Source of the DNA: Methanomassiliicoccaceae archaeon
GTDB taxonomy: Archaea > Thermoplasmatota > Thermoplasmata > Methanomassiliicoccales > Methanomassiliicoccaceae
Length of the DNA: 64,000 bases
NCBI GenBank assembly: GCA_040776945.1
Contig: JAXGZN010000001.1
Span: 352,001-416,000 of the forward strand
Reading direction: 5' to 3'
In this document: positions 1 to 64,000 of the stretch, piece after piece
Layout of the letters: every line of letters starts with the position of its first letter
How positions within the stretch are numbered: position 1 is the stretch's first letter
Translations under genes and position numbers: made by a program
The notes under the pieces: model-generated
Databases searched by the model: none
What the model saw: the letters and a program-made list of their open reading frames with translations, nothing else
What the model was told of the DNA's origin: nothing

Positions 1-1156
1 CCTCTTGCACCGTGGCGAACGGCCTGATGTTGGCCTTTTTCAATAGCTCAGGGTCGAGATCTGTGACGGCCCAGACATCAGCCCATACTGCGATCTCGGC
101 CATCTTGGCCGCCTTATGGTAGCCGAGCTTGTACTCCTTGGCCAGGTTCTCCAGGACCTTGCGGGGGTCCTCGGACAAGGATAGTTGTTGAAGGAAGGTA
201 TCGTGCCCTATGCCTTCCCGGCACTTCGAGACCATGATGATCGTTCCCCCTTCCTTGAGGGCCCACTTGCCGTTGTCCAGCGCCTTCTGTGACTGGTAAA
301 GGTCAACGTCCATGGGGTATGGGGCGATCGATACCACGATTTCCGCTTTTTCCTTGATCTTGACAGAGAACACCTCATTGGCCCACTTGACGGCGTGGGC
401 GAACGACTCGTGCAGGTCCCCGGCCTCTACCTTGTAGATGTTCTGGTGGCGATCGAGCACTATTTGGATAGCGAATATGGGCTTGTCCTTCACCACCTTC
501 AGGGCATCCATCATGTCCTCGTGCACCGGGTTCCCCTCGAGCACCAGGGCCTGTGCCTCTTGCTTCATCGCCAGCTTGTGGTTCTGTTCGATCGTCTTCC
601 TGGCCGCCACACCTGGCAGGAACGATTTCCTGCCGCCGGTATAACCGGCGAAGTAGTGCGGTTCCACCGATGTGATGATCACGAGCCGATCGGCGTTCAC
701 CGCCATCTCGTTCACCAGCATCTCGGTGCCGTTCTTTGAGGTGCCCAGGAACACGCAGGGATCGTTCCTGGAGCTATGAGAATGGATGTTGGGACGGAGC
801 TTCTCCAGATGTTTGCCGAATATGAAGCGGTACTCGCCCTCGGTCGGGGCCCGGTGATCGCCTGTGGCGATGAGGTACCTGGCATTTGTGAGGTCCATCC
901 TCTCGGCCAGCGCATCCAGGACCTTGCAGGTCGGCGTCGGTCTGGTCCCGTCGTTCACGATGAACACGATGTCCTTGCCGCCCTCCAGGAACTTTTCCAG
1001 AGAGGGCCCGGCCACCGGCCTGTCGAGGGCCCGCCGCAGCTCAGCGCGCTCGTCGCCGACCTCCACGTCCTTAGGATATATCTTACCGGCGAAGTTCTCC
1101 TCTGGCAGATTGAGGAACTGCTTATCGTCCTTTCCGTAAGGGATGGTCAATCTCAT
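1..1156 (-). CDS. larA: Nickel-pincer-dependent lactate racemase family protein (LarA-like), 3' end runs off the window
   Basis: Translated by hand from ATG 1156 (absent from the ORF track): MRLTIPYGK...IVNDGTRPTPT...IATGDHR...VEPHYFAGYTGGRKSFLPG...DLYQSQKAL, all LarA-family motifs. Confidence 0.88.
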   Translation of the reverse strand, partial: MRLTIPYGKDDKQFLNLPEENFAGKIYPKDVEVGDERAELRRALDRPVAGPSLEKFLEGGKDIVFIVNDGTRPTPTCKVLDALAERMDLTNARYLIATGDHRAPTEGEYRFIFGKHLEKLRPNIHSHSSRNDPCVFLGTSKNGTEMLVNEMAVNADRLVIITSVEPHYFAGYTGGRKSFLPGVAARKTIEQNHKLAMKQEAQALVLEGNPVHEDMMDALKVVKDKPIFAIQIVLDRHQNIYKVEAGDLHESFAHAVKWANEVFSVKIKEKAEIVVSIAPYPMDVDLYQSQKALDNGKWALKEGGTIIMVSKCREGIGHDTFLQQLSLSEDPRKVLENLAKEYKLGYHKAAKMAEIAVWADVWAVTDLDPELLKKANIRPFATVQE

Positions 1157-1289
1157 GGCTTGGTCCGTTTTGGAATGATGGACCCCGTATTTTAAACTTT
1201 GATAAGGTATGACATGGTATCGGGAGCTTTCCGACAGGGTCCGGACCGTAGCTGCGAAAAACACCTTTTCAACAACACTCAGGTGCACT

Positions 1290-2015
1290 TATGGACCCAT
1301 GCGCGGAGATAAGCGTAGGCCCCGGCCAAAATGCTTGAACCGTTTGCCTGCCTCGAGCGATCGGGGCCCGCTTGAACGCATGATCATCACAGCATTTCCA
1401 CTGCCTCTAAGCCGGAGCGGCGCAAGATATCGATGCGCTCCTCCGCCATGGTCGGGAAGCGTTCCGTCGGCCCTAGCGTTGTGGACGGTCGCTTCCTCCA
1501 GGATGCTGCAGTTCTCCATCGAGGACCGTTGCCAATAACGCTCGCCCATCTCGGTCCCTCTCCGGTTTGAATGAGGTATGTTCGAAAAGGCCACGAGGAC
1601 TACTGACCGCCAGGAGGTCAATGCAGGCTTGCACGCCTTTCACCATCTCATCCATCGAGAGGTGGTGATGGCATTCGAACGCGGTGATCGCATAGAACGT
1701 TCCCTCAACACGACCTGGGAGTCCCTGCCCTCCCTTCGCCGCCGAGGCCCCTTCCCGCCCCTCCGGCATGGAGATCGACGGGTCAATGATCATGAGGTTG
1801 GTGTCCGGTTGAGGGTCGAGCATGGTCCCACTCTTGACCCCGGCGTCGCGCCTGGCATCCGACCAGTGCTTGATCGGGCAAGCGGAGGATGTTCATCGCC
1901 TACCGGTGGACCATATCGTCCTGAGGAATGACCTTACGCATCCTGTCATCAAATCCGATCGGAAAATGGGGAGAGCGGTCTCGAGAGATTGTCCGATCCA
2001 GCATCAGCCCCATGC
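1290..2015 (-). pseudogene. Possible highly decayed IS5-like/ISNCY DDE transposase remnant
   Basis: Frame-shifted fragments MGLMLDRTISRDRSPHF, LMIIDPSIS and ERYWQRSSMENCS loosely resemble the PHFT, IIDxTG and YxxRxxxE motifs; no intact ORF or terminal repeats seen. Confidence 0.3.
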
Positions 2016-2092
2016 ACGATCGCCCTCGGTGAAAGCGGCACTTAGCGATGAAAAATGGAAATGATATATGCCTGGAGGTCTGTTCGCAGAGC

Positions 2093-3049
2093 ATGAAGAC
2101 CTTGGCCGATCTCGGGGAAAAGGCCGTCATCTCGCAGCTCCTTGATGATGTGAGGACCAGCGCCGTTGTGGGCCCTGGGGATGATGCCGCGGCGGTGGAG
2201 CTCGGAGATAAGTGCGTGGTAATCTCGACCGACGTGGTCTCCCGGGCCTCCCATCTTCCCAAGGGGATGACAGATTGGCAGATAGGCTGGTTCGCCGCAG
2301 CGGTGAACTTCAGCGACATTGCGGCCATGGGCGCACGGCCGGTAGGCCTGCTCTTGGCATACGTGCTGCCTCGCGACCTGCCATACGAGGACCTTGCTCG
2401 CATCAGCAAGGGGGCTCAGGACTGCTGCACGTTCGTCGGCGCGGAACTCCTAGGGGGGGATACAAAGGAAGGGGACAGCATGGTCATCGCCGGCACCGCC
2501 TTGGGTGTGGCGGACAAGGGCAAGCTGCTGCTCCGTCGCGGTGCTCGGAAAGGGGACCTTCTGGCCGTGACCGGCCCTATCGGTTCGGCAGGGGCAGGGT
2601 TCACCGCTCTGAAGAGAGGCATCTTTGCTCCCCGCTCGGTCAAGGCGCTGCTTGAGCCGCAACCCCGGACCAAGGAGGGTATGTCGCTATCGTCCTCGGG
2701 CAGGGTCACCTCGTGCATGGACATCACCGACGGCCTCGCCTACTCGGTCGGAGAGCTTTCCCGGCAGAGCGGGGTTGGATTCGAGGTCCAATGGTGCTCG
2801 ATCCCCCGGGGTGAAGAGGTGGCGAAGGTCGCCGCCAAGAGCGGGGTGGCGATAGAGGACATGGTCCTGCACTTCGGTGGCGACTACGAGCTCCTGTTCA
2901 CCATATCACCTGGAGGTTATGAGGAGCTGAACAAAGAGCTTGGAGGCAGGCTGCATATCATAGGGCGAGCCATCGAGAAGGAAAATGTATTAATCAGAGA
3001 TGATGAGGTAGTTCAACTGGACACCAGGGGCTATGAGCATTTCAGATGA
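2093..3049 (+). CDS. thiL: Thiamine-monophosphate kinase
   Basis: GPGDDAA, AVNFSDIAAMGARP, GGDT, MDITDGL and GGDYELLFT motifs; ATG 2093 preferred over 2048. Confidence 0.95.
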   Translation: MKTLADLGEKAVISQLLDDVRTSAVVGPGDDAAAVELGDKCVVISTDVVSRASHLPKGMTDWQIGWFAAAVNFSDIAAMGARPVGLLLAYVLPRDLPYEDLARISKGAQDCCTFVGAELLGGDTKEGDSMVIAGTALGVADKGKLLLRRGARKGDLLAVTGPIGSAGAGFTALKRGIFAPRSVKALLEPQPRTKEGMSLSSSGRVTSCMDITDGLAYSVGELSRQSGVGFEVQWCSIPRGEEVAKVAAKSGVAIEDMVLHFGGDYELLFTISPGGYEELNKELGGRLHIIGRAIEKENVLIRDDEVVQLDTRGYEHFR

Positions 3050-5165
3050 CGGCAGGCATGAGGCAAGGTTCTGGTTCACTGAGGGAGAGCGCATACGATG
3101 CCGCCTATGCCCACATAACTGCAGCATCAGCCCTCTGAGGCGCGGGATCTGCGGGGTCCGGGAGAACCGCGACGGCAAGCTGTACAGCATGAACTATGGC
3201 AAGGTGTCGTCCATTAACGTGGACCCCATCGAGAAGAAGCCGCTGTTCCACTTCTATCCTGGAGAGGAGGTGTTCTCCCTCGGCAGTGTGGGATGCAATT
3301 TCAGGTGCAGGCATTGCTTTGTTCCTGGGACCTTCGTCGTGACGAGCGCAGGATCGCATCGGATCGAGGAGATAACGGGGATAGACAAGGACGAGCTGTT
3401 GACCCATTCCGGAAGGTTCATGAAGGTCAAGGACGTCTTCGACCACCATTATGCCGGCCAAGTCTGCAGGGTGAGGCCTGCGAACCTACCTGAGATCGTT
3501 TGTACTCCACAACATCGGTTCCTCGCTTCGGTCGGTCCTAGCTCAGATCTCGTTCATATTGTAGAGGCCCAGGAACTAAGAGAGGAACATTTCGTCGTGA
3601 TCCCCAAGAGGAAAGAGGCGGGTGAGGTCCAGAGCACCGGCCACAGGCCGGCCGATGGTAATGCTCCCGATAGTACACGTCATTGGCGCCATGCCTCCCC
3701 TGAGGCTGGGACCGACCCCAGGTTAGCGCGCCTCCTTGGCCTTTTTTGTGCCAGAGGACAAGTGAGCGGGCTTGCCGGCAGAGCGGACCTGTTTGACATC
3801 CTTCTCTCCTTTGCCTCCTCGGATAACGGCCTTGCCGAAGAGGTTCAGGCCGCCTGCCATGACCTTTTCGGCGCCGATGTTCGTATTGACAATGGAGGGC
3901 GATCGCTCAAGGCCTGCGTAGGAGTGTCGATCGCCAAGATGTTCGTAGAACTATGCGGTGCCGACAGCATGACCAGGAAGGTGCCTGGCTTCATGTTCAA
4001 CAGCCCTAAAGGTATCGTTGGTCCCTTTCTTCAAGGTTATTTTGAAGGCAACGGATGTTATAGGAATGACCGCTCAGAGGCTTATGCCGCCTCCAGATCA
4101 TTGGCGATGGGCATCTGCGAGCTTCTGATCAACCAGGGAGCGGTCCCTGCGCTCGATCTATGCGGCCCTGATGCGCAGCGTCCGTCGGTCGGCGGAAAGG
4201 CGGAGCTCTGTGCCGAGCATGTCATCCGGGTCCCCTCAGCGTTCGACTTTGTTCGAGGGAAATGGAAGAGCGGGTACAGACCGTTCTACCACGAGGACGA
4301 GAATTATTTCTTCATTCCGGTCCGTTCGGTCTCCAGAGAACAGTATGAGGGCAGAGTCCACAACTTAGAGGTGGAGGGGGACCACACATATACGGCCAAC
4401 TTCGCGGCAGTATGCAATTGCCAGAACTACAACATCTCCATGGCCTCTCTCAGCGAGTTCGGGCTGAAGGACATTAGGCCGGAGGAGGTCTCGGAGATGG
4501 CACTGTCCAACGGCTGCCGGGGGATCGCCTTCACCTACAACGAGCCGACCATATGGCATGAGTTCGCCTACGACGCCATGGGGCCGGCCAAGGAGAAGGG
4601 CATGTTCACCGTCTACGTGACCAATGGCTACATCCAAGAGGATCCCCTCCGCGAGCTGTCTGACCGACTGGACGCAATGAACATAGACGTCAAGGGCTTC
4701 AGCCAGCGGTTCTATGATAAGGTCTGCCTTGCATCGCTGCAGCCGGTGCTCGACACCGTCGCCTTGGCGCACGGGCTGGGGATCCACATCGAGCTCACGT
4801 ACCTGATAATCCCCGGAGAGAATGACCAAAGGGAGGAGATAAGGAGGTTCTCGGAGTGGGTGTCCGACCTGGATCCCCGCATTCCTGTCCACTTCACCAG
4901 GTTCCATCCGGACTATAAGATGGCCGACAGGCCGCCAACGCCCATCCCGACGATGGAGATGGCACGAGATGTCGGCAGGGAGGCGGGCCTGAAGTTCGTC
5001 TACCTCGGCAACGTTGCGCTCACGCACGGCGAAGATACCTTCTGCCCGGAGTGCCGCCGCCTTGTCGCTGAGCGCCGGAGGTTCGGGGTCATGAGGGTCG
5101 AGGCCCGAAACGGGCGCTGCCCGAGCTGCGGGCATGATCTGTACATGGTCCAAAGGAGCGGTTGA
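3033..5165 (+). CDS. amrS: AmmeMemoRadiSam system radical SAM enzyme (PflA-like) containing an intein
   Basis: CRLCPHNC...CGVREN, DPIEKKPLFHFYPG, CNFRCRH[intein]CQN, AFTYNEPTIW, TNGYI, HFTRFHPDY, C-terminal CPEC/CPSC. Confidence 0.92.
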   Translation: MSISDDGRHEARFWFTEGERIRCRLCPHNCSISPLRRGICGVRENRDGKLYSMNYGKVSSINVDPIEKKPLFHFYPGEEVFSLGSVGCNFRCRHCFVPGTFVVTSAGSHRIEEITGIDKDELLTHSGRFMKVKDVFDHHYAGQVCRVRPANLPEIVCTPQHRFLASVGPSSDLVHIVEAQELREEHFVVIPKRKEAGEVQSTGHRPADGNAPDSTRHWRHASPEAGTDPRLARLLGLFCARGQVSGLAGRADLFDILLSFASSDNGLAEEVQAACHDLFGADVRIDNGGRSLKACVGVSIAKMFVELCGADSMTRKVPGFMFNSPKGIVGPFLQGYFEGNGCYRNDRSEAYAASRSLAMGICELLINQGAVPALDLCGPDAQRPSVGGKAELCAEHVIRVPSAFDFVRGKWKSGYRPFYHEDENYFFIPVRSVSREQYEGRVHNLEVEGDHTYTANFAAVCNCQNYNISMASLSEFGLKDIRPEEVSEMALSNGCRGIAFTYNEPTIWHEFAYDAMGPAKEKGMFTVYVTNGYIQEDPLRELSDRLDAMNIDVKGFSQRFYDKVCLASLQPVLDTVALAHGLGIHIELTYLIIPGENDQREEIRRFSEWVSDLDPRIPVHFTRFHPDYKMADRPPTPIPTMEMARDVGREAGLKFVYLGNVALTHGEDTFCPECRRLVAERRRFGVMRVEARNGRCPSCGHDLYMVQRSG
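3315..4418 (+). mobile_element. 368-aa intein with degenerate LAGLIDADG homing endonuclease
   Basis: Block A CFVPGTFV, block B CTPQHRF, LAGLIDADG-like LLGLFCARG and FLQGYFEGNG, blocks F/G VHNLEVEGDHTYTANFAAVCN|C; removal restores CxxxCxxC. Confidence 0.93.
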
Positions 5166-5457
5166 GCGGCTCGGTCCGAGGAGCTGGGCCAACGTTTCCA
5201 AGAAATGACGAGCTGGAGGTAGGCGAGGTCCCTCTTAGCCTGTCCCGCGGCGCCGATGCTCGTGATCCATGGCCCGCCGAAACGCCCAGGGACGTCGTGG
5301 CCGTGGCGGTCCTGATGCGCCGTACCGGCAGGGAGATAGGAAGAAAGAAGGGCGCTTGCCGGGTTGAAGGGACGGGGACCACGCTGAGGAGCGGCATGTC
5401 CCTCTAGGTCGCAAGCGTCTCTGTGCGGCCTCTGTGCTCTGAGATCGATATGTTATA

Positions 5458-6342
5458 TCAGCTCAGGAACAGGAAGATTATGTTGCCGACCACGACCGAG
5501 AACGCCAGGGAGGCGGCGATAGGGATAAGGAACGGTATCTTGGGAGTTACCCAGACCTCCTTGGACCCAAGCTCCGCCAATCTGTCGAGGTCGGCGGCGG
5601 TGTCCTCCGACGGCCCGGGGAAGACGCTGAACTTCCTTTCGCCGTTCTCAACGCGTTCCATCGGCCACACGTGCTTTTTCCTGGCCTCCGCCAAGGGCAT
5701 GACGTACCCGAAGGCCATGGCGGGGAACCTGAACTGCCGCCTGGAGATGTTGATAGCCATCATCGCCACCGGCACCGCGAGGGTCAGGATGGCCGCGTTG
5801 AACAGGACCAGCATCGGGAACGGTAGCACGAACTGAGCGGTCTCGAAGGGGATGGCGATCAGCGGTAGAGGACCTATCTGGGGATAGGTCGGGAACATTA
5901 TGGCAAGCGCGATCAATGCCTTGGCATCGGCCCCGCCCTTAATGACATCGAACTGATACAGCAGGATCAGCGCCAGGAACATTATGGGCACCATCATCAG
6001 CTGCCAGAAGTATAGTTCGGAATGGAATTGGTAGACCATCCATCCAAGTATGGCAAGGCCGGCGGCGTAAAGTGCCAGTGGAGCTACGTTTATTCCGTCC
6101 TCGAACATCCCCCTGCGCTCCCAGAATATGTCGACGAAGAATATCGCTATGGGCACGAGGATCGCCAAGTAGGTGAGGTCTGCCCCGTCCATGACCATCT
6201 GGGCGGCTATCAGCACCATGCCCGCTCCCCCGATTACCATCCAATAGGCGTCAGAGGCCTCTCTTGTCCTCCAATCCGATCGGGCTGCCAGCGTCAGGGC
6301 GGCGAGAGATATGGAGACCTTGAGGAGGGGCATCCAGTCCAT
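5458..6342 (-). CDS. Prepilin/preflagellin peptidase (A24 family, FlaK/PibD-like)
   Basis: Multi-TM protein with SDWRTRE, GGADAKAL (GxGD-type) and the C-terminal VWVTPKIPFLIPI archaeal A24 motif. Confidence 0.88.
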   Translation of the reverse strand: MDWMPLLKVSISLAALTLAARSDWRTREASDAYWMVIGGAGMVLIAAQMVMDGADLTYLAILVPIAIFFVDIFWERRGMFEDGINVAPLALYAAGLAILGWMVYQFHSELYFWQLMMVPIMFLALILLYQFDVIKGGADAKALIALAIMFPTYPQIGPLPLIAIPFETAQFVLPFPMLVLFNAAILTLAVPVAMMAINISRRQFRFPAMAFGYVMPLAEARKKHVWPMERVENGERKFSVFPGPSEDTAADLDRLAELGSKEVWVTPKIPFLIPIAASLAFSVVVGNIIFLFLS

Positions 6343-6429
6343 GATGGCGGTCAATCAGGGATCGGATAAATATCCTTCTCCCCGATTTTCAGGGAAGATT
6401 AATTAAGCAAAAACCGTTCCGCCCAGACA

Positions 6430-7965
6430 ATGAGAGAGAGCTTGGTCCTTTCCTCCCTTTCTGTGGTCCTCATCGCAGTCCTTCTCGCCCCCTCGGTCGC
6501 GGCCGAGGGCGTCAACGTCCTGGAGATGAGCGATGGCTATGACAAGATCGAGGACGCATCGGAGTCTGTGAGCTTCACCTGGGTGATCTATAATAACGAC
6601 ACCGGACCTTATTTGGTACAGGCCGCCGCGGCAATGGGGCTGGATGGTTCAGGGGCATATCCGCACAATATCGCTCTGAGCATGAACCATAATTACAGCA
6701 CTCTGGCCCCTGGGCAGAGCGGAGAGATCGTCCTGACCGTTTCCGCGGACAGGACCGCGTCGTCCGTCGATTTTCCGGTGTACGTGAACCTCACCTTCAC
6801 CCGCATGGACGCCCCTGAGCAGGTACAGCTCGTCTCCAAGACCGTGCATGTTCACGTTATTGCGATGTTCGAGTCCAGCGGCAACCGGATCTTCGGGACC
6901 TGGGAGAACACATTGCCGGCCCCGTTCAACTCCGTGGAATGGTCGTTCGTTCTCACTATACTAATGTGGGTCCTGATCGCCGCGGCGATCTACTTCGTCA
7001 TCGACCCCATCATCCATAAGTTCACCAGGAAGACCAGGACCGATCTTGACGATCGGATACTGGAGATCACCAGGATGCCTATCTTCGCCCTGATCATCTC
7101 CTTTGGCCTGGTGGACTCCCTCGCCATCCTGGACATATCTCAGACGCTGCACTTCACTATCATGCAGATTTACGAGGTGGGGGTGGTCCTCATCATCGCC
7201 TACACCGCATACCGTATCTTCGACCGGGTGGTTATCTTCTACGCCCAGAAGTGGTCGGCCAAGACCGACACGGAGATCGATGATGTGTTGGTGCCCCTTC
7301 TTCAGAAGGCAGGCGTAATGATCATACCCTCTATCGGACTTGTGACCGTCCTCAGTATACTGGGCATAAACGTCACGCTGCTGATAGCCGGCATGGGGGT
7401 CATCGGACTTGTTGTAGCCTTCGCCGTGCAGCAGACCTTGGGGAACCTCTTCGCTGGACTGCAGCTCCTGCTCGATCGCCCGTTCAAGGTGGGAGACCTG
7501 ATCGAGCTGGAGTCCGGTGACGTCTGCGAGGTGAGAAAGATAGGCCTCCGTTCCACGACCATGTACAACACTGGTGATCATGAGATCATCATAGTGCCGA
7601 ACAATGACATGGTCAACAAGAAGGTCGTTAACTACTCGAGACCGGACCGCCATCGCTCCATGAGCTGCGAGATCGGCGTTGCCTACGGCACCGATCTGAA
7701 CAAGGTTAAAAGGTCCCTTCTGGACGTGGCGATGGAGCATCCGGACGTCATCAAGGAAGATGGTCAGATGCCGTACGTCCGCCTGGCAAGGTTCAGCGCC
7801 TCCTCGGTCGACTACAAGCTATGGTACTGGGTGGACATCAAGAACATGTGGAGGGTGGCCTCTGAGGTCCGGCAGGCGGTTTACGACCGCTTCAACAAGG
7901 AAGGAATCGAGATACCTTTCCCACAGAGCGTGGTGACCTTCAAGAACGGCGTTCCTCAGGAGTGA
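6430..7965 (+). CDS. mscS: MscS mechanosensitive channel with signal peptide and extracellular beta-rich N-terminal domain
   Basis: AFAVQQTLGNLFAG, DRPFKVGD, IGLRST, IVPNN, NYS, IGVAYGTD, GIEIPFPQ. Confidence 0.92.
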   Translation: MRESLVLSSLSVVLIAVLLAPSVAAEGVNVLEMSDGYDKIEDASESVSFTWVIYNNDTGPYLVQAAAAMGLDGSGAYPHNIALSMNHNYSTLAPGQSGEIVLTVSADRTASSVDFPVYVNLTFTRMDAPEQVQLVSKTVHVHVIAMFESSGNRIFGTWENTLPAPFNSVEWSFVLTILMWVLIAAAIYFVIDPIIHKFTRKTRTDLDDRILEITRMPIFALIISFGLVDSLAILDISQTLHFTIMQIYEVGVVLIIAYTAYRIFDRVVIFYAQKWSAKTDTEIDDVLVPLLQKAGVMIIPSIGLVTVLSILGINVTLLIAGMGVIGLVVAFAVQQTLGNLFAGLQLLLDRPFKVGDLIELESGDVCEVRKIGLRSTTMYNTGDHEIIIVPNNDMVNKKVVNYSRPDRHRSMSCEIGVAYGTDLNKVKRSLLDVAMEHPDVIKEDGQMPYVRLARFSASSVDYKLWYWVDIKNMWRVASEVRQAVYDRFNKEGIEIPFPQSVVTFKNGVPQE

Positions 7966-8021
7966 TCCGGACCCTTGCCCCCATTCACCTTTTTAGAGAT
8001 GCAGGCGCCCGCCACAGCGGG

Positions 8022-8065
8022 GATGGGGGCGAGAGCTTATCGGAAACCGCTCTCGTTCCCCCATC
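8022..8065 (+). repeat. Strong imperfect hairpin, probably the left-end palindrome of the adjacent IS605-type remnant (or an mscS terminator)
   Basis: GATGGGGG-CGAGAGC...GCTCTCG-TT-CCCCCATC. Confidence 0.55.
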
Positions 8066-8086
8066 GAACGTTCTTTCATGACCTGA

Positions 8087-8430
8087 TGAAGACGGAAACC
8101 GTGCTCGTTCACAAGTTCCGTCTTTGCCTCACTAACGAGAAAGGGCGGAGATCTCCGTTTGCGTTGGAGATGCACCGCTGGGCCAACAGCAACTTTCCCG
8201 GCCTCGTTGAAATGGGGTGCAGGGCCGTGCCAAGCTGTGAGCGCTCCACCTTATCCGGGAAAGGGGACCGATCGCGGCACCCGGGGCGTTCGTTCCAACG
8301 CCTTCCAATACAAGGTGCATCGTCCGTTCTCGAAGCCAACGGCCCTCCAAGAGCGGAAAGGAAGAGGCCGCGGAGCGGGCCATCTGCGGTCCGAGCCATC
8401 GGACCTTTATTGGCCCGCGTCCAATAGTGG
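8087..8430 (+). pseudogene. tnpB: Decayed N-terminal fragment of IS200/IS605 tnpB
   Basis: MKTETVLVHKFRLCLTNEKGRRSPFALEMHRWANSNF resembles the OrfB HTH (YKFRLYPT..Q....LE.CRWVYN); after a frameshift VRSNAFQYKVHRPFSKPTALQERKGRGRGAGHLRSE resembles VYSK.LQ....RLF....AL...K..GRKVG.LRFK; no RuvC part. Confidence 0.65.
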
Positions 8431-9211
8431 TCCGGGCCAAGACCGCTGCCCAGTTATGCCAGGTTCGCTACCTCCACCATAGCGAGGGGGGTGGCATCCA
8501 CATCCGACCGCGCCGTGCCGCCAACGGCATAAATAGTGGTGTGGCCGTTCCCCAAGATCGCTCGGGGAAGTGGTTCTGTGCTGTTGATCATCGATGACAG
8601 CAAGGGAGCTGAGATGCTTGACCTCTTCGACAGGCTTGCGGTGACAGGTGTCGGTACTGGGGGGATCTATGCCGTAAACAGTGATGGCCAGTAGATCGAG
8701 GCCTCCCGGGCCATCAGATATGAGAATTAAATGGACCGAGCTGCCGGCCGAATCGCTTCTACGAGGTGAGGTTTACGAACGAACGCGAGAAGCGGGGTGA
8801 TATCGTAGCGCGTGGCCGTTAAATGGTAAAGGGTCGGGGCGGCGGTCCCTGGAATAATGATGCCGGGGATAATGTGACCAATGCGATGTTATATTGACCG
8901 AGAGGCCGCGTCCGATGAACGGTTTGTTAAGAGATAGCGCTAGAAACGCTTTTCCAGAGAGCTGGCTACCGTCCTTGCGGACCCAAGGGGCCCATGTCCG
9001 TGCCTTTTCATCAGTGGTCCTCGATCGTGGCTCACGGATGGCGTGGTCGGAACGACCGGAACGAACGCCCGTGGGCAAACGACCCCTACTGGCCTTATAA
9101 TAGGCCCAGCAAACCGATCGAATGAGATATGAATGCCTGCCCGCAAGGGAGGGGCTGTTCACTCAACTATTTCTAGCCTCGACGCCAATCCCCTGTGTTC
9201 GAGGAAAGTGA

Positions 9212-9712
9212 ATGGACGTGGGCACAGCGATCCGGACCAGGAGAAGCGTTCGCAGGTATAAGAGGAAAGAGATACCTGACGGGACCCTCAGGGACATACT
9301 GGAGGCTGCCCGTCTGGCCCCCTCGGCCGCCAATCGTCAAGCTTGGGAGATGATAGTGGTCAAGGACCCGGGGCTGAAGGCGGAACTCGTGCCGCTCTGC
9401 AAGAACCAGAAGTTCATCGGCGATTGCTCCGCCTTCCTGGTGGCTATCGAGGACCCCTCTCAAAGATGGAGCCGGGTAGATGCCGCCATTATGCTCGACC
9501 ATATCACCCTGGCGGCGCATGAGAAGGGTCTCGGCACATGCTGGATCGGAGCTTTCGATAAGGTCCAGGTGGGATCTCTGCTCAAGGTGCCGCCGAACAA
9601 GGAGATCATGGCCTGCTTGACGTTGGGCTATCCCGATGAGGACCCTGACGCCCGCCTCAGGAAACCCCCGGAGGAGCTTTTCCATGTGGACCATTACGGA
9701 AGGAGACAGTGA
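9212..9712 (+). CDS. Nitroreductase family protein
   Basis: RRSVRRY, APSAANRQAW, GLGTCWIG, LGYP. Confidence 0.93.
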   Translation: MDVGTAIRTRRSVRRYKRKEIPDGTLRDILEAARLAPSAANRQAWEMIVVKDPGLKAELVPLCKNQKFIGDCSAFLVAIEDPSQRWSRVDAAIMLDHITLAAHEKGLGTCWIGAFDKVQVGSLLKVPPNKEIMACLTLGYPDEDPDARLRKPPEELFHVDHYGRRQ

Positions 9713-10064
9713 TCCTTATTCAATAGAGGACAACTGGCTTCGATGAACGGTCCTGCGGAAATTTCTTTGTCCGATCATGATGCTGGCCGGACGGAGGCCT
9801 TTCATGCGAGGAGAGGAGTGATCGGGCCTGTTCCAACCGGCCCTCAGAAGCTGCAAGGTGTGGTAATGGCAGATCGACATGCCTTCGCAGGCGCCTTTGC
9901 GATGGACTATGGCCTGGAGCTACCTTGCTTCTCATCCAGCGGCCGTCCTGCTGATCGGCCGGCGGGGAGCATCCTTTCCCCACGATCCGGCATCGAATTG
10001 TTAGATGCGGCTCGAAAAGAACGAAGCGGCCATTGGAACATATATCTAGGGCCGGATATGAACA

Positions 10065-20515: not shown

Positions 20516-21735
20516 GCCTTCCGACATTGTTTAAGGGCCTCGATCGCCGGCAGGGGCTTGCCCAGGACGAACGTCTCCAGGGCCCCGCCGGCGGTCGAAA
20601 CGTAGGAGAACTTCTCCGCCAGGCCGAACCGCTCGGCCGCTCCAACGGTGTGCCCTCCGCCGATCAGGGTGAAAGCCTTGGAGTGCACCATCGCAGACAT
20701 AATCTCCCTGGTCCCCAGGCAGAACTGCTCCTTCTCGATGAGCCCCGCCGGTCCGGACATGAATATCGTCCTTGCTGGTCCCAACACCTTGGCGAACTTG
20801 GCGACGGAGAACTTGCCCACATCATATATCGGCACATCTATTGGCAGGTCCCCGACCATCATGTCCCTCCTCTGGCCGTTGATCTCGACCGCAACATCGA
20901 AGGGCAGGAGGATGCGTTCCCCGTGCTCCTTGAACAATGCCTTAGCGGCCTCCAGCGTCTCCGGGGTCAGCTCGTTCTCCAGGATCTTGGTCGACCTCTC
21001 CCCGAGCTTGATCCCCCGGGCGATGAGGAAAGCATTGGCACTAAGGCCGACCAGTATCACCCAGTCCGCGGTCCCGCTCTTCAACAGCCTTTCGATGACC
21101 GTGATGGAGTCGCCGAACTTGGCCCCTCCCAATATGAAAACCGCCGGGTGGTCGGGATCGTTGAAGACCGACTGCAACGCGGTAAGCTCCTTCTCCATGA
21201 GACGGCCTACTGCCGACGGGAGCACTTTGGGGAAGCCGACCAGGGAGCACTGGGAGCGGTGAGCGGCGGCGAAAGCGTCGTTGACATAATAGTCCGCGAG
21301 AGGCGCAAGCACCGTGACGAGCTCGCTCTTGGCATGTTCGTCCATGCTCTTCTTTTCCAGCTCGTATGGCAGCTCCCGAACGTTCTTCAGCAGCAAGGCG
21401 TTGCCGGGGGTGAGCGCTCTTATCTCGGCCACCGCGGTCTCGCCCACGATGTCGTCGATGTATCTGACCTGCTTGCCCAGATACTTGGAGAGGTACACGG
21501 CGTGCCTGTCCAGGGGCGCGTAGTCCCAGTCGCCCGGCCTTCCTTGATGCGCGATGATCACCACCTTGGCCCCTTGCTCCAATAGCTCGCGGACCGTCGG
21601 TATGATCTGCCGGATGCGGTTGTCGTCCTCGATATCCAGAGTTTCCTTGGTCAGGGGACAGTTGATGTCCACCCTCAGCAGAACGGTCTTGTTCTGGAAG
21701 TCAAAATCATCGAGCGTGTTAAACAGCTTCATCAT
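20512..21735 (-). CDS. pgk: Phosphoglycerate kinase
   Basis: RVDINCP, AHQGRPG, VNDAFAAAHR, LGGAK, GGGHT, STAGGA. Confidence 0.96.
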   Translation of the reverse strand: MMKLFNTLDDFDFQNKTVLLRVDINCPLTKETLDIEDDNRIRQIIPTVRELLEQGAKVVIIAHQGRPGDWDYAPLDRHAVYLSKYLGKQVRYIDDIVGETAVAEIRALTPGNALLLKNVRELPYELEKKSMDEHAKSELVTVLAPLADYYVNDAFAAAHRSQCSLVGFPKVLPSAVGRLMEKELTALQSVFNDPDHPAVFILGGAKFGDSITVIERLLKSGTADWVILVGLSANAFLIARGIKLGERSTKILENELTPETLEAAKALFKEHGERILLPFDVAVEINGQRRDMMVGDLPIDVPIYDVGKFSVAKFAKVLGPARTIFMSGPAGLIEKEQFCLGTREIMSAMVHSKAFTLIGGGHTVGAAERFGLAEKFSYVSTAGGALETFVLGKPLPAIEALKQCRKA

Positions 21736-21836
21736 GATCACTGCGGTCAGGCCGGCGCTAGGACCACGATGATGCATGCCGGACATAACCTTTCCGCTGA
21801 CCATAACGGTGCCCACATTTATGCCCGTCCCCGGCC

Positions 21837-22586
21837 ATGACGGGCCGGATGAGGGTACCTTCCTGCCGCCACAGGCTTAGGCCGGACGAGGAGAGCTTTT
21901 GTTGGTTGGAGACAGCGGCCGTTGTTGAGGGTGCCCCTTCGCTGGCATTCAATGATGGGTACGGCCGCCCCCTCAAGTGCACGGGGCGTATTGCCTCGGC
22001 GTGCCCGTTCCGGGAACGTCCCGCACCGAAGGCCAAGGCCCATATGGTCCCTTGCCCTCATTGCCGCGGGCGCCATCGCAACGGTTCGAACAGCCAACAG
22101 CTGTGCGAGGCTTGGAGCGACGTCAAGGCGGTACTGGCCAGGCTCCGCCGGGAGCTGCCGGAGGGGCGCCGCTACTATGGTGAGGGTACCTCAATGCCTC
22201 CCTACGACGAAGGGACCGCCCCCCTAATCCAGCGGCTGGTATGGCAAAGGCTGCAGCCCTTGGTGCTCAGACGCGATAGATATCGCTGCCAGGACTGCGG
22301 CGTCTGCTTCGGCGCCCGGCGCCGCAAGGTCTACGATCCCTCGCTCCGCCGCGGAAAGGGAGGTTACCGCTGGGAATCGCTGGAGGTGCATCACATCATC
22401 GCCCGCTCCCTTGGAGGCTCCGATCATCCTGGAAACCTTAAGACGCTGTGTCCCTCATGCCACGCCCTCTATACTCAGGAACAGGCAGCGGCTAGGGCCG
22501 CGGACCGAAGGAGGCGGGAGTCGATGCTGCAGGCACTGGACAAGTTGGACAATGAGGACGATGGTTTCAACGAGATCTATGACTGA
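21837..22586 (+). CDS. HNH endonuclease with Cys/His-rich N-terminal domain (start uncertain)
   Basis: RDRYRCQDCG...LEVHHII...GGSD..GNLKTLCPSCH; N-terminal CPHCRGRH. Confidence 0.82.
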   Translation: MTGRMRVPSCRHRLRPDEESFCWLETAAVVEGAPSLAFNDGYGRPLKCTGRIASACPFRERPAPKAKAHMVPCPHCRGRHRNGSNSQQLCEAWSDVKAVLARLRRELPEGRRYYGEGTSMPPYDEGTAPLIQRLVWQRLQPLVLRRDRYRCQDCGVCFGARRRKVYDPSLRRGKGGYRWESLEVHHIIARSLGGSDHPGNLKTLCPSCHALYTQEQAAARAADRRRRESMLQALDKLDNEDDGFNEIYD

Positions 22587-22731
22587 AGGGGCCTCTAGCT
22601 CGTTCGACGACAGGACAGAGCTCCCCAAAGGGGTCGGAATAACCTAAATACGCAAAGGGCTTTTGTGGAACGCTGCCAAGGGGTGCAGGGACCTGACCCC
22701 GGGAGATGGCTCCTTGATAGAAACGGTCACG

Positions 22732-23694
22732 ATGGAATGGCTAGTTTTTTTTGTCGTCATCTCGGTCCTGATGGTGCTGGACCTGGGCGTGTTCAACCGC
22801 AGGGCGCGTACCGTTCAAGCCCGGGGGGCGCTGCTGCAGGTCGCCTTCTTCATGTCTGTCGCCATCATGTTCAATGCCGGCATATATCTCTGGATCGGAT
22901 CGCAGGCGGGCTTGGAGTTCACTACTGGCTACGTCATGGAGCTTATGCTGAGCGTTGACAACCTGTTCGTGTTCGTCATCGTTTTCGCTTCCTTCTCGGT
23001 TCCGACGAGGGTCCAGCACAAAGTGCTGTTCTACGGGATCATAGGCGCCCTGGTGTTCAGGCTGGCGTTCATCCTCGCAGGGGTGGCGCTGGTAAACGCG
23101 TTCTCATGGGTGCTTTACATCTTCGGAGCCTTCCTGATATTTACGGGCATCAGCATGGTGGTCAGGAAAGAGGAGAAGAAGGTGGAGCCTGACAAGAACA
23201 TCATGGTGCGCGGGTTCCGTAAGATCATGCCGGTCACCAAGGGCTATGAGGGCGACCATTTCTTCGTCCGCCGGCTCGGAGCGAAGGGGAAGATGGTGCT
23301 GTGGGCAACCCCCATGTTCGTTACCCTCTTGGTCGTGGAGACGACGGACATCATGTTCGCCGTTGACTCCATCCCCGCCATCCTTGGCATCACCACCGAT
23401 CCGTTCATCGTTTTCAGCTCCAATGTTTTCGCCATCCTCGGCCTGAGGTCGATGTACTTCGCGCTGGCCCATATCATGAACGCCTTTTGCTATCTCAAAT
23501 ACGGCCTGGCCGGGATCCTGACCTTCGTCGGGATTAAGATGATCGTCGCCGACCTCTACCACTTGGACGTTTTGCTGTCCCTCACCATCATCGTCATAAT
23601 ACTTGGGATGGCAATAGCTGCCTCGCTGATCAAGAACAGGCGGGACGCAAAGCATGCCGAGCCAAAGAAGGCCGAGCGCGAGCAAGTTCCGTGA
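22732..23694 (+). CDS. TerC/Alx family metal-homeostasis membrane protein
   Basis: LSVDNLFVF, QHKVLFYGI.GALVFR, ETTDIMFAVDSIPA, GLRSMYF. Confidence 0.93.
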   Translation: MEWLVFFVVISVLMVLDLGVFNRRARTVQARGALLQVAFFMSVAIMFNAGIYLWIGSQAGLEFTTGYVMELMLSVDNLFVFVIVFASFSVPTRVQHKVLFYGIIGALVFRLAFILAGVALVNAFSWVLYIFGAFLIFTGISMVVRKEEKKVEPDKNIMVRGFRKIMPVTKGYEGDHFFVRRLGAKGKMVLWATPMFVTLLVVETTDIMFAVDSIPAILGITTDPFIVFSSNVFAILGLRSMYFALAHIMNAFCYLKYGLAGILTFVGIKMIVADLYHLDVLLSLTIIVIILGMAIAASLIKNRRDAKHAEPKKAEREQVP

Positions 23695-23798
23695 TCCGCG
23701 ATCGGTCCGATCTTTCTTGAGGGTGTGAAAAAATGGGCCGGGGCGGGGCCGCCCGGACCCGGCCGGGGAAGGGGAGGCCTCTTTGAGCGGCCCTGCTC

Positions 23799-24815
23799 TC
23801 ATTTGCCTATGCTCAGGCTCTTGTCCGTCTTGCTGATGGACTTCATGCCGTCAGGCTCGAGCTTCATCATGGAGCGGATGCAGTCTATGTTCTCCGGGAC
23901 CACATCGCTCTCCTGGTGGATGGCTTGATAGTAATAGAGCGTGTTCCCGACGACCTTAACGCCGTCCTGCCATACAACGATCTCCATGAAGTCCCCGCGG
24001 TCCCGCATCAGGTCCCGGCCGAGCTCCATTATCTGGGCGGTGCTCTTTATGCCGTCCTTGCCTCTTACGAACTTCACCCTGGGCACATTGTCCCATACGG
24101 ACAGCACGTCCTGGTCCTTGGCCTTCTTCCTGAGGTCGGCCGCAATGCAGTGCAGGTGCATCAGGGTGGTAGGGGCCTTCACTGCCATGGTCGTGATGTT
24201 AAGCCACGGCATTATCGTCTGCGCGTCAGGTCCGTGGTGCGTCGGGAGCTTGAGGGATGGTTCCAGCGAGTTCAGCGCCGAGCCCTTTATGTCCGAAGGG
24301 TCTGCGCCCCTCCTGACGATGGTCGCAGAGACCCTGTCCAGACCGAACACCTTGTCCAGCGGATAGAGGGTCCGCACCAGGCCAGTGGTGTTGCAAGAGA
24401 CCACGCGAACGAACTGCGCCCCCCATGCCTCATTATAATTGGCGAAGGCGTTGAACGATATTCCGGCCAAACCGTGGTCCTCCCCTCCCTGGAAGATGGC
24501 CTTGACCCCGGCCTTCTCATACAGGCCCTTATAGTTCTCGGCCACTCCTCCAGGGGTCGCGTCGACGATAATATCGACCTTGCCCAGCAGGTCCTCGATG
24601 GTGCCCGCGACCTTGATCCCTTCCTTTTCAAAGGCGGCCACCTGCTCGGCGGTGGCGGTGTACATGGGGAAGCCTTCCATGCCTGCCAGCCGGGCCTCGT
24701 ACGACGGCCTGGTCTTAGTTACCCCTATGATCTCCATATCGTCCTGGGCCTTCACCGCGCAAGCCACGCGCTTACCGATGGTCCCATAACCGTTGATGCC
24801 GACTCTGACCTTCAT
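23799..24815 (-). CDS. gap: Type II (archaeal) glyceraldehyde-3-phosphate dehydrogenase
   Basis: NGYGTIGKRVA, QGGE, VVSCNTTGL, HHGPD, HQESDVVPENID. Confidence 0.96.
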   Translation of the reverse strand: MKVRVGINGYGTIGKRVACAVKAQDDMEIIGVTKTRPSYEARLAGMEGFPMYTATAEQVAAFEKEGIKVAGTIEDLLGKVDIIVDATPGGVAENYKGLYEKAGVKAIFQGGEDHGLAGISFNAFANYNEAWGAQFVRVVSCNTTGLVRTLYPLDKVFGLDRVSATIVRRGADPSDIKGSALNSLEPSLKLPTHHGPDAQTIMPWLNITTMAVKAPTTLMHLHCIAADLRKKAKDQDVLSVWDNVPRVKFVRGKDGIKSTAQIMELGRDLMRDRGDFMEIVVWQDGVKVVGNTLYYYQAIHQESDVVPENIDCIRSMMKLEPDGMKSISKTDKSLSIGK

Positions 24816-25025
24816 GTAGACTACTCCATTATCGCTCCTTCCAGGGGGCGAGCGGCTGCCATCCCCGCCTCCACAGGATAGGCGTGTTCACATGCCTATA
24901 TTGTCGGAAGGTTTATTTTTACCGGGTCCTGAACAGTGCCGTTCGATATTGGGCCTCGAGCGCGCATGATTATCGGGAGGGTTCATATGTGGTTAACATG
25001 CGTTATGGGGCCGATCTAGCAAGTG

Positions 25026-25034
25026 CTTATATAC
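25026..25034 (+). promoter_or_regulatory. TATA box of the ilv leader/ilvBNC transcript
   Basis: CTTATATAC centred about 25 nt upstream of ATG 25055, the spacing expected for a leaderless mRNA. Confidence 0.6.
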
Positions 25035-25054
25035 GATTTCCGTAATTCAGGATA

Positions 25055-25126
25055 ATGATGTCAAACGCCACGAAGCGCTCTAACGTTTCTCTGGGCTTGG
25101 GCGTAGTGGTAGTATTGATTAGGTAG
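25055..25126 (+). CDS. Putative ilv operon leader peptide MMSNATKRSNVSLGLGVVVVLIR* (23 aa)
   Basis: Translated by hand; GTA GTG GTA GTA TTG ATT (VVVVLI) just before AGG TAG; directly upstream of, and in frame with, ilvB. Confidence 0.75.
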   Translation: MMSNATKRSNVSLGLGVVVVLIR

Positions 25127-25127
25127 A

Positions 25128-25171
25128 GGCATCCAGTTCATTGGGTGACCTCGCTCATTGCAGGGGATGTT
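25128..25171 (+). promoter_or_regulatory. Hairpin able to sequester the ilvB ribosome-binding site
   Basis: GGCATCC (25128-34) pairs with GGATGTT (25165-71); inner TGGGTG (25142-47) pairs with CGCTCA (25152-57). Confidence 0.5.
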
Positions 25172-25174
25172 TAT

Positions 25175-26845
25175 TTGAGAGGATCAAAGGCCGTTCTCAC
25201 ACTGCTGGAAAAAGAAGGCGTCGATGTCATGTTCGGGTACCCTGGGGGCTCCACCCTAACCCTGTACGATGACATGCTGACGTCTAACATACGCCATGTG
25301 CTGGTCCGCCATGAACAATGCGCGGCGCACATGGCCGACGGGTACGCTAGGGCCACGGGAAAGATCGGAGTGTGCACCTCGACCTCCGGACCTGGCTCCA
25401 CCAACCTGATCACTGGGGTCGCCACCGCCTACGTCGATTCGTCTCCCATGCTGGTGCTCACCGGCCAGGTTACCACCTCGGCTATAGGGAACCAGGCATT
25501 CCAGGAGGCTGACTCGTTCTCCCTGATGATGCCGATCACCAAGCACAACTTCCGCCTCCTGGCCCCATCGGAGATACCGGAGGCGATTAAGCGCGGCGTT
25601 TCCATCGCCAATGCCGGGCGCAAAGGACCGGTGCACATCGACCTGCCGTCGGACGTCCAGAAGGGGGAGGTGCCTGAGGCCGAGATGAGGCGGGAGTTCC
25701 CCGAGCCGCCTCCCCTGGAGGACTTCCATGACCTGCCCGAGGCGATCAAGATCCTCCGGGCCGCGGAGCGGCCGCTGCTCCTGGTGGGCGGAGGGATCAT
25801 ATGGTCCAACGCCAGCCCTGAGGTCGTCCAGCTGGCCGAGATGCTCATGGCACCGGTGACCACCACGATCATGGCCAAGGGCGTTATCCCGGAAGAGCAT
25901 CCGCTGTCGCTAGGCATCATTGGAATGCACGGGAAGGAGGCGGCCCGGAAGGCATTCATGGAGGCCGATGTCATCCTTGCGGTCGGAACCAGGTTCTCGG
26001 ACCGTAGCTCCGGCGCGCAGTCCGAACTTCCCATGTCCACGAAGCTCATACATATTGACATCGATCCCGGCGAAGCGGGGAAGTCCGCCCGCACCCAGGT
26101 CCGCCTTGTAGGCGATGCCAAGAAGGGTCTGCGGCTCCTGATCGACGGTCTGCAGATGAGCAAGGGGGAGACCGCATGGTCCCTCCGCATCAAGGAGATC
26201 CTTAAGAACTGCGCTTGCAACATAAACGTGCCCTCGTCGCCGGTCCTCCCGCAGTTCGCCATCTTCGAGCTGAACCGGACCCTGCCCAAGGACGCCATCG
26301 TCTGCACTGAGGTCGGGCAGAACCAGATGTGGGCTGCCCATTTCTTCAAGGCGCGATATCCGAGGCAGTTCATCACCTCCGGCGGCTTCGGCACGATGGG
26401 CTTCGGGTTCCCCGCCTCGCTAGGGGCGAAGTACGCCTTCCCCAACAAGGTGGTCATCGACATCGCCGGCGATGGCAGCATCCAGATGGTCTCTCACGAG
26501 TTCGCCACGGCGGTCTCCGAGAACCTCCCGGTGGTCGTCTGCGTGTTCAACAACGGCTGGCTGGGCATGGTCCGGCAGTGGCAGAAGCTGTTCGCCGACA
26601 GGCGATACAGCGGGACGGAACTGCGTGAGAATCCGGATTTCGTCAAGCTTGCCCAGGCCTACGGGGCTGACGGCATCCATGTCGAGCGGGCATCCGAACT
26701 TCAGGAAGCGCTCAGGACCGGCATGGACGCCGGGATCCCGTTCCTGATCGATATCCACATGGACCCGGATGAGGACGTCCTTCCGATGATCCCTCCGGGC
26801 GGAAACCCAAACGCGGTCATAAGAGGTAGGTGCATATGGAAGTGA
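25175..26845 (+). CDS. ilvB: Acetolactate synthase large subunit
   Basis: FGYPGG, RHEQ, TSGPG, GPVHIDLP, VGQNQMW, SGGFGTMG, GDGS...NN; TTG start 25175 after AGGGGA (GTG 25145 is an alternative). Confidence 0.96.
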   Translation: MRGSKAVLTLLEKEGVDVMFGYPGGSTLTLYDDMLTSNIRHVLVRHEQCAAHMADGYARATGKIGVCTSTSGPGSTNLITGVATAYVDSSPMLVLTGQVTTSAIGNQAFQEADSFSLMMPITKHNFRLLAPSEIPEAIKRGVSIANAGRKGPVHIDLPSDVQKGEVPEAEMRREFPEPPPLEDFHDLPEAIKILRAAERPLLLVGGGIIWSNASPEVVQLAEMLMAPVTTTIMAKGVIPEEHPLSLGIIGMHGKEAARKAFMEADVILAVGTRFSDRSSGAQSELPMSTKLIHIDIDPGEAGKSARTQVRLVGDAKKGLRLLIDGLQMSKGETAWSLRIKEILKNCACNINVPSSPVLPQFAIFELNRTLPKDAIVCTEVGQNQMWAAHFFKARYPRQFITSGGFGTMGFGFPASLGAKYAFPNKVVIDIAGDGSIQMVSHEFATAVSENLPVVVCVFNNGWLGMVRQWQKLFADRRYSGTELRENPDFVKLAQAYGADGIHVERASELQEALRTGMDAGIPFLIDIHMDPDEDVLPMIPPGGNPNAVIRGRCIWK

Positions 26846-27186
26846 TAAAGATAGTCGGATGTGACTCCCCGGGCCTGTTCCAAAGGATCCTGGTGGAGCT
26901 TGGAAGAAGAAAGATCGAGGTCGAGAAGTCGTTCATGGCCAGGGAGAAGGGGAAGATCAACATAATCGTGGAGGCGGAGACCGGAAGCATGAACGGCAGG
27001 CTGCTCCATGCGATCATGGCCCTACAGGACATCGAGTCCGCGGAGTATATTGCGGAGGACTACTTCTGCTTCTGGGAGACCTCCCCGACCAAGGGATCGG
27101 GATACATCATCGCCTGCGGCCACGACAAGAACGCTGGTGAGATGCGGAGGACGGCCGAACATTGTTTATACAAAGGCACGGATTAG
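26830..27186 (+). CDS. ilvN: ACT-domain acetolactate synthase regulatory subunit (divergent)
   Basis: DSPGLFQRI ACT start; sits between ilvB and ilvC. Confidence 0.65.
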   Translation: MHMEVIKIVGCDSPGLFQRILVELGRRKIEVEKSFMAREKGKINIIVEAETGSMNGRLLHAIMALQDIESAEYIAEDYFCFWETSPTKGSGYIIACGHDKNAGEMRRTAEHCLYKGTD

Positions 27187-27214
27187 GCTGGAAAGCTCAT
27201 CTGAGCGTGCGAGA

Positions 27215-28201
27215 ATGACCAAGATATATCACGATTCCGACGCGGACCTCGGCATATTGAGGGGAAAGAAGATCGCCGTAATCGGTTATGGCAACCAGGG
27301 CCGCGCTCAGGCGCTCTGCCTTCACGACTCCGGCATGCAGGTGACCGTTGGTGCCCGTAAGGACGGAGAGTCGTGGGGGCAGGCACAGGCCGACGGGCTT
27401 AAGGTCGCGGAGATCCCGGCCGCTGTCAAGGGCGCGGACGTGGTCATGATCCTGTTGCCGGACGAGGTCCAGCCCAGGGTATACAAGGAACATATCGCCC
27501 CTAACCTAAAGGACGGCGCAGCCTTGGAGTTCGCTCATGGTTTCGCCATCACCTTCGAACTTATCACCCCTCCGAAGAACTGCGATGTTATCATGGTCGC
27601 CCCCAAGTCCCCCGGCCGGATGGTGCGCCAGACCTATGTGGAAGGGTTCGGCGTGCCTTCGCTCATCGCCGTGAAGCAGGACGCGAGCGGCAACGCCAAA
27701 AAGATCGCTCTCGCCCTGGCGAAGGGGCTGGGTTCGACCAAGGCGGGCGTGCTTGAGACCGACTTCCGTGAGGAAGCGACCTCCGACCTGTTCGGCGAGC
27801 AGGCCGTGCTGTGCGGCGGCGTGACCGCGCTGATCGAGGCGGGCTTCGACACCTTGATCAAGGCCGGCTATAAGGCAGAGATCGCCTACTTCGAGGTGCT
27901 CCATGAGCTGAAGCTCATCGTCGACCTGATCCAGGCCGGCGGGATGATGCATATGTGGGACTCGGTGTCCAACACCGCTGAGTACGGCGGACTGACAAGA
28001 AGGGACAAGGTCATCAACGCGGAGTCCCGGAAGGCCATGAAGCAGATCCTAGAGGACATCAACTCCGGAAAGTTCGCGGAAGAGTGGACCAAGGAGTGGA
28101 CCGTCGACCTGAAGCACATGAAGGCCCTTGAGAAAGAGGAGTCTGAAAAGCAGATAGAGCAGGTCGGCAGGGAGATCCGCAAGCTCTTCGAGCGCAGCTG
28201 A
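27215..28201 (+). CDS. ilvC: Ketol-acid reductoisomerase
   Basis: IGYGNQG, LLPDE, FAHGF, MVAPKSPG, DLFGEQAVLCGG, SNTAEYG. Confidence 0.97.
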   Translation: MTKIYHDSDADLGILRGKKIAVIGYGNQGRAQALCLHDSGMQVTVGARKDGESWGQAQADGLKVAEIPAAVKGADVVMILLPDEVQPRVYKEHIAPNLKDGAALEFAHGFAITFELITPPKNCDVIMVAPKSPGRMVRQTYVEGFGVPSLIAVKQDASGNAKKIALALAKGLGSTKAGVLETDFREEATSDLFGEQAVLCGGVTALIEAGFDTLIKAGYKAEIAYFEVLHELKLIVDLIQAGGMMHMWDSVSNTAEYGGLTRRDKVINAESRKAMKQILEDINSGKFAEEWTKEWTVDLKHMKALEKEESEKQIEQVGREIRKLFERS

Positions 28202-28242
28202 AAGGGACCCAACTGCACCGAACCATTTCCTTTCTCATATTA

Positions 28243-28806
28243 TCACGACCGGCCCCTGCAAGACCATCGCGCAGGCTGGACGAGGAACCGGCATACCTTG
28301 GCCCCGGTCGACCAGCGGGCGGCCTTCTTTACCTCGAAGGCCGACCCCGCGAACCGCTTGAAGATGCCGTAGATAAACCCTTCGTCAAAGGAGCACATGG
28401 GTCCACCGTTGATCGGAACGCCGGAGCAATCCAGGTCCTCGGACACGCCGAGGATGAACTTCGATCCCGAGAGGCCGACCTTCTCCGTCTTGAGCATCCC
28501 GATCTTTAGGTCGCACATCTTACTGGCCACATCATCAAGATATGCCTCAAGGCCTTTGCCCCTATCGAGCTGGGTCGCAGCGAACTCCTTCCCTGCCAGG
28601 CTCCCCGCGCTTCGCAGCAGCTCATCGGCCCCACCGACCCCCAGGCGCTCCTCCAGAACATGACGTAAGGAGAACCGGAACAGCCGGCAGGCGGTGACTG
28701 CGGTAACGTTCCCCAGGCCTGGTCTTCCAGTCCCTATGTTCCCCAATCCCTCCCAATCGAATGAATATGGAACTGTCGTATTCTAGTTGGCATCGTTCGT
28801 CGGCAT
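28243..28806 (-). CDS. V4R (4-vinyl reductase) domain protein with in-frame TAG at codon 8 (Pyl readthrough or pseudogene)
   Basis: ATG 28806 MPTNDAN(TAG)NTTVPYSFDWEGLGNIGTGRPGLG...EDLDCSG...CSFDEGFI.G...CRF. Confidence 0.7.
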
Positions 28807-28933
28807 GTCAGCATTTCAACGTGATAAAGAAACAGAAATCAGATAGAGGCCGATGGTCCGGGCCTGGGAGCAAATGACGCTTGGGCCCATAGGAAAGGCT
28901 AACTAGCGGGGCTACGTTCAATCAGATGATAGA

Positions 28934-29305
28934 ATGGGCAAGCGCATCCTCCTGATGATCGACCGTTACGACCTCTGGGTGGAGCTGAACGACAGCGATA
29001 CCGCAAACGCGATCTGGCTGGCCACACCTTTCGATTCCACCACCAACGCCTGGGGCGATGAGATCTACTTCGAGGTGCCAGTGCGGAACAAGCTGGAGAA
29101 CGGGAAGAAGGTCCTGCAGGCCGGGGACGTGGCCTACTGGCCAGAAGGGCAGGCGCTGTGCGTGTTCTTCGGACCGACGCCAATAAGCAAGGGAGATGCC
29201 CCTGAGGCCATCTCCGAGGTCTCTCCGGTCGGCAGACTGGTCGGTGACCCCAAGGCATTCATGGCGATAGGGGACCGCCGCAAGGTCATGGTAAGGCGAG
29301 AGTGA
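28934..29305 (+). CDS. Cyclophilin-like fold protein (TM1367/DUF369-like)
   Basis: WGDEIYF, GDVAYWPEG.ALCVFFGPTP. Confidence 0.85.
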   Translation: MGKRILLMIDRYDLWVELNDSDTANAIWLATPFDSTTNAWGDEIYFEVPVRNKLENGKKVLQAGDVAYWPEGQALCVFFGPTPISKGDAPEAISEVSPVGRLVGDPKAFMAIGDRRKVMVRRE

Positions 29306-29814
29306 TGCCTATACGCGCCCTTCCGTTCCTCTTGCCCCTTCTACCCGGCAGCAAAAAGAAGGGGCTAATCAGCAAGGGGGACCACATCATCTATCAGGTG
29401 ACCGGGACCATCGGGAACAAGAAGGTCCAGGGAGCCTTGGGCATCCGGGTGGTGGCGGTCAAGGATGCCGAGTTCATCGTGGAGGTCATGCCCAAGAGCG
29501 TGCCGTTCATGAAACGGGCCCGTCTGACCTTTCCCTGGGACGGCAACGACCTCGCCGACCTTGGAGGGATCGTAGCCGGATGGTCGGTCATCCATGACGG
29601 GGAGAGGCTCGGGAAGGACAGGATCCCCACGCCCTTCGGGGAGAGGGAGGTCGAACACTACATGCGCATCGAGCAGTTGGAGAACGGCACCCTCAAGACC
29701 GACCAGTTCGTTGAACCTGTTCACCACCTACCGTTCGGTGCTCGCCTATCTGGAAAGAGCGGCGATGTGCTGTTCGGCATCTTGGAGACTAACATAGGCT
29801 GGGTGAAAGGGTAG
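29302..29814 (+). CDS. Hypothetical protein
   Basis: 170-aa ORF, 4-nt overlap with upstream gene, coding-like codon use. Confidence 0.65.
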   Translation: MMPIRALPFLLPLLPGSKKKGLISKGDHIIYQVTGTIGNKKVQGALGIRVVAVKDAEFIVEVMPKSVPFMKRARLTFPWDGNDLADLGGIVAGWSVIHDGERLGKDRIPTPFGEREVEHYMRIEQLENGTLKTDQFVEPVHHLPFGARLSGKSGDVLFGILETNIGWVKG

Positions 29815-29816
29815 GC

Positions 29817-31175
29817 CTACTTGGACCCCACGGCCTCGAAGCCGTCGAAGACAACCGAGGGGAGGACCATGTCTCCTACGGTGCGGGAGTCGCTCGCGAT
29901 CTCCACGATGTTCTTCAGCCCCTCATACATGTTCCCTACGATCAGCGCATGCTTTATCTGGCCGCTTATTGCTCCCCTGTTGACCAAGTGCGCAAGGCGG
30001 GCCTCCAGTGCGAAGGCTCCAGTGAACGGGTTGACCGTGGGGTAGGCGAACTTCTCCACGACCACGCCTTTGTCCATGGATGATATTATCTCCTCGACGG
30101 AGCGCTGCCCCGGCCTCAGCGTGAGGTTCACCGGCCGGCATCCCGGAGAGCTTTGGAACAGATACTGAGCATCGCTCGGCCCGCGCCGCATCCCGTTGCC
30201 CGATGGTGGTCTCGACGACATGCTGGAATTGTAGCTGTCGTACAGGAAGGTCCTGAGGACACCGTTCTCCACTATCTTCTTGACTGTAGTGGGCGCTCCC
30301 TCGTCGTCATAGGCCGCGGACAGCGCCCCTTGGGGGTCCGAGGGATCGTCCACCAGATCGATCTCGGGCGATGCCACGCGCTTGTCCAGGCTCGCACCCC
30401 AGGGGCTGCGCCTCTTGTTGACGCTCTCCGCACTTAGTGCGAAGGCTATCGAGGAAGATAGCATCCCGCTCAGCTCGCCCGCCGTTACCATCACCGGGGC
30501 CTTGATGGACCGGTCCATAGGCCTTGCCTCCCTTGCCTGCAGTGCCTGGCGGGCAATGTCCTCCCCCATCCGTACCGGGTCGTAGTCCCTGAGCCATGGA
30601 GAGTTGAGATTGCCGACGCCTTCTCCCGGCGCAGGTCCTTCGGCCATGGCGTCGTAGCCCGCAAAGACCAAGGTGCCTCGGTTGATGACCTCCAGTCCAT
30701 TGGTGTTCATGATGGCCATCATGGTGCTCGCTACCCTCAGTACCCCGCGAGGTACCTTCGTCCCACGATCGTTCGCCGCTCCGACCGTGGCCTTGGCCAT
30801 CTCCACTAGCACACTGACGTCTAGGTCCGCGATCCTGCCGTCCCGGGGCGGGGGCGAGAGTACGGCCTTTTCCGGCCGCGGGAAGCTGTCATAGGCGCGG
30901 GATGCCGGGGAGCGGTCAGCCAGAGACGCGGCGGCGCGGGCGCAGGCCTCCGCGTCCTCCCTACTGGCGCAGGCCGAGGAGGCTTGGGCCAGCTTCCGGC
31001 CCTTGAGCACGCGGACCGCGAGCCCCTGGTCCCCCTTCTCCTCGACGATCTTTATGCGGTCGTCGTCAACGTATACGCTCTTGGTCACCGAGGCGACGGT
31101 GAACGCCTCCGCTTGGGTTGCGCCCTCCCTTCTTGCTACGGCAAGCGCTGAGGAGGCCATCTCGATGATGTCCAT
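29817..31175 (-). CDS. pmbA: TldE/PmbA family protein
   Basis: D.GLAVRV, DDP, DDEG.PT, ENGVL.TFLYD, TGAF, GN.YE.L; lacks HExxxH. Confidence 0.88.
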   Translation of the reverse strand: MDIIEMASSALAVARREGATQAEAFTVASVTKSVYVDDDRIKIVEEKGDQGLAVRVLKGRKLAQASSACASREDAEACARAAASLADRSPASRAYDSFPRPEKAVLSPPPRDGRIADLDVSVLVEMAKATVGAANDRGTKVPRGVLRVASTMMAIMNTNGLEVINRGTLVFAGYDAMAEGPAPGEGVGNLNSPWLRDYDPVRMGEDIARQALQAREARPMDRSIKAPVMVTAGELSGMLSSSIAFALSAESVNKRRSPWGASLDKRVASPEIDLVDDPSDPQGALSAAYDDEGAPTTVKKIVENGVLRTFLYDSYNSSMSSRPPSGNGMRRGPSDAQYLFQSSPGCRPVNLTLRPGQRSVEEIISSMDKGVVVEKFAYPTVNPFTGAFALEARLAHLVNRGAISGQIKHALIVGNMYEGLKNIVEIASDSRTVGDMVLPSVVFDGFEAVGSK

Positions 31176-32552
31176 TCAGTCACCCCCAGCGATGATCTTG
31201 GAGCGGCAGTATGGGCCCCCGGATGATACCGGCACATAGTCCTCGGTGCCCTTGCCGCAATGCCCAGCATCGTGTTTTACCTTTTTTCCTACCGCGTCGG
31301 TGGTCTTTAGGATGTCCAGCGCCTTGCCGGTCAGGGTGATGGCGCGCAGAGGCTTGGTGACCTTCCCGTTCTCGATGAGGAACCCTCGATGGGCTTTGGC
31401 CTCGAAGCTTCCTCCCACCGGGTCCTCCATACCATTGACGAACTTGTCGGTCAGGATGCCGTGCTTGACGTCCTCGATCATCTCCTCCAACGTCCATTCC
31501 CCGGCCTCGAAGTAAGTATTGGTCATGCGGACCCATAACCTCCGCCCGAAGTCCTGGGCCCGGCCGTTGCCGGTCGAAGGCACTCCCATCTCCGCGCCGG
31601 TCTCCAGGTTCTGCATGTACCCACGGTATGTTCCGTTCTCGATGATGACGGTTCGCGAAGACGGCGTTCCCTCGTCATCAAAGATGATTGAGCCGTAGGC
31701 GCCCTCCAAGGTCCCGTCGTCCACCATGGTGATCTGCTCGTTGGCGACTTTCTCGCCTATCTTTCCGGTGAGGAACGACCTCCGCTTCACTATCTCGTCC
31801 GCTTCCGATGCGTGCCCCATGACCTCATGCGCCAGCAGACCGGTTATCTCCGGGTCGGAGATGCAGGTCACGAGCCCTGAGGGAGGCTTAACCGCGCCGA
31901 GCTGGACTATGGCCTCCCGCGCGGTGTGGACCCCTACCTCAGCAAGGTCGTAGCTCTGCAGCAGCTCCATGCCCTTGGTGCCGGCGATGCTCTCTCGGTA
32001 AGCCTCCATTCGGCCGCTGTCGGCGGCCACTGCATTGGCGATCAGCCTGATGCGGCCGTCCTCCCATCGGAGCAAGGAGCCGAAGGAGTTCGCCAGCGTG
32101 GTGATCCGCAGCCCCTCGGCGTACAGGGCATTGGTATTGACGATCTTGTCCGATATCTTCTGGGCCTCGTCGAGGTCCTTGACCATGGCCAGTTTTTCCT
32201 CGATCGGCACGGTGGCCGGCGGGATTCGCGCCTTAGCGCGGTAGTTCCCGGTCCTTGATGGCTGCTCCGGTATGGGCTTCCCGGGAGAACTGCCGGACCT
32301 GGCCGCCCTAACCGCCTTCCGGGCCATCTCCGCCACGCTCTTGCGGTCCATGTCGGCGGAGGCCGCGAACCCCCAAGACCCCCCGATCCTCGCCCTAAGC
32401 CCGACGCCGGCTAGGCGGCCGTTGGACATGCTTCTCAGTTCATGGTTGGACACCGCTATCGACAGCGTCCTGCTCTCTTGGTGCCGGGCGTCGCAGAACT
32501 CCGCTCCAAGGTCCTGCATCAGCCTCACGGCCTGTCGCAGCTCGTCCTCCAT
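31176..32552 (-). CDS. tldD: TldD metalloprotease
   Basis: AHEVMGHASEAD, DDEG, TGNGRA, RMTNT, CGK...VPVS.GGP. Confidence 0.92.
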   Translation of the reverse strand: MEDELRQAVRLMQDLGAEFCDARHQESRTLSIAVSNHELRSMSNGRLAGVGLRARIGGSWGFAASADMDRKSVAEMARKAVRAARSGSSPGKPIPEQPSRTGNYRAKARIPPATVPIEEKLAMVKDLDEAQKISDKIVNTNALYAEGLRITTLANSFGSLLRWEDGRIRLIANAVAADSGRMEAYRESIAGTKGMELLQSYDLAEVGVHTAREAIVQLGAVKPPSGLVTCISDPEITGLLAHEVMGHASEADEIVKRRSFLTGKIGEKVANEQITMVDDGTLEGAYGSIIFDDEGTPSSRTVIIENGTYRGYMQNLETGAEMGVPSTGNGRAQDFGRRLWVRMTNTYFEAGEWTLEEMIEDVKHGILTDKFVNGMEDPVGGSFEAKAHRGFLIENGKVTKPLRAITLTGKALDILKTTDAVGKKVKHDAGHCGKGTEDYVPVSSGGPYCRSKIIAGGD

Positions 32553-33640
32553 CAGATCACCCTCAGCTCCTTGGAGGCGTCGGTCAGCAGCTCGCATCCG
32601 TTCCTGGTGACCACGACGTCGTCCTCGATCCTTACCCCTCCCACACCAGGAACATATGTTCCAGGCTCGATGGTGAACGCCATTCCTTCCTCTAGGACCA
32701 GTTCGGAGCCGGGGGCGAGCCTTGCACCGTCATGGACGTTGATCCCGAGACTATGGCCGGTTGAGTGTATCAGCGTTCCCTTGAGCTCCGTGGAATCGAT
32801 GTATGAGCGGGCCGCCTCGTCGATCTCCCTGGCCAAGGCCCCGGGCCTAACCGCTTCGATCGCCCGCCTCTGCGCCTCCAAGACGACCTCGTACATCCTC
32901 ATCATGCGCTCATCTGCCCAGCCGGCGAAGAAGGTCCTGGTTATATCCGAACAGTATCGCCGGACCTTGCAACCGAAGTCGAACAGCGCGGCATCGCCCT
33001 CCTTCAGCCTGGTGTGGTCGGGCGAGTGGTGCGGCTCCGCGGACGGCGGCCCGAACGCGGCAATGGTCTCAAAGGACACCGAGCTGGCACCAAGTCTCTG
33101 CATTTGATAGCCGATCTCCGCCGCGGCCTCGTACTCGGCCATGCCTACCTGGACGAGGTCCGGTATCCGATCGGCCACCCGGGAGGCGATGCGACATGCT
33201 TCCCTCATCGCTTCGATCTCTACCTTGTCCTTCACCAGCCGGGCTGCGATCAATGCGCTCGCTGTATCCACGAGCTCTATGCCGGGGGCCACGGCCTTGA
33301 TCTCCTTGACCCAATGATAGGTTATGGCAGATGAATTGATGCCCAGGCGGGCAACCCCTTTCAAGGAAGAGCGCATCAGTTCCGCCCTCTCGGCGGGCGT
33401 GAAATAAGGAAGCACCTCTGCGGGAGTGGACCGGGCCGAGGTCTCCTCAAGGCGCGTGGTTATGAGCTTCATCCCCCCATCGGGATAGAGGAACGCTGAG
33501 CAGTTCTCGAACAGACCTGAAACGGCCCCGGTGGCATGGAAGAACGAGGCGTCGGCGATCGGCTCCTCGTCGTTGACAAGCATGATAGCGTCCACTGGCT
33601 CGGCGAGCTTGGAAAATATCCTGAGTACTCTGTCTTTCAT
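32552..33640 (-). CDS. pepQ: Xaa-Pro peptidase (M24 family)
   Basis: PHH, DFG...YCSDITRT, HSTGH.LG..VHD, TIEPG.Y, GVRIEDD. Confidence 0.92.
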   Translation of the reverse strand: MKDRVLRIFSKLAEPVDAIMLVNDEEPIADASFFHATGAVSGLFENCSAFLYPDGGMKLITTRLEETSARSTPAEVLPYFTPAERAELMRSSLKGVARLGINSSAITYHWVKEIKAVAPGIELVDTASALIAARLVKDKVEIEAMREACRIASRVADRIPDLVQVGMAEYEAAAEIGYQMQRLGASSVSFETIAAFGPPSAEPHHSPDHTRLKEGDAALFDFGCKVRRYCSDITRTFFAGWADERMMRMYEVVLEAQRRAIEAVRPGALAREIDEAARSYIDSTELKGTLIHSTGHSLGINVHDGARLAPGSELVLEEGMAFTIEPGTYVPGVGGVRIEDDVVVTRNGCELLTDASKELRVI

Positions 33641-33804
33641 TGGGGACACGTACCAGAGTAGGTAGTGGGAGCGAATAAACATGATGCCCTTGCACGGCCC
33701 CGGGACCGCCTATCCTGTCTGACGTATTTCTGGAGCTGCGGCCGATGCATTTCCATAGCTTGAAATATGAATAAATCCTGTAACTTAAAAAAGGGTGAAT
33801 TCAC

Positions 33805-34134
33805 ATGGTCACGCTTGGCACCGCTTTTGAAGAGTTGGACAATGAACTGGAGAGCATGCTGGACATGGTATCTGAGGCTCTCGACCTGATGGAGAAGAAC
33901 AAGAGGGAGGAAGCCATGGAGGTATTGGCCGATCTCGAGGACGCCCTCCTGGACTTCCTGGACTACGAGGAAGTGGAGGAAGAGGAGGAGGTCGTTGAGG
34001 TCATCGAGGTTCCCAAACCGGAGCCGAAGAAGGCGGCGGCGCCCAAGAAGGCTGCGGCGCCCAAGAAATCGGCGGCCCCCAAGAAGGCCGCTGCATCAGC
34101 AAAGAAGTCGGCGGCCAAGCCGAAGAAGAAGTGA
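33805..34134 (+). CDS. Small protein with acidic helical N-terminus and histone H1-like PKKAAA tail
   Basis: RBS GGGTGA, AT-rich promoter, 18-bp tandem repeats encoding PKKAAA/PKKSAA. Confidence 0.8.
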   Translation: MVTLGTAFEELDNELESMLDMVSEALDLMEKNKREEAMEVLADLEDALLDFLDYEEVEEEEEVVEVIEVPKPEPKKAAAPKKAAAPKKSAAPKKAAASAKKSAAKPKKK

Positions 34135-34136
34135 AC

Positions 34137-34163
34137 GGGCCTCTGGCCCCCTTTCTTGTTTTT
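34137..34163 (+). terminator. GC hairpin plus T-rich tract between convergent genes
   Basis: GGGCC-TCT-GGCCC followed by CCTTTCTTGTTTTT. Confidence 0.5.
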
Positions 34164-34981
34164 CAGACCCCTATCCACACATTTCCCAATATCCTCTTTA
34201 TCGCGGACACGGCGGACAGTGCCGCTAGATAGCTGGTGGACGGGGTCATAGGCGAAGGGACGTTGTTCGTCTCGCATCGCAGTTCACCGAACTCGCCTCT
34301 CACGATCAGAGTATGGGCGTTGCGCTCGGTCGACGGGTCACAGACAATGGTCACCCTGGTCTGCTCGAAGCCGACCCCCAGCAGCGATATCGTCGCCGCG
34401 ACGTTGAGGTTCTTCGGGAACTGGTTGGCGGCGTCGCGGGCATTGCCCTCGAAGACCACAGTTGCCTCGGTCAGGGCGTCGACGTCGATCCCTCTCATGG
34501 CCAGTCCGGGCGCGCCCTTCAAGCCCTTCGGCCCCTTCTTGGTGATTAGATGCACCTCGCTTATCGCCGCGGCCGAGGCCGCGTGCAGACCGTCCGTTCC
34601 GCAGGCCGCGCCCGACGGAACGTAGATGCGGGAGCGGTGCTTCTTGGCCAGGTCATAGCATCTCGTTCTGAACGCCTCATCGGCGAACACCCCGACGCTC
34701 ATCACCATGACGTCCACGCCATTCTCCAGGGCGAACGGTATGAACTTGCGGGCAGCGTCCTGACTGGCGGCCTCCACCGCCAGATCGATCTCTCCAAGCA
34801 CCTTGGCCAGCTTCCCGTTCACGTTGTCGATGTACTGGGCTTTGTGCAGGCTGCTGATGAGGTGCACGGCGAAGTCCTTGCTCTGGTCCGTGACATAGAT
34901 CCGGTCGACCTCCGGCATGTCGTGCACGGCCTTGGCCAGCACCGAGCCGATGGAGCCGCAGCCGATTATGAGTATGCGCAC
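34163..34981 (-). CDS. nadX: L-aspartate dehydrogenase
   Basis: IGCGSIG, VEAAS, MSVG, PSGA, FEG.A.DA...FPKNLNVAA, TSYLAALS; GTG start 34981. Confidence 0.93.
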   Translation of the reverse strand: MRILIIGCGSIGSVLAKAVHDMPEVDRIYVTDQSKDFAVHLISSLHKAQYIDNVNGKLAKVLGEIDLAVEAASQDAARKFIPFALENGVDVMVMSVGVFADEAFRTRCYDLAKKHRSRIYVPSGAACGTDGLHAASAAAISEVHLITKKGPKGLKGAPGLAMRGIDVDALTEATVVFEGNARDAANQFPKNLNVAATISLLGVGFEQTRVTIVCDPSTERNAHTLIVRGEFGELRCETNNVPSPMTPSTSYLAALSAVSAIKRILGNVWIGV

Positions 34982-35559
34982 GTCGCCGAGTATGCCGGGA
35001 AGGGATAAGAATTTGTTCCATCGATGCGGCCAATGATCGATCAAAAATGAGGGACAAGAGGCATGATGCCGGGCGCCCCAGCCTGTATCATCTGGGGCTT
35101 ACTGGCGTCTCACTTCATGAACCACGACCATCATCGTTTGTCGGTGGAGACCGTGTGCTCAGACCTGGCCATGGCATAGGCGATCCCTCGGTCCTCCGAT
35201 TATCATAATTTTCCCTATCGATCCTGCTCCCGCGGCGGAAGGGCAATGAGGCGGAGCGTGGGAAAACGAGACATGGTTCACAGTGAGCCTGCTGTCGCAT
35301 ATCCTTTGTACTATCGCTCATCGCTCTGAAAGCCCTTCCCGGCTTGCGAGCGGGGACCGACCTGCGTTTGGAGCTATTGCCGGTCACGCGATCACTTTGG
35401 CGAAAGCGGTGCCAGCAGCCTGTCGGCGGAAGTGAGCGTTGGACAGTGGGCATCTCCCCGCGCATCTGGACATCGCCCCCACCAGCGTCATGGTGCGAGC
35501 TCGCTCCTCAAGGCTCCCGTCGCCAATCATTTTATCCCACGCAGTCCAATGGAGCGCTG

Positions 35560-35964
35560 ATGAGATATGAGAATCTGGAGCACACCGCCGATGTGATGAT
35601 CAGGGCCTACGGGTCCACCATCTCGGAGTGCTTCGAGAACGCGGCCTTCGGGATGATGGACCAGATCCTGGACGCGGCCAGCATAGAGCCCAACATGGAG
35701 GAGAGGTTCGCGGTGGAGGGCGGGTCGATGGAGGACCTGCTGTACAACTTCCTCTCGGAGTTGCTGTTCATCTTCGACGCCAAGCGGCTGGCGCTGAGCG
35801 AGTTCCATGTCACAATGAGGGCCGGCGGACTGGATTGCCGAGCGCTCGGCGAGAGGTTCGATCAGGAAAGGCACTCGCCCAAACAGGAAATAAAGGCGGT
35901 GACCTATCATATGCTGCAGGTGAACGAGAGCGAGCCGTCGGTCACAATCCTCTTCGATGTGTGA
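35560..35964 (+). CDS. Archease
   Basis: EHTADV, F.NAA, LLY.FLSEL, EIKAVTYH, C-terminal FDV. Confidence 0.94.
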   Translation: MRYENLEHTADVMIRAYGSTISECFENAAFGMMDQILDAASIEPNMEERFAVEGGSMEDLLYNFLSELLFIFDAKRLALSEFHVTMRAGGLDCRALGERFDQERHSPKQEIKAVTYHMLQVNESEPSVTILFDV

Positions 35965-37105
35965 ACTAGCCCTACACTCAAACAGGGGCTTTTGCCTTAC
36001 CTTTGCAGGGAGCACTCGGCTGGTTTACTACTCAGCCTCTGCAATGAGGATATACCACGATGCAGGATGTTGCGAGAAGCGTTGATATCAGCGTTCAAGG
36101 AGAGGCCGCATTTTAGACATTCGAAGCGGGAGCCGTGTCTATTGGCTTTCTCCGTATGCCCGCAACAAGAGCGTTCCTGGTTGGTGTGCTTGGGGTCTGC
36201 TTGCGGGACCATCTTGTAGGCGGCTTCGGCCTTGTACTCTAGGAAGGCCCCGAATTGGTGGAACCACCGGGAGCCGATGTTCTTCTGCTGTTTCTTGCTG
36301 CTTTTACCATTCTCCCCGGTGCACTTCCGGATCTCGGTCAGGTCTTCAAGAACGAACGCTAATACCTTCCTTTCGACTAGCCTCTAGGAGAGGCAATGGT
36401 TCACATCATTCACAAACCGTCGCTCCTTTCCGCTCACCGCATAATATTCACGTTTAGCGGATCTAGTGCCTTTGGACTGGGGTTCAGATCTTTGATGCTG
36501 GTATCTCGCCTTTATGGTCCGAAGATGCTTCGAGTTGAGAACCTTTTATCGCCGGTGACCGGGGTGTTCTTAATGTCCAAGTCGCCACCGAGCATGTCTT
36601 TCTCGGTGAAGGGGAGCTTAAGCGGATCAGGTTTCTCCATCACGGCATGGACGTACATTCGGTTGCCCTTCCTGATAACGAGCGTCGCCGCTTCGCATGT
36701 CCACCTATCCGTGCACCATGCAGGGAGGCGGACCTGGAGGTCCCGCCTGCCATCAATGCTCGCTAAGGAGCCCTTCCCAGTCAGGACATTCAGCTTGAAG
36801 CATCTGGCATCATAGCGCGACGCTCGGTTCTTTCCCGGCGTCACGAGATTGTTGCCTTCGCCGTTTCTTCTGACCGACTTCCTGGTCTCTGCAACCGTAC
36901 CTCCGATGTTCAGGGTCAGTTGCGAGGGTTATCTGGAGAGCGCCTCACGCGCCTTAGCATACGCGAGCCGATGCAGTTTGAGCTTGCTGTGGCAATCGGC
37001 ATCGTATACCATGTTCGCGTAGAACGAGAATACGTCGCACCCGATGCGAATGGTTTCGAGCAGTGCCGCATCGAACTCAATGGGGCACCTGACCGTTCGT
37101 ATCAT
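35961..37105 (-). mobile_element. tnpB: Degenerate IS200/IS605-family (IS1341-like) element with tnpB pseudogene
   Basis: Fragments MIRTVR..., GDLDIKN (RuvC I), FVLEDLTEIR (RuvC II), FLEYKA, C(C)GH...FECLKCG..NADINASRNI (ZnF/RuvC III), broken by stops and frameshifts; right end AAGCCCCTG...TAGGGCTAGTTCAC at 35961. Confidence 0.88.
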
Positions 37106-37452
37106 CCATCAACAATATGCTTTAAATCAATAAACTCCTCACCAATACACTTGGTCTCATCGCCTCCGCCAGCATGGTCGCAGGCGGCCATGGTCGAGAT
37201 GCTCAGGGGAGCGTCGACCAGGATGCCGTGCGTTCGGCATCCGGAACGAAAAGACGCTTTGGAGGGGACATCTGTGGTCATCATGGCATCACATCGGAAC
37301 GGATTGTACAATCGGTGCAGAGAGCGTGCATGCTTGTGTGGAAGCTTGAAAATCGAAGGTGAAGGACTGAGGTTCGACGTGCCTGTTACGTTGACTAGGA
37401 GGAGCGCGTTCCTCCCCCGATCTAGGCCAGGAGTTTATCGCGCCAACGGAAT

Positions 37453-38418
37453 ATGAGCGCCAGGGCTTCGGCGATAGCATATCCCATACAGGGATTGATC
37501 AAGTACCACGGGTTACGGGATGAGAGGCTCCGCCTGCCGTTCCACGATTCCATCTCGGTGTGCACCGCTCCGATCCGAACACACACCACCGTGCGATTCG
37601 GCGAGGACGTGGACATCGCGCTGATAGATGGGCGCGCGGTCCCGGGGCGGGTCATGGAGCGGGTCCATGACGTGATCGACCCTCTGCGCGCCGAGGCCGG
37701 CGTTCGCACGGGCATGCGCATGGAGTCGCGGAACGACTTTCCGTCGAACATCGGGCTGGGTGCATCGGCATCGGGCTTTGCCGCGCTGGCCGTGGCGGCG
37801 ACCGCGGCTCTGGGGCTGGAAATGTCCCTGGAGGAGATCTCGAGGTTCGCCCGGCGAGGGGCCGGCTCTGCCGCGCGGGCGGTGACCGGAGGGTTCTCGA
37901 GATGGTACGCTGGCACAGGGGACAAGGATTCGATCTCGCGCGCCATCCCCTACCCTCAAGATCTCGATCTAGAGATCGTCGCCGCCCTGGTCCCAGCGCA
38001 CAAGTTCACCGACACCGCGCATCACGAGGTGCTCGGCTCCCCGTTCTTCAAGGCCCGCCTGGAGTACGTCCCTACGGTCCTGGAGAGGATGGAAAGGGCC
38101 ATCCGGGCCGGGGACGCTGAGGAGATCGGGCGCCTGGCCGAGGCTGACACCCTGCTCCTACATGGCATTACAATGACCGGCTCGGACTCTATGGTCCTCT
38201 GGCGGCCGGAGACCGTACGGGTTATCCTGGAGGTGCAGGCCATGCGGCGAGAGGGGATCCAATGCCACTTCTCTATCGACACCGGGGCGACGGTGTACGT
38301 GAACACCAATCGGAAGGACGCGGGGGCCGTCCGGAAGAGGATCGCCGCCTTGGGCCTGGAGACCATCCCCTGCACCGTTGGGGGCCCCGCTGCACTCGTC
38401 CAGGAGCATCTGTTCTAG
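37453..38418 (+). CDS. mvaD: (Di)phosphomevalonate decarboxylase, haloarchaeal PMD-like
   Basis: AYPIQGLIKYHG.RD..LRLPFHDSISVCTAP, GLGASASGFAA, FSIDTGATVY. Confidence 0.88.
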   Translation: MSARASAIAYPIQGLIKYHGLRDERLRLPFHDSISVCTAPIRTHTTVRFGEDVDIALIDGRAVPGRVMERVHDVIDPLRAEAGVRTGMRMESRNDFPSNIGLGASASGFAALAVAATAALGLEMSLEEISRFARRGAGSAARAVTGGFSRWYAGTGDKDSISRAIPYPQDLDLEIVAALVPAHKFTDTAHHEVLGSPFFKARLEYVPTVLERMERAIRAGDAEEIGRLAEADTLLLHGITMTGSDSMVLWRPETVRVILEVQAMRREGIQCHFSIDTGATVYVNTNRKDAGAVRKRIAALGLETIPCTVGGPAALVQEHLF

Positions 38419-38462
38419 CCAGGTGCCAATCTATTTATCCCCACCTTTCTTAGCTTGGCCTC

Positions 38463-39422
38463 ATGGACGTCATCGGCATCGGAGCGCTTAACGTGGACAT
38501 GTTCTACGAGGTCCCCTCCCTTGAGGTCGCTGGAACGCAGTTCGAGGCCGGAGGCGAGATCATGGACGACGGTACGCTTTTCACCAGGCTGTCCGACACC
38601 TTGTCCGGCATGCAGCCCGTGGCGCGCAGCGGGGGCGGTTCGGCCGCCAACACCGTTGTCGCTCTGGCCCGCATGGGCTACTCCGCCGGCTTTCTGGGCG
38701 TCATTGGCAAGGACGAGGAGGGGAGTTTCGTCCTGAGCTCGATGGAGGGTGTGGACGTCTCGCGGATCAAGAGGTACCAAAGGACCGGACTGTGCGTATC
38801 CCTTCTTTCAGGGGGTGAGCGGTCGCTCATGGTCATGCCCAACTCCAACGACCTGTTCTCCTTCATGCCTGAGGACATAGAGTACCTGAACTCGTCGAGG
38901 GTCGTGCACCTCAGCTCGTTCTGCAGCGACTCCGCGCTGAGGAACCAGAAGCAGATCCTGGAGCTGCTGGATGATGATGTCTTTGTCTCTTTCGCACCAG
39001 GGGAGAAATACGCCCGCCGGGGGCTGAAGCAGATCGGTGACATAATAGAGCGGTGCAGGTTCGTCTTCCTTAACCAGCGGGAGATCGGACAGCTCACCTC
39101 GCTGTCCCCCATCGACGGATGCAGGGCGCTGGTGGAAAAAGGGGCGAGGATCGTAGCGTGCACCCTGGGCGATCAAGGCTCACTGATCGTGACCAAGAAC
39201 TCGGAGATCCGTGTCCCGGTCAAGAGAGCACTGGTGGTCGACACCACTGGGGCCGGGGACGTCTACGCCGCCGGGTTCTTGGCCGGTTACCTGGACGGCG
39301 CGAACCTTGAGGCATGCGGCTCGATTGCATCGGCGGCTGCCGCGCTCAGCTTATCCTCCTACGGCCGAAGAGGATATCCAGATGAACGTTTTCTGAGACG
39401 GTTCGCAAGAGAGCTGCTTTGA
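38463..39422 (+). CDS. PfkB family carbohydrate kinase
   Basis: GGSAANT, G.IGKD..G, N..E, TLG..G, VDTTGAGDVYAAGF. Confidence 0.93.
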   Translation: MDVIGIGALNVDMFYEVPSLEVAGTQFEAGGEIMDDGTLFTRLSDTLSGMQPVARSGGGSAANTVVALARMGYSAGFLGVIGKDEEGSFVLSSMEGVDVSRIKRYQRTGLCVSLLSGGERSLMVMPNSNDLFSFMPEDIEYLNSSRVVHLSSFCSDSALRNQKQILELLDDDVFVSFAPGEKYARRGLKQIGDIIERCRFVFLNQREIGQLTSLSPIDGCRALVEKGARIVACTLGDQGSLIVTKNSEIRVPVKRALVVDTTGAGDVYAAGFLAGYLDGANLEACGSIASAAAALSLSSYGRRGYPDERFLRRFARELL

Positions 39423-39561
39423 AGGCCTGGATGGGGACGGCCGACCTTGATCGCGCATTAATAAGCATAGAGCATGAAAACAATGAATAGGAAGAACAGA
39501 GCTTTAGCCCCTGGCCTGCGCGACGAGTACCAGGCACGACGGCGCCTTTGAGGGGACCACG

Positions 39562-40683
39562 ATGGACTTTGACGGGCTCGAGGAGACGATGGCCGGTGGA
39601 TGGAGGCAGTTCATCAGCGATGGCGAGGGTCCCATCACCACGAACGACAACGCCTATGAGCTATGCGCCGAGCTCATTGACGGAGGGTCCGCCTTCTTCA
39701 AGGTGATCAGTAAGTACGATGACGTGCTGGCGGACATACTGCAGAGGCCGAACTATAAGGCTGGAGATACTCTGCGCCTCATACTTCCGTTCCTCAAGGC
39801 ATATGGTGCGACAGACACATGGCTTCTCGAGTTCTCAAGGAAGAACATAGTGACGGTGCCTGGAGCCAGGAAGACCATGCGCTTTGTCCAGGAGTTCATG
39901 ACTCCTTTCATAGTGGCCACCTCGTACGAGCACTACATGAGCGCGGTGTGCGACGCCATCGGCTTCCCGCTGGAGAACACCTATAGCACCGCTTTGGAAC
40001 TGGACTCGGTGAAGATGGAGACGTGGGAGGCCGATCTGCTGAAGCGCTGCGCACACGAGATAGCCAGGATGGGCGAGATCAAGGTGCCCGATGGAGCGAG
40101 GAACATCGATGATCTCAAGGCACGGGACCGTGATCTCATCGCGCGCCTTGATGAGATATTCTGGGAAGAGCTTACCGACCTTGCTTCATACCAGCTGGTC
40201 CTTGACGTTAACCCCGTAGGGGGAGAGGAGAAGGCATCGGCGGTACTGGACATCCGCCGGAGGACGGGGATAGGTCTTGAGGACACCGCCTACGTGGGCG
40301 ACTCGATAACTGACGTTCAGGCGTTCCAACTGGTGCGTGAAGGCGGAGGCCTCACGCTGTCATTCAACGGCAACGAGTATGCGCTGCGGGAGGCGGAGTT
40401 CGCGGTAATCTCTGACAATACCGTGATAACCTCGGTGCTGGCCGAGGCCTTCCACAAGGCCGGTATGGAAGGCATCTGCTCCTTGGTCGATGACTGGAAC
40501 CTCGACGGGCTAAGATCCTCTGGATTAGTTAACTCATACCTGATGAGGGAGTTCGAGAGGACCTATCCGGAGAAGCTGCCTACGGTAGCGAGGATAACCC
40601 CTCATAACATGAAGTCGCTTACCAGACAGAGCCTGGCCTTCCGTCGCTCGGTGCGAGGGGAGACCATCGGAGCCCTTGGATGA
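39562..40683 (+). CDS. HAD-superfamily hydrolase similar to 'energy-converting hydrogenase A subunit R' (EhaR)
   Basis: FISDGEGPITTNDNAYEL, Y.AGDTL.LI.PFL, ATSY, YVGDSITD, SFNGN.YA. Confidence 0.78.
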   Translation: MDFDGLEETMAGGWRQFISDGEGPITTNDNAYELCAELIDGGSAFFKVISKYDDVLADILQRPNYKAGDTLRLILPFLKAYGATDTWLLEFSRKNIVTVPGARKTMRFVQEFMTPFIVATSYEHYMSAVCDAIGFPLENTYSTALELDSVKMETWEADLLKRCAHEIARMGEIKVPDGARNIDDLKARDRDLIARLDEIFWEELTDLASYQLVLDVNPVGGEEKASAVLDIRRRTGIGLEDTAYVGDSITDVQAFQLVREGGGLTLSFNGNEYALREAEFAVISDNTVITSVLAEAFHKAGMEGICSLVDDWNLDGLRSSGLVNSYLMREFERTYPEKLPTVARITPHNMKSLTRQSLAFRRSVRGETIGALG

Positions 40684-41070
40684 TCATAGGGCGCGGTCGA
40701 TGGCGTCGGTCATCATTTTTGCGAAACTTATCCATTCTTCCTCTTTGATGTCCGGGAACATGAACTTGGCACAGCTCTCGCACTTCCCCAGTTCTCGTTC
40801 CACCGCGTCGTCGAGAACGACGCTTACCTTGGGTACCATCCCCGCCCTCTTAAGTATGAGCTCAGAGCACCGGTTGCGGCAACCGCTTACTGCCACCAGA
40901 TGTTCCGGGTCTCCTCCGCTCATCCTTACCAGGATGGGCGATGCAGCTACGGTGCAAGCACTTATCTGAATGATGCGCTCGAAGTTCTCCCTTGCGAACT
41001 TCTCTACTGCCTTTTCGATTATGAGGGAGCGCTCGCCGTTCGCCCCGCAGACGACCACCATCACCCTCAT
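40684..41070 (-). CDS. DGC-domain putative zinc-binding protein
   Basis: VVCG...AC...VAVSGCRNRC plus CESC. Confidence 0.7.
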   Translation of the reverse strand: MRVMVVVCGANGERSLIIEKAVEKFARENFERIIQISACTVAASPILVRMSGGDPEHLVAVSGCRNRCSELILKRAGMVPKVSVVLDDAVERELGKCESCAKFMFPDIKEEEWISFAKMMTDAIDRAL

Positions 41071-41417
41071 GCGCCCATCTCCTGCAAGCTGGCAAGTATC
41101 TTGTTCTCGGCCGCCGAGACCGAGCGCTCATCAACTACGGCTGTCTTGTCGATTATCACCGTCTTCATAGGGATGAGTCCATGCATCATTAGTGTCTGCG
41201 TACCACAACATCCGTCACATCCCTCTACGACGATGGTGCGATTTGGGTCAAGGGACCTCAGTTCCTCGATGTACTTGTTAAGGCCAGCTCCCGCCGGGCA
41301 GGGCGTGTGGACCCGGATGTCCTTCTTCTCCGACACCCGCCGCAGTGCCTGGCGGACCACTCTGGCAGACGGAGAGAAACCTGCGCATATGAGAATATTG
41401 ATCGTTGCCACGCTCAT
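41067..41417 (-). CDS. DGC-domain putative zinc-binding protein
   Basis: ICAG...PCPAG...IVVEGCDGCC; 4-nt overlaps with both neighbours. Confidence 0.72.
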   Translation of the reverse strand: MSVATINILICAGFSPSARVVRQALRRVSEKKDIRVHTPCPAGAGLNKYIEELRSLDPNRTIVVEGCDGCCGTQTLMMHGLIPMKTVIIDKTAVVDERSVSAAENKILASLQEMGA

Positions 41418-43453
41418 CCCTCGAAGAACAGGCGGGGCTTGCCGACGCCGGTCACGGTGATAACTACCTCTAAGAGTATGCTTCCCCCCCAACCTCCGCT
41501 GAGCTTGGCCTCCTTTCGTTTTTCATCTATTATCACCTCAGCACTGTCGGCCCCAGAGGCAAGAGCCATCTCCTTGACCAGCCTGCCACCCTCCGCCTTG
41601 GCATACGCAATGGCATCGTCCATGTGCTCGAAGTCCCTCTTTTCCTGCATCCAATATAGAGTGCATGGAGGGTTCTCCATTTCTGCCAATCCTTTCTTTG
41701 GTCGTATGAGAAGATCTATGGATTCCATGACGTTGCCTGATATCGCCCCGGCAGCATTGCCTATCTCCGAGTTCTCGGGAAGCACCAGACTGGTCCCGAA
41801 TATCTTGGCCACCGTTGGGAGGTATGCTCCCACTGGTGCACCGATGCCTATGATCGGCTTGTTCAGCGCCAGATGGCAAGCGAAGTCCCGACGCCCGGTC
41901 CCTCGGACCATATTGTTCATAAGGGATGTCGCAACCTCGTCCAACTTGGCCTCTCCGACCTCCTCGAACACCAGTTTCCTCAGCACCTCGAAGGTGATCT
42001 TCTCGATGGCCGCTGTCTTTACAGAATCGATGAACTCGGTGACCGGTATCCCAAGAATCTCGGCCTGGACCTGTACTCCGAACTTGGAGGCTTCGGGGTC
42101 ATACTCGACGTAAGAGCCTTCGGCGTGCAGCATATCGGTCGGTGTGAGGCCGATGCGCTGTATGATGCCTAGACCCTCCATCTTCCTTAGGTTAAGTGAG
42201 AGCGGGTGCACGTTCAGGGCCTCCGCCAGCTCGTACAGCGACATGGGCTCCTCCTTTAAGAGGTCAAGAACCCTCCTTTGTTCTTCCCCGAGGTCGTGGC
42301 CGTTGGCCTCCCTGGAGAAGGTGAAGAACTCAGTAACCTGAGGGACGGTGTCAAGGTCCATGTAAGAGGGAGTCCATCGACCCTTGCTTCCGATGAGCGC
42401 TTGCAACTTGGGCCTAAGACTAGGGAAGCTGGAGGATGCAATGCATAGCGGCATTACCCTAAGGGCGCTGATCTGTATCTTCCCGCTGGCGACCACCACT
42501 CGAGAGTCGCCTCCGATGCCGGAAGTGAAGATATCCACTGCCCTCACCCTTGTGCGCCATCCGCCCAGCATTGCTCCTTCAGCGTCAAGGCGGGGTCGCC
42601 CGCCCCTCAGGATGCCTATGTCGGTGGTCGTGCCTCCAACGTCGACGATAATAGCATCATCAAGGCTGGTCAGCGCCTTCGCGCCGATGATCGAGGCTGC
42701 CGGCCCTGAAAGGATTGTCTCGACCGGACGTTCCTTGGCCACAGATTCGTCCATGAGGGAACCGTCCCCTTTGACAATCATCAAAGGAGCTTTTATGCCA
42801 AGACGGTCTCGGACGTTCTTGATCGAAGCTATTAGATCTGTTATTATGGGTATCAGGCGAGCGTTTAGCACAGCGGTGATCGTCCGCTCATGGAAACCTA
42901 GGGCCGATGAGAGTTCGTGACCGCACACGACCGGGTAGGGAGCTAGCGACTTCACAAGCTCCCTGACTGCGATCTCATGCTCCGGGTTCCTGACGCTCAG
43001 ATAGCTAGATATGGCGAAGGCATCAACCTTGTCCTTCACAGAACACACGAACTCCCTAGCGCCATCCAGGTCCAGCTCGTTCTTCCTGACCCCTTCTAAG
43101 TTATGGCCCCCTCTCAGCTGGACGATCTCGTCCACTGGTATATTGGGAACAGCTTCATGTCCTATGACGATAAGCCCGACCCGGCAGCCCTTGCCTTCCA
43201 CCACCGAGTTGGTAGCGAGGGTCGAGGACACTGCCAATAGGCGCACCCTATCGAAGAGGGACTTGTCCAGAGCGGAGATGGCCTTGCCGATCCCGATAGT
43301 AAGGTTCTCACGAGTGGTCAGGGACTTTGCCTTGGTCAATACCGCACCGCTCGCCATGTTCAGGATAGCGGCGTCTGTATAGGTGCCGCCGGTATCGATC
43401 CCCAATCCCAGGTTGATCTCGCCTTCGTTGCTTGAAGCTTTCATTGTTCCCAC
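41414..43453 (-). CDS. Hydantoinase/oxoprolinase-family ATPase (MapA-like methyltransferase-activating protein)
   Basis: GIDTGGTYTD, STLATN, RNPEHE, ER..TAVLNA, SGPAAS, DVGGTTTD, GGDS, TPTD.LH, GNAAGA. Confidence 0.85.
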   Translation of the reverse strand: MGTMKASSNEGEINLGLGIDTGGTYTDAAILNMASGAVLTKAKSLTTRENLTIGIGKAISALDKSLFDRVRLLAVSSTLATNSVVEGKGCRVGLIVIGHEAVPNIPVDEIVQLRGGHNLEGVRKNELDLDGAREFVCSVKDKVDAFAISSYLSVRNPEHEIAVRELVKSLAPYPVVCGHELSSALGFHERTITAVLNARLIPIITDLIASIKNVRDRLGIKAPLMIVKGDGSLMDESVAKERPVETILSGPAASIIGAKALTSLDDAIIVDVGGTTTDIGILRGGRPRLDAEGAMLGGWRTRVRAVDIFTSGIGGDSRVVVASGKIQISALRVMPLCIASSSFPSLRPKLQALIGSKGRWTPSYMDLDTVPQVTEFFTFSREANGHDLGEEQRRVLDLLKEEPMSLYELAEALNVHPLSLNLRKMEGLGIIQRIGLTPTDMLHAEGSYVEYDPEASKFGVQVQAEILGIPVTEFIDSVKTAAIEKITFEVLRKLVFEEVGEAKLDEVATSLMNNMVRGTGRRDFACHLALNKPIIGIGAPVGAYLPTVAKIFGTSLVLPENSEIGNAAGAISGNVMESIDLLIRPKKGLAEMENPPCTLYWMQEKRDFEHMDDAIAYAKAEGGRLVKEMALASGADSAEVIIDEKRKEAKLSGGWGGSILLEVVITVTGVGKPRLFFEG

Positions 43454-43525
43454 GTCCGTCTGGTCCTCTCCTCTATCGGCTTAAGTTCTTGGACTAACGT
43501 ACCGGCCAAAGGCCGGCACTTCGCC

Positions 43526-45472
43526 CTATAGTTTGATCTTGGGCCTCCCCGTCGCCGTGGCGGTCAGGTCCACCCAGTTGGTGAACTTCATCTCTTGTCC
43601 ATATCCATCACAGAAGCGATGCTCGTCCACGTCAAGCTTGACCGATACATCGACAGCCCCGGTCCTCTTTATCCGCTCCTTGACAAAGTACTCGGCATAG
43701 GATTTTCCGGCCGCGAGCGCGGAGTCGTAGGTGGAATATTCCATGGGAGATGATCCTGGTCCGAACACTACGTACTTGAACTCCTTGGGAAAGATGCGAA
43801 CGGTCGCGGTCTCCGTCACCTGGCTCAGCACTGCGCCTACAGCGTTGCCCACATCATGGTTAGGAGGTATGATGACCGGACATCCCAGCCGGGCCTCCAA
43901 CGGCTTCACCATGACATCTACAGGAGCGCCAACGCCGACGATGGGCACTTTGGGCGTCGCTACGACCTTTAGGTCCTTCAGAATTCCCGATCCGGCGGTC
44001 GAGCGCAGCAGGAGGTCGAAGCCACTGGAATCCGGAATGTCGCCGCCCGCATCGATCAGCCCTTTTTTGACGATCTCCTCAGCGATACGAGTGATCGATA
44101 GCTCCATGATCATATCGGACAGCTTGCCAGGCTCGTCACCGTATTTTCCAGCGAAGACCCTGAGGGCGATCTCCGACGCTTCCTTGTTCCCCCCGGGGAA
44201 CATGCCCTTGACATGCATGATGTCAGTAGGTGTGAGCCCTGTCTGAAGTATGTACCCTCTATTGCGCAATGATTTCAATTGGTCTTCGACGAAGACCACG
44301 TCGTGGACGTTGTTGATCGCCTCGAAGAGCGTACAGTCGCCGCGCTCCCAAACGAACCGTAGAACGCTCTTCTCCTTCTCTGACAGGGCGGCGGTCTCCT
44401 TCCTCACCGGCATAAAGAAGGTGAGAGTGTTCTCCGACATCATCCGCTCCTTGATACCAGGACGTTCCTTTGTTGCTATTGCCAGGGGCAGCACCCGGTC
44501 CGGGCCGAGCCTGAGGTTGCCCTTATCGTCCATGCTTACGCTGGAATCACCGCCCAATCCAGCTGTCCAGATATCAATAGCACGGACCCTGGTCCTCCAC
44601 TTTCCGACCATGGACCCTTCCATGTTCAGCCTGGGGAACCCATCCTGGAGATATGCGATGTCCGTCGACGTTCCCCCTACATCGACCACAAGGCAGCTGT
44701 CTAGACCGGAGATGGCACGGCCGCCCATTAGACTTGCCGCCGGGCCGGAGAGCACGGTATCGACCGGACGCTCTTTAGCCACCGGCAGGCTCATCAGGCC
44801 GCCATCTCCCTTGAACACATATATAGATGCATCGATGCCCCTGGATATGAGGGAGCGCTCCATAGAGTCCAGGAAATCGTTGATCACAGGCAACAGTTTA
44901 GCATTGAGGACGGCGGTCACCGTGCGCTCGTAGATGCCAAGCTCCGCTGTCAGGTCGTGCCCCATGACCACGGGCAAGTTATACTTGGATTGAACCAGAC
45001 CTTTGGCCGAGGCCTCCTGGATGGGATTGGCCACACTGAACATTCCAGATATGACAACGGCGTCCATCTCGCGGCAGATGTCGTCAACGGCCTCCTCCAG
45101 GCCCTTCTCGTCGAGAGGTTCGATCATCTTGCCCATGGAATCGTAGCCGCCTCTGATGAATGCGGAGCGTTTGGCCTCAAAGGACCAGTCCGCCTGGGGG
45201 GTCCACCCTATCCCTATAAGGCCGACGTCCCCTCCCCTTCCCTGCAGAATAGCATTGGTGGCCAGAGTGGTGGAGAGACCGACCAATTTGATATCCCCTG
45301 GGTTGACCCCGTTGCCCTTCACCGCCGCGTCGATAGCGCCGATGATGCCTATGGAGAGGTCGTGATAGGTGGTGCGGGCCTTGGCCTTGACCAGCACTTT
45401 TTTTGTGTCCAGATCTACGATCGCGGCATCGGTGAACGTTCCACCGGTATCAACACCAAGTCCTAGTGTCAT
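43526..45472 (-). CDS. Hydantoinase/oxoprolinase-family ATPase (MapA-like), paralog of the downstream gene
   Basis: GVDTGGTFTD, STTLATN, SGPAAS, DVGGTSTD, GGDS, TPTDIMH, GNAVGA. Confidence 0.85.
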   Translation of the reverse strand: MTLGLGVDTGGTFTDAAIVDLDTKKVLVKAKARTTYHDLSIGIIGAIDAAVKGNGVNPGDIKLVGLSTTLATNAILQGRGGDVGLIGIGWTPQADWSFEAKRSAFIRGGYDSMGKMIEPLDEKGLEEAVDDICREMDAVVISGMFSVANPIQEASAKGLVQSKYNLPVVMGHDLTAELGIYERTVTAVLNAKLLPVINDFLDSMERSLISRGIDASIYVFKGDGGLMSLPVAKERPVDTVLSGPAASLMGGRAISGLDSCLVVDVGGTSTDIAYLQDGFPRLNMEGSMVGKWRTRVRAIDIWTAGLGGDSSVSMDDKGNLRLGPDRVLPLAIATKERPGIKERMMSENTLTFFMPVRKETAALSEKEKSVLRFVWERGDCTLFEAINNVHDVVFVEDQLKSLRNRGYILQTGLTPTDIMHVKGMFPGGNKEASEIALRVFAGKYGDEPGKLSDMIMELSITRIAEEIVKKGLIDAGGDIPDSSGFDLLLRSTAGSGILKDLKVVATPKVPIVGVGAPVDVMVKPLEARLGCPVIIPPNHDVGNAVGAVLSQVTETATVRIFPKEFKYVVFGPGSSPMEYSTYDSALAAGKSYAEYFVKERIKRTGAVDVSVKLDVDEHRFCDGYGQEMKFTNWVDLTATATGRPKIKL

Positions 45473-45565
45473 GATATGTCTTCCTTACAGCTACACTGGA
45501 ATAACTAAAAAGGGATTATGTTGGCCCCGAATAATTATGTCTAAAAAACGACAATCGAACGTAGA

Positions 45566-45588
45566 CCAATATTGGCGGCAATATTGGC
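45566..45588. promoter_or_regulatory. Tandem palindromic boxes in the divergent promoter (candidate operator)
   Basis: CCAATATTGG followed 12 nt later by CAATATTGGC. Confidence 0.45.
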
Positions 45589-45650
45589 TTGAACCGGACC
45601 TCGGTCCCAGAAAGGATAACTAAGGGTGTTTCCATCTAGGGCCTGTCCAC

Positions 45651-46283
45651 ATGATGGAAGCCGAGTTCTCCATCCGAGGGCTGTGTTTTTGGATCTCGGA
45701 TTTCGCCGCCGAGAGATCCTGCACAGTGACCATTACGGAGTGTATCCCCTGGAGGAAGAAAGGAGGGCAGGCCCTGTTCGAGATCAATGGACTGGAGGCC
45801 GATATTGAGAGTGCTATGAGCGACGTACGGGCAAGGCCGGAGATCGTAAGCCTGGAGGTCGTGGAATCTTCCGAGGGGCGAGTGGTCGGCTCGGTGGCAG
45901 TGCGTGAGCTCTGGATAATATGGGCCATCGTGGATTGTGGCTGCTTCCTTGAATCAGCCTGGTCTAGTGGGGACAACAAGGTGTATTTCAAGGTGCTATC
46001 GGGGAGCGAGGGTTCACTGCCCAATCTGATCAAGACCATATCGTCCCGCGGAGCAGATATCGAGATCAATCGCATTGCACGAGCGGTCGATCGTCCGGTG
46101 GTCACCCGGAAGCAGGAGAAGGTTCTGAGACTCGCGCTGGAGAGGGGTTTCTTTGATTTTCCTCGTAAGGTAACCCTGGAAGAACTGGCTCTGATGTCAG
46201 GGATGTCCACCTCAACGGTGGCCGAGACCATCAAACGGGGGGAGCGGAACATTCTCAAGAGCTTTTTCGAGAAGAGAAGATGA
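45651..46283 (+). CDS. Bacterio-opsin activator (HTH_10) family transcription regulator
   Basis: TRKQEKVLRLALERGFFDFPRKVTLEELA..GMS.ST..E.I.RGE. Confidence 0.9.
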   Translation: MMEAEFSIRGLCFWISDFAAERSCTVTITECIPWRKKGGQALFEINGLEADIESAMSDVRARPEIVSLEVVESSEGRVVGSVAVRELWIIWAIVDCGCFLESAWSSGDNKVYFKVLSGSEGSLPNLIKTISSRGADIEINRIARAVDRPVVTRKQEKVLRLALERGFFDFPRKVTLEELALMSGMSTSTVAETIKRGERNILKSFFEKRR

Positions 46284-46486
46284 GGGACGGGCAGAAAGAT
46301 CGATAGGCCGTAATGGCCCGCTGTCAGCGGGCCGCCCCGTATGACCCTCTTGTGTTCCCTGGTCGATCTGCCCGTCGAGCTCATTAAAGAGATCGGCGCT
46401 CAGATCATCTCGTTACAGCTAATATCTCTGATTAGAAACGAGCATTTGCTGACCAATACGAGGAGCCTGCTCATCTTGCCTAACGC

Positions 46487-46954
46487 TCATCCTCCATGGT
46501 GGGCCATGCCCTTCTCTGTTTCATAGTAGTCTTTGATTATTTCATAATTCAGTCCATGCTTTTTGAAGACCGTCTCGATTGCCTCAAGGCTTTGTTCCCT
46601 TACTTCTGGGTCCCAGATGCCGTGTACGATTACGTGCAAGGTAAGTTCAGCATCCTGGAAGGTCGCCTCATGACCAAAGTCGTGCGTTATGTTCGGCCCT
46701 TTGCCCAGATCGATGAGGCTAGCGGACATCGCGCCGTTCGAGGCCTTCAGGAAAGCCTTGACATGGCCGACCAGATCAGCGCCGTGGTCCATGCATCGCT
46801 TTGTGATCACTGAGAGGAGCTCCCCCAAAGCGGCGGCCGCCTCGTCACGGGTCATGGTTTTTGGAGCGTGGATCATCATGTGGGTGGCGAACTTGCCTAG
46901 TTCATCTGCCTCTCGATGCATCTCGATGTGTATGTCCTCGTCGATATCTCCCAT
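46487..46954 (-). CDS. His-rich hypothetical protein coupled to the CobW GTPase
   Basis: C..HGADLVGHVKAF, LHVIVHGI; starts 2 nt after cobW stop. Confidence 0.7.
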   Translation of the reverse strand: MGDIDEDIHIEMHREADELGKFATHMMIHAPKTMTRDEAAAALGELLSVITKRCMDHGADLVGHVKAFLKASNGAMSASLIDLGKGPNITHDFGHEATFQDAELTLHVIVHGIWDPEVREQSLEAIETVFKKHGLNYEIIKDYYETEKGMAHHGG

Positions 46955-46956
46955 GC

Positions 46957-47625
46957 TCAACCGCTCCCGTACTGCTGCCGTAGGAGTTCGCGCTCCACCG
47001 CTTCATCGTACCTCGATGATGACCTTTCCGCAATTATTTGGGCCACCTCCTTCACTCCCATTCCTTTATGGGTGGAGATCCTCATGATCTCACACTTAGG
47101 ATTGATCTCCTTGACCAGATCCTCCGAGCGTTTGATGCGCCCCTCGTCCGAGGCGTCGACCTTGTTGATTAGGCAGACATCCGCCTCCCGTATCTGAGTT
47201 ACCACGAGCCTGCGCACAGTGCCCAGTAATGCATCGATCCGTGTCGAGTCTACCAGTGTCAGAACAGGCGCGTGATCGATCGTCACTGGCACCTCGGCCT
47301 CGGAATACTCGGCCGCTCGCTTCAGACCCCATGGTATAGCAACGCCTGATGGTTCAACGATGACGATATCTGGATTAAAGCTCGTATAGAGCAGCGCTAG
47401 AGTATTGGCGAAATTGCCGGCGATCTCGCAGCATATGCATCCGCCGGACATTTCCCTGGCTTTGAGACCATAGGAATCTACGATCTTGAAATCGACATTG
47501 ATCTCGCCTACATCGTTGACCACGATTGCGATGCGCTTCCCCCTGGTCACCAGTTCTTTGGCGACCTCGATAAGCAGCGTGGTCTTGCCGCTGCCCAAAA
47601 AGCCTGCGATCTGTGCGATCTTCAT
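46957..47625 (-). CDS. CobW/COG0523 G3E GTPase metallochaperone
   Basis: GFLGSGKTT, VNDVGEINVD, GGCICC, VEPSG, NKVD. Confidence 0.9.
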   Translation of the reverse strand: MKIAQIAGFLGSGKTTLLIEVAKELVTRGKRIAIVVNDVGEINVDFKIVDSYGLKAREMSGGCICCEIAGNFANTLALLYTSFNPDIVIVEPSGVAIPWGLKRAAEYSEAEVPVTIDHAPVLTLVDSTRIDALLGTVRRLVVTQIREADVCLINKVDASDEGRIKRSEDLVKEINPKCEIMRISTHKGMGVKEVAQIIAERSSSRYDEAVERELLRQQYGSG

Positions 47626-47736
47626 GGCACCACTTTCTCGTGATATGGCCTACACAGTATAAAGATAGTTTGAGAAATCGACATTCTGGAAGGAAGGACC
47701 CATTATCAATAGAGAATTTGAACATGGAGATCATGT

Positions 47737-47770
47737 GGGCATGAACAATGATGCCTGGCATCATTTGCCC
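47737..47770. repeat. Inverted repeat upstream of cobW (operator or terminator)
   Basis: AATGATGCC-T-GGCATCATT (47747-47765) flanked by GGGCA...TGCCC. Confidence 0.55.
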
Positions 47771-47801
47771 GTGATCTTGGCCAGATGTTGGGCTTCTTTC
47801 A

Positions 47802-48608
47802 TTACGGGCCTCTTTCGCCGAAGAAACCCCTCAGGCAAGAATGAAGGAGGCCTTGTGATACTTCCTCGATGCCTCCGGGCGGCAGATCGCCTAGAACGAA
47901 CGGACCATACTCCACCCGGATAAGGCGCATCACCTTCAGCCCGAGGAAGGCCATGATGTTGCGTACCTCACGGTTCTTGCCCTCCCTGATAGAGACGATC
48001 AACCAATGGTCGTTCCCTTTTCCATCCCTCTCTATTTCAATATTTATGGGTCCATACCTGATGCCCGCAATGGTCACGCCTCCCTTGAGCGGTTCTAGTT
48101 TTTTGCGGTCCACGGTCCCCCTGACGCGCACCTTGTAGCGCCTTAACCAGGCATTCTGTGGCAGCTCAAGGTATCGCTCCAGTTCCCCATCGTTGGTGAG
48201 GAGCAGAAGCCCTTCGGTGTTGAAATCGAGGCGCCCGACGCTCATTACGCGCGGCATCCCGGAAGGTAATCTATCAAAAACGGTCGGGCGCCCCCCAGGG
48301 TCCCTCATCGCAGTTATCGTACCAGTCGGTTTATGATATCGCCATAATCGAGTTCTTTCAGCCCTCTGTAAAGGCCTCCCGTCGATCGTTATGACGTCCC
48401 CGTACATTACGTTCAGTACCGGCGATGTCAACACCGATCCGTTAACGGTGACGCGGCCATCCGCGATCATCCTCTCAGCGTCTCGGCGCGAGCAGACGCC
48501 AGCCCTAGCGATCACCTTGGCGACCCTCTCGCCCGCAGAGGAAGTTTTTTCTCCCGAGCTTACGGTCTCACACGAACAAGGCCCTTCCACATGATGGCGC
48601 ATTGACAT
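47802..48608 (-). CDS. rluB: Bacterial-type rRNA pseudouridine synthase (RsuA family, RluB-like)
   Basis: S4 domain AKVIARAGVCSRRDAE, YHKP.G, SVGRLDFNTEGLLLLTNDG, EGKNREVR, RLIRVEYGP. Confidence 0.88.
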   Translation of the reverse strand: MSMRHHVEGPCSCETVSSGEKTSSAGERVAKVIARAGVCSRRDAERMIADGRVTVNGSVLTSPVLNVMYGDVITIDGRPLQRAERTRLWRYHKPTGTITAMRDPGGRPTVFDRLPSGMPRVMSVGRLDFNTEGLLLLTNDGELERYLELPQNAWLRRYKVRVRGTVDRKKLEPLKGGVTIAGIRYGPINIEIERDGKGNDHWLIVSIREGKNREVRNIMAFLGLKVMRLIRVEYGPFVLGDLPPGGIEEVSQGLLHSCLRGFFGERGP

Positions 48609-48716
48609 GCCCTCGTAATATGCCTCCTATTGAGCATCCGCGACCGGTTTCATGAAACTAGTCCTGCTTTAAGGTTGCCGAAAAAGAGCGCATCGTTTAA
48701 GATATTTGAAAAAACG

Positions 48717-49370
48717 TCATCTCCTCTTGCGGTTGAGCGACGCCCTGACCAATGCAACAGCCTCCTGAGCGCTCACGGCATGAAGGTCCGCGCCGATCTC
48801 ATCGGCGAACTCCTTTGATGTTGGAGGTCCACCTATCATTATCAAGGTATTGGACCTAACGCCGTCCTCCACGAGCGCATCCACCGTCGTCTTCATTGAA
48901 TCCATGGTCGGAGTCATCAGAGTGCTCATGGCGACGATTGACGCCTTCGATAGCTTGGCCTCACGGACAAATGTATCCTCGGGCTGGTCCTTACCTAGGT
49001 CGCGAACGTCATAGCCGGCGGCCACCATCATGGCCCGCACGATGTTCTTTCCAATGTCGTGGACGTCACCCTCAACGACGCCGATGACGATGACCGCCCG
49101 TTCCGATGCTGCTTCCACGGACAGATGGGGGAGCAGGAGGTTAAGCGCCGCATACATCGCATCAGCGGCGAGAAGCACCTGGGGCAAAAAAATCTTGTGG
49201 CGGGAGTAACGGTCCCCGATGATGTTCATGCCTTTTATGAGTCCGCTGTCTATGGCCTCCATTGCACTCAGACCGTGGCGTATGGCGTTATTGGCATGGC
49301 GTATGGCATCCTCCTTCTTGCCTGAAACTACTGCGTGCTCGAGCCCGGCGAGGATGCGCGCCTTGTCCAT
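48717..49370 (-). CDS. Methyltransferase cognate corrinoid protein
   Basis: FLPQVLLAADAM cap, GVVEGDVHDIGKNIV B12 motif, STLMTPT, IGG.P. Confidence 0.93.
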   Translation of the reverse strand: MDKARILAGLEHAVVSGKKEDAIRHANNAIRHGLSAMEAIDSGLIKGMNIIGDRYSRHKIFLPQVLLAADAMYAALNLLLPHLSVEAASERAVIVIGVVEGDVHDIGKNIVRAMMVAAGYDVRDLGKDQPEDTFVREAKLSKASIVAMSTLMTPTMDSMKTTVDALVEDGVRSNTLIMIGGPPTSKEFADEIGADLHAVSAQEAVALVRASLNRKRR

Positions 49371-49770
49371 GTTCCACCTTCCTGACAAGGACTTGATGGG
49401 AATGACCTGGTCCTGTCCGGTCGATGGATGAGGATTTCAATATTAATCCTTGGCACGGAAATGGGTGACCGATTCCGGACAGTGGACGGTCGAACGGCAA
49501 TGAACGTCAAGAGGGAAGCAAATAACATCGACCTATCTTGAGGCGCTCTTGTTCTCTGAAGGCTTATTATCTGACTTCACGGGCCAATGGACGCCTTAAC
49601 TACAAGCCCGTGTTCGTAAGCGCCTGATTAGACTGCCGTCGCATGGCCGACAGGGCTGCCTTAACGCATCTTATCGACTACGGCCGATATGCGGGTTCGT
49701 GAACGGGGAAAATTGGCAGTGGCATCCACCAAGGCCGATAACGTCAATAATGATAGGAAGTGTGCGGCGT

Positions 49771-50796
49771 TCAGAGAGCCATGTATGTCGCGTCGCGCAG
49801 AGCCAGAATATTGTCCAAAGGAGTATCGAACGGAAGCTCACATGCAGGCGCCAAGATCGATGCGTGGTCCTCGTTGTGCAAGGAACGTGCCCTTGAGACC
49901 TCGGCCCTTATCTGCTCCGGAGTTCCGCTATAGATCAGTGCGCGATGATCTATGCCAGCAACGATGCGGGTTCCGCCAAGACGCCCCCTGGCCTCATCGT
50001 ACCCGCTCCAATTCACTGGAATATGCATTGCTTCCGGGCGATACGCTTCTATCTCTTCCAGGATGTACGGCGATTCAGAGCAGTTGTGTACGATCACCTT
50101 CATCCCTTCGCCGTGGATGGTCTTGATCACAACACCGGTATGGTCTAGGTCGAATTCCCGGCAAAGCCCCAGCATGTTCTGGTCAGCATCCGCTAGCGCG
50201 TCGCTGATGAATATCACATCGACCCCAGAGACCGCTGCAAGATGTTTCACTTGCATTTTTTGCGAATCGGTTATTGTTCGAAGGAGCTTGTGCGCAAGGT
50301 CTGGTTCGACCATCTGAGCGATGAGGAGGTTTTCATAACCTATCACGCTCCCGGCGATTATGAACGGTGAACTCATGCCTCCGAGCACAGGGACCTCCTT
50401 CCCAATGGCAACGTTCATCATGGTAGCTGCTTTCAGGGGCACCGACCATTGTGGGTGCGATAAGGGATCGATAGGCTCAAGAAGTTCAACTTCCTCGAGA
50501 TGTATCGGTGTTTCTTTAGGATAGCGAACATCGCTTGAGAAGTGCAGGACCGCACCGAATGCGTTGGCCTCCATCAACAGGTCGCCCCAGCCGGCCATTA
50601 CGTTATCGTAACCGAACACCTTATGGGAGGCTAGGGATAGACGCGCGAACTTATGTGGATCGCAGAACGCCTCTCTCAAGCTCAGCCCAGTTCGCTCGAT
50701 GAGGTGTTGTGCTCCGCCAAGATGTTGGTACATCACTTGAGGCCGCTCTATCGGTTCCCCGTCCAACGCTGCCAAGAACATGTCCTTCGTGTTCAT
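49771..50796 (-). CDS. MtaA/CmuA (UroD-fold) methylcobalamin:thiol methyltransferase
   Basis: EANAFGA, HNC zinc ligands, APACELP.DTP..NI.A. Confidence 0.85.
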   Translation of the reverse strand: MNTKDMFLAALDGEPIERPQVMYQHLGGAQHLIERTGLSLREAFCDPHKFARLSLASHKVFGYDNVMAGWGDLLMEANAFGAVLHFSSDVRYPKETPIHLEEVELLEPIDPLSHPQWSVPLKAATMMNVAIGKEVPVLGGMSSPFIIAGSVIGYENLLIAQMVEPDLAHKLLRTITDSQKMQVKHLAAVSGVDVIFISDALADADQNMLGLCREFDLDHTGVVIKTIHGEGMKVIVHNCSESPYILEEIEAYRPEAMHIPVNWSGYDEARGRLGGTRIVAGIDHRALIYSGTPEQIRAEVSRARSLHNEDHASILAPACELPFDTPLDNILALRDATYMAL

Positions 50797-50946
50797 TGAT
50801 CAACCATCCCTCCGTAGAGAACGGAACTCTTTTTCCAATGTTCATATCGAGGGCGTGCCATATCTCGTTGTTGTCGCTTTGACCCTCATCATATGTCGAT
50901 TGTCGGTGATTATTGATACCGCACCAAGCCACATCATGATCTGACC

Positions 50947-51270
50947 TTAACGGCTTTTTTTCCAGCCTTGCTCCCTTATATAATCATCAATTACGTTGGA
51001 CATGTGCGTCGACAGGTTGCGCTCATCATACTTGTTGCCAACATGGTCGACCGTCCGGATCAGGAACTCGTGGTCACATTTTGGGCACCTGGCCTTTGGG
51101 CATGACCTGACAGCTTCAGGACAGCCTCTGCACGCAAAGGTTCGACCATATGTCAACGAGAACTCGAATGAGCATTGAGGGCACTTGAACTTCTTGATCG
51201 CGCTCACCGTCTGCTCAGAGAAACCGTGCTCCCTCATTGCCCTCAAATAACTTGGATCGATATTGCTCAT
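50947..51270 (-). CDS. Small Cys-rich zinc-finger/Fe-S protein
   Basis: CPQC...ACRGCP.....C...RCPKC.HEF. Confidence 0.75.
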   Translation of the reverse strand: MSNIDPSYLRAMREHGFSEQTVSAIKKFKCPQCSFEFSLTYGRTFACRGCPEAVRSCPKARCPKCDHEFLIRTVDHVGNKYDERNLSTHMSNVIDDYIREQGWKKSR

Positions 51271-51403
51271 GTGACTCCCTGCTGAACTTTCATGGTTTTA
51301 CGTTCGTTCCTTATCATCGCAAGTTGTATAAAATAAAAAATGGGAACAGGAGGAGGGTTGCTCCCTCCTCATGCTCCAAAGCGTTCTATGACCGGCGTTC
51401 CGC

Positions 51404-52504
51404 TTACTTGCAGACGACCTGGCCATACTTTTTGACCGCATCCACCTGCGCCTTGATGTTCTCAAGCTTGGTGCTAACGCCAGGGGGTACTTCGCAGTTC
51501 GAAGCGATGCAGTACTTGGACTTCAACCCTCGAGCGCATAGTGCTGTTGAGACCTCGTGGCACAGGTCCATGGTGACCTTTTCCATCTTCTCCTTGCTCC
51601 AGCGCACATATCCCTGGGGGTCGATCGTTCCACACAGGACGCAGTTGTCCGCATATCCCTTCTCTATGCAAACCTTGGCCGATGGAGAGCCGGGGATAAG
51701 CGGATAATAGGCCATGGTGTACACATCCGGCTTCATCTCCTTGACCTGGGAGTCCATATGTGGCAGGTCGGCGCAATTGTGTATCGCTAGGGCCATACCC
51801 TCCTTGCGGACCAATTCGTTGAGACCTCCAGCATATTTGTGCTGACCCTCGAACTCATGATATTCCTTGTCACCCAGGCAGGAGTATGAACCCCATAGGT
51901 AGTCCCACATGCAGGCGTTGGGCTTTGCCGTACCCATTCTCTTCACCATTTCTCTGAGGTACTCAGTAAAGACTGCCAGTGCCTTGTGGACAGCGGAGGG
52001 GTTGTTATACAAGTCCATTAGGACCTTCTCTGCCCCTGCACACTGGGTTAGGGACAGCAGCGGACCCTCCAGAAATCCCGATGTGATGGTCTCGGTCTTC
52101 AGAGCCTCCGAGAACAACCTCGTGCCTTCCACGATGACACCCGATCGGCCTTTTGATGGGTCGGGCATCTGGAGCTTCTCATAGTCCTCCGTGCTTTTTA
52201 TCACGGGAACATCCACGAAAGGAGTGTTTTGTTCATCCATGCGGACGTGTGCTCCAAAGTCGCCAGCGATGACCGAAAGGTCCATCAGGCCTATGGTGAA
52301 GTCCAGGTCGAAAGTCTTCTGTCCCTGGATAAACCCGGCAGCGAACTTCTTGGGGTCTGTAGCCCAATCCCTATATAGCATCGTGCCGTCTCCGACCGTT
52401 CGGCGGCTGACACCACAGGCGATGGGATAGGTGGTAAGCCGGTCCACCGGCTCATCTTTCAGAGATGCAACTACTCTCTCCTGGTGAGTCATTTTGTCTG
52501 CCAT
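51404..52504 (-). CDS. MtaA/CmuA (UroD-fold) methyltransferase
   Basis: MTHQERV, DLSV.A..FGA, GPL, HNC, GTIDP, ASNCEVP. Confidence 0.88.
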   Translation of the reverse strand: MADKMTHQERVVASLKDEPVDRLTTYPIACGVSRRTVGDGTMLYRDWATDPKKFAAGFIQGQKTFDLDFTIGLMDLSVIAGDFGAHVRMDEQNTPFVDVPVIKSTEDYEKLQMPDPSKGRSGVIVEGTRLFSEALKTETITSGFLEGPLLSLTQCAGAEKVLMDLYNNPSAVHKALAVFTEYLREMVKRMGTAKPNACMWDYLWGSYSCLGDKEYHEFEGQHKYAGGLNELVRKEGMALAIHNCADLPHMDSQVKEMKPDVYTMAYYPLIPGSPSAKVCIEKGYADNCVLCGTIDPQGYVRWSKEKMEKVTMDLCHEVSTALCARGLKSKYCIASNCEVPPGVSTKLENIKAQVDAVKKYGQVVCK

Positions 52505-52516
52505 GTTTTTTCCTCC

Positions 52517-53158
52517 TTATATTGAGGCCTTTACTTTGGCCACGGCCTCCTGGGCGTTCACGGCGTGAAGGTCCGCACCGATCTCTTCGGCGAACTCTTG
52601 GGAAGTGGGCGCGCCGCCAATTATGATCCTTAACTGAGCACGGAGGCCCTCCTCCACCATTGCGTCCACGGTGGCCTTCATCGAGTCCATGGTAGGGGTC
52701 ATCAGGGTGCTCATCGCAAGGACCTGTGCGTTGTTCGCCCTGGTGGTTGTGACGAAGGTGTCGGCCGGAACGTCCCTTCCGACGTCATGCACATTGAAGC
52801 CAGCGGCGGTGAACATGGTCTTCACGATGTTCTTTCCAATATCGTGGACATCCCCCTCAACAACGCCGATGACCATGTCTACCCTTTTCGCCGCTGCCTC
52901 CCTGGGAATGTGGGGCAGCAAAATGTCCAGAGCGCTGTACATCGCGTCAGCGGCGAGCAATACCTGAGGCAGGAAGATGGTGTGAGCAGCGTACTTCTCA
53001 CCAATGATCATCATCCCCTTGATCAGGCCCGAGTCAATCGCGTCGAGCGGCTTCACGCCACTGGAAATGACCTCATTGGCAATCTTGGCGGCATCCGCTT
53101 TTTTTCCGTTTACAACAGCTTGCTCCAATCCTGTCAGTATTTGGTCTTTTTTCGACAT
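52517..53158 (-). CDS. Methyltransferase cognate corrinoid protein
   Basis: GVVEGDVHDIGKNIV, GRDVP, STLMTPT, IGGAP; close paralog of 48717-49370. Confidence 0.94.
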   Translation of the reverse strand: MSKKDQILTGLEQAVVNGKKADAAKIANEVISSGVKPLDAIDSGLIKGMMIIGEKYAAHTIFLPQVLLAADAMYSALDILLPHIPREAAAKRVDMVIGVVEGDVHDIGKNIVKTMFTAAGFNVHDVGRDVPADTFVTTTRANNAQVLAMSTLMTPTMDSMKATVDAMVEEGLRAQLRIIIGGAPTSQEFAEEIGADLHAVNAQEAVAKVKASI

Positions 53159-53177
53159 ATCTTTCCATCTATCAATT

Positions 53178-53279
53178 CTTGGGCCCTTGTCCTCACAACA
53201 GGGCCGAGGTTTTTCCCCTTAGCTACTATGAATCCCTCGAGGACAGTTAATGATTGTTATGGATGGAGCATCCATCCAT
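53178..53279. promoter_or_regulatory. Two hairpins in the upstream region of the corrinoid/MT operon
   Basis: GGCCC-TTGT-CCTC-ACAA-CA-GGGCC and perfect ATGGATGGA-GCA-TCCATCCAT (53259-53279). Confidence 0.45.
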
Positions 53280-53749
53280 TAGTTTCTTCCTTTACTCAAC
53301 ATCTGGCAAGATTTTTCGCTCAGCCACCTTTTAACGCAGATGTGCATGTTGGAACGTAGAACGTATCTTGCTCCACGGAGCTTTCGAGATCATGCCTTCG
53401 GCTACATACGCTATCTTTCAGAGATGTTAGGCATCAATAAGTCATTGGCTCTAGGAGCTTCATTTATCATCTTGAACGCCGTTACAGATGTTTCAGTATC
53501 CTGAATCAAGAGAGCTGGAGAATGTGGCCTTAAGTGACCTGTTTATGTGAGCTAGATGTTTGGCCCATTGCCCTCTGATTGGATCGAGTGGATCCCTTGC
53601 CAGCCTTATACGTTTTAAGAGGGTCGCTGAGGTAGCAGTTTTCGATCTTCAATATGTCCTTTTGATCAAATTGGATATCGGTCATGTTTATTTTTCTAAG
53701 AGCGCCGTAACTTTCTCCCTGCCCCGATAAAATTCCCTTAAGCCATATG

Positions 53750-54298
53750 TCAACGGATCCGGGCCAGGCCTATAAGGGATCTCACCTCGTTGATATCAAG
53801 TTGCTCCTCCATCGTAACAAGGCTAAACCCTGCATAACTGCCTATTATCTCGACCTTGACGATAATGTCAGGCTGCTCCAGGTCCACGATGCCCTTCTGG
53901 ATGGGTTCGGTGAGCATCTTAACCAGGTCAAGGTTGGATCCGCCTTGGTACCTCCTTTTATTGAGCTCCATCTTCCAACGGTCACGTTCCCCGATCCTCT
54001 CGCCGAACGTTCTGGCCGCGGAGACCATGCTGTCAGGCTCGGAACTTACCCATTCTTCGATCGGCGTCCATCGATGAGTGTGACGAAAAAGCTCAGGGAA
54101 CCGCATGGCAAAGGCCCGGAGCTTCTTGGTGGCCTCTTTGCTGTCGCCGGTCACCCGGAGCAGAGCAAGGCCGCTGACCGACGATTCCATCATATCCTCG
54201 AGGACGATGCCGTTCTCCTTGAGGCGTTGGGCGATCTCCTCCTCGGCCTTCGCCTTGCTAGTGGGATGGAACGTGACGATTATGTTGTAGTCCCTCAT
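53750..54298 (-). CDS. THUMP domain-containing protein
   Basis: WKMELNKRR, VDLEQPDIIVKVEIIG THUMP signature. Confidence 0.8.
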   Translation of the reverse strand: MRDYNIIVTFHPTSKAKAEEEIAQRLKENGIVLEDMMESSVSGLALLRVTGDSKEATKKLRAFAMRFPELFRHTHRWTPIEEWVSSEPDSMVSAARTFGERIGERDRWKMELNKRRYQGGSNLDLVKMLTEPIQKGIVDLEQPDIIVKVEIIGSYAGFSLVTMEEQLDINEVRSLIGLARIR

Positions 54299-54371
54299 CG
54301 CTGCTCCCATAATTTCATTGAGAACCTTGCGTAGATAACTCTATCGAGCTCTGAGGAGCTATCGACCGGCG

Positions 54372-54839
54372 ATGGTCGAGATCGAGGTCCGGGCCATGGG
54401 CACGGGCGATGTCCCCGATGTTCGCTCGCTGATAGAGCGTACGGTGAGAGCATCATACCGGGACGCCTACTCGGAGCGGGCGATCGAGTTCTTCATCCAC
54501 TACCACGGTGAGAACGCGATAATGAAAGATCTCCGGCATAGTACCTGCCTGGTCGCTCTTGTGCGGGGCGAGATCGTCGGCACGGCAACCCTGCGCGGCG
54601 AGAGCATCATCAGGGTTTTCGTGGAACCGGAATGGCAGGGGACCGGCATCGGAAGGGAGCTGATCGGCTCCCTGCTGGACCAGGCCAGAGCGAGCGGATC
54701 GGAGCTAGTGAAGCTGGACGCTTCATTGGTCTCGAGGACGTTCTACGAGCGACTTGGCTTCCTGGTGGTCGCCGATAGGTCCCACGATCTCGGGAACGGA
54801 CATGTCCTTCCTTATCTCAAGATGATGTTACGACTGTGA
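54372..54839 (+). CDS. GNAT family N-acetyltransferase
   Basis: VFV.PEWQG.GIG, FYERLGF. Confidence 0.92.
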   Translation: MVEIEVRAMGTGDVPDVRSLIERTVRASYRDAYSERAIEFFIHYHGENAIMKDLRHSTCLVALVRGEIVGTATLRGESIIRVFVEPEWQGTGIGRELIGSLLDQARASGSELVKLDASLVSRTFYERLGFLVVADRSHDLGNGHVLPYLKMMLRL

Positions 54840-56084
54840 CCTGTGCCTGATTGCCACGAAGAACACCGAGGCCCCGGCGGCGGTCATAAGGATGGAGAGG
54901 AACGTCACATCCCAGCCGAACTGGAAGAGCATGGCCACTGAGGTGAGGGAGCCCACTATCGCCGACAGAAGATAACCTCGACCCATGCGCATCCCCTTGC
55001 GGGAGAACTGTATCACTGACAGGTTCACCGCCAGGAAGACCATGAATATGGTGAAGTTTGCGACATTGGCGGTGAGCTCGATGCCCCCTAGGAAGGTGAA
55101 CACCAGGGACGCTCCCGTGGTTATAGCTATCGCTGACATGGGGGTCCCCCGCCCCGGGTGCACCTGCGACAAGATGCTGGGAAGGGCCGAGCGCTCGGCC
55201 ATGCCGTAGGCGATGCGCGATGAGGCGATTAGGATAATGAGCACCGTGTTCGCGGTTGCCATCAAGGCTATGGCGGACAGTAGAAGAGAGACCTCCTTTC
55301 CAGATGATGCCATGGCAACATCGGAGAGCGGAGATGTCGAGGTGGCCAGCTCATGATACGGCAGCACGCTTACCACTGAGAGGGCGGTGAGGATGTAGAG
55401 CACCGCGGTGATCAGCAGCGATAGGATGAGGGCGAGAGGTATCGTCCGGGTAGGATCCTTGGTCTCGTCACCGATCTTCACCAGACCCTCGAACCCGATG
55501 AACGCGAAGAAGATCAGGCCTACCGCGGCGATGACCCCTGACGGCCCAGCGGGCGTCTCCAGATAGTCAACATTGCCCAGGAACCCCGCGCCAAGGACGA
55601 TGACTATCACCACGCCCGCCAGCTCGATCATGGTCAGTATTACGTTCAGGATGAGCGATTCCTTGATGCCGATATAGTTGACCACCGCCATGACCAATAT
55701 GAGGACGGTGGCCCCCAGCGCGACCGGGGTGCCGGTCAGCCCATAGAGATAGCCGCCGAAGCCCAGAGCGACAGCGGACCCTGAGATGATGCTAGATATG
55801 AGGACGAGCCATCCTACTAAGAACGCCCAGAAGTTCGAGCTGAAGGCCTCCTTGACGTACACATACTCGGCCCCGCTGGACGGGAACATGGAAGCAAGCT
55901 TAGCGTAGCTCAGCCCGCTGAACAGCGCAATACCGGCGGCGATGGCGAAGGCAAGCCACACTGCGTTTCCGGCCTCGCCGGAAGCGACCCCGATGAGAGC
56001 ATACACGCCGGCGCCGAGTATCGTGCCGACCCCGTACGCCACCGCCCCGAACAGCCCGATCTCCCTGCGCAGTCCCTCTGCCAT
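54828..56084 (-). CDS. APC family amino acid permease
   Basis: G.ILGAGVY, SYAKLAS.FP.SGAEY, FFAFIGFE, ETKDP.RTIP, SRIAYGMA; ATG 56084. Confidence 0.92.
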   Translation of the reverse strand: MAEGLRREIGLFGAVAYGVGTILGAGVYALIGVASGEAGNAVWLAFAIAAGIALFSGLSYAKLASMFPSSGAEYVYVKEAFSSNFWAFLVGWLVLISSIISGSAVALGFGGYLYGLTGTPVALGATVLILVMAVVNYIGIKESLILNVILTMIELAGVVIVIVLGAGFLGNVDYLETPAGPSGVIAAVGLIFFAFIGFEGLVKIGDETKDPTRTIPLALILSLLITAVLYILTALSVVSVLPYHELATSTSPLSDVAMASSGKEVSLLLSAIALMATANTVLIILIASSRIAYGMAERSALPSILSQVHPGRGTPMSAIAITTGASLVFTFLGGIELTANVANFTIFMVFLAVNLSVIQFSRKGMRMGRGYLLSAIVGSLTSVAMLFQFGWDVTFLSILMTAAGASVFFVAIRHRSQS

Positions 56085-56157
56085 CGGCGGTGTAACGGGC
56101 CCATCGAATAAATACCAAGGTCCGGTTTTTTCTACTAACGATACTATATGGTCGAGC

Positions 56158-56733
56158 ATGGCGGCAGAGATGGCCCCCGGCCAGCCTACGGGCTGGTGGC
56201 GCAGGACGGTCGCAAGAGAGGCCAGGAGGAACACCATAGGTCTCGGAGAGCGCATCGGGAACATCATCGGGGTCTTCTTCGTCCTGCTGTTCTTCCTTGT
56301 CCTTATTGACGTGCAGGTGAGCGGTGTCGGCTTCTTCACGGATGGTTTCGGCCCGGAGGCGCAGTTCCTGCTGTATGGCTCCCTGCTCTACGGCATCTTT
56401 CCCGCCCTGCTGCGCGCGTTCACCGCCGATCGGAACCTGGGGCGACTGGCGGACATAGCGGGCTCGGTGTTCACCATCGCTGCAGGAGCCTATCTGTACC
56501 TGGTGTTCCCCTTCGATGTGCCGTCCCTCATTACCTACATCTTCGGGCCGGCGGGCGACGTGTTCTCCTGGGTAACCAACGATCTGATGAAGACGGTGCT
56601 TCTGTTCGCCGTTGCGGTCTCGGCGATCTCGGCGGCATACAACGTCGTTCTCTATCTATCGGTCAGGGAGGAGCTGAGGGGGCGGCGAGAGGCCGGGGCG
56701 GGAACCTCGTCGTTCGGACCCGGGCGGGCCTGA
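56158..56733 (+). CDS. Hypothetical membrane protein
   Basis: About 4 hydrophobic segments; divergent from the permease. Confidence 0.7.
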   Translation: MAAEMAPGQPTGWWRRTVAREARRNTIGLGERIGNIIGVFFVLLFFLVLIDVQVSGVGFFTDGFGPEAQFLLYGSLLYGIFPALLRAFTADRNLGRLADIAGSVFTIAAGAYLYLVFPFDVPSLITYIFGPAGDVFSWVTNDLMKTVLLFAVAVSAISAAYNVVLYLSVREELRGRREAGAGTSSFGPGRA

Positions 56734-56745
56734 TCCGCATCATCC

Positions 56746-56962
56746 TTACCTACTGCGATCGGAGCCGCAGGTGGCCTCCTTGCTGCCTCCAGGCGCGACC
56801 CTGATCATCGCTGCCGCGCATCCCACGGCTGAATAGACGAGTACCGCTCCCGCGAGGCGATCTAACTGGCAGTCTCCGCGCCCCATGCAGCGGGGCGGAG
56901 CGTCCAGGACCGCCTTCCTGCCTTCCGGGCAGAGTACCATGAGGACGACCCTCTATGACCAT
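56746..56962 (-). pseudogene. hgcB: Decayed hgcB (mercury-methylation ferredoxin)
   Basis: IEGRPHG / GRKAVL..P.RCMGRGDCQLDRL.GAVLV.SAVGCAAAMI....G.KE.TCG; each deviation from CMECGACQLNCP is a single-nt change. Confidence 0.8.
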
Positions 56963-56969
56963 GGTCTTG

Positions 56970-57657
56970 GGAGGCAATATATTTCGTCGGAAGGACCGAC
57001 CGCAGTGCAAACAGCGGAATAACGCTCTTCACAGCCGTAAGCTCGACCATTGTGTCATAGGCCCCTCCGGCCAGGAAAAGTAGCGCCGCTGCGGTGACGG
57101 TTATCTCAGGGCGAACACGACCTCTCTCGGGACCGGGACCGCGTGGTCCTTTAGCGGAAAGGTCGTCCTCCTCATCTCCTTGGCTGCATGACCGAGACAC
57201 AGGCGTCCCATGTGTTCCTGACACTCACCGGACCGTGCTCCATCAGGAGTCCGGTCTGCATCTTAGCCTTGTGAGCGGTCACCCCGGGCGCACTCAGCTG
57301 CGGGAGGACCGGCCGGCGATGGTCCGCCAGGTCCGCCGGACCAGTGCCCCTTATCTTGGGAACAGTCTCTTCGGTCCCGAAGGCGCCCTTGCCGACCGCG
57401 CACCGCTCATTGATGGTTCTGGCGTCCAATGTTAAAACGTACGCGTCGACGCCTTCGAGATTGACCTCAAGGGCATCCATGCTAAGCGTATGGTCCTTGA
57501 CGCTATCGCCGTGGAGCTGCGGCATGTGGTCTCCCACAATGCAGGCCAGGCATCGACCGATTATGCGTCCGCAGTTACCCTTCTATTTCCAAAAAAGGTC
57601 CCAACGGTGCCGGGGAGCGATCTCGATGGTCGTGCTCATGATCTCCGGTACGATCAC
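56970..57657 (-). pseudogene. hgcA: Decayed hgcA (mercury-methylation corrinoid protein)
   Basis: HTLSMDAL...VLTLDARTINERCAVGKGAFGTEE...HRRPVLPQLSAPGVTAH...GPV; upstream frameshifted STT.EI...HRWD / MPGLH; downstream TM fragment ..LPTK. Confidence 0.85.
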
Positions 57658-58027
57658 ACCTGCTCGAGCAGGGAGCCGGCCCTGTCCTTCATTGAGGCCG
57701 CCGTACCTTGACCTTGAGCATGTACGGGCATCAGACCGTTCCGTCCCGCTACTGTGTCACCACCGCCGACCTATCTGCCTGTTACGGTCCGAGCTTATCA
57801 CTGACGCTAATAGGCGGCACGGTCTGGCCTCGTTCGTCCATTAGATCTATGGTCTCTTTTTTCGTCTCTTTTTGCCCATAACAAGGGTCGTTCGGCAACT
57901 CGTTTTATCCTTTGACTTAGGATCGGGCCTGCTTAAGGAGGGTAAAGGGCCGTCTGTTCTCGTTGATCTGATGGCTCAGACCGGTCAAAAGTAATTTAAT
58001 ACCTCGGTCCACCTCCCTAGAGCGACC

Positions 58028-58936
58028 ATGGACGAGACCGACGTGGCCCTCTGCCGCCTGCTCATCTACAACTCCCGCATGCCCTACTCCGAGCTGGGCA
58101 AGGTCCTTGGCATCAGCGTTCAGAGCGCGCACCGCCGAGTTCAGGACCTGATCTCCAGCGGTGTCATAGCCAAGTTTCCCGCTGCGTTCTCCGGCCGGGC
58201 CTATCGGTCCACCTGGGTCCTCGTGCACGGCCGGTCCGAGGCGAACTCGGTGAACGATGTGCTGGATGAGCTGGGTCGGGACAAGGAGATGGACATGGCC
58301 ATGGTGGCCTCCGGCAATTATCTGTACGTCGGGGGCGCGGTTTTGGACCCCGGACGGGTCAACCGCTTCACCTCCTATGTCAAGAAGACCGCCCGATTGT
58401 TCCAACCCCAGATCGGCATGGTCTATAATCCTTCATTGATGGACATAGACGCGGAGGCGGTGGTATATCCCATGGACCTGAGGATCATAGAAGCGCTAAG
58501 GGACGATTCCAGGCGGCCGGTCACCGATATCGCCAAGGAACTAGGGGTGGCCCCTCGGACGATAAACAGGCACATTGAGCGGCTGATGAAGGACAACCTC
58601 GTCCATTTTGCCATCGAATGGTACCCGCAGATGTCCGGGGACATCGTCACCGCCCTGCACCTAAAGGTGCGTCACGACCGGGAGAGGGAGAAGGCGGCAG
58701 CCGCGCTCGTCCGCCGATTGGCGGCCCGTGAGATCATCACTTACAGCTTCAGCGACCGCCCCGACTCGCTCATCTGCATGGTCTGGTCGCCGAGCCTGCA
58801 GGAACTGAATGACCTTATCAGCGAACTGGAGGGCGACCGCATGTACGATGAGATCGTCCCCCATGTGATACTTAACGCCCGCTATTACGAGGGCATCAAG
58901 GGAACCGCTCCTCCCGTCCGGGGGAAGGGCCAGTAA
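58028..58936 (+). CDS. Tandem (double) Lrp/AsnC family transcription regulator
   Basis: Two HTHs: NSRMPYSELGK.LGIS and DSRRPVTDIAKELGV. Confidence 0.88.
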   Translation: MDETDVALCRLLIYNSRMPYSELGKVLGISVQSAHRRVQDLISSGVIAKFPAAFSGRAYRSTWVLVHGRSEANSVNDVLDELGRDKEMDMAMVASGNYLYVGGAVLDPGRVNRFTSYVKKTARLFQPQIGMVYNPSLMDIDAEAVVYPMDLRIIEALRDDSRRPVTDIAKELGVAPRTINRHIERLMKDNLVHFAIEWYPQMSGDIVTALHLKVRHDREREKAAAALVRRLAAREIITYSFSDRPDSLICMVWSPSLQELNDLISELEGDRMYDEIVPHVILNARYYEGIKGTAPPVRGKGQ

Positions 58937-59083
58937 GTGAAAATGGCCGATGCCCGATGTTCACTTCTTCCCATCTTCAGTTGAAGATCTTGATGTGAGA
59001 GCGGTTCTGTGGGCACCTTTTCAACCGCGACGTTGACGGAAAAGGAAGAACCGGGTCCGTTTGCTGATCCCAAGGTGAAATGA

Positions 59084-59497
59084 ATGGAACTCAGGAACAA
59101 CCTCGGAAATGGTCTCGTGGCCCTCCTGGCTCTCGTGCAGGGGGGACTGCGCACTTGCTTCGGCCTCGCCAGCGCCGGTGGGCTCGGCGTCGCCGCCCGC
59201 GACCAGGTGATGTCCATGATCGACACGCCGGTCTCCAACGAGACGATGGTGATCGCCGCCCCCTTCCTTCTGCTTGGCGCACTCGGTTTAGCATCCGCCA
59301 TCGGCCTGATCGCCCACAGGCCCTGGGGCGTGTACGGTACCGTTGCCGTATCTCTGGCCACCATAGCTTATGATATGTGGGCGACCTTGGCCATCCAGCC
59401 TTCGGCCGTGATGGGGTTCGTGGTGCCAGTTATCTGCATCGCCCACCTTGCCATGAAAAGGAATGCTGACCCCAGGTCTCGGGCGGTGAGGGCATGA
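59084..59497 (+). CDS. Hypothetical membrane protein
   Basis: RBS AGGTGA; about 4 TM segments; overlaps next gene by 4 nt. Confidence 0.7.
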   Translation: MELRNNLGNGLVALLALVQGGLRTCFGLASAGGLGVAARDQVMSMIDTPVSNETMVIAAPFLLLGALGLASAIGLIAHRPWGVYGTVAVSLATIAYDMWATLAIQPSAVMGFVVPVICIAHLAMKRNADPRSRAVRA

Positions 59498-60021
59498 AGG
59501 CCCTGATCGCCTTCGGCACCAAATATGGCTCCACGGCCCGCATCGCAGAGACCATAGGCGAGGAGCTCGAAGCGAAGGGGTACGATGTCGATATCGTGGA
59601 CCTGGGGAATGGACGCTGCAGGAGCGTAGATGAGTATGACCTCGTGGTCCTGGGGTCATCGATATTCATCGGGAAGTGGACCAAGGAGTCCCGGGAGTTC
59701 GTAGAGTCCTCGTCCCCGCAGCTTGCGGAGAGGAAGGTCGCAATGTTCGTGAGCTGCAGCGACGTCCTGTTCCCTGAGAAGGTCGAGGCGGCCCGCAAGA
59801 ACTACCTCGACGACATCGCGGCCGGGGTGCCGAGCCTCGGCCCGGTGGCCTTGGGCCTGTTCGGCGGAGTGATCGACTTCGACCGGTACAGCGCGATGAC
59901 CCGGTTCCTCCTTGCTGGCGTCGGCACCAAGAAAGCGCTGCGGGGGAGGGGCATAGATCCCTCGAAACCATATGATTTTAGAGATTGGGACGAGGTCCGG
60001 GCGTGGGCCCGGTCCCTCTGA
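59494..60021 (+). CDS. Flavodoxin-domain protein (HemG-like)
   Basis: GTKYGSTARIAE, YD.VVLGS, FGG, DFRDWD.V..WA. Confidence 0.88.
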   Translation: MKALIAFGTKYGSTARIAETIGEELEAKGYDVDIVDLGNGRCRSVDEYDLVVLGSSIFIGKWTKESREFVESSSPQLAERKVAMFVSCSDVLFPEKVEAARKNYLDDIAAGVPSLGPVALGLFGGVIDFDRYSAMTRFLLAGVGTKKALRGRGIDPSKPYDFRDWDEVRAWARSL

Positions 60022-60023
60022 CC

Positions 60024-61118
60024 TCAATCCATGAACACTATGTTCTCATGACTGACGACCGCGGTGCCGTTGCCGTTCTTGCCCTGGACCTTATCGCTTT
60101 TACACTTCTGGACCATGGCCTGGACCTCCGCCGAGGAGAAGTTGGATATCCCCTTTCCAAGATCGTTGATCCTAACAACGTCGCCCTTCTTGAACCTGCC
60201 CTCCACCGACGTGATGCCGCAAGGCAGCAGCGATCTGCCGGCATGGATGGCCTTCTCCGCTCCGTCATCGATCCTCAGGCTCCCGCGTGGGCAGGCGAAC
60301 AGTATCCACCGTTCACGATTGGTATAATGGGACCGGGCGGTGAACAGAGTTCCAATTTCCTCTCCAATGGCGACCCTCTTTATCACGTCCTCGGTCCGCC
60401 CGTTGGCAATTACCATGTTGCACCCTGATTCCATGGCGATCTTGGCCGCGTTGATCTTCGAGCGCATGCCTCCGGTGGAACGCTCGTTCTTCCTGCTCCC
60501 GGCGATACGCTCGATGTCCCTAGTGATCTCATCGACGATCGGTATCAGCTTTGCCTGGCTATCCGCCTCGGGGTTGCGGTCATAGAGGCCGTCGACGTCC
60601 GTCAGAAGGACCAGCAGGTCGGCGTCCATCTTGCTCGCGACCAGCGCGGAGAGCTTGTCGTTATCGCCAAATATCTCCTCGATCTCGTCCGTGGAGATCA
60701 CGTCGTTCTCGTTGACCACCGGAACGACGCCGAGCCGGAACATCTCGGCGATGGCCTTCTGCAGGTCAAGGTAGCGGGCGCGGTCGGAGAACGCTCCGTA
60801 CGTCAGCAGGACCTGGCCTACGCTCCTGCCGTGCTTGCGGAAAGCCTCCCGCCACGCCAGCATGAGCGTTGCCTGCCCCACCGCGGCGCAGGCCTGCTTC
60901 ATGGGGACGTCCTTTTTCTTGCCGTCTAGCTTCAGCTCCGAAGAGCCGGAACCGATTGCCCCCGAGGTGACCACGATGCTCTGGATCCCCAGACCGTCCA
61001 GCTCGACCACCTGGCGGGCGACCTCGTCGATGTATCCTTGGTCCACCGTGCCGTCGTCCCGGCAGATAGTGTTCGTGCCGATCTTCACTACGATGCGCTT
61101 GACCTCGAGGTCCCTCAT
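60024..61118 (-). CDS. proB: Glutamate 5-kinase
   Basis: VKIGT, VTSGAI, KQACAAVGQ, NEND, FGDNDKLS, TGGM.SK, PUA domain. Confidence 0.96.
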   Translation of the reverse strand: MRDLEVKRIVVKIGTNTICRDDGTVDQGYIDEVARQVVELDGLGIQSIVVTSGAIGSGSSELKLDGKKKDVPMKQACAAVGQATLMLAWREAFRKHGRSVGQVLLTYGAFSDRARYLDLQKAIAEMFRLGVVPVVNENDVISTDEIEEIFGDNDKLSALVASKMDADLLVLLTDVDGLYDRNPEADSQAKLIPIVDEITRDIERIAGSRKNERSTGGMRSKINAAKIAMESGCNMVIANGRTEDVIKRVAIGEEIGTLFTARSHYTNRERWILFACPRGSLRIDDGAEKAIHAGRSLLPCGITSVEGRFKKGDVVRINDLGKGISNFSSAEVQAMVQKCKSDKVQGKNGNGTAVVSHENIVFMD

Positions 61119-62401
61119 ATTATCTTCCTGTGGGTGAACCTGCGGCCGCCCTTCCCCACGTACTCGGCGACCGTTTGGCCGTTGCCTCGCAGCTTATACT
61201 TATATATGACCAGGCCCTCGAGGCCCACCGGACCGCGGGCGTGGGTCTTGTTGGTAGATATCCCCACCTCCGCGCCCAGCCCGTAGCGGTAGCCGTCCGC
61301 GAACCGGGTGGAGGCGTTCCACATTACCGAGGAGGAGTCCACAAGGTCCATGAACCTGGCCGCCGCCTCATGATCGGAGGTGATGATCGCATCGGTGTGA
61401 TGGGACGAGAAGCGATTGACGTGCTCGATGGCCTCGTCCAGTGAGCTGACGACCTTGATCGAGAGGACCGTGTCGTTATACTCCTCCTTCCAGTCCTCTT
61501 CCGTGGCCGGCAGCGCGCCGATCGCCCGCCTCGTCTCCTCATCTCCCCGCAGCTCCACCTTCGCCTCCTTGTACCGCGATGCCATGCGGGGCAGGAAGTC
61601 ATAGGCGATGTCACGATGAACCAGAAGTGTCTCCATCGCGTTGCATACCGCGGGATACTGGACCTTGGCGTCATAGCAGACGTCCACAGCCATGTCCAGA
61701 TCGGCGCTCTTGTCCACGTAGGTATGACAGATGCCGGCCGCATGTCCCAGGACCGGGACCCTGGTGCTCTCCATGATGGACCGCACTAGTTCGTTCGATC
61801 CCCGAGGGATGATGAGGTCTATGAGGTCGTCATGCTTGAGCAGTTCGCGGAACTGTTCTCGGGTGGACAGGACCTGGACCGCGTCCTTCAGACGCTCGTC
61901 CGCAGATAGCGCGGCATCGATGGCCTCGGCCAGCGCAAGGTTCGTCTCCTTTGCCTCGGTGCCGCCCTTCAGCAGCACGGCGTTGCCGGACCTAAGGCAC
62001 AGGCACGATATCTGAACCAGCGCGTCCGGCCGGGACTCGAACACAACGCCGATCACCCCTATGGGGCAGGACACCTTATCGAGCACCAGGCCCTCGTCTA
62101 GCTCGGTACGTGCCAGCAGCTTTCCCACCACGTCCTCCTGGGCCATGAGGGAGCGTATCGATTCAACGGACTCGTCGATCTTGGATCGGTCGTACCTTAA
62201 TCTCTTAACAAGCGCTTGGGAGAGCCTTTGCTCCTCGGCGGAACGAAGGTCGCGGGAGTTGGCCTCCATGATGATGCTGGAGCGCTCCAGCAGCGCGTTG
62301 GCTATGTCCTCGATGGCCTTGTTCCTAGTCTCCAGAGGCAGGCTGGCCAAACGATACGAGGCCTGCCGGGCCCTCTCTGCAGCCTCACGCACGGCGACCA
62401 T
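61115..62401 (-). CDS. proA: Gamma-glutamyl phosphate reductase
   Basis: PIGVIGVVFESRP, LKGG.EA, IPRGS, CNAMETLL, NASTRFADG, GPVGLEGL. Confidence 0.96.
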   Translation of the reverse strand: MVAVREAAERARQASYRLASLPLETRNKAIEDIANALLERSSIIMEANSRDLRSAEEQRLSQALVKRLRYDRSKIDESVESIRSLMAQEDVVGKLLARTELDEGLVLDKVSCPIGVIGVVFESRPDALVQISCLCLRSGNAVLLKGGTEAKETNLALAEAIDAALSADERLKDAVQVLSTREQFRELLKHDDLIDLIIPRGSNELVRSIMESTRVPVLGHAAGICHTYVDKSADLDMAVDVCYDAKVQYPAVCNAMETLLVHRDIAYDFLPRMASRYKEAKVELRGDEETRRAIGALPATEEDWKEEYNDTVLSIKVVSSLDEAIEHVNRFSSHHTDAIITSDHEAAARFMDLVDSSSVMWNASTRFADGYRYGLGAEVGISTNKTHARGPVGLEGLVIYKYKLRGNGQTVAEYVGKGGRRFTHRKII

Positions 62402-62538
62402 AACGGGCCAGAAGAATTCTATCCGGAGCATATACCTTTCGCTCTATCTATTGAGGTCGGGGCAGCGTTCTCTAGGGCTTTGTTCGCTACTCGGGAGGAA
62501 AAGAGTTATCAACGCCGGGGTCCGGAGAGTACATAGAG

Positions 62539-62745
62539 GTGAGAACGACGGTGTTCAAACTGCTGAAGCTGTACATCATGCTGCTCATGGTGGTTTGGGT
62601 GGCGGCAATTGTCTCGGCCATGATGAGCGCGGGACTTATGGCCGGAAGGAGGATAGGGCTGCGCAGAATGAAGGGGCTGATGCATGAGAGGATGAGGCAG
62701 GCCCATGAAAAGGCATGCGGGGAGATGGAGAGGGAGGAGCCGTAG
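62539..62745 (+). CDS. Small hypothetical membrane protein
   Basis: GAGGTG RBS-like element, single TM helix, Met/Arg-rich tail. Confidence 0.45.
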   Translation: MRTTVFKLLKLYIMLLMVVWVAAIVSAMMSAGLMAGRRIGLRRMKGLMHERMRQAHEKACGEMEREEP

Positions 62746-63121
62746 GTCATAGGACCGCCGTTAACCATGGGGCCGTTCAAGGAACGATGTGATAACTTCG
62801 ATGGCGAGGAATGGCGCTGGAAAGAGGATGGCTCTTGCGGGGCGGGGGGAGGGCATGACCTCTCCTCCGTCCGATTTCGCCTGGCCCTCGTTAAGTGGGC
62901 CGGCATGGAAGTAGTACTGTCCATAACGCTGCTGGCCGAGCGGTTCCGGCGAGCCTCTCGTTAGAGAGGGGCCGAGACAAGAGGCGTGAGGCATCGGGGA
63001 TGATTGGTGGCGGACGGGGGACCGGTCTCCAGGGGCCGAGGTCGCGGCCCCATGTTATCGCTGACGTATCGGTCGAGGATAGGGGCCTACATTGCGGACG
63101 GTGGGGGCGGGCATTGAACGG

Positions 63122-64000
63122 TCAGCGAGAGGAGAACGCCGCCCGGAACCCTCCCATCACGTCCTTCACCGATTGAAGAAGGGGGTGCCTCACCTCAACC
63201 GGCTCGGTCATTCGTTCCAATCTCTCGATCCGAAAGTAGATGGGGGGGTGTGTGTCCCACCGGAACCAGCTTGCCAGGCGTGAAGCCTTCTCCACCTGTA
63301 GGCGCTGGAAGCCGATCTTCCGTAGGCTCTCGGCCATCACCTTCGGTTGCCCGAGGGCCATGACCGACAAGAGGTCGGCACGGGCCTCGAAGAATTTGGC
63401 CACGAAGAATATCAGGAAGGTCACGACCATCAGGTAGAGGAGGGGGGAGAACAGGAACGCGGGGAGCAACACCGTCACGCGAAGAATGAACTCGCCGGAC
63501 ACGATGGCGAAGAGATAGAGCGGGTCCTTACCTTTTAGATGGCCGAGCTCGTGGCCGATGACGCTGATAAGCTCATCGTCGCTGAGCTGGGTCAAAATAC
63601 CTCCTGTGAGGAGGAGTACCCCGCGGCGGAAGCTTATACCGCTGGCCGCGGCGTTCGGCATCAGGCTGTTGGAAATGACTATCTTTGGAATAGGCGCGCC
63701 ATACGGTGCGGCCGCCCTCCTCACCAGGTCCAGTACGTTCACTGCCTTAACCTTGATCCCGTCCTCGGCGCACATCACCCCGAAGCTCATGAGCGTTCTC
63801 CCGATAGCCTTGCAGTCCGGCTCCCTCCCTTGGGCGAGAGAGGCGTCGAACACCGCCTGCTTAAGTCCCAGAAGGTCGACCTGTTTCTTCTTGATGAGCT
63901 CCATTACCTCATTGTTCACCCTGATCTGGAGCAGATAGACCTCTGGTGTCTCCGGCGTGATCTTCCATTTTCCCATGAGTCCGAAGAACTTATCTGCGTA
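63122..64000 (-). CDS. M48 family zinc metalloprotease (HtpX-like), 5' end outside the window
   Basis: PNAAA, ELISVIGHELGHL, EARAD, THPP...RI. Confidence 0.88.
   Translation of the reverse strand, partial: YADKFFGLMGKWKITPETPEVYLLQIRVNNEVMELIKKKQVDLLGLKQAVFDASLAQGREPDCKAIGRTLMSFGVMCAEDGIKVKAVNVLDLVRRAAAPYGAPIPKIVISNSLMPNAAASGISFRRGVLLLTGGILTQLSDDELISVIGHELGHLKGKDPLYLFAIVSGEFILRVTVLLPAFLFSPLLYLMVVTFLIFFVAKFFEARADLLSVMALGQPKVMAESLRKIGFQRLQVEKASRLASWFRWDTHPPIYFRIERLERMTEPVEVRHPLLQSVKDVMGGFRAAFSSR

Follow-up and report, generated by a model that had tools for sequence, protein, structure and literature searches.

We propose that the ilvB-(small ORF)-ilvC mRNA encoded in a 64,000-nucleotide stretch of DNA from a Methanomassiliicoccaceae archaeon (the window, by which we mean the whole stretch that was analysed) likely carries at its 5′ end a leader-peptide sensor for valine, isoleucine and leucine, the regulation itself being inferred. 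The ribosome translating the leader would be the sensor of these branched-chain amino acids, a reading in which we are fairly confident in spite of having no data obtained with and without them. Whether the output is transcriptional or post-transcriptional is undecided, and a hairpin at the leader stop codon, hairpin B, is put forward as the gate, in the sense proposed below, by inference only and with more doubt than assurance. The genes concerned, the initiation region of the first of them and the divergent neighbour, which lies outside the element at the far end of the intergenic region, are as follows.

25175 to 26845, plus strand: ilvB, acetolactate synthase large subunit (TIGR00118).
25162 to 25177, plus strand: Shine-Dalgarno-like AGGGGAU and the ilvB start codon TTG at 25175.
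26830 to 27186, plus strand: small ORF of 118 amino acids from its GTG, in the ilvN position.
27215 to 28201, plus strand: ilvC, ketol-acid reductoisomerase (NF004017, 496.6 bits).
23799 to 24815, minus strand: type II glyceraldehyde-3-phosphate dehydrogenase.

The TIGR00118 match begins at TTG 25175, residue 11 of the ORF that opens at GTG 25145, and scores 673.8 bits against a cut-off of 538.35; ilvB is the sole match above that cut-off in the genome G000; the NF004017 match covers residues 70-395 of the longest ilvC ORF. Relatives carry GGUGAU, GGAGG or similar motifs ahead of a TTG, GTG or ATG at the aligned ilvB start. An earlier reading of this DNA from its letters alone (the sequence-only reading) had named the genes ilvBNC, and the family matches bear out ilvB and ilvC; the label ilvN is left unsupported because the small ORF between the two matches no NCBIfam or Pfam family.

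The leader that precedes ilvB, the gene for the first enzyme of branched-chain amino-acid synthesis, consists of a short ORF in which codons for these amino acids cluster close to the end.

25058 to 25126, plus strand: leader ORF MSNATKRSNVSLGLGVVVVLIR, 22 codons; a start at the in-frame ATG 25055 would lengthen it by one Met.
25103 to 25120, plus strand: putative regulatory codon run GTA GTG GTA GTA TTG ATT (VVVVLI).

An ORF of 23 codons had been reported here, and its translation from 25055 to 25126 on the plus strand, MMSNATKRSNVSLGLGVVVVLIR, ending LGVVVVLIR before the stop, agrees with the composition claimed for it: five Val, three Leu and one Ile among the last 13 residues, with VVVVLI in tandem. 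The stop codon, TAG at 25124-25126, is followed by 48 nt to the ilvB TTG, as had also been stated. The ORF thus stands and its start does not, since the alignment with relatives and the TATA spacing favour the second ATG, at 25058, and hence 22 codons. The codons of the run, which had been described as uncommon, prove to be the rarest or near-rarest synonymous codons by the codon usage of G000, where the share among synonymous codons is 8.8% for GTA (Val), 9.3% for TTG (Leu) and 8.1% for ATT (Ile).

Conservation of a V/L/I-rich uORF upstream of ilvB across the Methanomassiliicoccales had been proposed as a check on the sequence-only reading, and the outcome is positive: all of the orthologous ilvB loci (30/30), whose proteins are 100-65% identical, have a short ORF that ends in V/L/I-rich sequence. 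Among 49 leaders, with ORFs of 63-81 nt, the leader frame is the only one open throughout, with stops in the +1 frame in 44/49 and in the +2 frame in 36/49, and of the nine codons that precede the stop an average of 6.1 specify V/L/I in frame versus 0.8 and 1.9 in the shifted frames. Every leader examined has a V/L/I run at the same place. Conserved in all of the orthologous loci and V/L/I-biased in frame only, the leader ORF is beyond chance; it is probably translated, and these leaders add unannotated genes to many genomes. An ORF that is conserved and probably translated might equally encode a small hydrophobic peptide acting in trans, an explanation that we find hardly credible: the 49 leaders specify 42 distinct peptides of 20-26 residues with little sequence conservation beyond their V/L/I content, the hydrophobic stretch of 5-9 residues is too short for a membrane span, and the ORF is always tied to an acetolactate-synthase (AHAS) gene, once per genome. 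Separately, a fusion of leader and ilvB by read-through of the TAG was considered and rejected; both ORFs share one frame in the window, but with the spacers of close relatives (48, 50, 49 nt and others) that frame is lost.

The position of the leader ORF relative to the promoter is likewise conserved.

25027 to 25034, plus strand: TATA box TTATATAC, conserved in the alignment, with a purine-rich BRE-like stretch just upstream.

This box had been placed at 25026-34, and only its position has been corrected. Counted from the first T of the box, the aligned leader start codon follows after 29-32 nt in 28/28 scored loci of the type to which the window belongs (type I; for three of these an alternative in-frame start, 3-6 nt from the other, was used), in 19/20 further loci and in 10/10 loci of the types II and III described below. 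With the start codon at this distance from the TATA box the mRNA is probably leaderless, and transcription would probably start at or adjoining 25058, a prediction that rests on TATA spacing. A leaderless mRNA had been inferred before, and the geometry on which it depends is now seen to be conserved, the start itself remaining predicted. RNA contigs from four metatranscriptome runs span most of the leader together with ilvB; their 5′ ends, at 25072, 25073, 25102 and 25107, lie 14-49 nt inside the leader ORF, all continue into ilvB, and none shows a break after hairpin B. Positions 24910-25032 are without cover in 3/4 runs, which, these being contigs, says little. Assembled contigs are blind to the start and end of a transcript, to a short terminated leader and to expression level; they are compatible with a start near 25058 in that they do not contradict it, and cannot map one.

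The distribution of the leader extends beyond the family of the window and beyond a single sequence type. A covariance model trained on one family (R1) matches families on which it was not trained at full length and from the predicted GTG start codon, and a further model (R2) matches 58/151 genomes of this methanogenic order, always once per genome (22/23 in family f1, 1/1 in f2, 22/47 in f3, 4/4 in f4 and 8/10 in f6). The element is dispensable, since family f7 has ilvB without such a leader (0/64 genomes by model, 0/20 loci by reading). Type II and type III leaders are unrelated to type I in sequence and share its layout; type II precedes the second AHAS paralogue in 6/6 loci read, and type III occurs in 4 other Thermoplasmata records. 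In 6/6 genomes that possess both loci, an Ile/Val tail in type I goes with a Leu/Val tail in type II, with the composition I5 V2 L0 in 5/6 type I tails and no Ile in 5/6 type II tails. Such a split between the paralogue leaders of the same genome fits sensing.

Outside the order, a survey of 80 named ilvB loci of other archaea and bacteria found the leader in Thermoplasmata records only. About 60 of the loci (Bathyarchaeia, Methanosarcinales, Methanomicrobia, Archaeoglobi and bacteria) gave no leader at 6 of 7 V/L/I, a strict threshold, and many of the non-Thermoplasmata loci may have an upstream gene; the exceptions among them, L127 and L135, have doubtful ORFs. Within G000, three crude scans for other leader peptides yielded nothing convincing beyond ilvB, and as these relied on longest-ORF gene calls they would miss much.

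Two hairpins and a linker motif make up the predicted structure of the leader RNA.

25060 to 25119, plus strand: hairpin A, in which mRNA nt 3-18 (codons 2-6, UCAA..CCAC) pair with the Val-Leu-Ile codons (GUGG..UUGA).
25126 to 25152, plus strand: hairpin B, GAGGCAUCCA / UGGGUG(A)CCUC, 10 bp with one bulge.
25156 to 25160, plus strand: single-stranded linker motif CAUUG, conserved (CAUYG or GAUUG in relatives), with no assigned function.

Pairing in hairpin B begins with the final base of the leader stop codon. This hairpin has a predicted energy of -14.7 kcal/mol (z = -2.65), equalled in 3/200 shuffles, is supported by RNAalifold and is 97.2% paired over 51 sequences. Hairpin A, which begins 2 nt from the predicted 5′ end of the mRNA, is no more stable in the window copy than shuffles (z = -1.0); its predicted core helix is 92.5% paired over the 51 sequences, with both-sided changes in 4/5 pairs, and its support is covariation, not the stability of the window copy. 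Taken together, hairpins A and B have 85.2% of cells paired as against 38-50% with the partners slid, 149 cells with changes on both sides as against 58 ± 7 in shuffles (0/500 reach 149), and a covariation score of 0.318 as against 0.161 (0/500 shuffles); a smaller sequence set was also tested for covariation. These figures were counted on alignments fitted to the model, which biases them towards the structure, and it is with this qualification that hairpins A and B covary.

Conservation of the hairpin B repeat, whose outer GAGG/CCUC is invariant in the 51 sequences, is also what recommends a DNA operator, the inverted repeat being bound by a dimeric transcription regulator that acts as a roadblock. 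We judge this highly improbable. One pair of the helix is U-G in 24, U-A in 16 and C-G in 11 sequences, which together with the one-sided bulge makes sense only in RNA of this strand; the site lies ~70 nt downstream of the promoter; and loci L028 and L030 have a helix at the hairpin B position with different helix sequences, keeping the helix and not its sequence. A constitutive 5′ stabiliser or processing element, with A capping the 5′ end, B blocking exonucleases and no sensing of amino acids, could draw on the closeness of hairpin A to the predicted 5′ end and on the presence of leader and ilvB on one RNA contig. It remains very unlikely to us, as it leaves the V/L/I run, the rare codons, the fixed distance to B and the exclusive link to AHAS genes unexplained.

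The 5′ leader could instead be a structured RNA recognised by a protein or by a small ligand, for example through an Lrp-type/ACT-domain regulator or as an unknown riboswitch, with the ORF tolerated and not a sensor; we consider this reading unlikely. It can claim the two covarying hairpins, the absence of any alternative-pairing switch among the candidates that we tried, the unexplained conservation of the single-stranded CAUUG and the near-invariance of ~40 nt, from GGGCGUAGUGG to GAGGCAUCCAG, third codon positions included, between genera whose ilvB is ~75% identical. What it does not accommodate is that the frame, the TATA-defined 5′ start and the V/L/I tail persist across types I, II and III, which are unrelated in sequence, and that the Ile/Val versus Leu/Val split of the paralogues is a property of codons and not of a fold. 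Nor does any Rfam family match: a search with all 4227 models, those for amino-acid leaders and ilvB motifs among them, gave nothing in the window region at E <= 10, and nine loci covering the three types gave nothing at E <= 1. Two narrower readings of the RNA were set aside on their own account. The 16S rRNA of G000 ends in GGAUCACCUCCU at its 3′ end, and CAUUG as an extended Shine-Dalgarno partner was rejected because ACGUUAAC after that end does not fit; a tRNA-like reading of GGGCGUAGUGGUAG was dropped when ARAGORN found nothing.

We return to the leader-peptide sensor and to the question of its output. No bacterial-type terminator, that is, a G+C-rich hairpin with a U tract, was found between leader and ilvB, and terminator-like sites in 24700-25400 number zero; the 3′ flank of hairpin B is GCUCAUUG, with no T run following, and relatives do not preserve the T-rich stretches found close to the ilvB start. 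At the gene 3′ ends of G000 hairpins are not enriched (-12.84 versus -12.96 kcal/mol, p = 0.30), and T runs of at least four occur in 19% of 402 convergent 3′ flanks versus 5% of controls, both counts being made on a crude ORF-based gene set. Mutually exclusive pairings of the antiterminator versus terminator kind were not found, only two independent hairpins. As candidates for such a pairing, downstream partners for the 5′ strand of hairpin A formed duplexes like those of shuffles (z -2.5 to +2.0) with no fixed target, and an alternative hairpin of the B 3′ arm and the linker was 68% paired, showed no covariation and was matched by 364/500 shuffles. Masking of the ilvB ribosome-binding site by ribosome-dependent refolding was rejected too, having no effect in two equilibrium models that agree: over 30 loci the accessibility of the ilvB Shine-Dalgarno/start with the ribosome on the run versus at the stop was 0.38 versus 0.37 (p = 0.76) and 0.40 versus 0.38 (p = 0.70). 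In some loci only (L017-L019, L021) does the 3′ arm of hairpin B pair with the Shine-Dalgarno motif. The translation-coupled attenuator that had been proposed is supported in its anatomy (conserved uORF, leaderless geometry, amino-acid split), whereas its switch is not shown (no terminator-like site, no supported alternative pairing, no modelled ribosome-binding-site effect). We use the word attenuator as an inference from that anatomy and from bacterial analogy, because neither regulation nor its route has been shown.

The model that we propose runs as follows. Transcription would start at or adjoining the leader start codon, as inferred from the TATA spacing. A ribosome would then have to load on the 5′-terminal codon while the 3′ strand of hairpin A is still to be transcribed, an inference from geometry, and hairpin A, once folded, would pair nt 3-62; because loading must precede this folding, the sensing ribosome would be the one that follows the polymerase. 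The positions that enter the next step are observed, and the footprint of a ribosome is established to extend ~12-15 nt ahead of its P site. Under a shortage of charged tRNA for Val, Ile or Leu, the ribosome would wait on the rare codons of the run, and if halted on the four Val codons it would remain at least ~9 nt short of hairpin B, which could fold once made because the ribosome stops short of it; halted on the Leu or Ile codon, it would reach the base of the hairpin. When charged tRNA is plentiful, the ribosome would run to the stop codon and cover the 5′ arm of hairpin B, leaving it unable to fold during synthesis of the spacer and the ilvB start region. The state of hairpins B and A would then set expression of ilvBNC, with a folded B and a parked ribosome meaning on, and B held open meaning off. 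Both parts of this last step are inference only; an archaeal factor might terminate transcription early or cleave the RNA, or else initiation at ilvB or the lifetime of the mRNA might be affected.

Ribosome-mediated attenuation is a textbook mechanism of bacteria and needs coupled transcription and translation together with hairpin-dependent terminators; archaea couple transcription and translation but terminate differently. The sequence-only reading knew of little archaeal precedent, and our full-text literature search indeed found no described archaeal leader-peptide attenuator. Archaeal Ribo-seq papers remark only that some 5′ small ORFs resemble bacterial leader peptides (PMC10117724, PMC11456600). 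A little short of expecting it, we entertain the possibility that the elements described here are the first amino-acid-sensing leader peptides of archaea, having arisen at least three times in the Thermoplasmata (types I-III), on leaderless mRNAs and with no terminator or antiterminator, a pioneer ribosome gating the hairpin at the stop codon. The state of that hairpin might be read by archaeal machinery, for example through factor-dependent termination, cleavage of the nascent RNA or control of initiation at the next cistron. If true, this would be direct evidence that transcription-translation coupling is used for regulation in archaea. Our results suggest that archaea, like bacteria, can use the translating ribosome as an amino-acid sensor, and that acetolactate synthases came under isoenzyme-specific control by parallel evolution in the two domains. 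Furthermore, the element provides a handle on the ribosome as a metabolite sensor in archaea, on how such a sensor can be wired without a bacterial terminator and on the regulation of leaderless mRNAs.

Among known systems, several bacterial leaders have the leaderless arrangement that is predicted here. Deinococcus deserti has predicted leaderless leader peptides before amino-acid biosynthesis or tRNA synthetase genes, and there, as is predicted here, the transcript starts at the 5′-AUG/GUG of a short ORF enriched in the cognate residue; these cases, unlike ours, are bacterial predictions of classical transcription attenuation (PMC4007540). In mycobacteria, leaderless poly-Cys short ORFs likewise form the first cistron, and genes downstream are controlled by ribosome pausing on a run of cognate codons; no terminator serves as output, the stalled ribosome instead blocking a structure that sequesters the downstream ribosome-binding site (bioRxiv 10.1101/834739). 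In the archaeal models, by contrast, the ilvB binding site does not in general become more or less accessible, and the archaeal run pairs with the beginning of the leader ORF that contains it. The leader of Corynebacterium ilvBNC is again a leaderless, branched-chain-amino-acid-rich uORF before ilvB with no ribosome-binding site, for which a three-hairpin terminator model is proposed (PMC10272879). Both this leader and the ilvB-II motif are bacterial and have no sequence or Rfam relation to the archaeal element; with the amino-acid leaders and ilvB-associated motifs of Rfam the archaeal element shares its position upstream of ilvB, and none of their models matches it. Measured against the trpL/ilvBL type of attenuator, the leader ORF with end-product codons is present, and the exclusive pairings and intrinsic terminator are absent; measured against translational attenuators such as ermC and the mycobacterial poly-Cys ORFs, the unmasking of a ribosome-binding site is absent from the equilibrium model over 30 loci. 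Bacterial ilv leaders have a Shine-Dalgarno-led ORF, mutually exclusive hairpins and a terminator of hairpin and U tract, and the archaeal leaders differ from them further in their host, with its different RNA polymerase and termination. Like E. coli ilvBL and ilvGL, finally, the archaeal leader is a short ORF directly before an acetolactate-synthase operon with Val/Leu/Ile codons near its end. In E. coli the ilvBN leader is of Val/Leu and the ilvGMEDA leader of Ile/Val/Leu composition, so that the leaders of the isoenzyme operons differ in amino-acid make-up as archaeal types I and II do, a parallel that we draw from general background on the two E. coli operons.

We conclude that the short V/L/I-rich leader ORF upstream of ilvB (acetolactate synthase, AHAS), together with its two RNA hairpins, A and B, is a real and conserved element, apparently undescribed so far. 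In the window it lies between ilvB and a divergent gap gene, in an intergenic region with a G+C of 0.475 as opposed to about 0.6 in the flanks.

Features of the ilvB locus in the window
23799-24815, minus strand: type II glyceraldehyde-3-phosphate dehydrogenase gene (gap), divergent neighbour of ilvB
25027-25034: TATA box, TTATATAC
25055-25126, plus strand: leader ORF, translated as MMSNATKRSNVSLGLGVVVVLIR and a stop
25103-25120: VVVVLI run, GTA GTG GTA GTA TTG ATT
25124-25126: leader stop TAG, 48 nt ahead of TTG 25175
26830-27186, plus strand: 118-aa ORF in the ilvN position, overlapping the ilvB end

The acetolactate synthase large-subunit family match starts at TTG 25175 (TIGR00118, 673.8 bits, cut-off 538.35), and 3′ of ilvB come the 118-aa ORF and then ilvC. 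The 118-aa ORF has no family match in NCBIfam or Pfam, though its sequence resembles a short ACT-type regulatory subunit. Codon usage of the window's genome, counted on a crude set of ORFs of at least 250 aa, gives GTA as 8.8% of Val, TTG as 9.3% of Leu and ATT as 8.1% of Ile codons. The sequence-only reading, which had proposed a ribosome-mediated attenuation candidate here from the TATA box, leader ORF, VVVVLI run, uncommon codons and 48-nt spacing, was correct in every observed detail that could be checked. The window's leader ORF also happens to be in frame with ilvB (25055-25177), with TAG 25124 the sole stop between them, such that read-through would fuse the two; this shared frame is not kept in relatives.

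That a V/L/I-rich upstream ORF would be conserved at ilvB across the Methanomassiliicoccales was borne out. IlvB was present in 41/41 genomes searched from the order, and each of the 30 loci fetched carries a short ORF with a V/I/L-rich end, stopping 47-60 nt before the ilvB start. Ahead of the stop these leaders read ..LGVVVVLIR in the window's genus; other genera and families have, for example, ..VLGSVVLTS, ..AVVIIIS, ..VGIIIR or ..KVIVVL. Leaders start with ATG in family f1 and for the most part with GTG in the others, and at all 28 loci with a pattern-detected TATA box its first T precedes the aligned start codon by 29-32 nt, the distance at which transcription is expected to begin from an archaeal TATA box. 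Three loci, the window's included, were scored from their second in-frame start, 3-6 nt away from the first one, so 25058 is likely the leader start codon in the window.

A coding signature is seen in a set of 49 leaders of the window's type (type I; 42 distinct peptides), 63, 66, 69, 72, 75 or 81 nt long. All 49 keep the leader frame open, with stops in frame +1 in 44 and in frame +2 in 36. Over the nine codons ahead of the stop the V/L/I count averages 6.1 in frame, versus 0.8 and 1.9 when the frame is shifted. Within f1 a stretch of about 40 nt around the run is near-invariant; between families the run nucleotides vary (among them GUA GUG GUA GUA UUG AUU; GUG GUA AUC AUU AUU; GGG AUU AUC AUU; GUG AUU GUU GUU UUG), and the amino-acid class of the run remains constant.

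The same two hairpins form in each of the 30 leaders when folded singly. Hairpin A covers nearly the whole ORF, pairing nt 3-18 (codons 2-6) with the regulatory codons, and its partners co-vary between families (ACCAC/GUGGU; AACAACAAC/GUUGUUGUU; CCCAUUCUG/CAGAGUGGG; AUCACGUGC/GCAC(A)GUGAU). Hairpin B, of about 10 bp with an invariant GAGG/CCUC base, begins at the last stop-codon base, or 0-4 nt later in some families; a CAUUG motif is also conserved in the element. In the window hairpin B is clearly stabler than shuffles (z = -2.65) and hairpin A is not (z = -1.0). Given a plain MAFFT alignment covering every family, RNAalifold recovers only hairpin B, and given an f1 alignment it recovers both hairpins; R1, a covariance model with f1 as its only source, matches other families full-length, from exactly the GTG taken as start. 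Across the 27 pairs of the final alignment (51 distinct sequences), 85.2% of cells hold standard pairs against 38-50% once the partners are shifted by 1-3 columns, the paired fraction reaching 92.5% in the core helix of hairpin A and 97.2% in hairpin B. Changes on both sides were seen at 16/27 pairs (reached by 6/500 shuffles) and in 149 cells (58 +/- 7 in shuffles, reached by 0/500), and the covariation score was 0.318 versus 0.161 +/- 0.009 (0/500), with the caveat that the alignment had itself been fitted to the model, from sequences that are mutually related.

Among 151 sampled genomes of the order, 58 have a single match each to R2, a broader covariance model of the type I element.

Genomes with an R2 match, by family of the order
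f1: 22/23
f2: 1/1
f3: 22/47
f4: 4/4
f5: 0/1
f6: 8/10
f7: 0/64

An f3 genus missed by R2 (0/17) has a divergent version of the leader, read in two of its ilvB loci (L028 and L030), and automated reading of further f3 loci found a V/I/L-tailed ORF together with a TATA box and a GTG 29-31 nt from it in 19/20. A leader ORF was found at 0/20 of the f7 loci read (L061-L063, L075-L091; threshold 5 of the last 9 residues); these keep the gap-ilvB neighbourhood, often with two tandem AHAS genes, and have a plain promoter and short 5′ region. In a phylum sample ilvB was present in only 27/201 genomes, and no leader was found at ilvB of the three outside the order. At one locus (L052, genome G012) an intact leader with both its hairpins (1501-1616) precedes an ilvB reduced to a 279-aa ORF (1669-2508), in which its N-terminal part, its C-terminal end and the small downstream ORF are joined, indicating an internal deletion; ilvC comes next.

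Two further leader types, unrelated to type I in sequence, share its layout. Type II (e.g. MNAALIFVNSSLLVSVQVLVV and MEQTALTAGSGCVSVSEQLLVVLVVR, each then a stop) precedes a second AHAS paralogue, 51-53% identical to IlvB, in six f2, f4 and f6 genomes (loci L064-L069, in G032, G036, G040, G035, G028 and G024); it has a TATA box 31-32 nt upstream and, after the stop, a G+C-rich hairpin, then GAUUG and a Shine-Dalgarno motif. Type III (M..AGQGG..PILVVLGVLVDLRILRP, then a stop) was found in four named Thermoplasmata records (loci L096, L097, L099, L100), where IlvB is 57% identical and a long hairpin encloses the stop codon. In all three types start-proximal nucleotides pair with the regulatory codons. 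A sensor acting at the level of codons predicts that leaders of isoenzymes should divide the amino acids between them, and this is seen over the last 12 residues in the six genomes with types I and II: the type I tail is I5 V2 L0 in five and I3 V1 L1 in one, and the type II tail V3-6 L3-5, with Ile absent in five and a single Ile in the sixth. In single-AHAS genomes, the window's included, the leader mixes Val, Leu and Ile. A similar split exists in E. coli between the ilvBN and ilvGMEDA leaders. One further locus (L094) has two tandem AHAS genes, each with its own V/L/I-rich leader (471-553, VSINTCQRAIVLLRVDVVLLVL; 2426-2555, MSGITCETGVLILRVSVVMTVI).

Transcript data are compatible with this arrangement. 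Seventeen RNA runs contain the locus, and contigs of four runs, from four studies, were mapped. On the ilvB side these begin at 25073, 25102 (preceded by adapter letters), 25072 and 25107 and in all four continue through hairpin B into ilvB, and 24910-25032 lacks contig cover in three of the four. They agree with transcription starting near 25058 and with leader and ilvB sharing a transcript; they cannot show starts, ends or amounts. In two runs gap contigs stop some 60-80 nt upstream of the gap ATG, at 24877 and 24894.

Based on predicted ribosome positions relative to hairpin B and on closure of the 5′ end by A, we propose a model in which a ribosome following the polymerase would report, through the folding of B, and of A, how much charged Val, Ile and Leu tRNA is available. 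If the A site holds one of the run's Val codons, the front edge of the ribosome would stop about 9 nt short of hairpin B, and if it holds the stop codon the entire 5′ arm of B would be covered; the relation would be alike in types II and III. Since the 5′ end is sealed by hairpin A from nt 3 onward, a ribosome would probably need to load before the 3′ strand of A is transcribed. The central issue raised by the element is how the sensor state reaches ilvB expression. We found no terminator-like site at the window locus, no conserved T tract and, for the 5′ strand of hairpin A once it is freed, no other consistent partner. An alternative linker hairpin showed no covariation, and access to the ilvB ribosome-binding site did not change in equilibrium models. 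At gene ends of the window's genome hairpins are not enriched and T runs only weakly so; a few very stable hairpins with 5-8 T directly after them in its convergent-gene 3′ flanks resemble bacterial terminators, without enrichment as a class.

The element matches no Rfam family. Its bacterial functional relatives include the E. coli ilv leaders. In Corynebacterium they are the leaderless ilvBNC leader and ilvB-II motif, and the source on these describes its ilvB-OMG and ilvB motifs as bacterial (PMC10272879). Others are leaderless poly-Cys ORFs acting on translation in mycobacteria (10.1101/834739) and predicted leaderless leader peptides in Deinococcus (PMC4007540). No archaeal leader-peptide attenuator was found in the literature searched, with supplements and subscription journals outside the scope; two archaeal Ribo-seq studies mention no more than possible uORFs (PMC10117724, PMC11456600), and a study of valine production in Methanothermobacter cites attenuation for bacteria only (PMC13158618). 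By analogy, the sensor half would work like a leader-peptide attenuator, regulation itself being inferred in the absence of regulation data, and the output half fails the membership tests for the classical bacterial kinds.

Follow-up and report, generated by a model that had tools for sequence, protein, structure and literature searches.

A Methanomassiliicoccales locus related to methylthiol-type corrinoid methyltransferases, with an undescribed set of candidate helper genes

Introduction

The closest described relatives of the locus analysed here are the methylthiol-type (Mts) corrinoid methyltransferases of methanogens. MtsA of Methanosarcina barkeri is reported to perform both half-reactions of methyl transfer, while MtsD, MtsF and MtsH of Methanosarcina acetivorans, in which a corrinoid domain is fused to an MT2 domain, are described as needed for the use of MeSH and DMS (10.1101/548461, PMC7374477). 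Kinship to these proteins fixes neither the substrate nor bifunctionality, because MtsF/CmtA reportedly prefers methyl-tetrahydromethanopterin in vitro, and MtpA, an MT2-like enzyme, is reported as an MT1 only, which lacks coenzyme M (CoM) activity and depends on another MT2 (10.1101/548461). In Methanomassiliicoccales, homologues of MtsAB or MtsDFH have already been annotated, and go by the name MtsA/MtsB in the literature (PMC3814188, PMC4153887, PMC10805028).

Two ATP-related proteins have been reported in connection with corrinoid methyltransferases. MAP of Methanosarcina barkeri (Daas et al. 1996) is described as using ATP, autophosphorylating and activating a corrinoid methyltransferase (PMC5007285), and MAP genes are marked near mta genes in the legend of Fig. 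4 in PMC3814188. A hydantoinase-A-type protein (HydA) of 'Ca. Formimonas warabiya' DCMF is co-induced with glycine betaine methyltransferases, and the account cited assigns no function to it (PMC9768040).

Results and Discussion

Gene content and setting of the locus

The window, i.e., the whole stretch of 64,000 nucleotides that was analysed (GCA_040776945.1 JAXGZN010000001.1:352001-416000), comes from a Methanomassiliicoccaceae methanogen, the genome of which is 99.84% complete. Every gene named in the initial annotation was recovered at its place by ORF calls, Pfam and NCBIfam (Table 1). As also stated there, the locus carries neither a classical substrate-specific methyltransferase (MT1) nor RamA: a Pfam scan of 16 locus ORFs returned nothing from the MtaB, MtmB, MtbB, MttB or RACo/RamA families. 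In the whole genome, too, Pfam matches to MtaB, MttB and MtbB were missing. The locus had been regarded as self-contained, which we could not sustain. Three RamA genes and one canonical MtaA/MtbA-like MT2 (G000:C2:493079-494068; PRK06252, 366.7 bits against a cut-off of 244) are located elsewhere in the genome, so that help from outside the locus is possible.

Table 1. Features of the locus, numbered from the first letter of the window.
Feature	Position	Strand	Evidence
Cor1, corrinoid protein, first gene of the conserved core	52517-53158	-	Pfam B12-binding + B12-binding_2
MT-A, zinc UroD-fold methyltransferase, MtsD/F/H-type clade	51404-52504	-	PF01208 (URO-D)
ZnF, 107-aa 7-Cys protein	50947-51270	-	alignment of 19 sequences
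MT-B, second zinc UroD-fold methyltransferase, local insertion	49771-50796	-	PF01208 (URO-D)
Cor2, corrinoid protein paralogous to Cor1	48717-49388	-	Pfam, NCBIfam
RluB-type pseudouridine synthase	47802-48608	-	PF00849 + S4
CobW/COG0523-type GTPase	46957-47625	-	PF02492, 124.6 bits
p157, His-rich partner of CobW GTPase	46487-46960	-	no Pfam or NCBIfam match
HTH_10 (Bat-type) transcription regulator, divergent from the rest of the locus	45651-46283	+	PF04967, 51.6 bits
HydA2, hydantoinase-A-type ASKHA ATPase paralogue	43526-45472	-	Hydantoinase_A/Hydant_A_N
HydA1, hydantoinase-A-type ASKHA ATPase of the conserved core	41414-43453	-	Hydantoinase_A/Hydant_A_N (PF01968, PF05378)
DGC2, DGC-domain protein	41067-41492	-	PF08859; likely true start near 41396
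DGC1, DGC-domain protein	40684-41070	-	PF08859
u373, HAD-like hydrolase, possible further member	39562-40683	+	feature match to HAD hydrolase clusters

The impression that the locus is richer in AT than its flanks was borne out, as GC content in 2-kb windows was 0.514-0.569 within 40001-54000 and 0.576-0.629 outside (0.497-0.573 for the locus genes and 0.596 for the genome). The claim of an island did not hold: all of the locus except 49481-51422 is syntenic with same-genus genomes, so that it is no mobile island.

An MT-A orthologue is present in 33 of 61 genomes of the order. In 18 of 20 MT-A loci from other genomes, Cor1, ZnF and a HydA1-type gene each adjoin the MT-A orthologue, with the synteny Cor1-MT-A-ZnF-HydA1 kept, and the association of these genes is thus conserved more than expected by chance. 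The pair of CobW GTPase and p157 occurs in 10 of the 20 MT-A loci and 14 of 59 MT-B-like loci, and both DGC1 and DGC2 were found in nine of the 20. Cor2, HydA2 and the HTH_10 regulator are genus-level additions to this core.

RNA contigs from four metatranscriptome libraries cover the locus at ≥99% identity, and three of them span the border between MT-A and Cor1. Contig depth was 21-84 over 50957-53424 versus ≤12.8 in the other 26 bins, albeit these are per-contig figures, unsuited to ranking genes, and the four runs may represent one campaign.

Cor1 and MT-A are related to fused Mts proteins

Cor1 scores 206.9 bits with TIGR02370, and its DxHxxG motif reads GDVHDIGKN. MT-A begins 12 bp downstream of the Cor1 stop codon as an ORF of its own, and the two are split in all 18 loci holding both; a fused relative (P0181, 636 aa) is known too. 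The MT-A family is tightly conserved, with a mean column identity of 71%, and the zinc ligands H242, C244 and C337 (H-x-C...C) are invariant in 26 sequences.

We compared MT-A with 29 UroD proteins from three genomes. It is 33-36% identical (E 1e-55 to 1e-63) to the C-terminal methyltransferase domain of four fused corrinoid-UroD proteins (631-649 aa), which are homologues from Methanosarcina sp. and Methanolapillus chosen by architecture rather than the M. acetivorans proteins, and ≤22% identical to all stand-alone UroD paralogues in the same genomes. Likewise, Cor1 shares 43-48% identity with the N-terminal corrinoid domain of the fused proteins (40-48% when Cor2 is included) versus 31% with an MtaC-like partner. 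Among these paralogues, therefore, fused MtsD/F/H-type proteins are the nearest kin of both Cor1 and MT-A, and a quick IQ-TREE tree of 43 rows placed the MT-A family in one clade with the fused proteins (SH-aLRT 99). Judged from this kinship, Cor1 and MT-A are a split form of the fused MtsD/F/H-architecture proteins of Methanosarcina. The two arrangements share the zinc motif and the lack of a separate MT1. They differ in that the Methanosarcina-type protein is a single polypeptide, whereas two genes are found here, with ZnF, a HydA-type ATPase, CobW/p157 and DGC proteins attached to them.

MT-A scored far below the NCBIfam cut-offs (in parentheses) of MtaA_Meth (26.5 bits; 400), MtbA (39; 600) and PRK06252 (58.4; 244), which the Methanosarcina paralogues used as controls pass, as does the organism's own canonical MT2 in the case of PRK06252. 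A grouping of MT-A with the MtaA/MtbA-type rows was separately tried and rejected (AU test, P = 9.2e-8, with groups defined once a first tree was available), and the tree also keeps them apart.

MtsA/MtsB of M. barkeri, a methylthiol:CoM system, resembles the locus in another respect, i.e., a UroD-fold methyltransferase and a corrinoid protein are encoded by two genes, with no MT1. From protein sizes, we take a UroD protein and its MtaC-like corrinoid partner in Methanosarcina sp. (L222) to be MtsA/MtsB. Nevertheless, this UroD protein falls inside the MtaA/MtbA-type clade and could not be matched to MT-A by BLASTP (E 1e-3), and the corrinoid partner shares 28-31% identity with Cor1/Cor2.

The second methyltransferase is confined to a genome-specific segment

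The two methyltransferases are very divergent from each other (about 23% identity), and both keep the zinc-thiol ligands, as the initial annotation had noted. In MT-B, H237, C239 and C319 (H-x-C...C) are invariant in 22 sequences, and the alignment to MtaA (4ay7) covers both zinc motifs. MT-B also stayed below the cut-offs of MtaA_Meth (112.7 bits), MtbA (71.8) and PRK06252 (125.5), and falls in a Methanomassiliicoccales-specific clade, with 42 relatives found. Holding this clade together with MtaA/MtbA was rejected by the AU test (P = 3.8e-4, with groups likewise defined from a first tree) and disagrees with the tree, so that both methyltransferases are placed outside MtaA/MtbA.

The two enzymes do not appear to be a designed pair, since MT-B is absent from all 20 related MT-A loci. 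Over 49481-51422, blastn found nothing similar in the same-genus loci, and this 1.9-kb segment, which comprises MT-B and the relocated ZnF, is specific to the genome. It can be read as a cassette of MT-B and a copy of ZnF that was inserted in this genome alone, and MT-B may supply Cor2 with a methyltransferase of its own. Cor2 is 66% identical to Cor1, and is restricted to two same-genus loci, L049 and L052, among the 20.

These data bear on the idea that MT-A is a substrate-specific MT1 only, and that a separate MT2, either the canonical enzyme at C2:493079-494068 or MT-B, passes the methyl group to CoM. MtpA (10.1101/548461) is a reported precedent, the genome does possess one paralogue above the MT2 cut-off of PRK06252, and MT-B sits between MT-A and Cor2. 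We nevertheless regard this division of labour as unlikely: MT-B cannot be a general partner of MT-A, as it is missing from all 20 related loci, no MT2 gene belongs to the conserved core, and the fused relatives hold one methyltransferase domain only.

A putative methyl-sulfur system

We lean towards regarding the locus as the Methanomassiliicoccales form of the Mts system. Cor1 would be the cobamide carrier and MT-A the zinc UroD-fold enzyme, which, if it behaves like MtsA and the fused MtsD/F/H proteins, would move a methyl group from a thioether-like donor to Co(I)-Cor1. Candidate donors are methanethiol, dimethyl sulfide, methylmercaptopropionate or a related compound. MT-A would then methylate CoM, and H2-dependent reduction would release the methyl group as methane. 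HydA1 and ZnF may use ATP to keep the corrinoid protein active or to reactivate it, and CobW and p157 may deliver metal, namely zinc to the methyltransferase or cobalt/cobamide to the corrinoid protein.

The initial annotation had guessed at a methyl-sulfur donor, among others, and this fits with MT-A and Cor1 being most similar to the methyltransferase and corrinoid parts, respectively, of the fused MtsD/F/H-type proteins. Its overall reading can be kept in part: the methyl-sulfur direction, the lack of MT1 and RamA at the locus and the separation of the methyltransferases stand, and the self-contained island with a methyltransferase pair does not. Neither does the new methylotrophic pathway, as the core is of a known kind, widespread in the order and represented among the homologues annotated earlier. 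The cluster is best described as a variant of a known system, in which the core resembles methyl-sulfide enzymes and the helper set is undescribed.

A donor other than methyl sulfide, such as a methoxylated aromatic compound, a methyl halide, methylated arsenic or selenium, or an unknown gut or digester metabolite, deserves consideration. Methanomethylophilus alvi carries MtsAB homologues, which may not be MT-A orthologues, and is reported to make no methane from DMS and H2 (PMC10673518), and no isolate of the order is described as growing on methyl sulfides in the sources cited (PMC10673518, PMC10805028). Besides, the MT-A family is far more conserved internally than it is similar to the fused Mts proteins, and Pfam matches to MtaB, MttB and MtbB are missing from the genome. 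On the other hand, the nearest characterised kin of MT-A are reported to act on thioethers (PMC7374477), and mire metatranscriptomes pointed to methyl sulfide use by the order (PMC10805028). We thus give a non-sulfide donor a low probability. If it were true, the new-substrate reading of the initial annotation would hold in spite of the known enzyme family.

We consider it very improbable that the system serves purposes other than methanogenesis, either by shuttling methyl groups between CoM and a second carrier (as CmtA/MtsF is proposed to do) or by methylating thiols to MeSH/DMS. The in vitro preference of MtsF/CmtA (10.1101/548461) would suit a shuttle, and an MtrH homologue adjoins a HydA paralogue in the genome. 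However, this homologue is located 70 kb away from the locus, and the methyl-branch C1 pathway is reportedly missing from Methanomassiliicoccales (PMC4153887).

Hydantoinase-A-type ATPases and the 7-Cys protein

The genome carries four HydA paralogues. The ASKHA phosphate motifs are invariant in the HydA alignment, in which no invariant Cys was found. In a fold search, HydA1 matched subunits of N-methylhydantoinase, acetone/acetophenone carboxylase and caprolactamase over the full-length HyuA-type fold (TMq 0.57-0.60; 15-18% identity). HydA1 and HyuA-type subunits, a group to which 5-oxoprolinase also contributes, thus share Pfam families and fold. Nevertheless, the HyuB-type partner is missing here (no Hydantoinase_B, PF02538, match in the genome, against 6 of 14 genomes in a control search), and the constant neighbours of HydA1 are corrinoid methyltransferase genes.

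Of 79 loci with relatives of HydA, 25 include a corrinoid gene no more than 8 kb away, 13 of them among the 59 loci that are not Methanomassiliicoccales-like; many of the 54 with no corrinoid gene within reach end at contig edges. In all six annotated loci (five bacterial and one of Methanolapillus), HydA is the immediate neighbour of corrinoid genes and of methyltransferase genes of the MttB family or UroD type. This gene neighbourhood in bacteria and Methanolapillus suggests that the HydA ATPase is probably a general corrinoid-protein helper. The bacterial glycine betaine clusters likewise have a hydantoinase-A-type gene inside a corrinoid methyltransferase operon, but with MttB-family MT1s and pterin-binding MT2s, and without ZnF, p157 or a DGC partner. 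HydA2 shares 44-49% identity with the HydA genes of MT-B-like loci, and its type accompanies MT-B-like/MtaA-like modules elsewhere.

Alternatively, the HydA ATPases, with ZnF, might activate a small-molecule substrate with ATP before its demethylation, in the manner of related hydantoinases, oxoprolinases and carboxylases, instead of serving the corrinoid protein. The HyuA-type fold and the two Pfam families speak for such chemistry. We judge it to have a slim chance, because the genome lacks a Hydantoinase_B partner, the identity of HydA1 to those enzymes is low, and the ATPase family accompanies both MttB-family and UroD-type systems, which have only the corrinoid protein in common.

The task proposed for HydA1, to bring Co(II) back to Co(I) with the help of ATP, is also that of RamA/RACo, and an ASKHA ATPase core is common to both (RACo 4c1n_K was at rank 50 in the HydA1 fold search). 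HydA1 differs in having the full HyuA-type fold, without the RACo_C_ter, RACo middle and ferredoxin domains and without an invariant Cys. HydA1 and RamA are not simple substitutes for each other, since RamA is present elsewhere in this genome and beside HydA2-type genes in other genomes. The three RamA genes of this genome could do the activation instead.

ZnF has seven conserved Cys (CPxC...CxGC...CPKxRCxKC). In relatives it stands directly before HydA1, whereas here it is found inside the genome-specific segment, and its HMM matches were confined to Methanomassiliicoccales-like HydA loci (12 of 79). It is attractive to speculate, albeit tentatively and with doubt, that the stand-alone hydantoinase-A-type ATPase represents a second, undescribed class of ATP-dependent, MT1-independent helper of corrinoid methyltransferases, working with the 7-Cys protein in Methanomassiliicoccales, perhaps corresponding to the gene of the MAP purified in 1996, with Cor1/MT-A as an order-wide client using a donor that no cultured member was offered.

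The two proteins called 'MapA-like' in the initial annotation are the Hydantoinase_A/Hydant_A_N proteins, and the label itself points to MAP (methyltransferase activation protein). A link between HydA and MAP is hypothetical.

Other members of the locus

In COG0523 metallochaperone GTPases (CobW/ZigA/YjiA), a G-domain bearing a CxCC metal motif is joined to a C-terminal domain. The CobW GTPase of the locus (222 aa) consists of a G-domain with a GCICC motif and has no C-terminal domain. Its ORF overlaps that of p157 by 4 bp, and p157 may stand in for the absent domain. H15, H66, H109 and H113 are invariant in p157, a candidate metal-binding domain. Its structure model (pLDDT 85) gave weak fold matches, with the YjiA GTPase (4ixn_A) at rank 29 (TMq 0.39).

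PF08859, shared by DGC1 and DGC2, is a small Cys-bearing domain and not a diguanylate cyclase; the conserved motifs of DGC1 are CGANGE and GCRNRC. The RluB-type protein (NF007976, 160 bits against a cut-off of 290) is probably unrelated to methyl transfer, and its gene is kept at the same place solely in L049 and L052 among the 20 loci. The HTH_10 regulator is 82-84% identical in these two. u373 had no Pfam match, and its features matched HAD hydrolase clusters at 0.99 (Atlas). It adjoins the HydA1/DGC block in six of the 20 loci, and is directly upstream of HydA1 on the same strand in L047, L050 and L057.

Gene content of the locus and its genomic background

The source genome, a Methanomassiliicoccaceae assembly of 2.17 Mb in two contigs (C1 and C2) rated 99.84% complete, encodes McrA; the window spans positions 352001-416000 of C1, and the archaeal markers found in the window include archease and an HTH_10 regulator. 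Our ORF, Pfam and NCBIfam analyses recovered the gene list of the initial annotation: two corrinoid proteins (Cor1 and Cor2), two zinc methyltransferases of the URO-D fold (MT-A and MT-B), a small Cys-rich protein of 107 aa (ZnF), an RluB-type pseudouridine synthase, a CobW-type GTPase with a 157-aa partner (p157), the HTH_10 regulator on the plus strand, two Hydantoinase_A/Hydant_A_N proteins (HydA1 and HydA2, originally described as MapA-like) and two PF08859 proteins (DGC). The MtaB, MtmB, MtbB, MttB and RACo families matched none of the ORFs in the locus, in agreement with the claim that it lacks any known substrate-specific methyltransferase (MT1) and RamA. The suspected AT-richness was also borne out, as the GC content in 2-kb windows was 0.514-0.569 in the locus versus 0.576-0.629 in the flanks; that of its individual genes was 0.497-0.573, and that of the whole genome 0.596.

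MtaB, MttB and MtbB, the MT1s for methanol, trimethylamine and dimethylamine, had no Pfam match anywhere in this nearly complete genome, and the sole classical MT1 genes were two for MtmB, each with one in-frame TAG. All three RamA/RACo genes lie outside the window, and small corrinoid proteins account for five of the B12-binding matches. Among the 11 URO-D matches, a single paralogue, at C2:493079-494068, exceeded the NCBIfam cut-off for a subfamily of methylcobamide:CoM methyltransferases (MT2; 366.7 bits versus 244).

The RluB-like protein is of bacterial type, and its position between Cor2 and CobW is kept in the same genus only. A HAD-like hydrolase next to the locus gave an atlas feature match of 0.99, with one neighbouring cluster named EhaR.

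Coordinates of the locus and of related features (window positions unless a contig is named)
Feature	Position	Strand
HAD-like hydrolase	39562-40683	+
Corrinoid methyltransferase locus	40684-53158	nearly all -
CobW-type GTPase	46957-47625	-
RluB-like pseudouridine synthase	47802-48608	-
Hole in the same-genus alignment	49481-51422	
MT-B-like URO-D gene	C1:322953-323981	
MtrH homologue and third HydA-like paralogue	C1:329503-332336	
Stretch with ZnF paralogue	C2:39257-42691 (L007:6257-9691)	
Canonical MT2	C2:493079-494068	
Six URO-D copies of Methanolapillus ohkumae	G063:C1:864252-896822	

Kinship of MT-A and Cor1

A full HMMER scan of 1.84 billion representatives yielded only 24 cluster representatives matching MT-A at E <= 1e-30, and the named ones among the ten that we examined were an unclassified archaeon, Methanonatronarchaeum, Coriobacteriales and Nitrospinota. 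In one MT-A relative of 636 aa (P0181), a corrinoid domain precedes the methyltransferase domain. A PDB sequence search with MT-A returned only UroD (E 0.003).

We compared MT-A with the URO-D genes of three Methanosarcinaceae genomes (two Methanosarcina sp. and Methanolapillus ohkumae), of which NCBIfam assigned 12 to MtaA and two to MtbA, one more falling just below the MtbA cut-off. MT-A shared 33-36% identity (E 1e-55 to 1e-63) with the C-terminal domains of four proteins that carry corrinoid and UroD domains in one chain, and <=22% with all other URO-D paralogues of these genomes. The identity of Cor1 and Cor2 to the corrinoid domains of the fused proteins was 40-48%, versus 28-31% to an MtaC-like partner. 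In a 43-row tree, the references of which took their names from NCBIfam (MtaA, MtbA) or from their architecture (fused, or a UroD and corrinoid pair), the MT-A family joined the fused proteins in one clade with an SH-aLRT support of 99, and the MtaA, MtbA and UroD-plus-MtaC-like rows grouped with the genome's own canonical MT2 in a second; MT-B and two other paralogues of the genome made up a clade of their own. The phylogenetic comparison proposed at the outset thus left both methyltransferases outside MtaA/MtbA, as the AU test rejected (i) MT-A placed with MtaA/MtbA-type rows (p 9.2e-8) and (ii) MT-B nested among MtaA/MtbA (p 3.8e-4). On the PRK06252-type NCBIfam MT2 subfamily model (cut-off 244 bits), MT-A and MT-B scored 58 and 125 bits, respectively.

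The architecture of the fused proteins suggests that they are orthologues of MtsD/F/H. Judged from these sequence relationships, the core of the locus is an MtsD/F/H-type system split into separate genes, hence a form of an already known kind, rather than the new methylotrophic pathway initially proposed. The substrate is putative, as are a bifunctional MT-A and any roles for HydA, ZnF, CobW/p157 and the DGC proteins.

Apart from the above comparison, we noticed six URO-D copies in M. ohkumae, each with an adjoining corrinoid gene, which have equal scores and a spacing of 6318 bp.

Candidate substrates

Members of the Methanomassiliicoccales make methane by methyl reduction in guts, digesters and wetlands, and their share of methane output is set by the methyl compounds they can use. 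The Cor1/MT-A pair occurs in about half of the sampled genomes, no isolate is known to use the substrate implied by annotation, and the MtsD/F/H-type placement of the pair provides a concrete list of candidates. Methanosarcina acetivorans is reported to require the fused MtsD/F/H for the use of methanethiol and DMS; M. barkeri MtsA carries out both half-reactions, in vitro MtsF/CmtA favours methyl-tetrahydromethanopterin, and MtpA is described as an MT1 only (10.1101/548461, PMC7374477). MtsAB homologues have been listed for Ca. M. alvus and M. luminyensis (PMC3814188; Table S10 of PMC4153887) as well as for further members of the order (PMC5011839, PMC7824343, PMC10804542); the MT-A orthologue of M. 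luminyensis bears an accession different from those in Table S10 of PMC4153887, and the Mts names of these papers are not matched to MT-A by accession. M. alvi Mx-05 supplied with DMS plus H2 reportedly gave neither growth nor methane, and other methylated thiols were suggested (PMC10673518). According to PMC10805028, growth on methyl sulfides is not known for any isolate, and mire MAGs carry mtsA and mtsD/F/H homologues, the transcripts pointing to methyl sulfides. The accessible part of a preprint on arsenic demethylation (10.64898/2026.08.27.747368) contains nothing on the Cor1/MT-A system, and our literature search found no paper joining Methanomassiliicoccales, corrinoid and uroporphyrinogen decarboxylase.

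Conservation of the core across the order

A word-indexed search detected 279 relatives of MT-A at E <= 0.001; the best 120 of these were 59-100% identical, and the named ones among them were labelled Methanomassiliicoccales or unclassified archaeon. MT-A orthologues (E <= 1e-60) were found in 33 of the 61 sampled genomes of the order, the source genome included, and in three of six other genomes of the same genus. We fetched 20 loci around MT-A orthologues and mapped the window proteins onto each. Cor1, ZnF and a HydA1-type gene each adjoined the orthologue in 18 of the 20 loci, CobW with p157 in ten, and both DGC genes in nine; Cor2, RluB, HTH_10 and HydA2 did so only in the two same-genus loci (L049 and L052), and MT-B in none. 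The minimal module comprises four genes, Cor1-MT-A-ZnF-HydA1. Loci L012 and L013 have an identical layout and are probably duplicates of two among the 20.

The HAD-like hydrolase was syntenic with the HydA1/DGC block in six of the 20 loci, three of which have it immediately upstream of HydA1 in the same orientation. The archaeal four-gene module was also seen on contigs titled Bifidobacteriaceae bacterium (L131) and Ruminococcus sp. CAG:579 (L145), both of which are probably mis-binned.

Synteny and history of the locus

BLASTN against the two same-genus loci aligned the window from ~34-35.5 kb to ~54.4 kb with one hole, which carries MT-B and ZnF; the relatives have ZnF between p157 and HTH_10. 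MT-A shares 79% identity with orthologues from another family of the order versus only 64-65% with the same-genus ones, whereas the closest kin of Cor1 (89-92%), CobW (91-94%) and HydA1 (82-83%) belong to the same genus. Based on this synteny and the contrast in identity, the locus is an old one with conserved synteny, in which the MT-A/ZnF/MT-B stretch alone seems to have been exchanged or inserted. Horizontal transfer of the whole locus was rejected because of the synteny within the genus, and the term 'island' is not supported, the locus being syntenic outside the hole.

MT-B and a second recurrent module

The word-indexed search found just 42 relatives of MT-B. Of 59 MT-B-related loci in species genomes, 57 were titled Methanomassiliicoccales-type or 'Methanobacteriota'/'Methanomicrobia archaeon', and the other two came from one record titled 'metagenome genome assembly' only. 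A tblastn search of plasmids with MT-B gave five weak UroD matches and no CmuA. The remoter members (35-43% identity) belong to a second Methanomassiliicoccales module, which comprises RamA, sometimes CobW-p157, MT-B-like, MtaA-like and HydA2-like proteins, a ~460-aa protein with no Pfam match, a regulator and a corrinoid protein, likewise without a classical MT1 (L073, L113, L105, L072 and 19 more loci). A HydA-like gene was within reach in 23 of the 59 MT-B-related loci, and CobW-p157 lay directly upstream in 14. We considered the possibility of the ~460-aa protein (457-469 aa) being a divergent MtaB and rejected it; its hydrophobic and repetitive sequence makes it look like a repetitive membrane protein.

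A third HydA-like paralogue, encoded elsewhere on C1 beyond the window, immediately adjoins a gene for an MtrH homologue that contains one in-frame TAG; an MT-B-like URO-D gene is ~6 kb away from the latter.

HydA-type ATPases and their neighbourhoods

The ASKHA phosphate motifs are kept in an alignment of 19 HydA sequences, which contains no invariant Cys. The HydA1 model (pLDDT 85) fits, over its full length, the HyuA-type subunits of N-methylhydantoinase, acetone carboxylase, acetophenone carboxylase and caprolactamase (TMq 0.57-0.60, 15-18% identity). The genome encodes four HydA paralogues, and a search of the whole assembly, 99.84% complete, found no Hydantoinase_B.

A HydA pattern search returned 589 relatives in species genomes, the best 80 of which (79 loci) were kept. 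A corrinoid gene lies within 25 of these 79 loci, and within 13 of the 59 that are not Methanomassiliicoccales-like, many loci being cut by contig ends. In all six Pfam-annotated loci, HydA is directly beside methyltransferase and corrinoid genes; the methyltransferase is of the MttB family in five (Bacillota, Syntrophomonadaceae, Anaerolineae, Desulfobacteraceae and Methanolapillus) and UroD-type in one (Coriobacteriia). A glycine betaine methyltransferase cluster was reported to include a hydantoinase gene, which proteome data showed to be co-induced and which synteny maps label 'HydA'; the passages on it assign no function (PMC9768040). Hydantoinase genes MA4395/MA4396 of M. acetivorans are described close to mtaCB2 and mtsF, and MA4396 acquired a frameshift in an evolution experiment (PMC11619418, 10.1101/2025.05.05.652248). 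Our literature search found no paper linking Methanomassiliicoccales with hydantoinase, and the search on MapA returned unrelated papers only; M. barkeri MAP is reported to autophosphorylate with ATP and to activate MT1 (PMC5007285).

HydA-type ATPases recur in bacterial and archaeal corrinoid methyltransferase operons. What they do would matter in practice, since corrinoid proteins purified in the Co(II) state may resist reactivation by reductants, which was reported for MtpA/MtpC (10.1101/548461).

RNA evidence

Six runs recorded as RNA contain 52-71% of the sampled words of 46400-53200. We compared four of them over 38000-56500, most of which is covered by their contigs at >=99% identity, and three RNA-run contigs span the MT-A/Cor1 border. 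The summed contig depth, a contig-wide value that cannot rank genes, was in all four runs 21-84 in four bins (50957-53424) versus <=12.8 in the other 26. The Cor1/MT-A contigs are the deepest of the locus in these four sludge RNA libraries, in which DNA carry-over is possible and which may represent one campaign.

ZnF, p157, CobW and DGC proteins

Among the 79 HydA loci, only Methanomassiliicoccales-like ones contain homologues of ZnF, p157 or DGC proteins, ZnF being present in 12. Seven Cys in ZnF and several His in p157 are conserved, and a fold search with p157 gave no clear fold family. The top NCBIfam match of the CobW-type GTPase was 'CobW-related selenoprotein' (119 bits versus a cut-off of 180), and its GCICC motif bears Cys here. 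A ZnF paralogue (33% identity) is encoded on C2 near another URO-D paralogue, a DUF7479 protein and a radical SAM protein whose zinc ribbon is of the HMPTM type.
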